Positions 1 to 64,000 of a stretch of DNA of 64,000 bases are shown in pieces. Numbering within the stretch: the first letter of the stretch is position 1; each line of letters opens with the position of its first letter. The position numbers and the translations under genes are program-made. Origin of the DNA: Squalus acanthias. Taxonomy: Eukaryota. The stretch covers positions 99,388,001 through 99,452,000 of the forward strand of contig CM059432.1 of assembly GCA_030390025.1 (NCBI GenBank). The letters run 5' to 3'. The notes beneath the pieces were generated by a model that was not told the DNA's origin, ran no database searches, and was given only the letters and a program-made list of their open reading frames with translations.

Positions 1-249
1 TTGTTTACATTAAAATGATACTTCCTGGTTAATTTCAAACACCTTTATATTTCACAATTGTTAATTTTTTTATGTCAAAAAGGCAAAACAAAGTGACATT
101 TGGATGATCAACAAAGCAATCAGGCAATCACTATCCCAAAAGTTACCTCAAGTCACACTTTCACATCCAATTCCTCACTATTTTACAGGGACAATGGGCT
201 CAAAAATCCATAGACCCACTCCTCTAACATAAGTGCGGCAGAGCTGCCT

Positions 250-1650
250 CTGCTAACCTCTGCTACTGACCTAGCTGGACTATCTGGGCTCAGGGCCCAT
301 CTGCATAGCTTTGGTGGGTGCTTGTGCCAGTATGGGCACATCTTGAGCACCCATCCAAGGAGGGAGAGGCAGGAAATACAGTGTGGAATGTCTGCTTGCA
401 GGGGTTACTGGCAATTCTCCTCCACAATTGCAGGCCTCGTCTGAGTGTCCACCCCCAGCTGCAACTTTAGCCCTGGACTTACACCAGCAATATGCCAGTA
501 GGCCCAGGGATTTTTAGACTCACACTGTTCTCCTTCAACCCTCCCTCTCTGCTAAATTCAATGTTGCACTCTTCTCCCCTTCCAAACCAGTTCAGGCTGG
601 TACTCATTTCCCAGGTCATACTGCCACTACCACCCCTACATGGAGAAGCCCGCTATCCTGGCAAAGCCACATGTGCACTCCTCTTGCTTCTCCCTTCTCA
701 GAGAGAAGACAATGTAATCCCTTCTCCTGGTGAAGAGAGCCTCTGTGACCTCCCGGATGCAGCAATGGACGGCAAACTGGGAGATATTAGCTATGTCTCC
801 TGCTGCAGGCTGGAAGGAACCGCGGCAATTAAATTGAGGGCCATGGTGACCTTGACTGGTACTGGGAGAGCCGTGTTCACCAGGCTCTCAGGCTGCAGGT
901 CTGGTTGCAGGAGGTGGCAAAGTTCTGTGACCACCTCTTGGTGAAGCAGAGCCTCCTAATACACTGCTCCTCACCTAAGTGGACGTAAGAGAAGTTCTCT
1001 TGGAAGACTCTAGGTGGGTAAGGCCTCCTGTTGAGAGCCCTCCTGGTCCCTTTTCCGTCTGCGTGCATCTTGTCCTCTTCTTCGCTGCCTCCGCTCCCTC
1101 TCCCAAAGATACTTGAGCGTGAGGGGGACTGCAAGCAGAGCCTCCATGACTGTGAGCAAGTGGTGTGAGCAAAAGCCTTTAAATGAGAATGAAGGAGTTC
1201 TCCACTTGCGCCAACACTCCCTGTCACCTCAGGAACGTGAAACAAGTTTAGAAAGCTGCAAGGATCGCAGAAAGTTATACAGAGCCAATCAAACTGAGAA
1301 ACCATGTCAGCTGCAAGTTGTTGATGATGGTCCCTTTAAATAGCGCTGCTGGAGGCCCCTTCCTGCTACTGAACGCTTGGTCAGCTGGTCGTGATTAACA
1401 CAGGCCGGTAAGTGGAGCGGCGAACACAAAAATGGCAGATTGGGCAACAAGTGAGCATTGCACACTCACTGACCTCACGATCTGCCTAAGCTAAATAGCT
1501 GCAGCGAGCGCAGGCATCGGCAGCGCTGCCGACCTGCCCAAAAAGGCGGCCACCGCAGGACACACTGGAAGCGCGCGGAAGCGAGGCAGCCGCCATTTTT
1601 CCTTCAAAACGGGCCTTAAAGGCCTGCGCTAAACCCCCGAATTTCTAGGC
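250..1650 (-). mobile_element. Degraded PIF/Harbinger remnant: Myb/SANT partner-gene fragments plus one terminus
   Basis: Minus-strand fragments resemble the Myb/SANT exons of the intact element at 61108-63071; GC-rich subterminal region ending in gaatttctaggc near 1650. Confidence 0.55.
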
Positions 1651-1659
1651 TGGCGAGTC

Positions 1660-2230
1660 AGACAGAAGTGGAGGAATTGATGCCATGTCTTGAATTAATT
1701 ACCTTGAACTCTCAGAGCAGCAATAGATTGGGAAATTGAAGCTCACTAGGGAGGAAATCTCAGAGCTTTGTGAAATGCTGGCACCACATTTGGAATAACC
1801 CTGACTTCAACTGCTCTGCTTATGGCTTTTAAAGTGACAGCAGTCATTAATTATATGAGTACTACAATGTCTTAGCACCTGGAGGAATTACAGCTGGATT
1901 GGTCAAGGCAGTCTGTTTACCCCATCAAAGAAGTTACTGAGGCACTATTCTGAAAGCCTGACAGGTTCATTTATTGTAAAGTGCAGAGAAACAATTGGTC
2001 AGACAGCAACAATTCTATGTTACTGATGGTTGCTCCTGTGTGGTTAGCTCACGACATGTAGAGATAAAGGTGCTGTCAATCCTATGGCATATGTTACTGT
2101 TAACAACAAAGGTTTCTATTCTCTCACGGGTAGGTTGACCGTGATGCCCAAGAAATGGCTCCTCTGGCAAGTCCTAAATGCCTGGACTCCTTCACCGGTA
2201 GCCAGTCTTGTGTAAATTGCTTATTTCAAT
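1660..2230 (+). pseudogene. Degraded Harbinger (HARBI1-like) transposase fragment
   Basis: Broken frames give LTREEISELCEMLAPHL and AFKVTAVINY, matching [17 protein letters not shown] and [10 protein letters not shown] of the 42197 ORF. Confidence 0.6.
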
Positions 2231-2632
2231 GTGATAATTCATTACAAATCTCCTTTTTTTTGGTGTGGGAGCAGCATGGTTTTATCTTAAAACTATGAGA
2301 TAGATTTTAAACTGACCTCCACCCAATCTTCTGGCGTTAATCAGCTTATTGCAGTGGGGAAATAAGGCGAAGGATCAATACGCAGGATCGCTGTCAACTT
2401 TAGCGACCACCCTTGTTTCTGGCATCATTTCTGGTAATTAGCAGAAACATCATTCTCACAAAAGTAGGAATGAAAGTTAAATATTCATTTTGGGGCAGGG
2501 ACATCTTGCATGCCATCTCTTACCATTCTGGCATGCACCATGTCAGGTGCAAATCATGCCCATGTGAAATGCTTGTCCAGGGTGGCTAGGTGGCTAAAGG
2601 TATATAGACAGTCGTGGGAAGGGTACTATAAT

Positions 2633-3375
2633 GGCCCAGAAATTGATCTCGCTCTGTTCCCGCGGGGGTAAGGCTTCCCCGCGATCTCTCACTTCGCTTG
2701 TGCTTTTTTAGATCCAGCTCGCACGAACTTGATGTTCCAGACATCAGCTGGGCAGTGTTTGCGTATCCCACCGGCGTAGTGAATTCGTGCGAGCTGTGGG
2801 ATCACGTGACTCAGTTAGAGCCAATGGCAGCACACCATCTTCCATTCATAAGTTTCACATACGTGATGTGAAATCTATGAATCTTACACCCCCCCAAAAT
2901 AACAGCTAAACCTCAATTAAATTTAAAAAAAAACCATCACATTAATAAAATAAGTATAGTTAAATAAATTAACCATTTTAAATAAAAAATTAAATTTTTG
3001 AAAAAATTTAAAATCTTTTAAAAAGTTATAAAAATAAACTTACCTGTCTTTAAAGTCTCTAAAAAAGATATACCTGTTAAAAAAAATTCAAAAAAATACT
3101 TACTTCACTACTTACCTTGTTAAAAGTGGGTCTTACTCCTCCTTTTTCCATTTCTAAAATCTTCCGTCCTTACCTGCGCGTCCAAAGCATGAAGTGCACA
3201 GCGTGCGCGCAGCCTGTAGCGCGCACGCGATGCACCGAGGACCCGCCCCCTTTTCAAAAGACCAAGTGCCGGTTTTCAGCGCATGCGCAGGGCATGCAGA
3301 AAACCGGCAATTGGAGAGAGAATACGCGAGAGTACGCAGTGCGTACTCTCGTGTCGCGGGATGAATTTTTGGCCC
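2633..3375 (+). mobile_element. Harbinger-type MITE family A, copy 1 (743 bp)
   Basis: Imperfect TIRs ggcccagaaattgatc / gatgaatttttggccc; flanks aat/aac; closely similar to the copies at 23418 and 29589. Confidence 0.9.
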
Positions 3376-3570
3376 AACAAGTGGATATCAGTTTTTTTTT
3401 TAACTATTTTCCTTTTTTCCCTGCTGGCACCTAGATTCTCATGAACCTTTGTGCCAATTAGTGTCCATTATTTATTTTTAGCCCCCAGCATACTTACTGC
3501 CACGAATGAATTTTTCATTCTGAGGTACTTGGAAGAAGAGGGATACTAAGCATGAGAGTTATCAGTCTTA

Positions 3571-4039
3571 GGGGGAAAAATTTGGTTGCTTTGTGCCTCC
3601 CGTTAGCGCCCGGGCGCAGAGCCGCCAACACCTCCCGCGAAATTCAGCGGGAGGTTAGCAGTGGCGGTAAACGTTAGCGCCCCGCGGCGCTGCGCCACTG
3701 GCGCTATCTTTGGTAGCGCCCCCTGACTTACCGCCGGATGCTATGTCCAACGGGGTCAGGGGGCCTACCTGCGGCCAGGGAGGTGCTAATTAAAGGCGAG
3801 GTGCCGGGCGGCCATTTTTGTTGCTGTCCGCCTGCCAGCACCTGCCCCCACTGCCGTCCCTGGCCTCCTGAGCAGCACCCCCTCGCAGCGCCCCAAGAAG
3901 GAAGCGGGGTGCTTCCAGTAGCGCCCCGCTTCCCTCTTGGGGCGCTACCAATGAATTTCGGCCGTGGGGGCGCTAATTTTTTCGAGTAGCACCTCGGCGA
4001 AGTTAATGCCCCAAAGGGGGCGCGATTCAATTTTTCCCC
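3571..4039 (-). mobile_element. Harbinger-type MITE family B (GC-rich, repeated tagcgcc motifs)
   Basis: TIRs gggggaaaaatt / aatttttcccc; the right end matches the terminus of the autonomous element at 60751. Confidence 0.8.
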
Positions 4040-6790
4040 ATAGAGTCATAACGGCACAGAAGGAGGCCATTCAGCCCATCGAGTCCATGCCAGCTCTCTG
4101 CAGAGCAATCCAGTCAGTCCCATTCCCCCGCTCTATCCCCGTAGCCCTGCAAGTTTATTTCCCTCAAGTGCCTATCCAGTCTCCCCTTCAAAACATTGAG
4201 TGTGTCCGCTTCCACCATTTCCGTCGGCAGCGAGTTCCAGGTCCTCACCACACGCTGCATAAAAAAGTTTTTCCTCACATCCCCTCTGAATCTTGTGCCC
4301 AAAACCTTAAATCTGTGCTCCCTAGTCCTTGTACCATCAACTAGTGGGAACAGCCTTTCCCCGTCTAGTCTATCCAAACCCGTCATAATCTTGTACACCT
4401 CTATCAAATCACCCATCAACCTCCTTTGCTCTGATGAAAACAAATCCAACTTCTCCAACCTGTCCTTGTAGCTAAGATCCCCCATCCCCAGAACCATTCT
4501 GGTAAATCTCCTCTGCACCCTCTCAAGGGCCTTCACATCCTTCCTAAAGTGTGGTGACCACAACTGGACGCAATACTCCAGTTGTGGCCTAACCAGCGCT
4601 TTATAAAGATTCAGCATAACTTCTCTACTTTTGTACTCAATGGGCTGGATTTTGATACTGGGGCGGGTTGGGGTCGTGTCATCCGCTTTTCGTGTTATCC
4701 ACCCGTCTGCAATTGGATGTGGGAGATTGATGCAATTTTCACCTAATTGGGCAATTGAGTTCCAGCATGTGGGAACCCATGAACCAATTAGTGTTTTCAG
4801 TCTGAAAGTCGCCTCTGATGATGTCATCATTGCTGCTGCATTGAAGGTCTTCAGAGACTGCCTGGCCTTTGCTGCTGCGAGAGGACCTGGATGCAAAATG
4901 AGCAGCAGCTCTAAGTCTGCTCCCAGATATATATGAGAGAGAGAGAGAGAGAGAAAGAGAGACAGAGACAGAGATTTTTTTTTTGCACCAGCAGTCCCAG
5001 ATATCTCTCCTCCACCACTCGCAGATGCCTGCCAACCACTCACTCACTGATAGTCAGCCCAGCCATTGATAGTCAACTATCCAAATGTGCTCCCGCCAGG
5101 TTTCACAATCGTGGTTCAGAACAGGCGTGCTTCACGTAGAACAAGGGTTAAAATCACAAAGGCCTTTTAAAATGGCATTATAGAGCCAATTTAGAGCTTG
5201 TTAAGGGCCTTAACAGCCTATCCCGTCTCTTAAAGGTGGGACGCAGTCGGGACCAGCAGACATGCTTTAATGAAAATTGCGTGGAGGCGGGATGGAGGCG
5301 GACTTGTGCCCGCCCGCCAGTTTTTGCAATTTTAACCCCCCACACGCCTCCAAACCCGCCTCCACGGGTCAATGAAAATCCAGCCCAATACCTCTATTTA
5401 TGAAACCTAAGATCCCATATGCTTTGCTAACCACTCTCTCAATATGTCCTGCCACCTTCAGGGACCTATGCACATTAACTCACAGGTCCCTCTGTCCCTG
5501 CACACTTTTTAAAACTGTGTCATTAAGTGTATATTGCCTCTCCCTGTTCCTTCTGCCAAAATGCATCACCTCACACTTCTCTGTATTAAATTCCATCTGC
5601 CACTTGTCTGCCCATTCTGCTAGCCTTTCTATGTCCTGTTGCAGTCGATTGATATCCTCACTGTTTGCCACACCCCCAAGTTTGGTGTCTTTGGCAAATT
5701 TAGAAATTCTACTCTGTATTCCAATATCCAGGTCATTTATATATATCAAAAAAAGCAGTGGCCCCAGCACTGACCATTGGGGAACACTACTGTCTACCAT
5801 CCTCCAGTCTGAAAACAGCCATTTACCACAACTCGCTGTTTTCTGTCCTTAAGCCAATTCCTTATCCAAGCTGCCACTGACCCACCTATTCCATGAGCCT
5901 CAATTTTGTTAACCAGCCTTCTATGTGGTACTTAGTCAAAGGCCTTCCTAAAATCCATGTAAACAACATCCATTGCATTCCCTTCATCGATCCTGCCTGT
6001 TACTTCATCAAAAAATTTAATTAAATTAATCAAACATGATCTTCCTTTTACAAATCCGTGTTGGCTCTCCTTAATTAGCTTAAAGCTCGCCAAGTGCCCG
6101 TTAATTTTTACCTTCATTATTGTTTCTAAAACTTTACCTACCACTGATGTTAAACTGACTGGCCTGTAGTTACTAGGATTGTCCTTACACCCTTTCTTGA
6201 ACAATGGTGTCACATTTGCCACTTTCCAATCCTCAGGCATCTCCCCTGCATCGAGGGAAGATTGGAAAATTATGGCAAGCCCTATCGCTATCTCCTCCCG
6301 CAATTCCCTGAGCAATCTGGGATGCAAGCCATCTGGACCAGGCGACTTATCCACTCTAAGCACACCCAGCCTTTCTAGTACATCCTGTCTATCAATTTTC
6401 ACCTCTTCCATTGCTTCTACCTTTTCCACTGCAACCAATATTTTGTCAGCATCCACCTCCTTAGTAAACACTGATACAAAGTACTCATTGAGTAGTCTAG
6501 CCTTACCCTGCGCCTCTAAGCATATATCACCTTATTTGTCGCTAATAGGCCCCACCCCGCCTCTTACTACCCGCTTACTGTTTACATGCCGGTAGAAGAT
6601 TTTTGGGTTCCCTTTTATGTTAACCGCCATTCTACTCTCATATTCTCTCTTTGCCAATCTTATTTTCATCTTCACTCCCCCTCTCAACTTATTGTATTTG
6701 GTCTGGTTCTCCCTTGAAGAATTCACCTGACATGCATCATACACCCTCTTTTTTTGTTTCATCATCTTCTCTATCTCCCTCTGTTGTTGT
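4040..6790 (-). mobile_element. CR1 LINE (5'-truncated, ORF2/RT disrupted), split by a MITE at 4642-5386
   Basis: RT motifs YKALVRPQLEYC, VPQWSVLGPLLFLIYIND, KFAKDTKL, NYRPVSLTS, MDFRKAFD; the reading frame continues across the MITE. Confidence 0.93.
4642..5386 (+). mobile_element. Harbinger-type MITE family D
   Basis: Perfect TIR gggctggatttt / aaaatccagccc; exact AAT TSD (4639-4641 and 5387-5389) inside the CR1. Confidence 0.92.
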
Positions 6791-6849
6791 TCTATGTCCA
6801 TCCACTGGTGCCCGCACACCTATATCTGCAGACAGAGGTGAACATGACT

Positions 6850-6935
6850 ACACTTGAAAAGTACTTTATTGGCTGTGAAGCACTTTGGGATATCCTGAGG
6901 TCATGAAAGGCGTTATATAAATGCAAGTGCTTTCT
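6850..6935 (+). mobile_element. DeuSINE-like SINE 3' fragment
   Basis: cacttgaaaagtact...aaaggcgttatataaatgcaag tail shared with the longer SINE copies. Confidence 0.7.
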
Positions 6936-6945
6936 GTTTGTTTAC

Positions 6946-7021
6946 CTTGCTTTGGTACATGGTTAGTTCCATCTGAGGAAAGCAGTTCAAGATCTTATCA
7001 AGAACAATATCTGCCGCAGAA
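6946..7021 (-). CDS. Candidate internal host-gene exon (SAADIVLDKILNCFPQMELTMYQSK), unidentified
   Basis: Unique sequence; minus-strand acceptor ctgtag and donor AAG/gtaaac; open frame. Protein not recognised. Confidence 0.25.
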
Positions 7022-8559
7022 CTACAGGTCAAGTAGCATTTTAATGAAAACCCATAAAATGTGTGTGTACCTAGCACTTCTTATCACCATATTTCCTCTT
7101 GGTGCCAGTTTCTGAAGAACCATTAAATGCCATTAAAGCTTCCGCTTCACATATCCTTCTACCTCTCAAATGGTCTTGACTCTTCATCCAAGGATGACAT
7201 ATCCTGACCATAGGATCATTGAACTTTACAGCTCAGAGATTTGCCACTTGGACCAGTATGCCTGTACTAACTCTCTGAAAGAACTATCAATTTGATTTTA
7301 TTCCCTTGCTCTTTTCCAATTAACTCTTTAAATTCCTCGCAACCCTAGCCTTATGTTTCCCTCGGTGCTGGAGTGCATAAGGTGGCTGGCTGCTCTCTTG
7401 ATATTGGAGTCTCCTGGGACTGAAGTGGCGATTTTATCATGGCAGCTAGGTCCTGCAGTCTATGACTCATGCCCCAAGTAACGTCATTGGAGGGGTAGGC
7501 TGGAGGGCTCACATGAGCCGCCATCTTGAGAGACAGTAGTATTTTTGTGCCTCCACATGGCCATTAATCTGCAGGAAAGTAGGCCTAATGGTATGAATGA
7601 GATCAGTATGATACTTGTTTGCAATCCAGCCTTAATCATTTGAAGGCCAAAAGAGACATCCCTCTCTAATCTGGCACCCAGGTTTCAATAACAGCAGTCT
7701 GAGCACCACTGGCAGAAGCACTTAGAGTCTCAGCCATAAATGCCTCCACTTCAGATGTCCTTGTAGCTGTCAAATGGTCTAGACTCTTTATTCTAGGATG
7801 ACATTTCCTGACCATAGGATCATTGAACTTTACAGCTCAGAGAGATGCTACTTGACCCAGTATGCCTGTGCCAGCTCACTGAAAGAACAATCCATTTGAT
7901 TTTATTCCCTTGCTCTTTTCCCATTACCTGTTGAAATTTTTAATTTTCAAATATTTATTCACTTCCCTCCAGTTAACAATAGTTCCTTTATATGTGTCAC
8001 CAATAGTTGCTGCTGCGCAGTCATGCTGTGTGGGCCAGCCTGTACACTTATCTTCTCTAATTTCCCTGGGGTGGATGTCTCTGGGCTTGTGATTGAGAGT
8101 GAGTGACAGCACATGTTTTGACAGGGCCTAGATGCTCTTGGGCCTGGTTCATCTTCGGGCATGTCTAGAGGAGGAAGAGTGATTTGAATGGGTTGCCGAG
8201 GAGCACCATTGACATGTCATTTCCAGCAGGAGTTATGTGCGAGTTTCAAGATATAGTTTATATCATTCATAACGTGGGTAGAGTGGGATGAAGTATATTC
8301 TTCTGAATGTCTTATCAGTTTTATGGTCTACATATATATTATTTGTTAGATTAATATATATTGTGATTGTTCCATTAATATATGCCACAGTAATTAATGA
8401 AGGTTGCCCATGGTCAGCATTGGAGGAGGTTGAAACATTTGCAATTGACCCTCTTTAATTTCCATTTCAATTTGCCACTTTAAAAAGTCATAATAACAGA
8501 GTTAAATTTCATTATGATATATTTGTCTTTGATGAAGCGTTCAATGATAAAAATATTAA

Positions 8560-11500
8560 AAGACGGGTGGTGGACCTCAGTAGCACCCATTTTTTAGGCA
8601 CTACGAGGCTCCTCAAGGTTCCAAAATGGCGTTCGAAGCGAGCGCACACACTACTGGCGCGAAGTGCGCTGGACGCCATATTGGTAAAGGGGTTAGTGCA
8701 TGAAAAAATCTAATGTCCACCGGAAGCATGCAGAGCAGGCAGATCATGACGTCAATCAGCGTGCAATGCTGATTTGACACCAGTGCTGCCATTTTAGACA
8801 TCCACACTCCAGTCTATGCCTTCTCTTAACCTCGCACAGCTGAACACAACATTAAGAAGCATGTAGGACCCCACCAGTGCTATTTAAAGGGATCAACAGG
8901 TTGGTTGCTGGTTTATTTCTTCTGGCTGTTGCTGCAATTCTACACGTTTTGGGTATTTTCTATAGTTGCTTAAAGTTTCATTAGCATCCTAAAGCAACAA
9001 TTCTGCTACTGGACTGCTCTGGAGGAGCCCTGCAGTACTTAGTTGAGCGGGTCTCAAGGGGGGGAATTTTGCGGGATGTCAACGGGCGCGATCGGTGGCG
9101 GGTCGGGTGGGAAAATATTTTTTTTTACAGTGGGTCGGGACCCCACTGTCAACCCGCCACCACGCGCCTTTCCCAAATGTCGTCCCTGTCACCGCTGAGC
9201 AGACCTGACACACAGCGGCGGGGGAGGCAATTCAAGTCATTATGACCTTGTTAACAAAGCAATAAGAACTATTTTCAGCTCACCTTCAGAGTTTACCAGG
9301 TCGCCCATGGGGTCCACGCTGCTTGGGGATCACGTCAGGTAAGCAGGGCGGGAGTTGAATGGCCATGGAATCATCTCATTACCTGACAGCTGCAAATGTG
9401 CTATAAAAGCTCCCATCTCGCAGCTGTTTACTTTCCAAGCTCAGAAGTTATTGCTTACTGCATTTGGAAGATAGATTGACCTTTATGCAGATTGCAAGTG
9501 TTTGGAGCAAACTCTCTATCCAGTGTCACCTCATTGGACCAACTTCTCTCACCATTGACAGATCGCTTCTGTCATCGCAACCTCACCTGCCATCTATTAC
9601 ATTAGAATGGGTACAGTTTATACTGCCTCACCTAGGTCCTCAGAATCCCACCACGATCAGCCCCAACACCAGCAGCACCAGGCACACCAGCAGCACCAAC
9701 AACACCAACCTTCTCCGCAATCAACTGATGCTGCACAGGGCATCAGCACCCGACCACATTGCTGCCTGGGATGCGAGGGATGGCCTCACCATGGCCAGAT
9801 TTACTTCACTTGACGCTGTACACCCTGGCTGCCATATGATGTGCCAGGTTGGCACCACCCCACACCAACACCATAAAGCATCCCTACAATGCCCAAGCCA
9901 TTCATTTCACACTCATCAGCATTGCGGGGGTACCGTAATGTCTCACCATTCACTGCAACACACTAAGTCACTTCCAAAGGCTCAAACAAATCTGTCCAAG
10001 AACGTAAAGTATTGAAAATAAATGTTTCAATGTTTGACAACACATTAACAGAAACTTTATATGAACAGTGCCTACCCTTGTGTGTTGTTAGTTGGTATGA
10101 TTGGACTAGGATGAGGGTGAGTGTGAGGGGTGGCTAGTGAGATGAGGGACTGATAATGTAGATAGAGAGAGATGGGTGGAGGTGCAAGGTAAGTTAGTGT
10201 GAGTAAGGATGTGCAGGAGTGGGGTAGGGAAACCAGAGTGATGAGGGTGTGATGAGTGGCACAGCAGGATGAGGTTGAGTGTGGCTTTGCAGTAACGTTT
10301 CCTGATCTACTCTGATCATTGAAAGGTTTGCGCCACTGCAGCCAGGTACTCCTGACAACATTCCTGCTTGTTTCCTCCTGTGCAATGTGCAACCAGGTTG
10401 CGTTGATCTCCTGGGGAGGTCTCTTCCACCCATTGGAAGGGAAGAGAACCTCCCTGCGTGCTGTGGCTCCCTCCATAAGCATATGGATGGAGTCATGGGA
10501 GAGCCTGGGTGCAGCCTTGCACCTCTGTGCAGTGCTTGTCAGTGTTTGCAGCACCTCAGTACTGCAGAACACTGACAGCACAAATGTCAAAATTAATTTG
10601 TGCATGGTCCCTTTAAGGAAACCGGCTGATGATGCATCATCTGATGACGCATCATCAGACCCGCTTCCTTCAATTGGCTGGCAAACGCGCTGGGCGGGCT
10701 TAACAAGCCCAATCAGGGGAAAATCATTTTGGACAGCGGCTGGAGCCGTCAGCGAGGCCGGAACCCGCAATCGACGTTGCCCGGCACGGACCCGCCGAGG
10801 TTGGTAAAATCCAGCCCAAGATTTGTGGTGGTATGCTGCATGCTGCACAACTTTGCCATCATGAATTAACAGCTCTTACCACCACCTATCAGATGAGAAG
10901 CTGAGGAGCAGGAGCATGAGGAGGAGGAGGAAGAGGATGATGAGTAGGCAGATAAGAAGGAAGAGGAAGAGGAGGAAGAGTAAGGAAGGCTGCAACCTAA
11001 GCAGCACCTTTCTGCCTGGGCTGAATGTGAACAATTAATTCAAGAGTGTTACCAATAACCTCAACCCCAATTCCCCATTCACCAACAGTCTCACACTCCT
11101 TACCTTCCCTCTGTCACTGACCATCACATCATCCACTTGTCCACACTCCAAAATAAAAGCAAACACAAAATATACATCCTAATCCAAATTTATAACTTAA
11201 ATCATGCAAAATCATTTCCATATTGCAGAAAAACTACACTAATCAACCTTGTGCATTGCCTTAGTGTCTGTTGTCCGTGTGCCTTTGCCTGTCGTAGTGC
11301 TCCTATGATGTGCCGCTCCAGTGATTGCAGCATGGCTGGTGGAAGGCTGCTGACTTTCAGTGGAATAGACTGCAGATGGCCTTGCAGGATGATCTAGAGG
11401 CCCATCTTCAGACTGCACTATCTCAGCATGGGCTGCTACAGTCTGGGCTGGCTGGCTGTCAGGCAACAGCAAGGGCTCTGGCGGAGTCGCAGTGGTAGGA

Positions 11501-11995
11501 GGACGAATGCTGTCATCCTGAGAGAGGACAGCAGGTTTGTGCTCCACAGAGCCACAGCCACTCCCCTGGCTCCACGCCTCAGCAATCCTAGTAATCTGTT
11601 GGAGAATAGATTTCTGGACTGCTGCGACACCCTGCAAGCCCCTGTTAACAGTGATATCCAGAGCCATGATGGCAGCAGTCTGAGCTTCCACTGCAGCACT
11701 CAGACGTTGGGTGGCTGTTGCTTGTGCTGCAATGGAAGCTGTGACATCGGCCATCCGATGCTGTATCATGGTTGGTTCCACAAGTGTGTTGATGGAGTTG
11801 GCCACCAGTTCAATGCTGGAAAGGATGGGCTCCAAGCTCTGCACAAAGCCCTGTGCCAAGTTAGTGCCGGGCTCCTCCATGCTCCTTGACATTGAACGTG
11901 GGCTTTCTGGCAGGCTTCCCAATGCACTAAGCATTTCATTGTGCATACCCATCAGCCTTCTTCTGTAGCCCACCCCAAGTGCTCATCTAAGTCCC
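8560..11995. mobile_element. Old internally deleted Harbinger: terminus ~8560-9058, transposase C-terminus (+, ~10820-11060) and Myb/SANT last exon (-, 11239-11973)
   Basis: VVVCCMLHNFAI plus a poly-E tract on +; the 11239 ORF is homologous to the 62028 ORF (AAHAEIVQS, QQPSTS); interrupted by the 9059-10817 element. Confidence 0.75.
9059..10817 (+). mobile_element. Non-autonomous Harbinger (~1.75 kb family), copy 1
   Basis: TIRs ggggggaatttt / aaaatccagccc; exact AAG TSD; Q/H-rich transposase N-terminus on + and SANT exon on - (10072-10848 ORF). Confidence 0.88.
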
Positions 11996-12012
11996 CTGCG
12001 GCAGACATATTG

Positions 12013-13350
12013 GAAGACATATCGGAAGCACTGGTATGGAAGGTGGTTAGTTTGTGGGAGTCAGTGGGGTTATAGTTCCACTATAATCCCACTGACTCCC
12101 ACAGCTACCTTGACTACACTTCCTCTCACCCCACTTCCTGTAAGGACTCTATTCCATTCTCCCAGTTTTCCTGTTTCCGTTGCATCTGTTCTGACGATGC
12201 CACCTTCCATACCAGTGCTTCCGATATGTCTTCCTTTTTCCTCAACCGAGATTCCCCTCCACTGTGGTTGACAGGGCCCTCGACCGTGTCTGTTCTATTT
12301 CCTGCACTTCTGCTCTTACCCCTTCCCCTCCCATCCAGAAACACAATAGGGGTCCCCTTGTCCTCACCTTTCACCCCACCAGCCTCCACATTCAACGGAT
12401 AATCATCTGCCATTTCCGCCACCTCCAGCGTGATCCCACCACCAAACACATCTTCCCCTCCCCTCCCCTTTCAGCATTCCGAAGGGACTGTTCCTTCCAC
12501 GACGCCCTAGTCCACTCCTCTATCACCCCCAACACCCCCTCCCATTCCCACGTCACCTTCCGATGCAACCGCAGGAGATGCAAAACCGGCCCTTTTACCT
12601 CCTCCCTTTCCACCGTTCAGGGCCCCAAACACACTTGCCAGGTGAAACAGCGATTTACTTGTACTTCTTTCAAATTAGTAGACTGTATTCGCTGCTCACA
12701 ATGTGGTCTCCTCTACACTGGGAAGACCAAATGCAGATTGGGTGACTATTTTGCGAAAAATCTCCGTTCAGTCCGCAAGCATGACCCCGAGCTTCCGGTC
12801 GCCTGTCACTTTAATTCTCCGCTCCACTCCCACTCTGACCTCTCTGTCCTACACTGTTGCAATGAAGCTCAACGTAAGCTCGAGGCACAGCACCTCATCT
12901 TTCGATTAGACACTTTACAGTCTTCCGGACTCAACATTGAGTTCAACAATTTCAAATCATAACCTCTGCACCCATTTCTTTGGATGGCAGCTGTTGATGA
13001 TTCTGCTATTCCCATTTACACCTCCTTTCGACCCATCTTTTGTTCCTTTACTTGTTCCATTACCATCTCCTTTTGCCTTGCACCATCATCCCTTTTGTCA
13101 GTCAATCTCTCCTGCCTTCCACCCTATCACAGACCTTCTCTTCTGTTCTTTCCTCCTCTCCCTCCATTCCCTGCCTCTGCACCTACTTAAAACCTGTTAC
13201 ATCTCTAACATGTTCCAGTTCAGACGAAAGGTCATCGACCTGAAAAGTTAACTCTGTTTCTCTCTGCACAGAAGCTGCCTGACATGCTGAGTATTTCCAG
13301 CATTTTCTGTTTTTATTTCAGATTTCCAGCATCCGCAGTGTTTTATTTTT
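12013..13350 (+). mobile_element. Penelope-like retroelement, 3' part (RT C-terminus, GIY-YIG endonuclease and pLTR) with an inverted 5' end
   Basis: ORF 12264-12962 contains FTCTS..DCIRCSQCGLLYTGKTKCRLGD...GLNIEF (GIY-YIG); 12013-12046 is the reverse complement of ~12200-12233; hairpin at ~12054-12101. Confidence 0.9.
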
Positions 13351-14151
13351 GTACTAAATAAAAACCACTGGGGACCACATTCCTTTCTCGTCACCAGCTC
13401 ACATTAACATTTTTACTTTAGAATATATATGTGTTTGAATGTAGGAACCACTTATTTACCAATGCAGTTCTAAACAAAAGTAATGTGGAATATCATCCAT
13501 ATTATCGGCTTGCTTATGCAACAAGGTTATTTAATTTTCATAGATCAATAACAATACGTCTATATTATAGAACAATTGACAGTGAACGCAGCATGCTGGT
13601 ATAGAACTTGTAATGATTATTAAATGCTTCCAACATATAGAACATGTTTTCTGCTGCTATAAAATTATTCATACTTTGACAGAACAGCAATCCTGAAAAA
13701 TATTTTTGACTGGATTCAGTTAATAGTTCAATTTCAAATGTGTAAATCCCTGTTCAATGTCATTTTTAAATCCTTCACCAACATGCTAAGCTTTTTGAAA
13801 TACTCCTAGACAATAATTGCCTTTTTGGTTCTATTTATTTTACCACAGAATTTAATAGTAACTGAAATTTTCCTGCTCGCTATTCCCTCCTCAATAATCT
13901 TTCTAAAGATCTAAAAGGATAATCGAGCCCAGGATTAATTCCTGAGGTATTTCCACTCAACTCTGCACAAAACAATTGCCTTTAATACCCACTCTCTGCT
14001 TCAGCTTTCCTAAGCACAGTTCTAACCACTTTGTTACCTACAGTCTTCCCATATTATTTCCGTGCAATATTTTGTGAAAGTCTAAAACAATGTAACATTA
14101 ACACCTTTAAAAACAAAAATTCAAAAGAGATTTGAGCAGCAGGAGGAAACA

Positions 14152-14780
14152 ACATAGGATTACATAGGATGACATAGGATTACATAGGATGACATAGGAT
14201 TACAGAGGATATGCAGCACAGAAACAGGCCATTCGGCCCAACCAGTCCATGCCACTGTTTATGCTCCACTCGAGCCTCCTCCCGTCTTTCCTCATCTAAC
14301 ACTATCAGTATAACCCTCTATTCCCTTCTCCCTCATTTGCTTATCTAGCCTTCCCTTAAATGCATCTGTACTATTCGCTTCAACCACTCCCTGTGGTAGC
14401 GAGTTCCACATTCTCACCACTCTCTGGGTAAAGAGCTTCTTCTGAATCTAACGATCCACTCTGCTACTTGCCCCCTGACTCCGCATTCTCTGAACTTATT
14501 AATTAGTCTATTATGTGGTACCTTATCGAAGGCCTTTTGGAAGTCTAGAAAAATTGCATCCACTGCATTACCCTTATCTACTCTCCCTGTTACCTCTTCA
14601 AAGAATTCAATGAGGTTGGTCAAGCAAGACTTTCCCTTTTGAAATCCATGTTGACTATTCCTTATTATATTTTTTGTTTCCAGATGTTTTACTATTTTAT
14701 CCTTTAGCAGGGAGTCTATTATTTTTCCTTTTACCGATGTTAAGCTGACTGGTCTATAGTTCCCTGGACATGTTATATCT
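14152..14780 (-). mobile_element. CR1 LINE fragment (3' end with decamer tail joined to an internal RT piece)
   Basis: TNLIEFFEEVT...LDFQKAFDKVPH; (acataggatt/g)n tail at 14152-14210. Confidence 0.85.
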
Positions 14781-15085
14781 TATGTTGACACTTATGTTGA
14801 CTCTTATGGTACATTTATGTTGTTAGGTTTACTGCTGATGGCAGCTCTGAATTCAGCAACAAACTGACAAAGCCATTAAAGTGGTGCAAGTACTGGCAGA
14901 GATGGTGCAAACAATCTAAAAATAGTGGTAGAGCAGTGTTGACTTCAACCACATTTTAAATGCAGAGCAGATTGCAGATGGAGGTAGAGGTAGCCTTGTT
15001 TGTTGGCCATCAAGAGGATCAGTAGGTGAGGTACTCGCTCTCTCTTGCCCCTCCACCCCATACAGGACAGAACAGCAGTTTTATT

Positions 15086-15828
15086 GGCCTGTAATTTCTG
15101 ATAGGAGGCTTCCTGCGTGCCTATCAGAAAAAAATCTACGCTCTTACCTGAGGGCTCCTGAGGTCCGGCCATTTCCGATCCTGGGCCTCTCCACAGTCGA
15201 AATGCGCAGGGCCCACGTATCCCAGGGGCGCATGCAGTTCTCAAGCATCCCTGGGATCACATGGGCCCGGCCAGCCAATAGGAGAAGGGAATCTCCCTTC
15301 ATACTTTTGACAGATAGACCCGTCAAAAGTATGAATGGAGATCACTGAAAAAAGACATCAAAACATTAAATAAATTTATAAAACAACATCAGTTTTTTTT
15401 AAATGAGTTAAAATTACGTTAAATTAAATATTTTAAACAAAAATGTAATTTTTTGAAAAAAATAATTGAAATTTTTTTACGGGGCTAAAAATAAACTTAC
15501 CTTTTTTTAAGTATTTTTAAATTATAAATGAGTGAAATTTTTTTTTAAACTTTTTTCAACTCTTATGCTGGTAAAAGCAGTCCTTACGCCTGCTTTTACC
15601 AGACATAAGATTTCTAAGGGTTTTCAACGGGCGGAGGTTCTGCAAAGAGTGGAACTCTCCACCCGCAGAGGCCCTTCTCTAGGGCAGGTGTCCGATCTGT
15701 CAAGAGGATTCTTGACAGATCGGAAATGCTGGTCTTCAGCACATGCGCTTTGCATGCCTGAAACTGGCATTTCTGATGGCCCTACGGGTGTGTACACAGC
15801 TTCTGGTCTGCGCAGACCTTTCTCAGCC
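15086..15828 (-). mobile_element. Harbinger-type MITE family C
   Basis: Reverse-complement homologue of 58286-59019; internal palindrome catacttttgac...gtcaaaagtatg; flanks att/act. Confidence 0.82.
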
Positions 15829-18800
15829 ACTAAGGGAAGTAACTGTCATGTTTCAGGATTTCTGACCATTTCACCATGGAAGGATCTTGGTATGATTTAC
15901 ATTAAAATGCTACAGTTAAGTTCCGTTCTCAAGGAATTAAATTTGCCAAATAAAAGCACTGGAGCATTTGTATTAAAACCAGTTGAGCCAGTTTGTGCAA
16001 TGATGCTCCTTGTATAGTACGCCAGCCTTCAGACAACAGAAGTTCTTTAGCCCTTACTCATTTGGGCCAAAGATCCGCATGGGGGTTGCTGGGATGCGAT
16101 GGCCAAGAACCTCTGCCACTGACCCCACCAAAGTTCATGAAGTCAGGGGGATAGCCCTTAATATACATATGAATGGCAGGTGTTCGTGTCACTAGAACAT
16201 CCAGAGTGCCAACCCATCCCCAGAGGCCACAAATTCAGACAAATGCTGCCAGCTCTGGGATAGCTGCTTGAGAGATTAAGCACAAATTATGCACACTTGT
16301 GTGTTGAGATGATGTGAGATCACACTCCTCAACGTCGATGGCAAGACAAAATCTGCCAAGGCACTGGCAATTCCCCGTATCAAGCAAATGGACAAAGTGT
16401 GTATACCCCAAAGTGATTCCTTGCAACCTGTCACACCGTAAAACTCTTTCATTGCTTCATATGCAATAAAATAGCAGCAGAAAGCAACACTGTTGTAAAA
16501 AAAGCTGTAAATAAAAAAGCTTGCAATGCAAGAAATCAACGACAGATACCAGCAAAAAGTAAAACACCAACAAAAACGTTGAGAAAGCACTATAATAATA
16601 CAAAAAGGACCAACTTTGAAAACAAGCCTGAAAACTGCTATACATCTTTAAGAAGCTAACTTTTATATATCAAGCCAACTAGGCAACCATGTACAGTACC
16701 TGTTTTATATGGGCTAACTGCAACTAAGGCCAAAAAATATGAAATCTAGCATGAGCCTAATTGCATAGGGATTGGCTGCTGTAATTATGCTCGTGTCCGA
16801 TGACAACAAGGCCTAAAAAATTAAGCATACAGACTTCCGTGCTCAGTTCTGGGGCTTATGCTGCCAATCAGTGAGGCTCTGTGGCTTGAACCGGGCCTCA
16901 CAGAATTTACCCTAACATGATAGAACAACAATTATTTGTACGTCAGCCTACCATAGAGAGAATGTCAACCAACATACTGACTGCAATGGAAACCTTAGGC
17001 CTGGATTTTCCTCCAAGGTGGCTTCACTCTGGAAGAAGGTCAGGGCAGGACCCCTGAAAATGAGAAGACCCACCACCCCAACCTTACCATGACCCCAACC
17101 TATTTTCCTGGATGGAGGCTGTTTCACCACACAGGGCAGATTCTCACCAAGAAGGAGTCCATAGCTACTAGGGAAGCAGTGCTGAGGCCAGATACTAGTT
17201 GTAGCATCAGAAGAGGAGGATAAATACTTAAGGAGGACAGAAATGCCTTGAAGCTGAATAGAAGTTTAGATCTCAGACTCAGTTGAAGCCTAAACAAGGT
17301 CCAGGAATTTCCTCCAAGCTGCTCCCATTCTGCCGCCGACTGCCGTAACTTTGCTGAAAATGCAGTGGAAACCCTGTTTCCTCTACACTACCAAGGAAGT
17401 TACAACAGTGGAGCAAGAACAGCTCCAAGGACATTTTTGGCCTAGGTACATTTTTGGGGCCTGAAGGGATGGAGAAAAATAACCACTTTTCAGCCCTCTC
17501 CCTCCAAAAGGGTCTTCAGCAGGTCTTCCATTGGTTCCTCAGGACATATATTTAAATAGCACTTTTCATGTCCTCAGGGCATACCTAATGCTTCACAGGC
17601 AATAACTTGCTTTTTAAAGAGTAGTCACTGTTGTTTTGTAAGTCAACATGACAGCCAAGTAAATCTTGCACATCAAGGACCCATAAACAGCAATGAGATA
17701 AATAACCAGTTAATCTGACTCATTAGCAAGCATATTACCACAGGGCCAAGCTGACACACATTACAATATATTAACACATTGTTACAATAGTGGTCAAAGG
17801 AATTTGAATCAAATGTGTTAGAAATTTGTACAATAACATCACACGGTAATTTTCAGGGTCTTGTTTTTTTGAAGATAAAAGTGCAAGTACTTTCCCAAAT
17901 GGTTAAATCGTTCTGCCTTCCACAGATTGCACATGAACAATACAAAATATGGTCACAGTCATATCACTGGTTATTTTCATTGACCAGTAAATGGATTCAC
18001 TTTAAATTCTTCTTCACTTCTCAAATTCATTTAAAAAATGTATTTTCAAACATAAATTATTCCAAACAAATGTTATTGCGGTGAAATGAATTTTGCCTTG
18101 TGACTTCATTCATTTATTTATTTAGCATTGCTTTTGCTGTGATAGTCTTGAATTGTTTTAAAACATAATTTCTCAAGCATGGATACTGCATGACCCATTG
18201 GCATTACTTTGGTTGTTCATAGCACATTATGCAAATCCCATTTGTCTACTTTGTCATGAACTTTTTATTTAATGCACTCTCCCATTCAATATTCAATATA
18301 TATATATATATTTTAATGTTAGATGTTTATCTCCTCAGTCCCAGGCTACTTCATGTTATCACTGATGTGAAGTATCCCAGAAGGTGTCTGCCACTTCAGA
18401 CTAACCTGAAAGCTTGTTTGGTACTGCCGACTACACTACTGCCTGGGTAATCTGATCATTAATAGTCATAGTTGTCATTTTGTTCATAATTTAGATAAAT
18501 TGACACTGATAACTTCAAATCATCAATTCCATTAATGTGGGGGGAAGCTTTCCTCTATGCATTATATGAAACAAAATCATAAGCTGTTCTTTATAAATGC
18601 ATTTACAATGTAGCTACATTAAGCACACAGAGGCAGTATTCCTCCATGGAGATCAAGGACATATATGGCCGATTGTTATAAATGCAACTTTTATCACTGT
18701 TAAGAATGAAATTGCTTCTATCAGCTGAATGAATAAAAAGATTATAGCTCATGTGTGCATTACTATTATACATGACATTCATTGTTACAACGAACAATTA

Positions 18801-19039
18801 TGAGGGCAATAATCTGGTTCTAAGTGGTTGACCTTGGCCAAATATGTGAGATCAGTTCAGTAGCACATTTTGATGGTGCTTCTAGTGAGTTGCACATATG
18901 CTGAGGTTCCTGCACAGCCGTTCTTAAAAAAGCTGAGGGCTTCTCTTAAAGGTTTATTTGGTGAAAGAACAATCAGATCAGCAACTAGCCTTTAGAGGTC
19001 CTACTGTAGGAAGTCCTGCAATGAAGGTTGGTTCTATTT

Positions 19040-20135
19040 GGTGGATAGGACCACCCCAGCAATTAAGAATAGAATCAGAGCAATGTGGATGGAGGTGACA
19101 GAGCACATCAATGTGGTCTCATCTGTGGCTGAACTGGGAAGCAGGGGAGGAAGAATATTTTGGCTTACATAAAGTTGCAAAATGTGCAAACATGTGACAA
19201 CATTGGAATAAGGTTGTATTGCCAAGCTTTTTTATTGATCTTCATGAATGCAAGGAACTGACCTTTGTAAATGCACAAGCATGCAAATTTTCTTTCACTT
19301 CACTGCGCCAGATTAACATATCACAGTGCTGCCTGTGTTGGCCATTTATTTCAAGCACAAAGTAATCTCTCAGTACAAGATTCCTTACAGGTGCATGCTC
19401 ACACACTCACATAAGGTGGCCATACTCCTGGGCGCTTTAGTAGAGCTCAGCTTCGCTCACTCATTCGCTTTCTTACAAATTTCACTTGTATTTCAGCGAA
19501 AGGTACCACATAACAGGAGGTAGCACTTGCTGATTGGACGGAGTCACCAAAGCTATGACTCTTGACTTCTTATGAGGAGGCAGCCATCAAAACTATGGAC
19601 CTGGACACAATAGAATGAATGAAAGATGATGAAGTCAGATTGATGCTCCCTCCAAGCATATAGCTAGTATCCATTGCTTATATCCTCATTTATTCACTTC
19701 TTAATTTCTCACACACAAGGAGATATTGCAACATTTCAATGTAGCACACTTCAATCTCTGGTCTTATACAGCAATGTTTCAGGGGTGTCTCACTGCAAAC
19801 ATTTAAATATAGTCTTCTGCTGTTCCTCCTGGTGCGCAAAAGGAGGCAACCAAGGCAACTCCACAGCTTCAACTTAGCACCGCAGAGCACCTTGCATCAC
19901 GCACTACTAGTTCTGTTACCGATGTATCCAGAGACGACTTGCCAGCTGGCTCAACATGGGAGCCAGCCGATTACCCTCACTCCCACAAACAGCAAACTGC
20001 AGCAGGGTGCCCATTTGTCGACCGCAGCGTGCTGGCAGCATTCAAATGAGGGCCGATCCCAAATATGATTCAGGCCTTGCGAAGCCGGCTTTGGGCAGGC
20101 GGCATGGCTGCTCCACTGGCTTCATGCCCATTTCA
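19040..20135 (+). mobile_element. Highly degraded Harbinger Myb/SANT remnant
   Basis: ttttcag/cgaaaggtaccacataacaggagg resembles exon 2 (AKLAHNRR) of the intact gene; LTSYEEAAI-like segment follows. Confidence 0.45.
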
Positions 20136-20379
20136 GGTAAGAAAGAAAGACTTGCATTTATATATCGCCTTTCACGACCTCGGGGCATTCCAACGTGCTT
20201 TATAGTCAATGAAGTACTTTTGAAGTGTAAAAGTTGAAATTCTCTCCTGTGGGCTTCAATAATAATTACGTACATGTGTGACTAGTAATTAATCCTTTTG
20301 CATGAGATGAGCTAGGCCCGGTTGGCAATGGGCAATGTGAGTTAGCACAACCTCGCATCTCCTCTGAATTATTACTTCA

Positions 20380-21725
20380 ACTGTGTCAGCTGTGGCACTC
20401 TTGCCTCTGGGTCAGAAGGTTCTGGGTTCACAGACCCACTCCAGGACTTGAGCACATAAAGCTAGGCTGCCACTCCAGTGCAGTGCTGAGGGAGTGCTGC
20501 ACTGTCAGAGATGCCATCTTTTGGAAAAGATGTTAAACCGAGGGCCCGTTTGCTCTCTCAGGTGGACGTAAAAGATCCCATGGCACTATTTCGAAGAAGA
20601 GCAGGGGAATTATCCCTGGGGGGAAAGATTCGGTTGCTTTGCACCTCCCGTTAGCGCCCTAAGCAAAGTAACTAGCGCCCGGGCGCAGCGATATTTGCAC
20701 CGCTCACGAAATTGACCAGACATTTTGCGGCAGTGCTAAATACTACCGTCACGATCTTCTGCGCCCGCAGATCGTGATGTCAGTAGCGTGCAATGCCCCG
20801 GTAGCGCCCCGGACCGGATATTGAATGGTGCCCCCTGCCTTACCGCCTGCCGCTAGCAACGACAGGTTGAGGGGAGCATTTTGCAGTCGGGAAGGGACTG
20901 AGGGAGTGCTATTTAAAGGCGACCGCTTCCTGCCTTTTTTCGTCGGCGACATTTTTGCACCACGCATTCTGAGAGAGAGAGAGAGACTTCTGGAGAGATT
21001 CAAAGCTGTTTGAAGGAGTTTTGGGGACTGAGCAGCACTTTGCAGGTTCATTTTGATTTGACCTTCCTTGCACTGATTTAGAAGAGACTTTGGGGGCTGC
21101 ACTCTGAGCTCTTTCCCTGTGCCTCTCTATTGTTCTTTCCAGCAGATTTGATGTACAGGTCTCTCCAGGCCGAGATTCAAGGCTGCAATGAGCAGAGTGT
21201 GGCTGGAGAGCAAGATCGACCCTCCCCTTTAAGAATTGGCCGGCGCCAGTGTGTCTGTGTTCCATTGCTGACTGACATCACATGAGCTTCGCCAGCGTTC
21301 TGAGGAAGCGCCTCGCTCCTCGGCGTTAGCGCCTTAAGAGAGGTGTGTAGTGCCTGATTTAGCGCTCCAATCACCTCCAGGGGTGATAGAAGCCATGTTT
21401 GCAGTTGGAAGCGATAATTAGCGGCAGGCGCTAAACTTTGCACCCGGCCGATAATTGCGCCCCAAAGGGGGCAATACCAAATTTCTCCCCCAGAGTGTCC
21501 TGGCCAATATTTATCCCTCAACCAAAATAACAAAAACAGATTATCTGGTTATTATCACATTGCTGTTTGTGGGACCTTGCTGTGCGCAAATTGGCCACCG
21601 TGTTTCCCACATTACAACAGTGACTCCACTTCAAAAAGTACTTAATTGGCTGTAAAGTGCTTTGAGACATCCGGTGGTTGTGAAAGGTGCTATATAAATG
21701 CAAGTCTTTCCTTTCTTTCTTTCTT
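20380..21725 (+). mobile_element. DeuSINE (SacSINE1-like) SINE split by a Harbinger derivative at 20619-21491
   Basis: tRNA-like head (gggttca..cccact), central gtaaaagatcccatggcactatttcgaagaagagcagggg, 3' tail aaaggtgctatataaatgcaag(tctt)n. Confidence 0.85.
20619..21491 (-). mobile_element. Internally deleted derivative of the autonomous Harbinger at 60751 (family B)
   Basis: The reverse complement of ~21150-21491 aligns along its length with 60751-61090; TIRs gggggaaagatt / aatttctccccc. Confidence 0.85.
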
Positions 21726-22599
21726 TCAAATAGGTCTCTGCTAAAAGCTGCTCTCCCAAAAGGAGAAGACGCTGTTAGTTTGAAAACACATTTGCACCAG
21801 AACTGTATTTCCGTCTCACAGTGAAAAAACAGCACCTGTTAGTATGACAAGTCATTAATCCATTAATTGACCTTGATAAGTAGCGAGTGCTGATTTCACA
21901 CCAGGATGTTAGTTCAAACAAGTTCTTTCTTGGCAGGACCAAGTGTAAGGAATAACCGGAATACAAGCAGCTGCTACATTTTTCTTTCTCAGTTTTTCAC
22001 CATTTTGACACATATCTCCAAGGGTGTTAGCAATGGAAAATGTCAGAGGTCATTTCATGAACATGTGCTCCTGGTGTGGAACTTCACACACTGGGAGCCC
22101 ATATGGCCGATTTGGGCATACACTCCCCATGAGATTCTCTCCATACTCGAAAGAAGGAAGCATGATTCCGTAAAATTAGTGGATGGAAAATTAACATATA
22201 TAAAATCATGGGGATGCTGCCCAAATGACTGATACGCACTCCAGAGAGACGATGCTCCGCACCAGAAATATAAATTCTAAAACTACCCAATTTCTGTATA
22301 TTTTATCTGCATGTATATATAGGTAGTCTTAGCCCAGCAGTAACTGGATGTGTATCATGCAGCTAGTCTGTGTTGGAAGAGCGGGGGTGGTTGTTACTGC
22401 TGGGAAATGCAGGTAACATGGAGGTCCTTCCGATTTTAATGGCATGACCCCATTTGAATTGTTTTTCTCCATTTCCAGGCCAGCAGCCAGCCAAATTGAG
22501 AGTCTGTCGGGTGGGAAAGCCTGCGTAGGAAGTCAGCAGCCGGGGTGCAGAGAGGAGGGCGGGAGGGAGAGATCGCGGGTCGGGGGGGAGATCGGAGTG

Positions 22600-24833
22600 T
22601 GGGTCGGGGGCAGGTCCCGACCCCGCTGCTGGCTCCATCCCGCTCTGTAGAATTAATTCACGATGATTAGGCTTGTTAAGCCCGCCCGGCCAATTGAAGG
22701 AAGCGGGTCTGATGACGTCATTTGATGACACATCATCAGACGGTTTCCTTAAAAGGACCATGCGCAAATTGTTTTTGACAGTTGTGCTGTCAGTGTTCTA
22801 CAGTATTGAGGTGCTGCAAACACTGACAAGCACTGCATAGAGGTGCACGGCTACACCCAGGCTCTCCCTTGAGTCCCTCCATATGCTTATGGATGGAGTC
22901 ACAGCACACAGGGATGGAAGAGACCTCCCCAGGAGACCAACGCAGCCTAGTTACACAGGAGGGCACAAGCAGGGATGTTGTCAGGAGGACCAGGCTGCAG
23001 TGGCGCAAACCTTTCAATTATCTCAGTAGATCACAAAACATTACTGCAAAGCCACACTCAACCTCATCCTGCTGTGCTACTCATCACATCCCCATCACTC
23101 TGCCTTCCCTACCCTACTCCTGCACATCCTTACTCACACCAACTTACCTTGCACCTCCAACACACCCTCTCTATCTACTTATCACTTCCCCATCTCACTA
23201 GCCACACCTCACACTCACCCTCATCCTAGTCCAATCATACCAACTAACAACACACAAGGGTAGGCACTTGGGTGTTTTATGCAATGTTCATGTAAAGTTT
23301 CTGTTAATGTGGTGTCAAACATTGAAACCTTTATTTTGAACACTTTGTGTTCTTGGACAGATCTGTGTGCACCTTTGGAAGTGGCTTAGTGAGTTGCAGT
23401 GAATGGTGAGACATAATGGCCCAGAAATTGATCTCGCTCTGTTCCCGCGGGGGTAAGCCTTCCCCGCGATGTCTCACCTCGCTTATGCTTTTTCTGATCC
23501 AGCTCGCACGAACTTGATGTTCCAGACATCAGCTGTGCTGGGCTTGCGTATCCCAGCGGCGTAGTGAATTCGTGCGAGCTGTGGGATCACGTGACTCAGT
23601 TAGAGCCAATGGCAGCACACCATCTTCCATTCATAAGTCTCACAGCATGGCTGTGAGACTTATGAATCTTACACCCCCCCAAAATAACAGCTAAACCTCA
23701 ATTAAATTTAAAAAAAAACCATCACATTAATAAAATAAGTATAGTTAATTAAATTAACCATTTTAAATAAAAAATTAAATTTTTGAAAAAATTTAAAATC
23801 TTTTAAAAAGTTATAAAAATAAACTTACCTGTCTTTAAAGTCTATAAAAAAGATATACCTGTAAAAAAAAATTCAAAAAAATACTTAATTCACTACTTAC
23901 CTTCTTAAAAGCGGGTCTTACTCCTCCTTTTTACATTTCCAAAATCTTCCCTACTTACCTGCGCGTCCAAAGCATGAAGTGCACAGCGTGCGCGCAGCCT
24001 GTAGCGCGCACGCGATGCACCCAGGCCCCGCCCCCTTTTCGGAAGAGCAATTGCCGGTTTTCAGCGCATGCGCAGGGCATGCAGAAAACCGGCAATTGGA
24101 GTGGAATTACGCGAGAGTATGCAGTGCGTACTCTCGCGTCCCGGGATCAATTTTCGGCCCATTGGTACCCCCCGCAATGCTGATGAATGTAAAAGGAATG
24201 GCTTGGACATTGTAGGGATGCTTTATGGTGTTGGTGTGGGGTGGTGCCAACCTCGCGCATCATGTGGCAGCCAGGGTGTACAGCGTAAAGTTAAGTAAAT
24301 CTGGCCATGGTGAGTCCATCCCTGGTGTCCCAGGCAGCAATGTGGTCGGGTGCTGATGCCCTGTGTCCTGTGCAGCATCAGTTGATTGCGGAGAAGGTTG
24401 GTGTTGTTGCTGGTGCTGCTGGTGTGCCTGGTGCTGTTGGTGTTGGGGCTGATCGTGGTCAGATTCTGAGCGCCAAGGTGACAGAGTGTAAATGGTTCCC
24501 ATCCTGATGGAGTAGATAGCAGTTGAAGGTGAGATGACAGAAGCACTCTGTCAAAGGTGAGAGAGATTGCTGCAATGAGGTGAGCCTGGCTGGAGAGTTT
24601 GCTACAAAGACTTGCAGCCTGCATAAAGCACAATCTGTCTTCCAAGGGGAGAAACCAAAGAGTCCCAATTGCCTCCCCCGCCGCTGCGTGTTGTGTCTGT
24701 ACAGCGTTGGCAGACCCGGGATTCGGGAAAGTCGCGTAGCGGCGGGTCAACAGTGGGTTCCTGACCCACTGTATGTCTTTCCCACCCGACCCACCGCCAA
24801 ACGTGCTCGCTGACACCCTGAAAAATTCTCCCC
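22600..24833 (-). mobile_element. Non-autonomous Harbinger (~1.75 kb family), copy 2, containing a family A MITE
   Basis: Reverse-complement homologue of 9059-10817 and 37429-39218; right TIR aaaaattctcccc; left terminus not resolved. Confidence 0.82.
23418..24160 (+). mobile_element. MITE family A, copy 2
   Basis: Same 743-bp sequence; interrupts the host motif gagacataat/ggtacc; flanks aat/att. Confidence 0.92.
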
Positions 24834-25175
24834 ATTGTCACTGTTGTAATGTAGGAAACATGGCAGCCAATTTGCATACAGCAAGCTCCCACATACAGCA
24901 GTGTGGTAATGGCCAGATAAATCTGTTTTTAGGTGTTGATTGAGGGATAAATATTGGCCAAAACACCAGGGAGAACACTCCTGCTCTTCTTTTAAAAGTG
25001 CCACGGGACCTTTTACCTCCACCTGAGAGGGCAGACAGGACCTCGTTTTAAAATCTCATCCAAAAGACGGTATCTCCGACAGTGCAGCACTCCCTCAGCA
25101 CTGCACTGGAGTGTCAGCCTAGATTTTGTGCTCAAATCCTTGGAGTGGGACTTGAACCCACAACTTCTGACTCAG
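24834..25175 (-). mobile_element. DeuSINE-like SINE
   Basis: Reverse-complement homologue of the SINE at 20380. Confidence 0.85.
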
Positions 25176-25316
<141 letters not shown>

Positions 25317-25710
25317 TACTTGCATTCATATAGCACCTTTCTCGACCACCGGACATCTCAAAGCACTTTACAGCCAATGTACTTATTGAAGCGTAGTCAC
25401 TGTTGTAATGTGGGAAACGTGGCAGCCAATTTGCGCACAGCAAGGTCCCACAAACAGCAATGTGATAATGATCAGATAATCTGTTTTTGTTATGTTGGTT
25501 TCGGGATAAATATTGGCCAGGACACCGGGGATAACTCACCTGCTCTTCTTCGAAATGGTGCCATGGGATCTTTTACGTCCACCTGAGAGAGCAGACGGGG
25601 CCTCGGTTTAATGTCTCATCCGAAAGACTGCACCTCTGACAGTGCAGGACTCCCTCAGCACTGCACTGGAGAGTCAGCCTAGCTTTATGTGCTCAAGTCC
25701 CTGGAGGCAA
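25317..25710 (-). mobile_element. DeuSINE-like SINE
   Basis: Reverse-complement homologue of the SINE at 20380. Confidence 0.85.
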
Positions 25711-25784
25711 GAGTGCTACATCATATTTGTTAGTAGATTTACTGGTAATGTTTAGTTTGGGAACTAAAAGTACAGAAAGATAGA

Positions 25785-26428
25785 GGGGGAGAAATTCGGT
25801 TATGCCCCGTATGGGGGCAGTAACCGAATTAGCGCCAGCCATTTAGCACCCAGCACGGGAGTACCACCCCGGCCTGCTAAATCAGGCTTACCACCCCGGC
25901 ATGGAAGGGGAGCGCTATCTCAGGCACTCCACTTCCTCTCGGGGCAGTGTCTGGGTCGCAAAGCGCGGTAGCGCCAGAGCACTACACGGCTGCTCCATTA
26001 AAGGGGAGGGACGCTGCGCACTCTGCAAGCCGTTTGACAGCCTCCACTAGCCCACCAGGGCGGCGTGGTGCCATGGCTGCGCGATGGTGGTCACGGTCCT
26101 TGTCAAGGGTCACCACGAGGGCCGACTGCAGGCGCAGCCAGGCTTCCCCTTAATTACCGCCTCACGCGCGGAGGTCGGCCCGGTTCGCGACCCGCGAGGC
26201 TGTCGCTGACATTGCCCATGGCAGCTTCGCAGGGCACAGCCGAATTTCTGCCACGGGGCGCTAAGGGGTCATGTCGCTTGGCGATGACATTATCACCGGC
26301 GGCGCAGCACCGTGGGGTGCTACCAGGCTACTGCCGCCACTAACCTCCCGCTGAATTTCGCGGGAGGCGTTAGTGGCGCCGTGCCCAGGCGCCAGGGGAT
26401 TTGCGCCCCGTTAGCGCCCTGAAATTCA
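25785..26428 (+). mobile_element. Harbinger MITE, family B-like
   Basis: Terminus gggggagaaattcgg; shared subterminal motif ctaacctcccgctgaattt. Confidence 0.72.
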
Positions 26429-26549
26429 GCAGGAGTTGGAGTGAGGTAGAGGAGTCACAGCACAATTTCACAACTGAAAAAATGAGACAACACCAAGGCA
26501 GAGGCGCTGCAGAAGGGGGACAGAGTCATGAAGTGGAGCCATCTGCTAA

Positions 26550-26940
26550 AACAACAACAACAACAACTTGTATTTATATAGTGCCTTTAACGTAGTAAAA
26601 CCTCCCAAGGTGTTTCACAGGAGTATTAAAAGATAAAAACTTTGATAATAAGGAGAAATTAGTGCAGGTGACCAAAAGCTTGGTCAAAGAGGTAGGTTTT
26701 AAGGAGCGTCTTAAAGGAGGAAAGAGAGGTAGCGAGGCGGAGAGGTTTAGGCAGGGAATTCCAGAGCTTAGGGCCGAGGCAACAGAAGGCACGGCCACCA
26801 ATGGTTGAGCGATTATAATCAGGGATGCTCAAGAGGGCGGAATTAGAGGTGCACTGATATCTCAAGGGGTTGTGGGGCTGAAGGAGATTACAGAGATAGG
26901 GAGGGGCGAGGCCATGGAGGGATTTGAAAACAAGGATGTT
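26550..26940 (-). mobile_element. L2-clade LINE 3' end
   Basis: GGRAFCCLGPKLWNSLPKPLRLATSLSSFKTLLKTYLFDQAF; (TTG)n tail; 3' tail motif shared with the SINEs. Confidence 0.85.
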
Positions 26941-29519
26941 TGAAATTTGTTGAGGTAAGGTTAATGGAATGAAGCTAAAGCCCTTGCTAAGTATTTAAGG
27001 TTTAGAGGTAGAAAGGAGAAAATTCGATGGGTTGATAAAAATGCAGTAAACAGGACTGCATAGGTGGTGAATTAAGGATCAGCTAAAAGTGTAGGGAAAG
27101 AAAGAGTAGGATATCTCCTTGATTCCACGAGACACTTGAGTTTCCAATCTTCATTGCCAGAAAGAAGGAGAAAAATCATTTGTGATAGATGAGGTAAAGA
27201 ATAAGTGAAACGAGGGAGCAGAATAGCTGCAATATATGTTAAGCCAATGCTGCTGGAGAGTGAGTTGAGCTAGGGTGGATTATGTGAAATTGTAAAAGTA
27301 ATGTTCAGGGAGGAGTGCTGCTCATCAGAGTGAGCATGAAACGAGGATGGAATTTCAGCTGGGATCCAAAGGGAATAAGTTAGCATTGAAGTCAAGCACT
27401 AAGAAAAGAAATACAAGGGGGGAGGGGGGTAGTTTACAACTGGGTAATGTTATTATTTAAAGACTGACTAATAAGGTGCTGCTCTTGTTGTCTTGAAACT
27501 TAATCAATTGGCCAACATCCTCTCAGACCGTGGAAAGGTGCTCTGCTGTCCTTTACAGGTGATTTATATTTTCTATTGTGCTGTAATTTAGCTATTGCAA
27601 CCGTTCTTGGGACATTAATTCATTTTCTAAATTGCTCTACCATTCTGGGCATTATTATATCTTACGAATGCGGGGTTTCAATTTCCTCTGTGCAGAATTT
27701 TCAGCAACCTGGTTAATGTATCTGTATGCACTTCCTGTCTGCACTATTTTAACATCATCATTAAACAAGTTTGTTTTAAATCAGATTAACACCTATACAA
27801 TAACACATACAAAAAGTTAGTGTGACTTTGTAGCAAAGTACTAAACATACCACATAGAGGAAATTGTAGCTCAAAAATTTCTGTGTCATAATAAATGAAT
27901 GTGAAGTTTCTCCAGACTTTCTGATTGATCTGTGATAACCATGTGGTAGTATCTGTCAAATGCGTAACAGAAACCAATCAGATCCCAGAGCCATAGAAAG
28001 AAAGCGGCCATAAAGGTCTGATCTCCAGACTCTCTTGCTCTGCCAGTTTTGATTTGGTGCTGGTGAGTTTCTTGATGATATGACTCACAGCTAAAATTTG
28101 CACTTGCCTGCTCTATCAGTTTTTTTGTTTCATGACCCAACTCTGCAGCATCTGTCTTCCAAGCTAACCCAGCTCTTTAGCATCCCTACCCATTAATAGC
28201 CTGACTCTTTTACCAAGCCTCTCATACACCAACTCAAGTCTGAAGGTGGAGCCCTCACTACCCGTGAGCAGTGCCAAGGGACAATTATTAGTGGTTTTGA
28301 ATTTTCTTGATAACGATGGCCCAATTTTTTTGACACTCCTTTGTGGTTGATAATATTTTAAGGTCAAAAAATGTATGACTCACTTTTTTTGTACTGTCTC
28401 ATCAATATTGTGTGTCAGGATATTACCTATCCCCATAAAAACGGTCTTTGTTATGTAAAAGCCCAGAGTGTGCTCTGCTGAATGTAAAGCAGTAGAAGGA
28501 ATGGGTTGTCTCATGTGCCATTAGGCACGGAAGAGAGAAAAGGAGAAGAATGTAACTAATATACTATATGGTTCCATCTCACTGAAAATTATTCACCTGA
28601 CTCTGCTTCATGCTGGCATTTTCCACTTTTTGAAACTATTATAAGTCAGCTAATTTGCGTAGGTCATTTCCATTCATTAAAGTGGCAACTTTGAATAATT
28701 TCAATTCCTCTGATTGTGATGGCTTAGTGGCTTAGCTGGCTTACTGCCAGTATTAAGTTCAATTTTATTTGAGTCAAAAATGGGTTGTGATTGGCTTAAC
28801 AGTAACACTATGCAATTACCGCAGCAAATGTGTCAAAATCATCTTTCTGCTGAATAGTCAAAAATAAGGTCCTTCATTACTGACTGATTTAAGATCCTGT
28901 TGCTGCTCATTGCAACCAGGGGAATTCTAACCACATTGTCGTGAGACTGTATTCTGAGCACTGCTATTTAAACCTTTCCAATACCAGATTATTTTTATTT
29001 GCTGGGTTTTGCACTGAAAGCAATAATATGTTGAATGAAAATGGAACTAAATTTGAGCACAAGTCCAAAGCTTTTATCTTCAAAGTAATCGCAACTTAAA
29101 TTCAATAGTCCCCAGACAGCTGACTTTGAGTTGTGTGTTGACTACTGAATTCTTGCTTTATTTTGGCTATTAGTTTAAAATAAAACCATGATAGTTTCCT
29201 GAACAGCGAGGCAGCTTTTTGAACAGAATTGTATTTTGAATGGTTCATTTTATTGGCGAATAAGTCAACTGAGAAATGTTAACAGATTCCAATCCAATCA
29301 TCCACCACTCAGTGCATATTCTACATGAAGTTACTGCTAGCGCTACGTAAATACTTTGATCGGAAGAGAAACTGCCTGATAAATCTTATTAATAATTATT
29401 TGAATATTATTGGGTCTTATAGAAGTAATAGTTGAAAATAGGAAGGTGATTTTTTTTAAGTTGCTAAATTATCTCAACTTTGTCACATTCCTCTTTGCAT
29501 TGTAACGAAACAAAAGAGA

Positions 29520-30700
29520 AAAAAACTTGCATTTATATAGCACCTGTCATCCTTAGGTCATCTCAAAGTGTTTCACATCGAATTCATTGGCCCAGAAATT
29601 GATCTCGCTCTGTTCCCGCGGGGGTAAGCCTTTCCCGCGATGTCTCACCTCGCTTATGCTTTTTCTGATCCAGCTCGCACGAAATTGATGTTCCAGACAT
29701 CAGCTGTGCTGGGCTTGCGTATCCCAGCGGCGTAGTTAATTCGTGCGAGCTGTGGGATCACGTGACTCAGTTAGAGCCAATGGCAGCACACCATCTTCCA
29801 TTCATAAGTCTCACAGCATGGCTGAGAGACTTATGAATCTTACACCCCCCCAAAATAACAGCTAAACCTCAATTAAATTTAAAAAAAACCCCATCACATT
29901 AATAAAATAAGTATAGTTAATTAAATTAACCATTTTAAATAAAAAATTAAATTTTTGAAAAAATTTAAAATCTTTTAAAAAGTTATAAAAATAAACTTAC
30001 CTGTCTTTAAAGTCTATAAAAAAGATATACCTGTAAAAAAAAATTCAAAAAAATACTTAATTCACTACTTACCTTCTTAAAAGCGGGTCTTACTCCTACT
30101 TTTTACATTTCCAAAATCTTCAGTACTTACCTGCGCGTCCAAAGCATGAAGTGCACAGCGTGCGCGCAGCCTGTAGCGCGCACGCGATGCACTCCGGCCC
30201 CGCCCCCTTTTCGGAAGAGCAATTGCCGGTTTTCAGCGCATGCGCAGGGCATGCAGAAAACCGGCAATTGGAGTGGGAATACGCGAGAGTATGCAGTGCG
30301 TACTCTCGCGTCCCGGGATCAATTTTCGGCCCATTATTATTTAAAGTGTAGTTGCTGTTGTTATTTAGGCAAGTTGGCAGTCAATTTGCACAAGTCAAGG
30401 TCTCATAAACAAATGAGATGGCTGACCAGGTAATCTTCTTTTGGGGTGTTAGTTGAGTGAGAAATATTGGCCAAGATTCTGTTGTGGAATATTTTACATC
30501 ACAGGACTCTGGGAGAACTGCCTCTTCTTCTTCTAATAGTGTTGTGGAATCTTTTACATCACAGTTTAAAATGTAATCTGAAAGACAGCACTACTAACAA
30601 TACAGCACTCCCTCTGTAATGCACTGATCTTCCAGGGTAGGTTATGTGCTCAGATCCTGGAGCAAAGCTATGAACCCACAGCCTGCTGAGAGTGCTACAA
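29520..30700 (-). mobile_element. Old DeuSINE-like SINE split by a family A MITE
   Basis: Tail acttgcatttatatagcacc at ~29525; the body resumes after 30335. Confidence 0.7.
29589..30332 (+). mobile_element. MITE family A, copy 3
   Basis: Exact ATT TSD (29586-29588 and 30333-30335); near-identical to copy 2. Confidence 0.93.
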
Positions 30701-30774
30701 CCTGAAAACATAATGAAATACAAGACACAAATAATGTAATGAATGTGCATATTCACTTTATCATAGAATTGATA

Positions 30775-33010
30775 CTTTCCCTGTGGCAGACAGCAAGGAA
30801 ACTCCTCTGTAATTACCGCAATCGGACTTGTCACCTTTCTTGAAGATTGTCACAATTACGGTGTCTCTGAGATCCCCTGGCATGCTCTCCTCCTTCCAGA
30901 TAAGAGAAATGAGTTCATGAATTCGTGCCAGTAGGGCTTCTCCACCATGCTTTAGTGCCTCGGCAGGGATTCCACCTGCTCCTGAGGCTTTGTTGTTTTT
31001 CAGTTGTCGGATGGCCTTTTCAACCTCACGCCGGGCTGGGGTTGTGCTGAGATGGTGGCGGGTAGCATGCTGCGGGATGGAGTTGAGGACACTCGCGTCG
31101 AAGACAGAGTCTCGGTTAAGGAGATCTTTGAAGTGCTCCTTCCAGCGGGCACTGACTGCCTCTCTGTCCTTGATGAGTACCTCTCCGTTCTTGGCCCGCA
31201 GTGGGGTAGGACCTTGGGTGCTTGGGCCGTAGATGGTCTTGACTACGCTAAAGAATCCACGCACATCGTGGTTGTCAGCTAGCTGCTGGATCCTGCGCTT
31301 TCTCCACCCACCATCTGTTCTTTAGGTCGCGAGTTTTTTGTTGGACCTCGGCCTTCAGGCGTCTGTAGAGCTGCTTTCTTGCTCTCGAGTTGTGTTGCTG
31401 TTTCCAGATCAGGAATGCCTTGCGCTTGCGGCTTATTAGCTCCTGGATGCCCTGGTCATTCTCGTCGAACCAGTCTTGGTGATTCCTGGTCGCGTGACCT
31501 GGTCGAATCCTCCTCAATCGCCTTCTCCCAGTGGCCGAAGAGCTCCTCCCAGAGTCGCAATGCAGATTACGCCCACTAAGGGGCACAATGGACATGATCT
31601 TCACCGCACGTCAATTACAAGAGAAATGCAGGGAACAGCACCAACCGCCGTATATGGCCTTCTTTGATCTCACAAAGGCCTTCGACACTGTCAACCGTGA
31701 GGGATTATGGAGTGAACTGCTCAAATTCGGCTGCGCTCAAAAGTTTGTCACCATCCTCCACCTGCTTCACGACGACATGCAAGCCGTGATCCTGACCAAC
31801 GGTTCCACCACAGACTCAATTCATGTACGGACCTGGGTCAAGCAAGGCTGTGTCATCGCACCAACGCTCTTCTCGATCTTCCTTGCTGCAATGCTCCATC
31901 TCACCCTCAGTAAGCTCCCCGCTGGAGTAGAGCTAATTTACAGAACAAACGGGAAACTGTTCAACCTCCGTCGTCTCCAGTCCAGATCCAAGGTCGTCCC
32001 ATCATCTGTCATCGAATTACAGTAAGCAGACGACGCTTGCGTCTGCGCTCACTCGGAGGTCGAACTCCAAACCATCGTCAACACCTTCACCGAAGCGTAC
32101 GAGAGCATGGGCCTTACACTAAACATCCGTAAGACAAAGGTCGTCTACCAACCTGCCCCCGCCACACAGTACTGCCCCCCGATTATCAAAATCCACGACA
32201 AGGCCTTGGACAACGTGGACCACTTTCCATACCTCGGGCGCCTACTGTCAACAAGGACAGACATCGATGACGAAGTCCAACACCGCCTTCAGTGTGCCAG
32301 TGCAGCCTTCGGATGCCTGAGGAAGAGAATGTTTGAAGACCAGGGCCTCAAATCCAGCACTAAGCTCATGGTCTACAGAACAGTAGTGATAGCCAGCCTC
32401 CTGTATGCCTCAGAGACATGGACCATGTACAGCAGGCACCTCAAAGCACTGGAGAGGTACCACCAACGCTGCCTCCGCAAGATCCTGCAAATCCATTGGC
32501 AGGATAGGCGCACCGTCAGTGTTCTCGCTCAGGCCAACACCCCCAGCATCGAAGCTTTGACCACACTCAATCAGCTCTGATGGACGGGTCACATCGTCCA
32601 CATGCCCGATACGAGACTCCCAAAACAAGCGCTCTACTCGGAGCTCCGGCACGGCAAGAGAGCCCCAGGTGGGCAGAGGAAACGCTTCAAGGACACCCTC
32701 AAAGCCTCCTTGAAAAAGTGCAACATCCCCACTGACAACTGGGAATCCCTGGCCCAAGACCGCACAAAGTGGAGGAGAAGCATCCGGGAAGGCACCGAAC
32801 ACCTCGAGTCTCTTCGCCGGGAGCAAGCGGAAGCCAAGCGCAAACAGCGGAAGGAGCGCACGTCAACCCGAGCACCCCATCTACTCGCCCCTTCAACCAC
32901 CGTCTGCCCCACCTATGACAGAGACTGTAGGTTCCGCATTGGATTCATCAGTCACCTGCGAACTCATTTTTAATGTGGAAGCAAGTCATCCTCGATTCCG
33001 AGGGACTGCC

Positions 33011-33038
<28 letters not shown>
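30775..33038 (+). mobile_element. RTE-clade LINE, 5'-truncated with an inverted 5' segment (30775-31499 on the - strand)
   Basis: RT motifs DLTKAFDTVNREGLW, KQGCVIAPTLF, FPYLG, C-terminal CPT..SHLRTH; (GA)n tail; 10-bp TSD agaattgata (30765-30774 and 33039-33048). Confidence 0.93.
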
Positions 33039-33044
<6 letters not shown>

Positions 33045-34840
33045 GATAGTTGTGGGTATAACTTTTACCAGGATGCTAGAATACAACTGAAATTTCTAGG
33101 TTTAACTAGCTCAGCCAATGTTCTGTGGCGCATGTTGCATTTACATTAGTTGCCAAGCTCTCCCATTCTCCATGAGCTGCTTTACCTTGGGTCCTGGAGT
33201 TAACTTACAACCAAAAAGCCTCTTCTCCCCCCACCCTCACACTGTGCTTCACATTCTCCAAAAGAATTTCAATTTGCATGCCTGGGCCATTTACCTGGTA
33301 TGTGGTACTGTTACATAGGCTTACTTTGGCATCTTCTTTAAGGTCTTCTATACTCTTCCTCATCTGCAGGTACTCAACACAACATTAACTCAGGCTTCCA
33401 CTTCCTGCAAGACATGATGCACTGCTCCCTCTGCATTCCCATATTTTGAATACATATAGGAGGAGTCCTCACTGGCCTTTACTTTCAAGGAAAGTAATTA
33501 TTTCTTATTCACCCAGCTAAATAGGACAGTTACTGTTAACCAGACATGTCAGTGGAGAGGAAATAATGCAAGTTCCCAACCATCAACATCACACAGAGAC
33601 AAACAGCTTAGCAGTCCTGAAAACCTGTGGAACTTTGATCCTGCCATAAAGTGCTGGGATCGGCCTGCTGGGAACCTCCACTGATCAACCTGCTGGCATA
33701 TCTGCAGTTAGGGGGAGGTTCCCTTATTTCCATACCACTGGCAGGTGCCCGCGTCACCATGGGCACATCGCGAGCATCTGCTAATTGCAAGGATTGGACC
33801 CCAAAGTGGATCCCATATTCGCTGGCCGGAAGACTGGTGCTCCTATTTTCTCCCACTGTACCGGCTGCCTAGCAGATCAAGATCAAGAAAACTCTTGGCC
33901 TGGGAGTTCCTTGCCTCTAGCCACATTCACTCTGAGGTACAGGGCCATGTTTGGGCAGACAGTGGTTCCACTCCAAACAGAATCCTCCAGAAAATTGATA
34001 GTGTAGGCCAGGACCCTGCGTATTCGGGTCCCAACTTAATTTCTGGGTCTTCAACTGCACTCCCAGTGAACTTACGCCAAGTGTGTGCTGGGAGTGTGTC
34101 AGAAGGCCTGCATAATTATGGGGCCTTCTTTCACAAGGGAAATCATTAAACATGATCCAAGAGAACATATTAAATTGAATTGAGACAGATTTTAAGTACT
34201 AAGGTACTTCCAGTTCCAGAATGAGTGAGAGATCAATCCATTCTGCTTACTAACTAGAAATCACTCCAATTTTTCCTCATCAATTATAGTTTCCTAGCCC
34301 ACAGTATGTACTGCTGAATAGCTGAAGTCAGTACAGATATCATGCAAAAGCCATACAACTTTTGTTTCAGAAACCTGTTCAGTTTGTATAAGAGATATTT
34401 GTCATTTATACAGTTGCAGTAGCTATCCGAAATGCTAGACAAATGAATGCTGTTTTCCTCCATTGCAATTACAGATTGTTCTGCCTTTGAATATTGTCTC
34501 TTCTGCCGTGGTTGGTATACAAATTCTGTAGTCTGCAGAATTCATCGACAGCCCTTGAACCATGAGCCACATAATTGGTATGAATTAGTGGTGAGCTTTT
34601 ACCCATCAGGAATTTATTTTTGTCTTAAGCAGTTCAGAGAGCTGGTAGATCTGTAAAATATGTCTCCGGCTGAGCCTCCTCAAAGTAGAACAATAGTGCA
34701 GACAGAGAGGGATTCACTGGGAAATGAGTAAGGAGATAATTATTCACATATATATTGGAACATTGTATTGGAAGTTACATAGAAATATTCCATTGAGCAT
34801 TACATGTATCACGTTCTTGATAATTCACCTAAGGTACAAA

Positions 34841-35486
34841 GGGCTAAAAATTGAGTATCGCCCCCTTTGGGGTGCTAACTTCGCCAGGACGCTACTTTTA
34901 GCACCCCGGAAAAATTACCACCCCCACGACGGAAATTGAGTGGTAGCGCCCCAAGAGGGAAGCGGGGCGCTACTGGAAGCACCCCGCCTCCCTCTTGGGG
35001 CGCTGCGAGAGAATATCACGGCGCTACGTGCCGCAGCGCCATGCGGGGCCCAGCTGGGCCCCCGGGGATCGGGAGTGCTGGCAAAAGAGCCCGGCACTCA
35101 AGAGAAGTGCCAGGCTCTTGGAGCGCAGCCGGCACGCCGCGGGGCGGGTAAGGAGGCCAGGGACGGGAGCGCAGGCAGATGCTGGCAGGCGGCCAGCAAC
35201 AAAAATGGCCGCCCCGCACCTCGCCTTTAAATAGCGCCTCCCCGGCCGCAGGTAGGCCCCCCTGACCCCGTTGGACATAGCGCCCGGCAGTAAGTCAGGG
35301 GGCGCTCCCGAAGATCGTGGCCGGGACGCTGCACACGGCGATGATGTCATCACCGGCGGCGCAGCGCCACAGGGCGCTACTGGTTAGCGCTGCCGCTAAC
35401 CTCCCACTGAATTTTGCGGGAGGTGTGGGCGGCGCCGCGCCCGGGCGCTAGTTGCGGGAGGCGCAAAGCAACCAAATTTTTCCCCC
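34841..35486 (+). mobile_element. Harbinger MITE family B
   Basis: gggctaaaaattgagt terminus like that at 60751; right end aaatttttccccc; inverted homologue of 3571-4039. Confidence 0.85.
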
Positions 35487-35966
35487 ATTGACACTAATAG
35501 GAACATTTTAAAAGCGTTTGAATATAATTTGTTTTAAATTACAAAATAAAACAGACTACTTTACACCAATATAACTAGAAAATGGTTCTGTGTAGTTTTT
35601 TTTTAAAGTCATTTTCAGTTATTTAAAATTGTGATAAACGCATTTTCAGCTGTATTAATCAAACTGCACCAAGTTAAATATATCAAGGAATTTTTTTAAA
35701 GCAAAATTCTTTAAAAAAAAATTAAGTTCTAAAATGCTGCTCGATTGTGCTGGTTCATGGCAGATTTTTCATTCAGCGATATGCAAATGAGTTTGCGCAG
35801 AAACTTGAGAGAATAAACACTTCTTAAAACTAGTGCAATTTTGGGTGCAATTTGCTCCTGAATCTTCGATTGCGCTTGTTGTAATGAAGAGAGATTCACG
35901 TTGTCTCTTTACTTGAGTTGTAACAAAAATATTCATTGCTTCAGGTTCAATACCTTTATTTCTTCA

Positions 35967-36185
35967 TGATGTGGAGATGCCGGTGTTGGACTGGGGTGGA
36001 CAAATGTGAGAAGTCGCACAACACCAGGTTATAGTCCAACAGTTTTATTTGAAATCACAAGCTTTCGGAGCGCTGCTCCTTTGTCAGGTGAAGTGACTTC
36101 ACCTGACGAAGGAGCAGCGCTCCGAAAGCTTGTGATTTCAAATAAAACTGTTGGACTATAACCTGGTGTTGTGCGACTTCTCACA
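35967..36185. mobile_element. Penelope-like pLTR fold-back insertion (219 bp)
   Basis: Near-perfect palindrome at 36002-36188; 12-bp direct repeat tttatttcttca on both flanks (35955-35966 and 36186-36197). Confidence 0.85.
36097..36137 (+). ncRNA. Minimal type I hammerhead ribozyme motif
   Basis: tcac-CTGACGA-a-ggagc(agc)gctcc-GAAA-gc-TT-gtga: conserved core, 5-bp helix II, palindromic helix III and helix I tcac/gtga. Confidence 0.8.
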
Positions 36186-37344
36186 TTTATTTCTTCAGTC
36201 AGTATGCAAAGCACTTTACAAGCAGAGTAGATTAAACAGATACGAGTACAATAGATGTAAGCATGCAGCCTAACATTGTGCTAAACTTTAAAACACAAAA
36301 TGTCTGTTTTTATATAATTCTGTGCCTGTAGTGAACTCGAATCTGCCTCTTTTCCCTTGATTGGATTCCTTCTGTCACCTGACTTAATAAGACACCCCCC
36401 CTTTAGTAATCTTCCCATGGTGTCCATTTTGAATCAAATTTCAAGCTCCATGTCACGTCGCTTTCCTTATCTCATCTGTCCTCAGAACGTTATCTGTCTG
36501 CTTTACTGTGTGAAAAGCAGCTGCAGTTTAATAACTTCTTTGTCTTTCAAACATTTACAACCAAAAAGCCTTCATCTGGCAGGCGTCAGTCCCAGGACAG
36601 TTCTTTATTCAATTAATGACATGCACACACACACACACTATCCTGCAATAATGTTACCTATGCTAAAATAGCTGTTAGTTTTCCCACCATCTTTCTACCA
36701 AATTCATTTGGCTCACAAGTTTATTGAATATATAAAGAAAATATATGTTAATAAACAAATGCGAACTATACTATATGCGAAGCTAGCCTTAATATCCCAT
36801 CAAGCTCTCTGCCTCTTCTTTCTCCATGTTTCAACATGTCCCATGTTTCAACAGCGCCCAAAGCGGAAAAATTTATCTCACACTGTTTGAGGCTGCATGG
36901 GTTGTATGGACTCAGCTCATACTGTTATAGCTCTGTCTCAGAATAACTGTGGGTTATGAGTACAGATCCAAAATCTGGCATTAAAAGTGTTAGAAATCGC
37001 ACCAGATATCCACATTGTGAAATAACACATCCTACATTATAAGCAAACAGCCATACATTTTGATTTGTCCTGTGAAATTAAACTATAATTCTTGCTAACT
37101 TAGTCACAAAGTGGCATGAGCATCAAAAGTCACATTGATACAAAGACACCTTTGTTCACAATGGTTAAAAAAAGGCAGAATAGGGTAGATCTTCATATTT
37201 ACCACTTGGCACTAAATATTACCAGGGCAGAGTCCAGAAAGGGAAATCTGGAGCGTAGGATTGCATGCCAGTAACAGAATCTCCTGATTTTCCTTACATT
37301 AAAATAACTGGAAAGAAAATCTGCTGGGTTCTGGAAATGGTGTG

Positions 37345-39390
37345 TGAGGGGAGGAGAAACATTTTCACACAGAGAGTTGTAATGCTGCGGAATTCACTTC
37401 CAGGATTTGTGGTTGAGGCAGAAACCATGGCCGAGATTTTCCGGGGAGTCAGCGGGCGCGATCGGTGGTGGATCGGGTGGGAAAGTGTTTTAATTTCCCC
37501 AGCAGGTCGCGACCCCGCTGTAAACCCGCCGCCACGCGCCTTTCCCGGTGTCGGGTCTCTCAGTGCTGAGCAGACCCAACACGCAGCGGCGGGGGACCCA
37601 ATTCAGGTAATTATGACCTTGTTTAGAGATCATTAAGAATACATTTGAGCTCACCTTTTGATTTTACATGCTTGCCCACGGGGTCCTCGCTGAATGTGGA
37701 CCGTGTCTGTGAAGCTGAGGCAGGAGTTCAGTGGCCATTGAATCAGCTGTTGAGTTGACAGCTTCAAATGTCAAGTAAAAGCTCCCACCTTACAGAGATA
37801 TCTTCCCTCAGCCACAAGCTCTTCCTCACTGCATTTCCACAACAGATTCACCATGCTGCAAGTCTTTACACAAGTCTCCATCCAGTCTGACCTTATTACC
37901 TCTCTCACCTTTGACAGATCACTTCTGTCATCTCTACTTCACCTGCCATCTATTCCATCAGGATGGGTGCCCTTTATACTCTCTCACCTTGTCCTCAGAA
38001 TCCCACCACAATCAGCCCCAACACCAGCAGCACCAGGCACACCAGCAGCACCAACAACAACACCGCCAACCTTCTCCGCAATCACCTGATGCTGCACAGG
38101 ACACAGGGCATCAGCACCCAACCACATTGCTGCCTGGGAGGTCAGGAATGGCCTCACCATAGCCAGATTTACTTCACTTGATTCTGTATACCCTGGCTGC
38201 CACATGATGTGCCAGGTTGGCACCACCCCACACCAACACCATAAAGCATCCCTACAATGCCCAAGCCATTCCTTTCACACTCATCACCATTGCGGGGGGT
38301 GGGGGGGGGGGGGCGGGTACCATTATGTCTCACCATTCACTGCAACTTACTAAGTCACTTCCAATGGTGCACACAAATCTGTCCAAGAACGCAAAGTGTT
38401 GAAAATAAAGGTTTCAATGTTTGATACCACATTAACAGAACCTTTACATGAACATTGCATAAAACACCCAAGTGCCTACCCTTGTGTGTTGTTAGTTGGT
38501 ATGATTTTCTCGGATGAGGGTGAGTGTGAGGGGTGGCTAGTGAGTTGGGGATGAGATAATATAGATAGAGAGAGATGGGTGGAGGTCCAAGGTAAGTTGG
38601 TGTGAGAAGGATTTGCAGGAGTAAGGTAGGGAAGGCAGAGTGATGGGGATGCGATGAGAGACACAGCAGGATAAGGTTGAGTGTGGCTTTGTACTAACGT
38701 TTCATGATCTACTGTGATCATTGAAACATTTTTGGCACTGCACCCAGGTCCTCCTGATGACATCCCTGCTTGTGCCCTCCTGTGCAATGTGCAACCAGTC
38801 TGTGTTGATCTCCTGGGGAGGTCTCTTCCACCCATGGGATGGGAAGAGGACCTCCCTGCGTGCTGTGACTCCCTCCATAAGCATATGGAGGGAGTCATGG
38901 GAGAGCCTGGGTGCAGCCCTGTGCCTTTGTGCAGTGCTTGTCAGTGTCTGCAACAGCTCAATGCTGTAGAACACTGACAGCACAAATGTCAAAATAAAGT
39001 TGGCCATGGTCCTTTTAAGGAAACTGGCTGATGATGCGTCATCAAATGACGCCACCAGACCCACTTTCTCTAATTGGCCAGGAAACGCGCTGGGCGGGCT
39101 TAACAAGTTCCATCAAGGGAAAGTCAGTTTACAGAGCAGGCTGGAGCCAACAGCGGAGTCGGGACCAGCCGCCAACGTCACCCACCATGGACCCACCGAG
39201 TTTAGTAAAATCCTGGCCTATGTCAATATTCAAGTTTGGATTGGATAGGATGATGAAGGAAAAGGGGTTGGATTGATATGGGAAGAGGGTAAATGAACTA
39301 TTTGCTCGCATGGAGGGTAAACACTGACTCAAACTGGTTAGGCTGAATGGCCTGTGTCAATGTTGTAACTTCCATGTATTTCTATGCATT
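37345..39390 (+). mobile_element. CR1 3' fragment split by the Harbinger element at 37429-39218
   Basis: RRNIFTQRVVMLRNSLP before the insertion; FKFGLDRMMKEKGL and 3' UTR after it. Confidence 0.75.
37429..39218 (+). mobile_element. Non-autonomous Harbinger (~1.75 kb family), copy 3
   Basis: TIRs ggccgagatttt / aaaatcctggcc; flanks cat/tat; same internal junction as copies 1 and 2. Confidence 0.88.
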
Positions 39391-39861
39391 TCAATTTTTA
39401 ATTCTGATGCCATTAAAAACGTTATTCTAAGATATAGAAAATAGAGTGCAGGTCTTAGAATTTATTTTTTCAAATTCTCAAAAATTTTGCTGAAAAATTC
39501 CATAAATAATGACTTTGGTTCCTGCTACCCCAAAATTCTTTGGCTTAAATCTACACCCACAGAAAACTAGCATAAATGCAGGAAATTCACGTGTGCTGCT
39601 CTTTTGCATGCGGGAGGAGCTATGTTAATGAGCAACAGAGGTTTTCAGCTAAGATTTCATAAAACTTGAAGCAAAAAAAGGACCTAAGTTACTTACGCCT
39701 GAATTTCCCTGATCTTTTGCACTGAAAATCAGCTTTATGCCGTACTTATGCCCCCATTTCAATTATAGAGCCACAAGAAGACCAACAATGAGACTAATAG
39801 AGTATTAGATTTATTCCCAGAAAATGAAAAGCTCCCTATCAGCATAGTTAAAAAACACACT

Positions 39862-40051
39862 GGGGCTTATTTTAACATGAGGCACACAATGGGTGGTTGG
39901 CAGGCAGACTGTACCCATCACCCACCCATTGTGACTCCCATGAGCCATTTTGAGGCCCGGGCCTCATTTGCATACAGCCGGTGAGCTATATAATTGGTGG
40001 CCAATCCAATATTACCTGATCTATACCATCGCTGAAAGTTAAAATTACCCC
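39862..40051. mobile_element. Small (~190 bp) MITE
   Basis: Inverted ends ggggcttattttaac / gttaaaattacccc. Confidence 0.55.
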
Positions 40052-40449
40052 TTATATTAACAGAAAATTCAACAAATTCTCAGCGAGCACGAATGTCCTG
40101 GAATGACAAATAAAGATGTGTTGGTAATTTATTTGGCACAACTTTCCTCATTTCCCCTTATACTCCTGACAGCCAGAAATCTCCACCTCATAAATTGAAG
40201 CTGTGCTAACATGTGGAGTATAAAATAGTACTTCATTGGCTATAAAGCGCTTTGAGAGGTCCGGTGGTCATGAAAGGTGCCAAATAAATTCAAGTCTTTC
40301 TTTTATAAAATATACGCTTTTTAAAGAATTTTATCCAAAAAAACTATTTGTTATTGTATCAACAAATTAATGGAGTACTGAATTTAAAAAAGGATCTCAG
40401 ATGTTATTTCAATGGTTAAAAAGAGGTCAGCAAGTTTTATATATTCTTT

Positions 40450-41157
40450 GGGGTATACATTCCCCTAGAGGACCTGTTTGGGGCGCTCAGTAAAAAATGT
40501 TTGGAAAGTTCACGCCAGGTGCTAACCTGTTCAAACATTAGTAAAATTCCCATTTTTTCTTCCAAGAGGGAAGTGGAGCGCTAAATCAAGCACTCCACTT
40601 GCCTCTTGGAGCGCAAGAGGCAGAGAATGTCCCGATCCGGGGCGAAGTGCTCAGCAGCGCCACAAGTGGCCAAGCGTGGCGCTGCATTGCAGGGGTTCTT
40701 CCCTGCATTAAAGGGAAGGGCCCCACGCTGCGAGCTCTGCAGGTTTATGTAGGCAACCGGGGATGGGAGTGCCGCGGGATCAGCCTGGCACTCATGCAGA
40801 GTGCCAGTCTGACCGATCGCGGCACGGACGCCGCGACCGCTGGCCGAAAATAAATATTTTTAAAAATTGGCAGATTTTTTTGGCCGCCCGCCCACCTTGC
40901 CTTTAAGTTGTGCCCCACGAGTGGCCGGCCTCAGTGTTCGTGACCCCTGCAGCAGTCGGTAACATCGCCCAGCGCTGCAGCGGGACGCAATTGCGAATTT
41001 TGCTTTTGAGGCGCTACCGGGGCGCTGCGCCTGGAGATGATGTCATGACCTCCAGGCGCAGAAGATCGGGGCGCTACCCTCCCGCGGAATTTCACGGGAG
41101 ATGCGCGCCCCGTTAGTGCCTCCCACCGGAGGCACACACAAGGGGAATTTCGCCCCC
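40450..41157 (+). mobile_element. Harbinger MITE, family B-like
   Basis: Ends ggggtatacattccc / ggggaatttcgccccc; TTT on both flanks; shares gtggagcgctaaatc with 60870. Confidence 0.75.
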
Positions 41158-42196
41158 TTTGACTTTGCAAGGATTCAGCTGACACCACAGAGATTCACAT
41201 TAAAGCAACTGTTGGATTTTTATATTGTAGAACAGCACAACAAGAACAAGAACAACTTACATTTGTATAGCCTTTAATGTAGTTAAAATGTCAGAAGGCG
41301 CTTTGCAGAATTGTATCCCAGAATTGTTTGTTTGACTCAGCAGCACCTGTTTATTGATGGAGGTGTTTTGCATGAAAAACAGATGGAAAACTGACATAAT
41401 TTGCTGGGCAATGATGAACAAATGTACCAGAGCCAAAAGTACTGAGCAAATTTCTATAAACCTTGAGTTTATAATAATGAGGATATATGCTAGTCAGATA
41501 GTTTAGAAAGAGAAAAACTACAGACTAACAAAGCATATGGTTTCCCTTGTGCTTGGCTTGTCTGCTGCATATTGCAAACTCACAGTGCATTTGTTACTTG
41601 TCAAGGACATACTTTTGGCACTGTTTCCTATTAACAATCATTGATGTAGCTTGTGGATCTTCATTTTATTTGGAATTTTGGCTGTATTTAAGTGCTCTGC
41701 TGTAATAATTCCCTCAAAATAATGGTTAAGCAATATGATAAAAGCAATCTATGGGGGCGATTTTCCCAGCCCCGAGGAGTCGACTTTGGAGGCCGGACAG
41801 TTGGCAAAATCGCAAAACATGAGGGCGGGTTTGGAACCCACCGCCGCGCAATTTTGCCGGAGGTGGGTTTCATGGGTGTGATTCGGTCCCGCCTCCATCA
41901 GTCGGGAGAGGTAGTTGAGACCCTTAAATAGTCGTTAAGGGCCTCTATAATCCTATTTTGACAGGCCTTTGTTATTTTGCTACATTTTGCACGTTTTGCA
42001 CGACCCTCCTAAACCACGCCAGCTAATCCTGGCGGGTTGACAAGTGGGTGGCCTCCTCACAGCTGCAGCTCCACCATTAAAACGGAGCTTTCATCAGGGA
42101 GCAGTTGCAGGTGGCAGAACTTTTGTTCCACAGATCTTTCAGCACTTTTAGCAGGTCTACCGAAGTCGGAGGTGCTGCAGCTTCTATCTCTCAACT

Positions 42197-43477
42197 GTGG
42201 GACCTCCTTGGAAGACCCTCTCCCTGCTTGGACTGAGCGCTTCCCCAACGGAGGTATCTGCCAGCAGCTTGGAAACCATTTATTTCCTTTCATCATGGAC
42301 CTCAGATTCGGATGAGGAGCAGCCATGGAAGCAGCGGAACCAGGCAGCTCAACAGCGACAGCAACAGGAGCCCCAACCTCCTGCTCACCCACCTGATGCT
42401 GCACAGGGCAGAAGGCGCCAGTGCATGGAAGCACCTCGCTGCAGGAGATACCCCCCTCTCAGGGTTTACAGACAGAGGATGAGCTACCTCAACATGAGTG
42501 AGCCGCAGTGCCAAAGGAGCCTGAGACTTTCGCGAGAGGTTGTCTGGGAGATCTGCGGACTGCTGCACCAACACCTGGAGCCCAGAGCAGCGGGTGGACA
42601 CCCCTTACCAGTGGCTGTCAAAGTCACCACTGCACTCAACTTTTTTGCCTCAGGCTCCTTTCAGGGATCATCAGCAGACATCAGCGGCATCTCCCAGTCG
42701 GCCGCCCACAGTTGCATCACGCAGGTTACCGATGCCCTTTTCGCAAAGGTGCACAATAACATCCACTTCTCAAGTTTAACCGCGCGTTCAGTTGGCTTTG
42801 CAAATATGGCAGGCTTGCCAATGGTGCAGGGCGTCATAGACTGCACACATGTGGCCCTTAGGGCACCCCATCACAACCCAGCTATCTTTGTCAACCGCAA
42901 GAGCTTCCACTCCCTCAACGTACAGCTGGTGTGTAACCACAAAAAGGAGATTTTGCATGTTTGCACCAAGTTCTGTGGTAGTTGCCATAACTCGTTCATC
43001 CTGCGGCACTCTAGTGTTCCTCCGCTTCTCAATCCGCCAAACCAACTTAACGGATGGCTCCTTGATGACAAGGGCTACCCCCTGAAAAAGTGGCGAATGA
43101 CACCGATCAGGAGGCCAGCTAACGAGGCTGAGGAGCGCTACAACGCCAGCCACATTTCGACCAGGTCCATCATCGAGCAAACCATTGGCTTGCTGAAGAT
43201 GCGATTCCTTGACAGATCAGGTGGATCCCTGCAGTATTCAGCAGCCAGGGTCTCCAGAATGGTCGTGATCTGCTGTGCACTGCACAACATGACACAGCGT
43301 CGTGGCTTGCAGCTTCCTGATGAGCAAGTGGCTCAGTTCATAGCCTCCTCAGATGAGGAGGAGGAGGAGGAGGAGGAGGACCGAGTGGCAGCGTATCTAC
43401 CAGCAGCAGCGGCATCACGCGGGCACATGGCTGCCCGTGATGCAAGGGATGCACTCATCCTGGCCAGATTTGCATAG
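42197..43477 (+). pseudogene. Harbinger DDE transposase (HARBI1-like); open frame but with small deletions and substitutions
   Basis: [39 protein letters not shown] in place of GSCHD and short in-frame deletions relative to the sister copies. Confidence 0.9.
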
Positions 43478-44102
43478 GTTGCCCATTGTGGCACATGTGC
43501 TTGGCTCCTTCTTAACACATGATAGACAATGGACATGACTCTCTGGCCTCCTTTCACTCTGACCACCAACCTGACCACGTAAGTGTTGCGGAGCCCGCAA
43601 TGTAGAGCTGCCTAAGCTGAAATAACATATGCCATCACGCCAACAGTTTGCCATCACCTAATTTTAATACATGGCGGTAATTTTCTGACGTCCAAGGAGG
43701 TGGATTTGGAGGCAGGAAAGGCAGGAAAATCGGAAACAATGAGGGCAGGTTCGGAACCCGCCTCCAACCCGCCTCCACGGAATTTTGCCGGTGCCGGTTT
43801 TGCAGGGCGAGAAACGGTCCCGCCTCCAGCAGGCCAGAGAGCTTGTTAAGAGGCTTAAATGCTCGTTAAGGGCCTCGCTAAGCCTATTTTGAGAGGGCCT
43901 CGTGATGTTTAGACCATTTCGGCGTGTTCGATGACCCTCCTAAACCACGCCAGCTAATCCTGGTGGGTTGACAAGTGGGTGGTCTCCTCACAGCTGCAGC
44001 TCCAACATTAAATTGTTTATTTCATCAGGGATTAGTTGCAGGTGGCAGAACTTTGCTTTAAAAGGTCTTTGAGCACTTTTAGAAGGCCTTCCGAAGTCGG
44101 AG

Positions 44103-45587
44103 GTGCTGCAGCTTGAATCTATCAACTGTGGGACCTCCTTGGAAGACCCTCTCCCCGCTTGCAATGAGCGCTTCCCCAACGGAGGCATCTGTAAGCAGCA
44201 TGGGAACCATTTATTTATTTCACCATGGACCTCAGATTTGGATGAGGAGCAGCCACGGCAGCAGCAGAACCAGGCAGCTCAGCAGCAACAGCAGCAGGAG
44301 CCCCAACCTCCTGCTCAGCCACCTGATGCTGCACAGGGCAGAAAGCGCTAGCGCATCGAGGCACCTCGCCGCAGGAGATACCCCCAACAGAGGGTTTACA
44401 GACAGAGGATGAGCTACCTCAACATGAGTGAGCAGCAGTGCCAAAGGAGGCTGAGACTTTCGCGAGAGGTTGTCCGAGAGATCTGCGGACTGCTGCAGCA
44501 AGACCTGGTGCCCAGAGGAATGGGTGGATACCCCTTACCAGTGGCTGTCAAAGTCACCACCGCACTCAACTTCTTTGCCTCAGGCTCCTTCCAGGGATCA
44601 TCAGCAGACATCAGCGGCATCTCCTTGTCGGCCGCCCACAGTTGCATCACGCAGGTTACTGATGCCCTTTTCGCTAAGGCCCACAATTACATCCAGTTCT
44701 CAAGGGATCAAGCAAGTATAACCGCCCATTCGGTTGGCTTTGCAAATATGGCAGGCATGCCAATGGTGCAGGGCGTCATAGACTGCACACAGGTGGCACC
44801 CCATCACAACCCAGCTATCTCTGTCAACCAAAAGGGCTTCCACTCCCTCAAAGTACAGCTTATGTGTAGCCACAAGAAGGAGTTCTTGCATGTTTGCGCC
44901 AATTTCTGTAGTAGTTGCCATGACTCTTTCATCCTGCGGCACTCTAGTGTTCCTCCGCTTTTCAATCCGCCAAACCAACTTAATGGATGGCTCTTTGGTG
45001 ACAAAGGCTACCCCCTGAAGAAGCGGCTAATGACGCTGATCAGGAGGCCAGCTAACGAGGCTGAAGAACGTTACAACGCCAGCCACACTTTGACCAGGTC
45101 CATCATCGAGCAAACCATTGGGTTGTTGAAGATGCGCTTCCGTTGCCTTGACCAATCAGGTGGAGCCCTGCAGTATACACCATACAGGGTCTCCAGAATG
45201 GTCGTGGTCTGCTGTGCACTGCACAACATCGCACAGCGTCATGGCTTGCAGCTTCCTGATGAGCAAGTGGCTCAGTTCCAGCCTTCCTCAGATGAGGATG
45301 ATGAGGAGGAGGAGAATGTGGAGGCTGAGTAGGAGGAGCATCTGGAGCAGGAGGAGGAGCAGAAGCATAAGGAGGAGGAGGAGGATGAGGAGGCTGAGGA
45401 GGAGGAGGAGGAGGAGGAGGATGAGGAGGAGGAGGAGGAGGAGGAGGATGAGGAGGAGGAGGAGGAGGAGGAGGCGCAGGAGGAGGAGCAGGAGGCGCCG
45501 GTGTATCGACCAGCAGCAGCGGCAGCACACGAGCACATGGCTGCCTGTGATGCAAGGGATGAACTTATCCTGGCCAGATGTGCATAG
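44103..45587 (+). pseudogene. Harbinger transposase pseudogene (stop codons at ~44349 and ~45330)
   Basis: ORF 44409-45332 contains IDCTQV, GDKGY, IIEQTIG and CCALHN. Confidence 0.88.
45291..45495. repeat. (GAG)n-rich expansion in the transposase acidic tail
   Basis: About 200 bp of imperfect GAG/GAT triplets, versus about 27 bp in the outer copy. Confidence 0.9.
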
Positions 45588-46309
45588 GTTGCCCAAGTTG
45601 GCACATGTCCTTGGCTCCATCTTAAGACATCATTAACAATGGACATGACTCTCTGGCCTCCTTTCACTCAGGCCACCAACCTGACAACGCAAGTGTCGCG
45701 GAGCCCGCAATGTGGAGCTGCCGAAGGCGAAAGAACAGATGCCATAACGCCAACATTTTGGCATCAAATCATTTTAATGCTTTCCAACATGAATGGCATT
45801 TCATCAATACACAAAAACATTCACCCAATCTGCACACAGATCTGGAGGTTATATCCCTTGCCAGCTGTACCCATACAGCCTTGGTTTCTTTGGGAGGCCT
45901 CTTCCTCCCAGATGAGTGGACGAGCACCTTCCTGCTAGCTGTCACCCCCTCAAACAACATTTGCAGTGCCTCATCCGAGAGCATTGGTGAGGCCCTTGCC
46001 TTGGAATTGGACATAGTGGCTTCTCAGAATATGTTGCAGGTGGTGCAGCATAGGCAGAAATCCTGTGGAATGATCCAAGGCAGCAAGAAGCCATAAAATC
46101 AGGCTGGAAAAGTGATGTCAGCATGGGGCGAGTTTCATACCAAAACACTAGTTGACCAAGGGCATCCCACACCTCTGAAATCAAGTGGCCAATCAGGGAA
46201 AATTGCAATTTTTTGACAACTATCAGTGGAGGCGGGTTTCAAACCTACCCAAACCGAAACCCGCCTCCATCTCGCCTCCAGTGGGAAAATCGCTCCCACA
46301 CAGGGATGG

Positions 46310-46530
46310 CATTTCAGCAATAAACAGAAACAATCACCCAATCTGCACACAGATCTGGAGGTTATATCCCCTGCCAGCTGGACCCACACAGCCTTGGTTT
46401 CTTTGGGAGGCCTCTTCCTCCCAGATGAGGGGAAGAGCACCTCCCTGCTAGCTCTTGCCCCCTCAACCAGCATACCCGGCGCCTCATCAGAGAACCTCGG
46501 GGAGGCCCTTGCCTTGGAGCTGACCATTCT
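46310..46530 (-). pseudogene. Truncated Myb/SANT N-terminus of the outer Harbinger
   Basis: MVSSKARASPRFSDEAPGMLVEG...REVLFPSSGRKRPPKETKAVW. Confidence 0.75.
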
Positions 46531-47189
46531 TCAAGGAGATAAAAGTTTGGAGGTGGTGCAGCATCGACCAAAAACCAGTGGAATGAGCCAAGGCAGCAAA
46601 CAGCCCTTAAATGAAGCTGGATAAGTGACGTCAGCAGAGGCGAGTTTCAGTCCCAAAAGACTAATTGGCCCAGGGAACCCACACATCTGAAATTAACTGG
46701 CCAATGAGGGGAAAATCGCAAATTTTTCCCACCCGACAGTGGAGGCGGGTTTGGAACCCAACCAAACCGAAACCCGCCTCCAATGGGAAAATCGTCCCCA
46801 TGTCTATAAAAAGAGAGAAAATTGCTAATGTAATTTGAAAAATTCCTTCAGTAAAATTCTTTTAAATGCCTAATTTACTTTGCATCAAAAAAAATCAAAG
46901 CTATGAAAATCTCAAGTTAAATGTAAGTTACAATTTTTCTTTTTACCATATTACAACCAAGAAACTACTATTGGTGATAAAAGTTTTAAACACTTAACAT
47001 GTGTGTATGATATTTCTTTGTCTGCTATTTTATTGCCAGTGTTAACCCACTTATTTTAAATGTGCTAAAGCTTCCACTAAAATAGCAGACAAAGGAATAT
47101 TGCCCACTAAAGTAACCAACAATCAGTTTTGCACTTATAAGAGGATAGCTGATTCATTTTTTGAACTCTTCATTTACTTGCTGACCTAA

Positions 47190-49620
47190 TCAAATTACCA
47201 CCAATGGTGTGGAGGACGAATTCTTGGAATGCATGCAAGATGGTTTCCTGGATCAGTATGTGGAGGAACCAACCAGGGAACAGGCTATTCTGGATCTGGC
47301 ACTGTGTAATGAGAAAGGGCTAATCAATAATCTTGTGGTAAAAGGGCCTTTAGGGCATAATATGATTGAATTTTATATTAAGTTTGAGAGTGATGTAATC
47401 CAATCTGAAACTAAGGTCTTCAATCTAAACAGAGGAAACTACAAGGGTATGAGGGACAAGTTGGCCATGGTAGATTGGGAGACTGCACTGAAAGCTATGA
47501 AGGTGGACATACAATGGCTAACATTCAAGGAAATAATGCATAATTTGCAACAAACATATATTCCTCTAGGGTATAAAAACTCAAAAGGAAAAATGATCCA
47601 ACCATGGCTAACAAAAGAAATTAAAGCTAGTATTAAGTAAAAGGAGGAAGCTTATAAAGTTGCCAGAAAAAGCGGTCAGCCTGAGGATTGGGATCTTTTT
47701 AGAAATCAGCAAAGGGAGACCAAGAAATTGATAAAGAAATGGAATATGAGCACAAACTAGCAAAAAATATAAAAACGGATTGTAAAAGCTTCTATAGGTA
47801 TGTGAAAAGGAAAAGACTGGCGAAGGTGTAATAATGTAGGTCCTTTACAGTCAGAGACGGGAGAATTTATAATGGGGAATGAGGAAATGGCAGAGAAATT
47901 AAATAACGGAGGAAGACACAAAAAACCTCCCAGAAATACGAGAAAACCAAGGGTGTGACGAGAATGAAGAACTTAAAGAAATTATTATTAGTAAAAAAAC
48001 AGTACTAGCAAAATTAATGGGACTAAAAGCCGATAAATCCCAAGAACCGGATGACCTACATCCTAGGGTTTTGAAAGAGGTGGCCATTGGAATAGTGGAC
48101 GCATTGGTTGTCATCTTCCAAAATTCTATAGATTCTGGAATGGTTCCTGCAGATTGGAGGATAGCAAATGTAACCCTGCTATTTAAGAAAGGAGGGAGAG
48201 AGAAATCGGGGAACTACAGATCTGTTAGCCTCACATCAGTAATTGGGAAAATGCTGGAATCTATTATAAAGGATACAATAACTGGACGCTTAGAAACTAA
48301 TAGTAAGATTGGGCAGAGTCAACATGGATTTATGAAAGGGAAATCCTGTTTGACAAACCTATTGGAGTTCTTTGAGGATGTAACTAGTGGAGTAAACAAA
48401 CGGGAACCAGTAGATGTGGTGTATCTGGATTTTCAGAAGGCCTTCAATAAGGTCCCACACAAGAGGTTGGTGAACAAAATTAGGGCACATGAAATTGGGG
48501 GTAATATACTAGCATGGATTGAGAATTGGTTAACAGACAGAAAACAAAGAGTAGGGATAAACGGGTCTTTTTCAGGATGGCAGGCTGTGACTAGTGGGGT
48601 ACCGCAAGGATCGGTGCTTGGGCCCCAGCTATTCACAATCTATATCAATGATTTGGATGAGGGGGCTAAATGTAACATTTCAAAATTTGCTGATGATACA
48701 AAGCTGGGTGGCAGTGTCAGTTACGAAGAGGATGTGAAGAGGCTTCAAGGGGATCTCGACAGGCTCAGTGAGTGGGCGAGAACATGGCAGATGGAATATA
48801 ATGTGGATAAAAGTGAAGTTATCCACTTTGGTAGAAAAAACAGAAAGGCAGAGTATTTCCTAAATGGTGAAAGATTGGGGAATGCAGATGCTCAAAGGGA
48901 CCTGGGTGTCCTTGTACATGAGTCACTGAAAGTGAATGTGCAGGTGCAGCAAGCCATTAGGAAGGCAAATGGTATGCTGGTCTTCATTACAAGAGGATTT
49001 GAGTACAGGAGTAAAGAAGTCTTACTCCAATTATATAGGGCCTTGGTGAGACCACACCTGGAGTACTGTGTACAATTTTGGTCTCCTTACCTAAGGAGGG
49101 ATATACTTGCCATAGAGGGAGTGCAACGAAGGTTCACGAGATTGATTCCTGGGATGGCGGGACTGTCGTATGAGAAGAGATTGAGTAAACTAGGCCTGTA
49201 TTCTCTTGAATTCAGAAGAATGAGAGGAGATATCATTGAAGCATACAACATTATTACAGGGCTTGATAGGGTGGATGCTGGGAGAATATTTCCCTTGGCT
49301 GGGGAGTCTAGAACCAGGGGCCACAGCCTCAAGATAAAGGGTAGGACATTCAGGTCTGAGATGAGAAGAAATGTCTTCACACAGAGGGTGGTGAATCTTT
49401 GGAATTCTCTACCCCAGAGGGCTGTGGAGGCCCAGTCATTGGGTATATTCAAAACAGAAGTCGATAGATTTCTGACTAGTAAGGGCATCAAGGGATATGG
49501 CGATAGGGCCGGTGAATGGAGTTGAGGCAGAAAATCAGCCATGATCTCATTGAATGACGGAGCAGGCTCGAAGGGCCGAATGGCCTACTCCTGCTCCTAT
49601 TTCTTATGTTCTTATGTTCT
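47190..49620 (+). mobile_element. CR1 LINE, 5'-truncated, with a long intact RT segment (48017-49525)
   Basis: NYRSVSLTS, LDFQKAFNKVPH, GVPQGSVLGP, KFADDTKL, YGDRAGEW; (ttcttatg)n tail. Confidence 0.96.
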
Positions 49621-50577
49621 AATTGAGAGAAGAAGAAAAAAAATTCTCCACTGATGTATCAAATAATTTCATGCAATTAAGCTGTCATGTTTTAAATATT
49701 AGCAACAAAATGTGGACACATTTATTGTTTCAACATAATACAAGCATATTTATCCGACAATGATAGATGACAAGTGTTCTTTGCAATCATTTTAATATAA
49801 CTTTGTTGAATACATATGGGATGAAATTCAAACAGTAAATTTTATTGAATGAACAACCTTTATCACACACGAAGCTCCAAATTTCTTTATTTTCTTCTGC
49901 AGTCTGAAGTTGATAATCAGTTTGTTAAAATTTCTTACAATTAGGTTTATATACTGTTTAAAGTTCAATTTTCACTCCCAGATAGTAATTTTAAACCTAC
50001 ATTTCTTCTATGTTCGAAGTGTGCAGTGCCCTTCTCATCTGATATATCTCATTGGCACATGGCCTCAGGCTGCTCACATATGCCAACATGCAATTTCCTT
50101 AATACTTTGACCTTTCTAAAAATGATTTTATATATTTGAGCTCCAAATGAATGTCCACACCAAATTCTGATTGCTGATCCCTAAACACACTTTGAGTGAA
50201 TTTATTTTAATTGCCATCCTAATCCTTGTTTTCCATAGATAAAATAAGGCCAGGTCAGAAAGCTTCAAATTGTGAGAAGTTTGTTTAACCTCAGTTATTG
50301 TATATTGGTTTGAACCAGGGCATAGGGAATGCATTTTGAATCATACACACTTCCTCCAAATGTTGACTTGTACCCACTACTATGCACATTTCCGTGGGGA
50401 TCTGGAGCCATTCCCCTTTTGAAAATTTTGAATTGTTACATTAAAAACTATGCATTCTACTTAATTTTAAATTTCACAATTGATAGCTTTTTAATCTTTA
50501 AAAAGAAAAATAAGTAACCTTTGGATGTATCTATATTCAGCATACCAGCCAGACCGTCATTTTTCCAAAGAGTCATT

Positions 50578-52721
50578 GGGCTGGATTTTGATACTGGGGA
50601 CGTGATGGAGTCGGGACTCCCACTTTTTGGGTTGTAGACCCGCCTCCATCGACTTGTGGCCAACCCACTGTATTTTCACTTGATTGACCTTGTTGAGCCC
50701 GCCCAGCAAGCTCAGCAGGCCAATTAAGGGCCACCCGGCAACAGGTGACGTCACAGATTGACATTTCATCTGTCAAGAGCTTTTGACAGATGAAATATCA
50801 GCGTTTCACAGCTCTGTGAAGGTGTCAAGCACTGACAATCTGTCTTCTAACTTGAGTCCTTCCTCTCAGGCTGAGTTGGAAATCATTCCAGCACAGAAAA
50901 CAGAGGCTGCAACTTTTGTCAGCACCACGGCCTTTCTGCTTTCTGTGCCAGTGAGATTTCTGACTCCCGAGAACTGAAGGGCTGATACCTGCAGGAGGAA
51001 GTTAAGGTAAGTAAAACTTTTCCCCACACTTTGCACTTACCTTACACACTTACCTCTGCACACATGCACCCATCACTCACCTGCCCACCGGACATATCGA
51101 CCCCTCCAACCCCTGCAGACCCACGGTCCGCCTTGCTAACTTGGCGTGGTTGGGACCTGTCGGGAAGCCTACATTTCAGCTTTTAAAATAGGGATTAGGC
51201 AAAAAACTGCCTGTTAACTACCTGTTAACAGGCAGTTAATTGTCACTAATCCCCTTCCCGCCTCGGGGAGGCGGGTCCCAGCACAGGTCAGGTACCCTTG
51301 GAAGCCCCAAAACCCCTCCAGGGAGAACACCGACCGATTAAACAATGGGAGAAATATTAACAGGTACTCAGACATTTACGAGTAGCCCCGAAACCCATTA
51401 AAACGGAGATCACCCTATACAAGACATTTGAGCGCCAAACCCTAACAAAAGAAAAGACATTAAGGTTGGGCGGGAAACGGAAGATTTTGCACTATAATTA
51501 CAAGCTCCAAACCGTCCATCTTTCTCTTGACTCTTGGCTCTTATTCGGTTGACTCTTATCCTGGTGGCTGCCCTTGACTCGCCGTCTTGTTCCTGCTTGC
51601 CTCGTGTCTCTTTTCAAAAGACTGTTGAACTTTATGATCCGCTCGGATCTACCCCGGGTCGTGTCGCGAAGACCTGTGTAGAACTGGGCTCTGAAGCCTT
51701 GAAGCGGGCGCACCATCCCGATAAGTCGGTAAACGGTGTTGGAACCGAAGGCCCGAGATGAGATGAGATGAGATGAAAAGAGAAGAAGACCATACTTATC
51801 GCCACGGTCAGTAAGCTCCGACCGCGCCTGTAGGTCGAATAGACATTTTCCTTGCCAGGAAGACTTCTTTGAGTTCTACAGAACTGACACAGGAAGACTA
51901 TTTTTCGAATTCTATCGCATCCGTGCGAGGGCACAGGAAGACTCTTTTTTTGAGTAGAGTCGGAACTCCGAGGACAACACAGATCTTCATGACAGCAGAC
52001 GTTCCAGCCTGCTAGCCGGAGCAGAAACGAGTAAACAAGTGGGGCCAGGAGACCCCCTGATCGACACGTGGGCGTTGCGGTGAAAAACATCCGATCAGAG
52101 TTTTCGGAATTCTCCGAGTTATCACGAGTGGTGAGCATGAGTCTCGAATCCTACGAATCTAGCTTAGGACAGATATTGATAGGGGAGGGTTTTAGGTATT
52201 AAGGATAATTGTAATGTGTGCCCCCATTTACGATGTGTCGTTCGTTCCTCGTTTCCCTGAAATTAGTTACATAACTGCGTGTAAGATTGTACTGTCATTA
52301 ATCTGTGCTTATGACATGTATTTCGTAATCTTAAATATTATGCAATAAAGATTTTTCCATTTCGTACCATTCAACCGAGTCTACCTGAGTTTCATCTCCA
52401 TTATTACTCTCGCATCTAAGTCCAGTGTCTAGAACCGTAAGGGCGAGTGGGTCGAACCACTCACAGGTGTGTCTAGTGCTCCCAGACTGGCTGGAGACCA
52501 GAACAGGCAACAAGGCCTAAACCCGCACTAGCACCCGGGCTGCACAGAGCCACACGAATCTCACAGGTTCAGAGAGAGACGAAAACCCTTACAACCCGCC
52601 TCCAGCGAAACTGGCATGGAGGTGGGTTGGGGGCGGGATGGAGTCGGGACCCCCGAATCTGCAACTTTAACCCCCCACACGCCTCCAAACCCGCCTCCAC
52701 GGGTCAATGAAAATCCAGCCC
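50578..52721 (+). mobile_element. Harbinger MITE family D carrying an LTR insertion
   Basis: Perfect TIR gggctggatttt / aaaatccagccc; exact ATT TSD. Confidence 0.9.
51298..52593 (+). mobile_element. Solo LTR, 5'-truncated
   Basis: Ends ...cccttACA; ACCC on both flanks; TATA-like motif at 51493 and AATAAA at 52344; homologous to the reverse complement of 53475-54700. Confidence 0.75.
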
Positions 52722-52749
52722 ATTCTATCCCTTCTTCGAGGCACACTTC

Positions 52750-52835
52750 GCCTATAACCCTCAGTTCAAAGGCTGTCATACTATAACCCTCAGTTCAAAG
52801 ACACTCTCAACTATATCGCTCTAGTTTAAAGACAT
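52750..52835. repeat. Short tandem repeat (ctataaccctcagttcaaag core, about 3 copies)
   Basis: Visible direct repeats. Confidence 0.7.
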
Positions 52836-53399
52836 TCTTCTGCTCTCGCCCCCATGAATTCACAGAGACACCCTCCAGTTCACACAGGCACTGTTCCTCT
52901 AATTGCATCAGAACACATGCCAATCATCTGTGTTTGATGCAGTCAGGACTTTGGGGTGGTGGTGGTCCATGTGTTCGGGTGAAAGTTAGTGCATGCCATG
53001 CCCCTTCCCTTCCATACTGCTCCTGCCTGCATCCTGCTGATGTTTTAAGTGATTCCAACTATTGCATACAGTGGATAGGAATTCTCTCAAGAGAATACAA
53101 GGGTAGCACTTTGAGGAGACAGTGGGGAGATGCCAGGAACATTTTTTGGAGGGGAAGAGTGGAGAAGCTGTGCAGAGGGGACAGAAGGAAAATGCCAGTA
53201 TTGACTAAGGGAACAGTGAAAAAAGTGTGTCAACATGAAGTTTGGAGGGAGTACAGTGACTCTTGTGAACTGGGCCAGGAAATTAGAAGTGGGAAAGTGA
53301 TTGCTGAGTTGGCATTTGGGAAAGTAATGGTTTGATTGTCTGTTGAAAACCCAAATGTCACTTTTTTTCTTTTTTCAATGGTAAACCTACCTCTCATCT

Positions 53400-55420
53400 C
53401 TGACTTGAGCACATAAACTAAGCTGATACTTCAGTGAAGCACCAATGGAGTGCATCACTGCCAGAGGTGCCGTCTGTAAGGGGGCGTGTCTCAGACGGTG
53501 CTGGTGCGAGGTTAGGCCTTCGTTGCCTATACTATTGCTTGCTCTGGTCTCCGGCCAGCCTTTTTGCAATAAGCACCTGTGAGTGGTTCGACCCACTCGC
53601 CCTTACGATTCTAACACTGGATTTAGGTGCAAGGAGCAGTAATGCAGAGAAAAACTCAAATAGACCCGGTTGAATAGTACGAAATGGAAATCTTTATTGC
53701 ATGGCGTCTAAAATCATGAAACACATGTCATAGGTGCAAATCAAAGATAGTACAAGTATACATACATTCATAAAACTTGGTCTATGGAAATGGAGAACAC
53801 ACGGCACATCGTAGAAAGGGGAACACATTATATCTTAACCTTATTAAAACCACCCTCCCTTAATAATACCTACACTACGTCTAGATTTGTAGGATCGGAA
53901 AACATGCTCACCACTCGTGTTACTTCGGAGATTTATAAAGTGGGGCACTAAGCTCGTTTCGCTGCAGCACCTGACTGTCACGTGTTTGGAAGGGTTTCTG
54001 CACCCTACTTGTTTACTTTCGCTGCTGCGAAAAGCAGGCCAGACTCCCTGTTGTCATGAAGAACTCGACAGAACTCGGAACGTTTGTAAAATTCAAAGAA
54101 GAGTCTTCCTGTGTGCGGTACAGGTTGTAGTCTGTAGAACTCAAAGAAGAGTCCTGTATTTATATTTTCGGGCGCGGTCGGGGTTTACTGACCGTGGCGG
54201 CACGTGGAATTTCTTCTCGTCTTCTTCTCGTCTTCTTCTCGTCTCGTCTCCTCGGGCCTCCGGGTCCAGACACCGTTTACCGACACTCGGGATGGTGTAC
54301 CCTGTTACTTGCCCTTCTCGGGGCGGCTCGTATCGATTGAGCTCCACCCAACACTCGAATAACCGACCAGTACGGCTAAGAGTCAAGAGTCAACAAAGTC
54401 CAGAGAAACACAAAGTCCAGCCCTAAGGAAGAGCTTCAGCAAGGGTCCGCAGAGAGATAAGAGAGCGATGGACATTTGTTCTCTATAGTTATAGTGCTGT
54501 GTCCACTTATCTCCCGCTCAAATCTTAATGTTCGTCCTTTGTGTAATATTTGGCGTTCAAAGCTCCCAGCATGGGGCGATTATCTTTAACGGGTTTCGGT
54601 AGCACCTGAAACTGGCCAACTATCTGTTAATGTTTTCCCCATTGTTGCCCCAGCCAGGATGTGTATGAATCGTCTCCCTGACTGGTTTTGGGGGCCCCCG
54701 AATACCGACTTAATCACCCGTCAATGTCTCTCTCATTGTAGAGCCGGGGGGGGTATTTGTGTATTGATGTGTCTGGATGGGCCTTCGATTGCCCAGTACA
54801 ATGATCCTTACTGTGCATAGGAAAACGATTCCAGCACTTTTATCTTTGCTATTGTTCCAAATGCAAACGGGTTGCATCCTGTCTTTATCAGTGTTTACCG
54901 AGTATGATCCAATCTTATACTGAATGTATATTCGACGCCATTTTGTCTGTCCACTGTGTTTCTGGAAGCTTCTGCCATGATGCGCGGCGGCCATTTTACA
55001 GGCTTCTGTGTCCTTTATTATCAGGACAGCATTTCGTTTAATAAAACTGATCAAACGAATCTGCTTCTCTTATGTTATTTTGAATCGCGATAATTGCGAA
55101 ACTTTACACGTCTTTCAGATGTGACGTTAATCTGAGACCCCATCTGCCTGCTCAGGTGGATGCAAAACTTACCATGCGTTATTTCAAAAAGAGCTGGGAG
55201 TTCTCATGGTGTCCTGGCCATCATTTATTCCTCAACTAACCCCTCTAAAACTAGTCATTTATCTCATTGCTATTGGTTGAACCTTGGTGCATGTAAATTT
55301 GAGTGCTATGTTTACCTACATTACAACATCTGCACTTCTACAGTAATTGGCTGTGAAGCACTTTGGGATGTCCTGAGCTGCTATATAAATGCAAGTTTTT
55401 TCTTTCTTTCTTTCTCTCTC
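53400..55420 (+). mobile_element. DeuSINE-like SINE split by a solo LTR
   Basis: The SINE motif gaggtgccgtc/tttcagatg is restored when 53475-55108 is removed. Confidence 0.8.
53475..55108 (-). mobile_element. Solo LTR (1634 bp)
   Basis: TGTAA...TTACA termini; exact 4-bp TSD CGTC; minus-strand AATAAA at 53693-53698. Confidence 0.88.
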
Positions 55421-55849
55421 TTTAACTTCTTACCTCAGTTCACAAAAGCACTCAACCCTCTCCAAACCCTTCCTCCAGTTAACAATGGCACTCCAACTCC
55501 TTAATTATCTTCTTTCTCCCAGTCTCCGATGCAGCTCTTTCCTGATATAACTGCTTCACTCTGAGAGTGGACTCTTGTCATAAGACCAGGAGTTCTGTTT
55601 TGCATTGTGCTCACACTTTAAATATTTTTGAAAAAAATTCAGTTTTGAAGGAAGTAAATCAGCAATGGAGAAGCTACTAATGTTGTCACCATTCCACTTT
55701 TATGGTTTTGCAGTCAGGATCAGCAGTAAGCAGATTACCAGGAAGTGGAACAATATCAATTTAACAGCCAAATCCTTTTGGGGAAGCACATTAGCTGTTG
55801 CAGCATAAGCTAATTTACCACCCAGGGGGGTTAAAAAATGTAGAATTTT

Positions 55850-56678
55850 AAGAACATAAGAAATAGGAGCAGGAATAGGCCACTTGGCCCCTCGAGACTG
55901 CTCCGCCATTCAATAAGATCATGGCTGATCTTGGGCTCAAATCCACTTCCCTGCCCGCTCCCCATAACCCTTCACTCCCTTATCTTGCAAAAATTTGTCT
56001 ATCTCCACCTTAAATGTATTTAATGACCCAGCCTCCACAGCTCTCTGGGGCAGAGAATTCCACAGTTTTACCACCCTCTGAGAGAAGAAATTCCTCCTCA
56101 TCTCAGTTCTAAAAGGGCGACCCTTTATTCTGAAACTGTGCCCCCGAGTTCTAGATTTCCCCACGAGGGGAAAAATCCTCTCTGCATCTACCTTGTCGAG
56201 CCCCCTCAGTATCTTATATGTTTCAATAAGATCACCTTCATTATTCTAAATTCCAATGAGTATAGGCCCAGCCTGCTCAACCTTTTCTCATAAGTCAACC
56301 CACTCATCTCTGGAATTAACCTAGTGAATCGTCTCTGAACTGCCTCCAATGCAAGTATATTCTTCCTTAAATAAGGAGACCAAAACTGTATACAGTACTC
56401 AAGGTGTGGTCTCACCAATACCTTGTACAGTTGTAGCAGGACTTCCCTGCTTTTATACTCCAACCCCCTTGAAATAAAGGCCAACATGCCATTTGCCTTT
56501 TTGATTACTTGCTGTACCTGCATGCTAACTTTTTGTGTTTCATGCACAAGGACCCCCAGGTCCCTCTGAACTGTAGCATTTTGTAATCTCTCTCCAGTTA
56601 AATAATAATTTGCTTTTTTATTTTTCCTGCCAAAGTGGATAACCTCGAACTTTCCCACATTATACTCCATCTGCCAAT
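55850..56678 (-). mobile_element. CR1 LINE 3' fragment
   Basis: YKVLVRPHLEYC, RRNFFSQRVVKLWNSLP; ttcttatg tail. Confidence 0.92.
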
Positions 56679-57099
56679 TACGTGCATTGAGGAAGCATAG
56701 CTATGTTCCTAGTCTGAACCAAATATTTCAATTCAGATAGCTTCTCTGGTTTGCTTTACACTTTTAAAAAACGTAATTATTCCTATTTTGTCGATTGTTT
56801 GGTGTTCAAGGTCATGGATAGCAGTGATAAGAAAATAAATAGTTTTCTACTTTTTGCACCCAATTTCAACAAGTACAATGGGTTAGGATGGGTTAAATGT
56901 AGAGTAATACCCTATCCACTTGGCACCAACAAAGCAGCGTAATGGAAACAAATGTCCCAGAACTGATCTTTGAGCAGGGTTCATTACAGATGTTCAATGA
57001 GAATGACTGCTATCAGTCACTAACTTTCCTAGCGTTTATTCAATATACTAGTTCCCCTATAATCTCAAGGCACCACTTCAGCCACAATCTCTTGTGAGC

Positions 57100-57225
57100 T
57101 GCTTTATAAAATGCCAGAATCACATATATTATCCACCACATTACTATCAACTACTATTTCTGTTACACCTACAAAAGATTTCAATAAGTTTGATATACAT
57201 GATTTCATAAACCTGTGTTGGCCAG
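57100..57225 (-). mobile_element. Small degraded CR1 RT fragment
   Basis: QHRFMKSCISNLLKSF resembles QHGFMKGKSCLTNLLEFF. Confidence 0.6.
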
Positions 57226-57331
57226 GAATTATTGAGCCAAAATTTGCGGTCAGAGGCCTACCTCCGGAGTAGGCCTCTGACCTGGAAAAAAATACAAACC
57301 TACCTGAAGGCTCCCAGGCTTCGGAGTCTTC

Positions 57332-57590
57332 GGGCAGAATTTTCATTGACCCGTGGAGGCGGGTTTGGAGGCGTGTGGGGTGGGAAAATAGCAGATTCGG
57401 GGGTCCCGAACCCATCCCTCCCCAACCCGCCTCCATGCCAGTTTCACAGGAGGCGGGTACCCGACCTGTGCTGGGACCCGCCTCCCCGAAGCGGGAAGGG
57501 GATTAGTGCCAATAAACTGCCTGTTAACAGGTAGTTAACACGCAGTTTTTTGCCTAATCCCTATTTTTAGCCCTGAAGTGTGGGATTCCC
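57332..57590 (-). mobile_element. Partial MITE family D
   Basis: Reverse complement of the 51160-51297 plus 52594-52721 arm; provides the LTR-free empty site. Confidence 0.8.
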
Positions 57591-57823
57591 ATTTGCCTTC
57601 CTAATTGCTTGCTGTACCTGCTTGCTAAATCTCTGTGTTTCCTGTACGAGGACACCTAAATCTCTCTGATCAGCAACATTTAATAGTTTCTCACGTTTAA
57701 AAAAATTTTGTTTTTCTGTTCTTCCTACCAAAATGAATAACCTCACATTTCTCCAAATTATTGTTCATCTGCCACCTTATTGCCCATTCTCTTAACCTGC
57801 CTACATCCCGAAGCAGGCACTTT

Positions 57824-59415
57824 GGCTGCGATTTTCTGTTCGGTGTCGGGATGGGTGCGGGTCAGCTGGTTTCCAGATTCTGGTCCCGCCCCCAGCTGCC
57901 TCCGCTCCACAGACGTGATTTTCCCTTGATCGGCCTTGTTAAGCCCGCCCTGCTTAATGACCAATTAACAGGAAGCGGGTCTGATGATGTCATTTGATGA
58001 TGCGTCATCTGCCAGTTTCCTTAAAGGGACCATGCACAATTTTATTTTGACAGTTGATTTCTCAGTGTTTGACAGCATTGAGGTGCTGAAAACACTGACA
58101 ATCACTGCACAAAGGTGAACTCTTGCACCCAGGCTCTCCAATGACTCCCTCCATATGCTGGAATAGATGGCAGCTGCAGGTGAGATGACAGAAGCGATCT
58201 GTCACTGGTGAGAGAGGTTTTCCCAATGAGGTGGCACTGGACATATAGTTGGATTTAAAAACTTGTAAGCTAAAGAAATCTGTATGGCCCGTATTTACCA
58301 ATGCCTACAGGTGTGTATGAGCTGTGTACACACCAGTAGGGACATCGGAAATGCCGGTTTCAAGCATGCGAAGCGCATGCGCTGAAAACCGGCATTTCCG
58401 ATCTGTCAAGAATCCTGCAGAAAGGCCTCGGCGGGTGGAGAGTTCCGCTTTCTGCAGAACCTCCGCCTGCTGAAAACCCTTAGAAATCTTACGCCTGGTA
58501 AAAGTAGGTGTAAGGCCTGCTTTTACCAGCATAAGAGTTTAAAAAAGTAAAAAAATATTTTTTTTCACTCATTTATAATTTAAAAATACTTTTAAAAAAG
58601 GTAAGTTTATTTTTAGCCCTGTAAAAAACCTTAATTATTTTTTCAAAAAATTAAATTTTTGTTTAAAATATTTAATTTAATGTAATTTTAACTCATTTTA
58701 AAAGCATGATGGTTTTTAATTTTTTAAAAATGTTTTAGTGTCTTTTTTCAGTGAGCCCCATTCATACTTTTGACAGGTCTATCTGTCAAAAGTATGAAGT
58801 GGGATTCCTTTCTTTCATTGGCTCGCCTGGCCCACGTGATCCCAGGAATGCTTGCAAACCGCATGCGCCCCTGGGATATGTGGGCCCTGCGCATTTTGAC
58901 TGTGGAGAGGCCCAGCATCGGAAGTGTCCAGACCTCGGGAGCCCTCAGGTAAGAGCATAGATTTTCTTCCAATAAGAGGTATCCGCACGCAGGAAACCTC
59001 CTATCGGAAATTACGGGCCTATGCAGTAACCAACATTTTCTTTGCTCTGAAACTCACCATGTGTAACATTGCATCTTTCACACCACTTCTGCAGCTGTCA
59101 TCTTTTCACAAACATTAGACCAGACTCACAACACGCCACACTTACCTGGTGTGTTGTCCAGACGTGGTGAAACCCAACCCAGAAGCGGTAAAATCGAAAA
59201 ACAGGCTGAACACTACTGACAAGCACCTGTTAATAGGCAGGTAATTGCCTTTAATCCGTTTCCCACCGCTAGGTATCGGGTCCATTCGCAAATCGGGGAC
59301 CAGACACTTGGGAAGGCTGTTTGGAGGCGGGTTGATGGCGTGTTCGTGACCCGCCGTCAATCAAAAGGACTTTAACCTCTGACCCGCCTCTCTGAGCGCC
59401 GGCAAAATCACAGCA
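57824..59415 (+). mobile_element. Non-autonomous Harbinger containing a family C MITE
   Basis: Ends ggctgcgatttt / aaaatcacagc; TTT on both flanks. Confidence 0.75.
58286..59019 (+). mobile_element. MITE family C
   Basis: TIR ggcccgtattt / aattacgggcc; exact TAT TSD. Confidence 0.9.
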
Positions 59416-61107
59416 TTTGTGTCCTCCTCATAGTTTACTTTCCCACCTAGCTTTGTATCATCAGCAAACTTGGATACATTACACTCGGTCCTTTCATCTA
59501 TGTCATTAATATAGATTGTAAATAGCTGAGGCCCTAGCACTGATCATTGCGGCACCCCACTAGTTAAAGCTTGCCAACCTGAAAATGACCTGTATTTCCC
59601 TATGCTCTGTTTTCTGTCTGTTAACCAATCCTGTAGCCATGCTAATATATTTCCCCCAACCCCATGAGCCATTATCTTAAATAACAACCTTTTATGTGGC
59701 ACCTTATCAAATGCCTTTTGAAAATCCAAATATACTACATCCACTGGTTCCCCTTTATCTACCCTACTAGTTACATCCTCAAAAAACTCTAACAAATTTG
59801 TCAAAAACGATTTCCCTTTCAGAAAACCATGTTGACTCTGCCTTATCATATTATGATTTTCTAAGTGCCCTGTTACCACTTCCTTAATAATGGATTCCAG
59901 CATTTTTCCAGTGACTGATGTCAGGCTAACTGGCCTGTAGTTCCCTATTTTTTCTCTCCCTCCTTTCTTGAATAATGGGGTTAAATTTGCTACCTTCCAA
60001 TGCGCTGGGACTGTTCTCGAATCAAGGGAATTTTGGAAGATCACAACCAATGCATCCACTATCGGTGCAGCCACCTCCTTTAGAACCCTATGATGTAGGC
60101 CATCAGGTCCAATTGATTTGTTGGCTTTTAGTCGAATTAGTTTCTCAAATATTTTTTCTCCACTGATATTCATTAATTTAACTTTGTCACACTCATTAGC
60201 CCCTTGGTTCCCCACTATTTTTGGTATCCTTTTTGCGTTTTCTATTGTGAAGACAGATACAAAATATTTGTTTGAAGTCTACACCATTTCCTTATTCCCC
60301 ATTCTCTTGTCTCAGCTTCTAAGGGACCAATGCTTACTTTTGCTATTCTCTTCATTTTTACCTACTTGTAGAAGCTCTTACAGTTTGTTTTTACATTTCT
60401 TGCTATTTACTCTCATGTTATAGTTTCTCCCTTTTTATCAATTTTTTGGTCAACCTTTGCTGGTTTCTAATGCTCTCCCAATCCTCAGGGTTACTACTGT
60501 TCTTCGCAACATTATAAGCCTCTTCTTTTAATCTAATACTATCCTTAACTTCTTTAGTTAGCCACGGGTGGATCACATTTCCCATGGAGTTTTTAATTCT
60601 CAATGGAATGTATATTTGTTGAGAATTTTGGAATATTTCTTTAAATATTTGCCACTGCTCATCTACCATTATATCTTTTAATCTAATTCCCCAATCTACC
60701 TTAGCCAACTCACCCCTCATATCTATGTAATTAGTTTTATTTAAGATTAAGGGGTAAAAATTGAGTCGCGCCCCATTTGGGGCGCAAATATCGTCCGCGC
60801 GCAAATATTAGCGCCTGGCGCTAATTATCGGCACTGACAGGAAACTTCACTTTTACCGCCCCGGGAGGTGAGTGGAGCGCTAAATTAGGCGCTGCACACC
60901 TCTCTTAAGGCGCAAAGGCCTAGGAGTGAGGCGCTAACTCAGCGCACGAGCGCAGCGCAGCTGCTGCCAGTTAGCGCGGGAACACAGACACACTGACGCC
61001 GGACACTTCTTAAAGCGGGGGGGGCCACTTGCTCCCCAGCCACACCCTGCTCATTGCAGCCTTGAATCTCAGCCTGGAGAGACCTGTAATCCATTTTGCT
61101 GCCAAGA

Positions 61108-63071
61108 ATGGAGAGGGTGAGAGAACGCGCTCATCGCTTCACCGAGCGGGCCTTGGATGCTCTGGTTGACGCAGTGGAGCGCAGACGATGCATGCTGTTC
61201 CCAGAGAGTGGCAGGAGGCCTTTGCCACGCGAGTTCAGAAGAGTGTGGAGGGAGGTGGCTCAGAGCGTCTCCTCCAGGAGCATGGTGCCCAGGACCCATG
61301 TCCAGTGCCGCAAGAAGTTCAACGACCTCACTCGGGTCGTCAGGGTGAGTGGCTTTTTCTCAATACCTCTCCATCCCTCCATCTCAACCTCACTCTATGG
61401 CCAGAGGGTCTTAAAACCCCAATGCACAACACTCATCCAACACCTATGGCCCTTTCATCAAACACACACACACATTCCACACTTTGCATACAGTAAGGGC
61501 TATTCACCTATGGGAGGCACATCAGGCAAGACCATGGCTGCATATTGTAAGGGCTATTCACCTATGGGAGGCACATCAGGCAAGACCATGGCTGCATATT
61601 GTAAGGGCTATTCACCTATGGGAGGCACATCAGGCAAGACCATGGCTGTATATTGACTCAGATGCTGTCCTTTTTCTTGCAGGCTAAGCTGGCTCATAAT
61701 CGGAGACAGCAGCAACGGACGGGTGGAGGGCGGCTTCAGCTGCAACCCCTCAGCGATCTGGAGGAGCGCGTCCACAGGATTGTGGCAAGCCGGGTGATCG
61801 GTCCCGTCGCCACTGGAGACGCCGACCCCGTTGTGGACAGCAATGGTAAGGTCATCACCTTTTTGTCCTCTGTCCTTCCACTTGTCCCTCACAATACCAG
61901 CCTTTGACACTTTCAATCCAACTTGCTAACTCGCTGCACTTATTCCTCCCTTACTGCCACCCTGTCCTCACGCTAAAGCCACTCTTGTACCTCCCTGCTT
62001 TCAGATGGTGATTCACCAGCTGAGGAGATGGTCCCTGAAGCTGCCACTGGGAGTGATGCTGCAGCTGAGGAGGAAGAGGAAGCCGGAGCATCAGTGCCAC
62101 CCTCTCCCGAGGAAGCCCATGGCCACACTGGGAACACGCCTTCCCCGGAGGGGAGCAGGGGGGAAGGGGCTGATGATGGTGAAGTTCCAGGACCCAGCGG
62201 GCTGCAGCAACGCCATGGGGGGGGGAGGGAAGAACGGGGGAGCAGGGGGGAAGGGGCTGATGATGGTGAAGTTCCAGGACCCAGCGGGCTGCAGCAACGC
62301 CATGGGGGGGGGAGGGAAGAACGGGAGCCTTCTCCCCAGAGGGAGAGTATGCCAGACACTCCTAATGCAATGGACGCAGAGGAGGAGCGGATGATTGCAG
62401 AAATGAACAGCCAGGCGGTGGTCATGCACACTGAGCTCATGGGTGCAGTGGGAAGGGTGCCCGAATGCATTGAGGCACTGGCAAGGAGTGTGGAGCACTT
62501 CGCTGTAGCACAGGCGGATGCCACACTAAAGCTTACTGCTGCAATTCAGTCACTGGCTGCCAGGAACCCATCTGAGCCTGCTCTCATGCAGACTCAGATT
62601 GAGGCCACGCGAGCACTGACTGCTGCCATCCTCGATGGTTCGTGCACATGTCCCCGGGGCTGTCACCGCGCCGCAGCAGGCCAGCAATCTGTTCTCAGGC
62701 AAATTGCTCCGGATGCTGAAGTGCTGCCCCGTGGGAGTGCCAGTGTGTCGGGCGAGCAGGGAGTTGCTGTCCTCTCTCACGATGACAGCATTCCTGCTGC
62801 CAACACTGTCACTTCTCCACTGCACTTGCCACCGCCTGTAGGACAGACTGCTGCCGCCCATGCAGAGTTGGTGCAGTCTGCAGCCGGGCCCTCCAGGCCC
62901 AGAAGTGGTCGAGGCCGGCCTTCAGGGGCATCTGCAGTGTCAGGGTCTGACAAGCAGCAGCCTTCCACCAGCCTTGCTGCAGCCACTGAGGTCCCATTAC
63001 GGAGGAGCAGTAGGGTTAGAAGGGGGGAAGTGCGCAAGGGAAGGAGATCACCCTCGAAGGGCAAAAAGTAG
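61108..63071 (+). CDS. Harbinger Myb/SANT-like DNA-binding protein, three exons (61108-61344, 61683-61845, 62005-63071), 488 aa
   Basis: RAHRFTERALDALVDAV...WREVAQSVS...RTHVQCRKKFNDL; canonical GT-AG introns with matching phases (0 and 1); no stop codons after splicing. Confidence 0.88.
61492..61653. repeat. 54-bp tandem repeat x3 in intron 1
   Basis: gtaagggctattcacctatgggaggcacatcaggcaagaccatggctg repeated three times. Confidence 0.92.
62150..62326. repeat. In-frame tandem duplication in the Myb/SANT exon 3
   Basis: GSRGEGADDGEVPGPSGLQQRHGGGREER occurs twice. Confidence 0.92.
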
Positions 63072-63365
63072 GAGGTGTGCCAAAATGCTGGTCATTTTTT
63101 TATTAAAGGCCGAGGTTCATGGCCCAACTTTTGTTTAGTGTTTTGGACATTATCTCCAGGTTGTGAGAACCAGTTATGTTATTGACTGTTTTTTGGTGTT
63201 TATTTCTATGAGTTTGTCATGAGGAATTGACACACACAGAGTTTGTACAATAAATAAGTTTCTGTATTCAAAATATACATGGCTGGTGGTTGGAATTATT
63301 GGTGCCTTGGCCGGCTTAGGGGTTGCGTGCTGGGTTGATTCGTGTTTGTAGCACTGGCAGGGGTC

Positions 63366-64000
63366 CTAGAAGCGGCTTGCTATTAGTCGTTGACGGACGG
63401 CCCTTGCAGTTTGACCATTGTGGGCCGCCCTCCTGCCTTGGTGCTGCTGCTGATCATCGTCCTCGGCCTGTTCCTCCTCTTCCTCCTCCTCCTCTTGTGG
63501 TGCTGCAAGGCCTGGTGGCATTGGCTGCGTCCTGAGGATTGCCATGTTGTGCAACATGCAGCACACCACTACGAATTTGGAAACTTGCTCAGGCGAGTAC
63601 TGCAGGGCTCCTCCGGAATGGTCCAGACAGCGGAATCGTTGTTTGAGCACGCCGATTGTGCGCTCAATAATGTTCCTCGTTGCTTGTTGGCTTTCCTGGT
63701 ACCGCAGCTCAGCAGGGGTGTTTGGCGCACGGAGCGGTGTCATCAGCCAGGTGCTCAATGCGTACCCCTTGTCCCCCAGAAGCCAACCAACTGGCTGATG
63801 CGGTGCCTCGAAAATTTCTGCCACAGTACTCTGGCGCAGGATGAAAGCATCGTGGCAGCTGCCCGGATAGTGGGCATTGACAGCGAGAATCACCTGTCTG
63901 TGGTCACAGACCAACTGCACATTCAAGGAATGGAACCCCTTTCTGTTCCGGAACTCCTCTGCATTCTCTCGCGGAGCACGCAAAGCCACATGCGTGCAGT
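63366..64000 (-). CDS. Harbinger DDE transposase, C-terminal part (5' portion outside the window)
   Basis: (D)[65 protein letters not shown]; all motifs canonical. Confidence 0.93.
   Translation of the reverse strand, partial: CTHVALRAPRENAEEFRNRKGFHSLNVQLVCDHRQVILAVNAHYPGSCHDAFILRQSTVAEIFEAPHQPVGWLLGDKGYALSTWLMTPLRAPNTPAELRYQESQQATRNIIERTIGVLKQRFRCLDHSGGALQYSPEQVSKFVVVCCMLHNMAILRTQPMPPGLAAPQEEEEEEEEQAEDDDQQQHQGRRAAHNGQTARAVRQRLIASRF

Follow-up and report, generated by a model that had tools for sequence, protein, structure and literature searches.

A well-preserved, possibly natively intact two-gene PIF/Harbinger transposon in a shark genome

Is the two-gene transposon at the right-hand end of this stretch of shark DNA still a working element, and is it the source of the smaller elements around it? 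The window (the whole stretch analysed, 64,000 nucleotides of the Squalus acanthias assembly) contains at 60751..64000 a two-component PIF/Harbinger element that is cut by the window edge, and a sequence-only reading had described it as apparently intact and young, and as a candidate active master element. A passage in Etchegaray et al. 2022 (PMC9179366) reports that Harbinger was not found in the elephant shark and calls for other cartilaginous fish to be examined, and the corresponding passage of the whale shark paper (PMC8455134) merely lists the Harbinger superfamily as present. The literature matches listed included no study on young or intact shark Harbingers, and the main text of the Greenland shark preprint has no occurrence of 'harbinger', although the family may already be catalogued in Repbase or Dfam. 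The question of Etchegaray et al. is answered in part by this window, where a shark genome holds several lineages of Harbinger and a subfamily that is young and well preserved.

The element starts with GGGG at 60751, immediately 3' of a TAA (60748..60750, plus strand) that is presumably the left copy of a TWA target-site duplication, and the reading frame of a CR1 LINE reaches the same point. This host CR1 fragment (59300..60750, minus strand, left edge unmapped) encodes part of ORF2 with a reverse transcriptase match (RVT_1, E = 3.1e-15), carries stops and frameshifts, and is ~74% identical to a CR1 at 47437-48732. The interruption of a CR1 after TAA is seen on the one visible side, up to 60751. 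Contigs from other sequencing runs switch flanks at 60749-60751: one in run X2 and two in run X15, the latter two with foreign flanks and aligning back as far as 60749. The left terminus (60751..60782, plus strand) comprises the TIR, whose visible length is provisional because the right end lies beyond the window, and the start of the subterminal region. The remainder of this region (60783..61107, plus strand), which presumably supplies the Myb-like gene with its promoter and 5' UTR, is ~80% identical to a sister copy at 21105-21491. Also beyond the window are ~130-150 N-terminal transposase codons (about 40%), where the HTH motif of a PIF/Harbinger transposase would lie, and the second target-site duplication. 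The target of the zebrafish element Harbinger3_DR is of the CWG type. NuwaI (CWG duplication) and NuwaII (target C|TNA|G), as described in an excerpt of Han et al. 2015 (PMC4482050), were rejected as assignments on the left flank, which reads T|TAA in this one insertion. By the same excerpt, PIF/Harbinger TIRs are paired, usually <60 bp and start with A or G, TWA is duplicated, and elements of this part of the PHIS superfamily average ~4.1 kb and carry a DDE transposase and a Myb/SANT gene; the shark element has both genes, a G-starting terminus, a TWA-type triplet on the visible side and a compatible size.

Joining three plus-strand exons (61108..61344, 61683..61845 and 62005..63071) gives 1,467 nt that encode 488 aa and a stop codon with no internal stop. 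The first codon is the sole plus-strand ATG within 60751-61110. Exon 1 encodes a Myb/SANT trihelix domain of 79 aa (Myb_DNA-bind_5, PF13873, E = 1.3e-9) with 74 relatives among cluster representatives; exon 2 adds a KLAHN...RTGGG extension that is collinear in the homologues P0125 and P0126; and exon 3, which runs to the stop codon, encodes an acidic linker, a helical segment and a basic tail, with a homologous tail at 11242-11982 of the window. The best match overall is P0125, at 36% identity over query residues 5-485. Both predicted introns, 61345..61682 (338 nt, phase 0) and 61846..62004 (159 nt, phase 1), are of GT..AG form with pyrimidine tracts, and retention of either would lead to a stop, the frames ending at 61656 and 61907. 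Homologues are collinear across the first junction, and P0125 and P0126 align without gaps across the second. We examined 74 homologues, 71 of which matched both a spliced and an unspliced model; the spliced model scored >5 bits better in 54 of these 71 and the unspliced model did so in none. The earlier prediction of a three-exon, 488-aa protein is thereby upheld, and we infer from the homologues that the transcript would be spliced in this way. Exon 1 matched one of 158 longer proteins, and of 8,000 candidates scored against exon 3 alone none was homologous. In X15, a run whose RNA or DNA nature is uncertain, one contig reads through the end of exon 1 into the first intron, and the listed joints include none at the predicted introns, an observation that counts neither for nor against splicing. 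Elsewhere in the window, remnants of Myb exon 1 have decayed too far for the donor site to be confirmed from them.

Two internal repeats lie within the gene. Intron 1 contains a 54-bp unit in 3.2 tandem copies (61485-61655), and exon 3 carries a perfect in-frame tandem duplication of 87 bp (29 aa; 62150..62325, plus strand) whose two units are 100% identical and which serves as a subfamily marker. Contigs of X2 break at the edges of the 87-bp repeat as would be expected of a two-unit repeat, and a loose end at 62240 in X11 fits a single unit. Downstream, the two convergent genes share a 3' region (63072..63365) with candidate poly(A)-type hexamers, identified by sequence, at 63102 and 63249 on the plus strand and at 63099 and 63199 on the minus strand.

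The minus-strand gene (63366..64000) encodes the C-terminal 210 codons of a Harbinger DDE transposase and is open at the window edge; its frame at 63369-63998 matches DDE_Tnp_4 (PF13359, E = 5.9e-37) over model positions 3-158 of 158. The motifs YPGSCHD, GDKGY and IIER are all found. The second and third catalytic residues are D76 (63771-63773) and E112 (63663-63665), with 35 residues between them, and the codon of the first catalytic Asp straddles the window edge; the base that completes it was supplied, as read by eye, by one contig of run X1 from another copy. The claim that every visible motif is intact holds for these motifs but not for the conserved YNxxH motif (PMC4482050, in part), which reads YQxxQ through N101Q (63696-63698) and H104Q (63687-63689). 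Among 120 homologues, the first of these columns has N in 106 of its 115 filled rows and the second has H in 100 of its 119, and the two substitutions are the sole departures from well-conserved (>=80%) columns in residues 1-160. In a structure model (pLDDT 88), a predicted helix spanning residues 95-121 would carry the catalytic Glu together with both. The same Q/Q pair occurs in one of the 120 homologues (P0119, from Lineus longissimus), and a Pristiophorus subfamily has Leu in place of the motif His. A profile of the transposase matched no solved structure, and a fold search returned nothing at E <= 0.001, weak integrase cores being the only hits. No stop or frameshift interrupts the 698 visible codons of the two genes. 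Han et al., in the excerpt, call a Harbinger family 'potentially active' when both frames are intact; here the Myb frame is open throughout and the transposase frame is open over its visible 210 codons, carrying N101Q and H104Q.

The two domain matches and the position of the transposase in a tree of 46 rows support the identification of a two-component PIF/Harbinger element. Of 357 candidate relatives of the transposase, 260 matched at E <= 1e-20, the best of them named HARBI1-like. In the tree the transposase groups with proteins of Pristiophorus and Heptranchias in a set of 16 rows (95/89), itself enclosed by a 26-row set (100/95) in which all 22 species-labelled rows are sharks or rays, the other four being three rows from the window and a single one that lacks a species label. 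The transposase is thus nested among shark and ray Harbingers, in what the protein tree presents as a native shark radiation. Horizontal transfer is not supported by this placement. For both proteins the nearest database relatives are models from Pristiophorus japonicus and Heptranchias perlo (RefSeq/UniRef) annotated as 'putative nuclease HARBI1' and 'MYPOP-like', with identities of just 55-69% for the transposase and up to 36% overall for the Myb protein. These models are labelled as host genes, and many look like transposon copies.

Two vertebrate families offer comparisons. Harbinger3_DR of zebrafish (Sinzelle et al. 2008, as summarised in parts of PMC2836001 and PMC9179366) shares the two-protein design and provides the model for mechanism; it was rebuilt from a consensus, whereas the shark copy looks natively open where visible, and the likeness noted here is one of design. 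Harbinger-Snek of sea kraits is, according to an excerpt of PMC8437027, likewise an abundant, recently expanded vertebrate Harbinger with non-autonomous derivatives (L. colubrina has 269 intact copies and L. laticaudata has 1), but it was acquired horizontally from marine invertebrates, in contrast to the placement among sharks and rays found here.

The family is multi-copy, mixed in age and dispersed. Twenty runs from 11 studies, under six organism labels, contain 0.40-0.91 of the sequence words, and copies were compared in four of 24 runs (X1, X2, X11 and X15). In X1, 21,310 pieces were placed (a count that includes a 350-bp CR1 flank), of which 4,802 are at >=99%, 7,381 at 95-99% and 9,127 at 90-95% identity; all 30 bins are covered, and the 90% identity filter drops short contigs with clustered differences. 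Near-identical copies were sought and a close relative was found in X2, where seven pieces spanning 2,976 bp show 9 differences (99.7% identity) and none within 63509-64000; left ends on other flanks were found in X2 and X15. In this sense of sequence similarity the element is indeed young. In X2, the contig that joins the left end to a foreign flank departs from the element at 5 of 76 nt and so may come from a sister element; among the contigs listed, it is linked to the 99.7% identical body at most presumptively. Mean depth in X2 is 2.59 in 60641-60760 and 37 in the next bin, and X2 and X11 show little or no cover of the CR1 flank, which fits other insertion sites without proving them. Alleles within a shark species can differ by nearly as much as 0.3% (pi 0.002 in one shark, from part of PMC10587355), so that in principle the X2 body might represent this very locus.

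Long contigs of X11 and X15 share a variant set that lies 1.9% and 2.4% from the window copy, and the window copy thus belongs to a derived subfamily; its proposed role as the master element is not supported. Between it and the X11/X15 type, 8 of 12 differences in exon 1 are synonymous (23% expected; p = 0.002), as would be expected if the lineage needed its DNA-binding domain; in the listed rows for exon 3 the differences look neutral (3 of 14 synonymous), and those in the transposase (2 of 5) are too few to test. At the mutation rate of another shark, 7e-10 per generation (CI 1.4-14.1e-10), the 9 differences in 2,976 bp would correspond to ~2 million generations, or 11-24 My at an assumed 5-11 years per generation. 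CpG content was rejected as a clock, as diverged MITEs still have o/e values of 0.84-0.88.

Taken together, these observations describe a well-preserved copy of an ordinary two-gene transposon from an abundant family, possibly a natively intact shark element. It is probably a full-type PIF/Harbinger cut-and-paste transposon of a late subfamily, one young copy among many and not a demonstrated source. By analogy with zebrafish Harbinger3_DR and rice Ping in the literature, the spliced Myb-like protein would bind the termini and carry the DDE transposase into the nucleus, where the transposase would excise the element and insert it at a TWA triplet. The window copy would have inserted into a CR1 that was already decaying. 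Its subfamily, marked by the 87-bp in-frame duplication, would have diverged by ~2% from a more common type and, once it had gained this duplication, moved to new sites, and at shark mutation rates there may have been too little time for the copy to gain stops.

Two readings concern the ability of the copy to move itself. Full autonomy with continued transposition, the substitutions being tolerated, would account for the uninterrupted visible codons and for the identity of the two 87-bp units. The X2 body, by matching exactly over 63509-64000, shares the YQxxQ form, and X15 record 23 covers the Q101 and Q104 codons with 5 differences, 3 of them elsewhere as read by eye, so that the 2 unplaced ones are too few to restore both N101 and H104. 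The Lineus longissimus pair and the Leu of the Pristiophorus subfamily also point to tolerance. Against this, ~2 million generations would separate the copy from the X2 body, neither an identical pair of copies nor a polymorphic insertion was shown in the runs compared, and the 5' part of the transposase lies beyond the window. We think it rather unlikely that a natively intact subfamily with this helix is still transposing in living sharks, and similarly doubtful that full autonomy and present mobility apply to this copy or to the subfamily. It is also unlikely that the copies were pseudo-autonomous, with a transposase killed by a 5' lesion or by YQxxQ and a sister family's enzyme acting in trans. 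The position of both substitutions at conserved columns on the catalytic helix favours that account, as do sister families with similar ends in the window and runs and the cross-mobilisation of Ping and Pong, whose proteins are 62% and 77% identical (an excerpt of PMC2836001), but residues 1-160 match the consensus at every other >=80% conserved column, the terminal branch (0.27) is shorter than the median of 0.48, and an unrelated animal has the same Q/Q pair. If the element were complete and mobile, excision assays would gain a Harbinger native to vertebrates, and a group of low diversity would gain polymorphic markers; if still transposing, it would represent a two-component DNA transposon that works in a vertebrate without having to be reconstructed, and a measurable source of new variation in a lineage with among the lowest measured mutation rates. 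Otherwise it is routine annotation, with the lesson that in sharks recent activity does not necessarily follow from an intact frame and 99.7% identity.

Two further readings fare worse. Domestication as a single-copy pair of host genes, of the HARBI1/NAIF1 kind, would explain the intact three-exon gene and the synonymous excess in exon 1, and domestication does happen in this group, given that a related Myb cluster (P0129) is kept at 90% identity across rays. This reading is contradicted by the transposon terminus after TAA in a CR1 with foreign flanks at the same boundary, by the thousands of variant pieces in X1, and by best matches far from a 90%-identity orthologue, and we regard it as extremely improbable. 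The proposal that the element drives the MITEs in this window is very unlikely to be correct. The ends of two MITEs (3571-4039 and 34841-35486, 79-82% alike) match its left end, the one end compared, at 26 of 30 nt, and their mobilisation in trans is thus conceivable; their similarity to the element nevertheless ends after 32-65 bp, and their flanking triplets are mismatched (TTA/ATA and AAA/ATT). The most homogeneous MITE family (93-98%) has other ends (19 and 15 of 30), and the window contains coding remains of at least three other Harbinger lineages.

The element starts with GGGG at 60751, immediately after a TAA (AGAT followed by TAA at 60744-60750), and a CR1 frame carrying stops and frameshifts reaches up to its first base, so that the interruption of a CR1 after TAA proposed in a sequence-only reading is seen from the left side, the side within the window. 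It has two genes and is multi-copy, as is characteristic of PIF/Harbinger (PMC4482050); the partner TIR and the second target-site duplication would lie beyond the right edge of the window. This copy of a canonical shark Harbinger is young and well preserved. If it works as Harbinger3_DR and Ping/Pong do (PMC2836001, PMC9179366), its Myb-like protein would bind the element ends and import the transposase, which would excise the element and then insert it at TWA.

The three exons of the Myb-like gene (61108-61344, 61683-61845 and 62005-63071) join into 1,467 nt encoding 488 residues plus a stop, and the introns of 338 and 159 nt are both bounded by GT..AG; the open Myb/SANT protein that had been proposed from three GT-AG exons is thus confirmed, without an internal stop and with a Myb_DNA-bind_5 match in exon 1 (E 1.3e-9). 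The frame runs into a stop codon if either intron is retained, and the ATG at 61108 is the sole plus-strand ATG within 60751-61110. With exon 1 as query 74 relatives were found, and of the 71 homologues matching both models, 54 gain more than 5 bits on the spliced protein relative to the unspliced one, while none shows the reverse. The Pristiophorus japonicus homologue P0125 aligns at 36% identity over residues 5-485 with no gap at either exon junction. Homology thus supports the predicted splice model.

The convergent frame 63369-63998 matches DDE_Tnp_4 (E 5.9e-37); the window edge cuts through the codon of the first catalytic Asp, and a further ~130-150 codons, estimated from the consensus of the transposase alignment, lie beyond it. 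The earlier view that every visible transposase motif is intact needs correcting at two positions: compared with 120 homologues, all columns at least 80% conserved in residues 1-160 are kept, except for N101Q and H104Q. Column 101 is N in 106/115 filled rows and column 104 is H in 100/119, and in the model (pLDDT 88) both substitutions sit on the long helix bearing E112. This Q/Q change could be a lesion, or a variant that the enzyme tolerates. The assembled pieces of sequencing run X2 have zero differences from the window across 63509-64000, and the change is therefore common to family members; the identical pair occurs in one of the 120 homologues, a ribbon worm protein, and Leu replaces His in one sawshark subfamily. 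Structure and fold searches found no solved structure informing on either position.

The best transposase matches, at 55-69% identity, are Pristiophorus and Heptranchias models named 'putative nuclease HARBI1', which points to a shark as host. In a tree of 46 rows chosen by hand among 120 listed matches, the transposase groups with these genera in a 16-row set (support 95/89), nested in a set of 26 rows (100/95), of which the 22 with a species label all come from sharks or rays; this tree gave no sign of horizontal transfer.

Across 20 sequencing runs from 11 studies with six organism labels, 0.40-0.91 of the sampled words were present, and copies were compared using the assembled pieces of four runs (X1, X2, X11 and X15). 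X1 yielded 21,310 short pieces spanning 90-100% identity, a count that includes pieces on the 350-bp CR1 flank; the family is large and mixed. The five longest well-covered pieces of X11 differ from the window at 35/1,801 bp (1.9%; three low-depth pieces left out) and six pieces of X15 at 36/1,474 bp (2.4%; two left out), and most listed variants are common to both. A loose end in X11 is compatible with a single unit of the 87-bp sequence duplicated in the window copy (62150-62325), whereas X2 contigs break at the repeat edges, as expected of two units. Seven X2 pieces carry 9 differences over 2,976 bp (0.3%). The terminus is joined to foreign flanks at 60749-60751 in one X2 and two X15 contigs. 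Because the X2 left-end contig, which differs from the window at 5/76 nt, may be a sister element, and because the comparison covers the rows listed, a second locus for the 99.7% identical X2 body is an inference. The suggestion of a young element is borne out at the level of sequence. As the X11/X15 type is ~2% away, an X11 loose end fits one unit and foreign flanks are found, the window copy by its sequence belongs to a derived subfamily, which most likely moved after the duplication arose; a 'master element' is not supported.

Within 61108-61514, exon 1 differs from the X11/X15 type at 12 positions in 237 bp, in two patches at 61169-61203 and 61300-61314, whereas the initial 170 bp of intron 1 have 0 (X11) or 1 (X15) differences (contrast p 0.002 and 0.01). 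This hints at mosaic subfamilies, the patches possibly reflecting gene conversion from a sister subfamily. Among 40 of the 148 variants, synonymous changes make up 8/12 of the exon 1 differences, where 23% would be expected (p 0.002), 3/14 in exon 3, which looks neutral, and 2/5 in the transposase, too few sites for a test.

At the epaulette shark mutation rate of 7e-10 per generation, a rate from another species whose interval, as quoted from PMC10587355, spans tenfold, 0.3% divergence corresponds to ~2 million generations and, at an assumed 5-11 years per generation, to 11-24 My. Youth by sequence is therefore no proof of present activity, and we consider it unlikely that the subfamily is currently mobile. 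Intact vertebrate Harbingers are not rare, given the 88 potentially active families listed in PMC4482050, up to 269 intact copies in sea kraits (PMC8437027) and a recent burst with expression in newt (PMC5741667). For sharks, the literature found consists of a mention of Harbinger presence in whale shark (PMC8455134) and its reported absence from elephant shark (PMC9179366); no study of young shark copies was found in the literature searched, articles as distinct from repeat libraries and supplements.

The idea that the element drives the window's MITEs found no support. Those at 3571-4039 and 34841-35486 match its left end at 26/30 terminal bases, but similarity is limited to 32-65 bp in all; they are 79-82% alike, with mismatched flanking triplets. 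The window's most homogeneous MITE family, of 750 bp (2628-3376, 23417-24163 and 29588-30335; 93-98% identity), has other ends (19 and 15 of 30 bases match). Nothing in these sequences links the window's MITEs to this copy. The 750-bp MITEs, the youngest-looking in the window, have apparent AWT-type flanking triplets.

Remains of several other Harbinger lineages are present. Two decayed transposases at 42152-45329 fall in a different branch of the 46-row tree; the surrounding Harbinger (41751-46800) has a tandemly duplicated transposase region, whose units are 85% alike and whose frames, 441 and 326 aa from stop to stop, carry damaged motifs; two remnants of Myb exon 1 lie at 45835-46497. A further family with such remnants (9066-10812, 37436-39213, 22603-24658 and 57916-58159) is 82-87% identical between copies, one of which the 750-bp MITE at 23417-24163 interrupts. 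The 3' halves of a sister element lie at 10816-11982, where the end of the Myb gene (36% to exon 3) and that of the transposase gene converge as they do here, and an 873-bp non-autonomous sister element at 20619-21491, ~80% identical to the element's 5' 380 bp, is inserted into a SINE-like repeat; its type is also seen in the runs, through loose ends at positions 60940 and 61088. We also note a CR1 ORF2 fragment at 47903-49522 that is open for 540 codons.

Two sets of homologues may reflect domestication. The P0129 cluster, a Harbinger-type Myb protein 90% identical across three ray genera (Hypanus, Mobula and Hemitrygon) and with a relative in Narcine (P0122), is likely a domesticated gene. 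A 348-aa transposase-like protein (P0055, P0065, P0072, P0075 and P0082), on short branches in coelacanth, lizard, crocodile, birds and echidna, has the appearance of a Harbinger transposase that was domesticated and then conserved; its bird clusters have more than 200 members.
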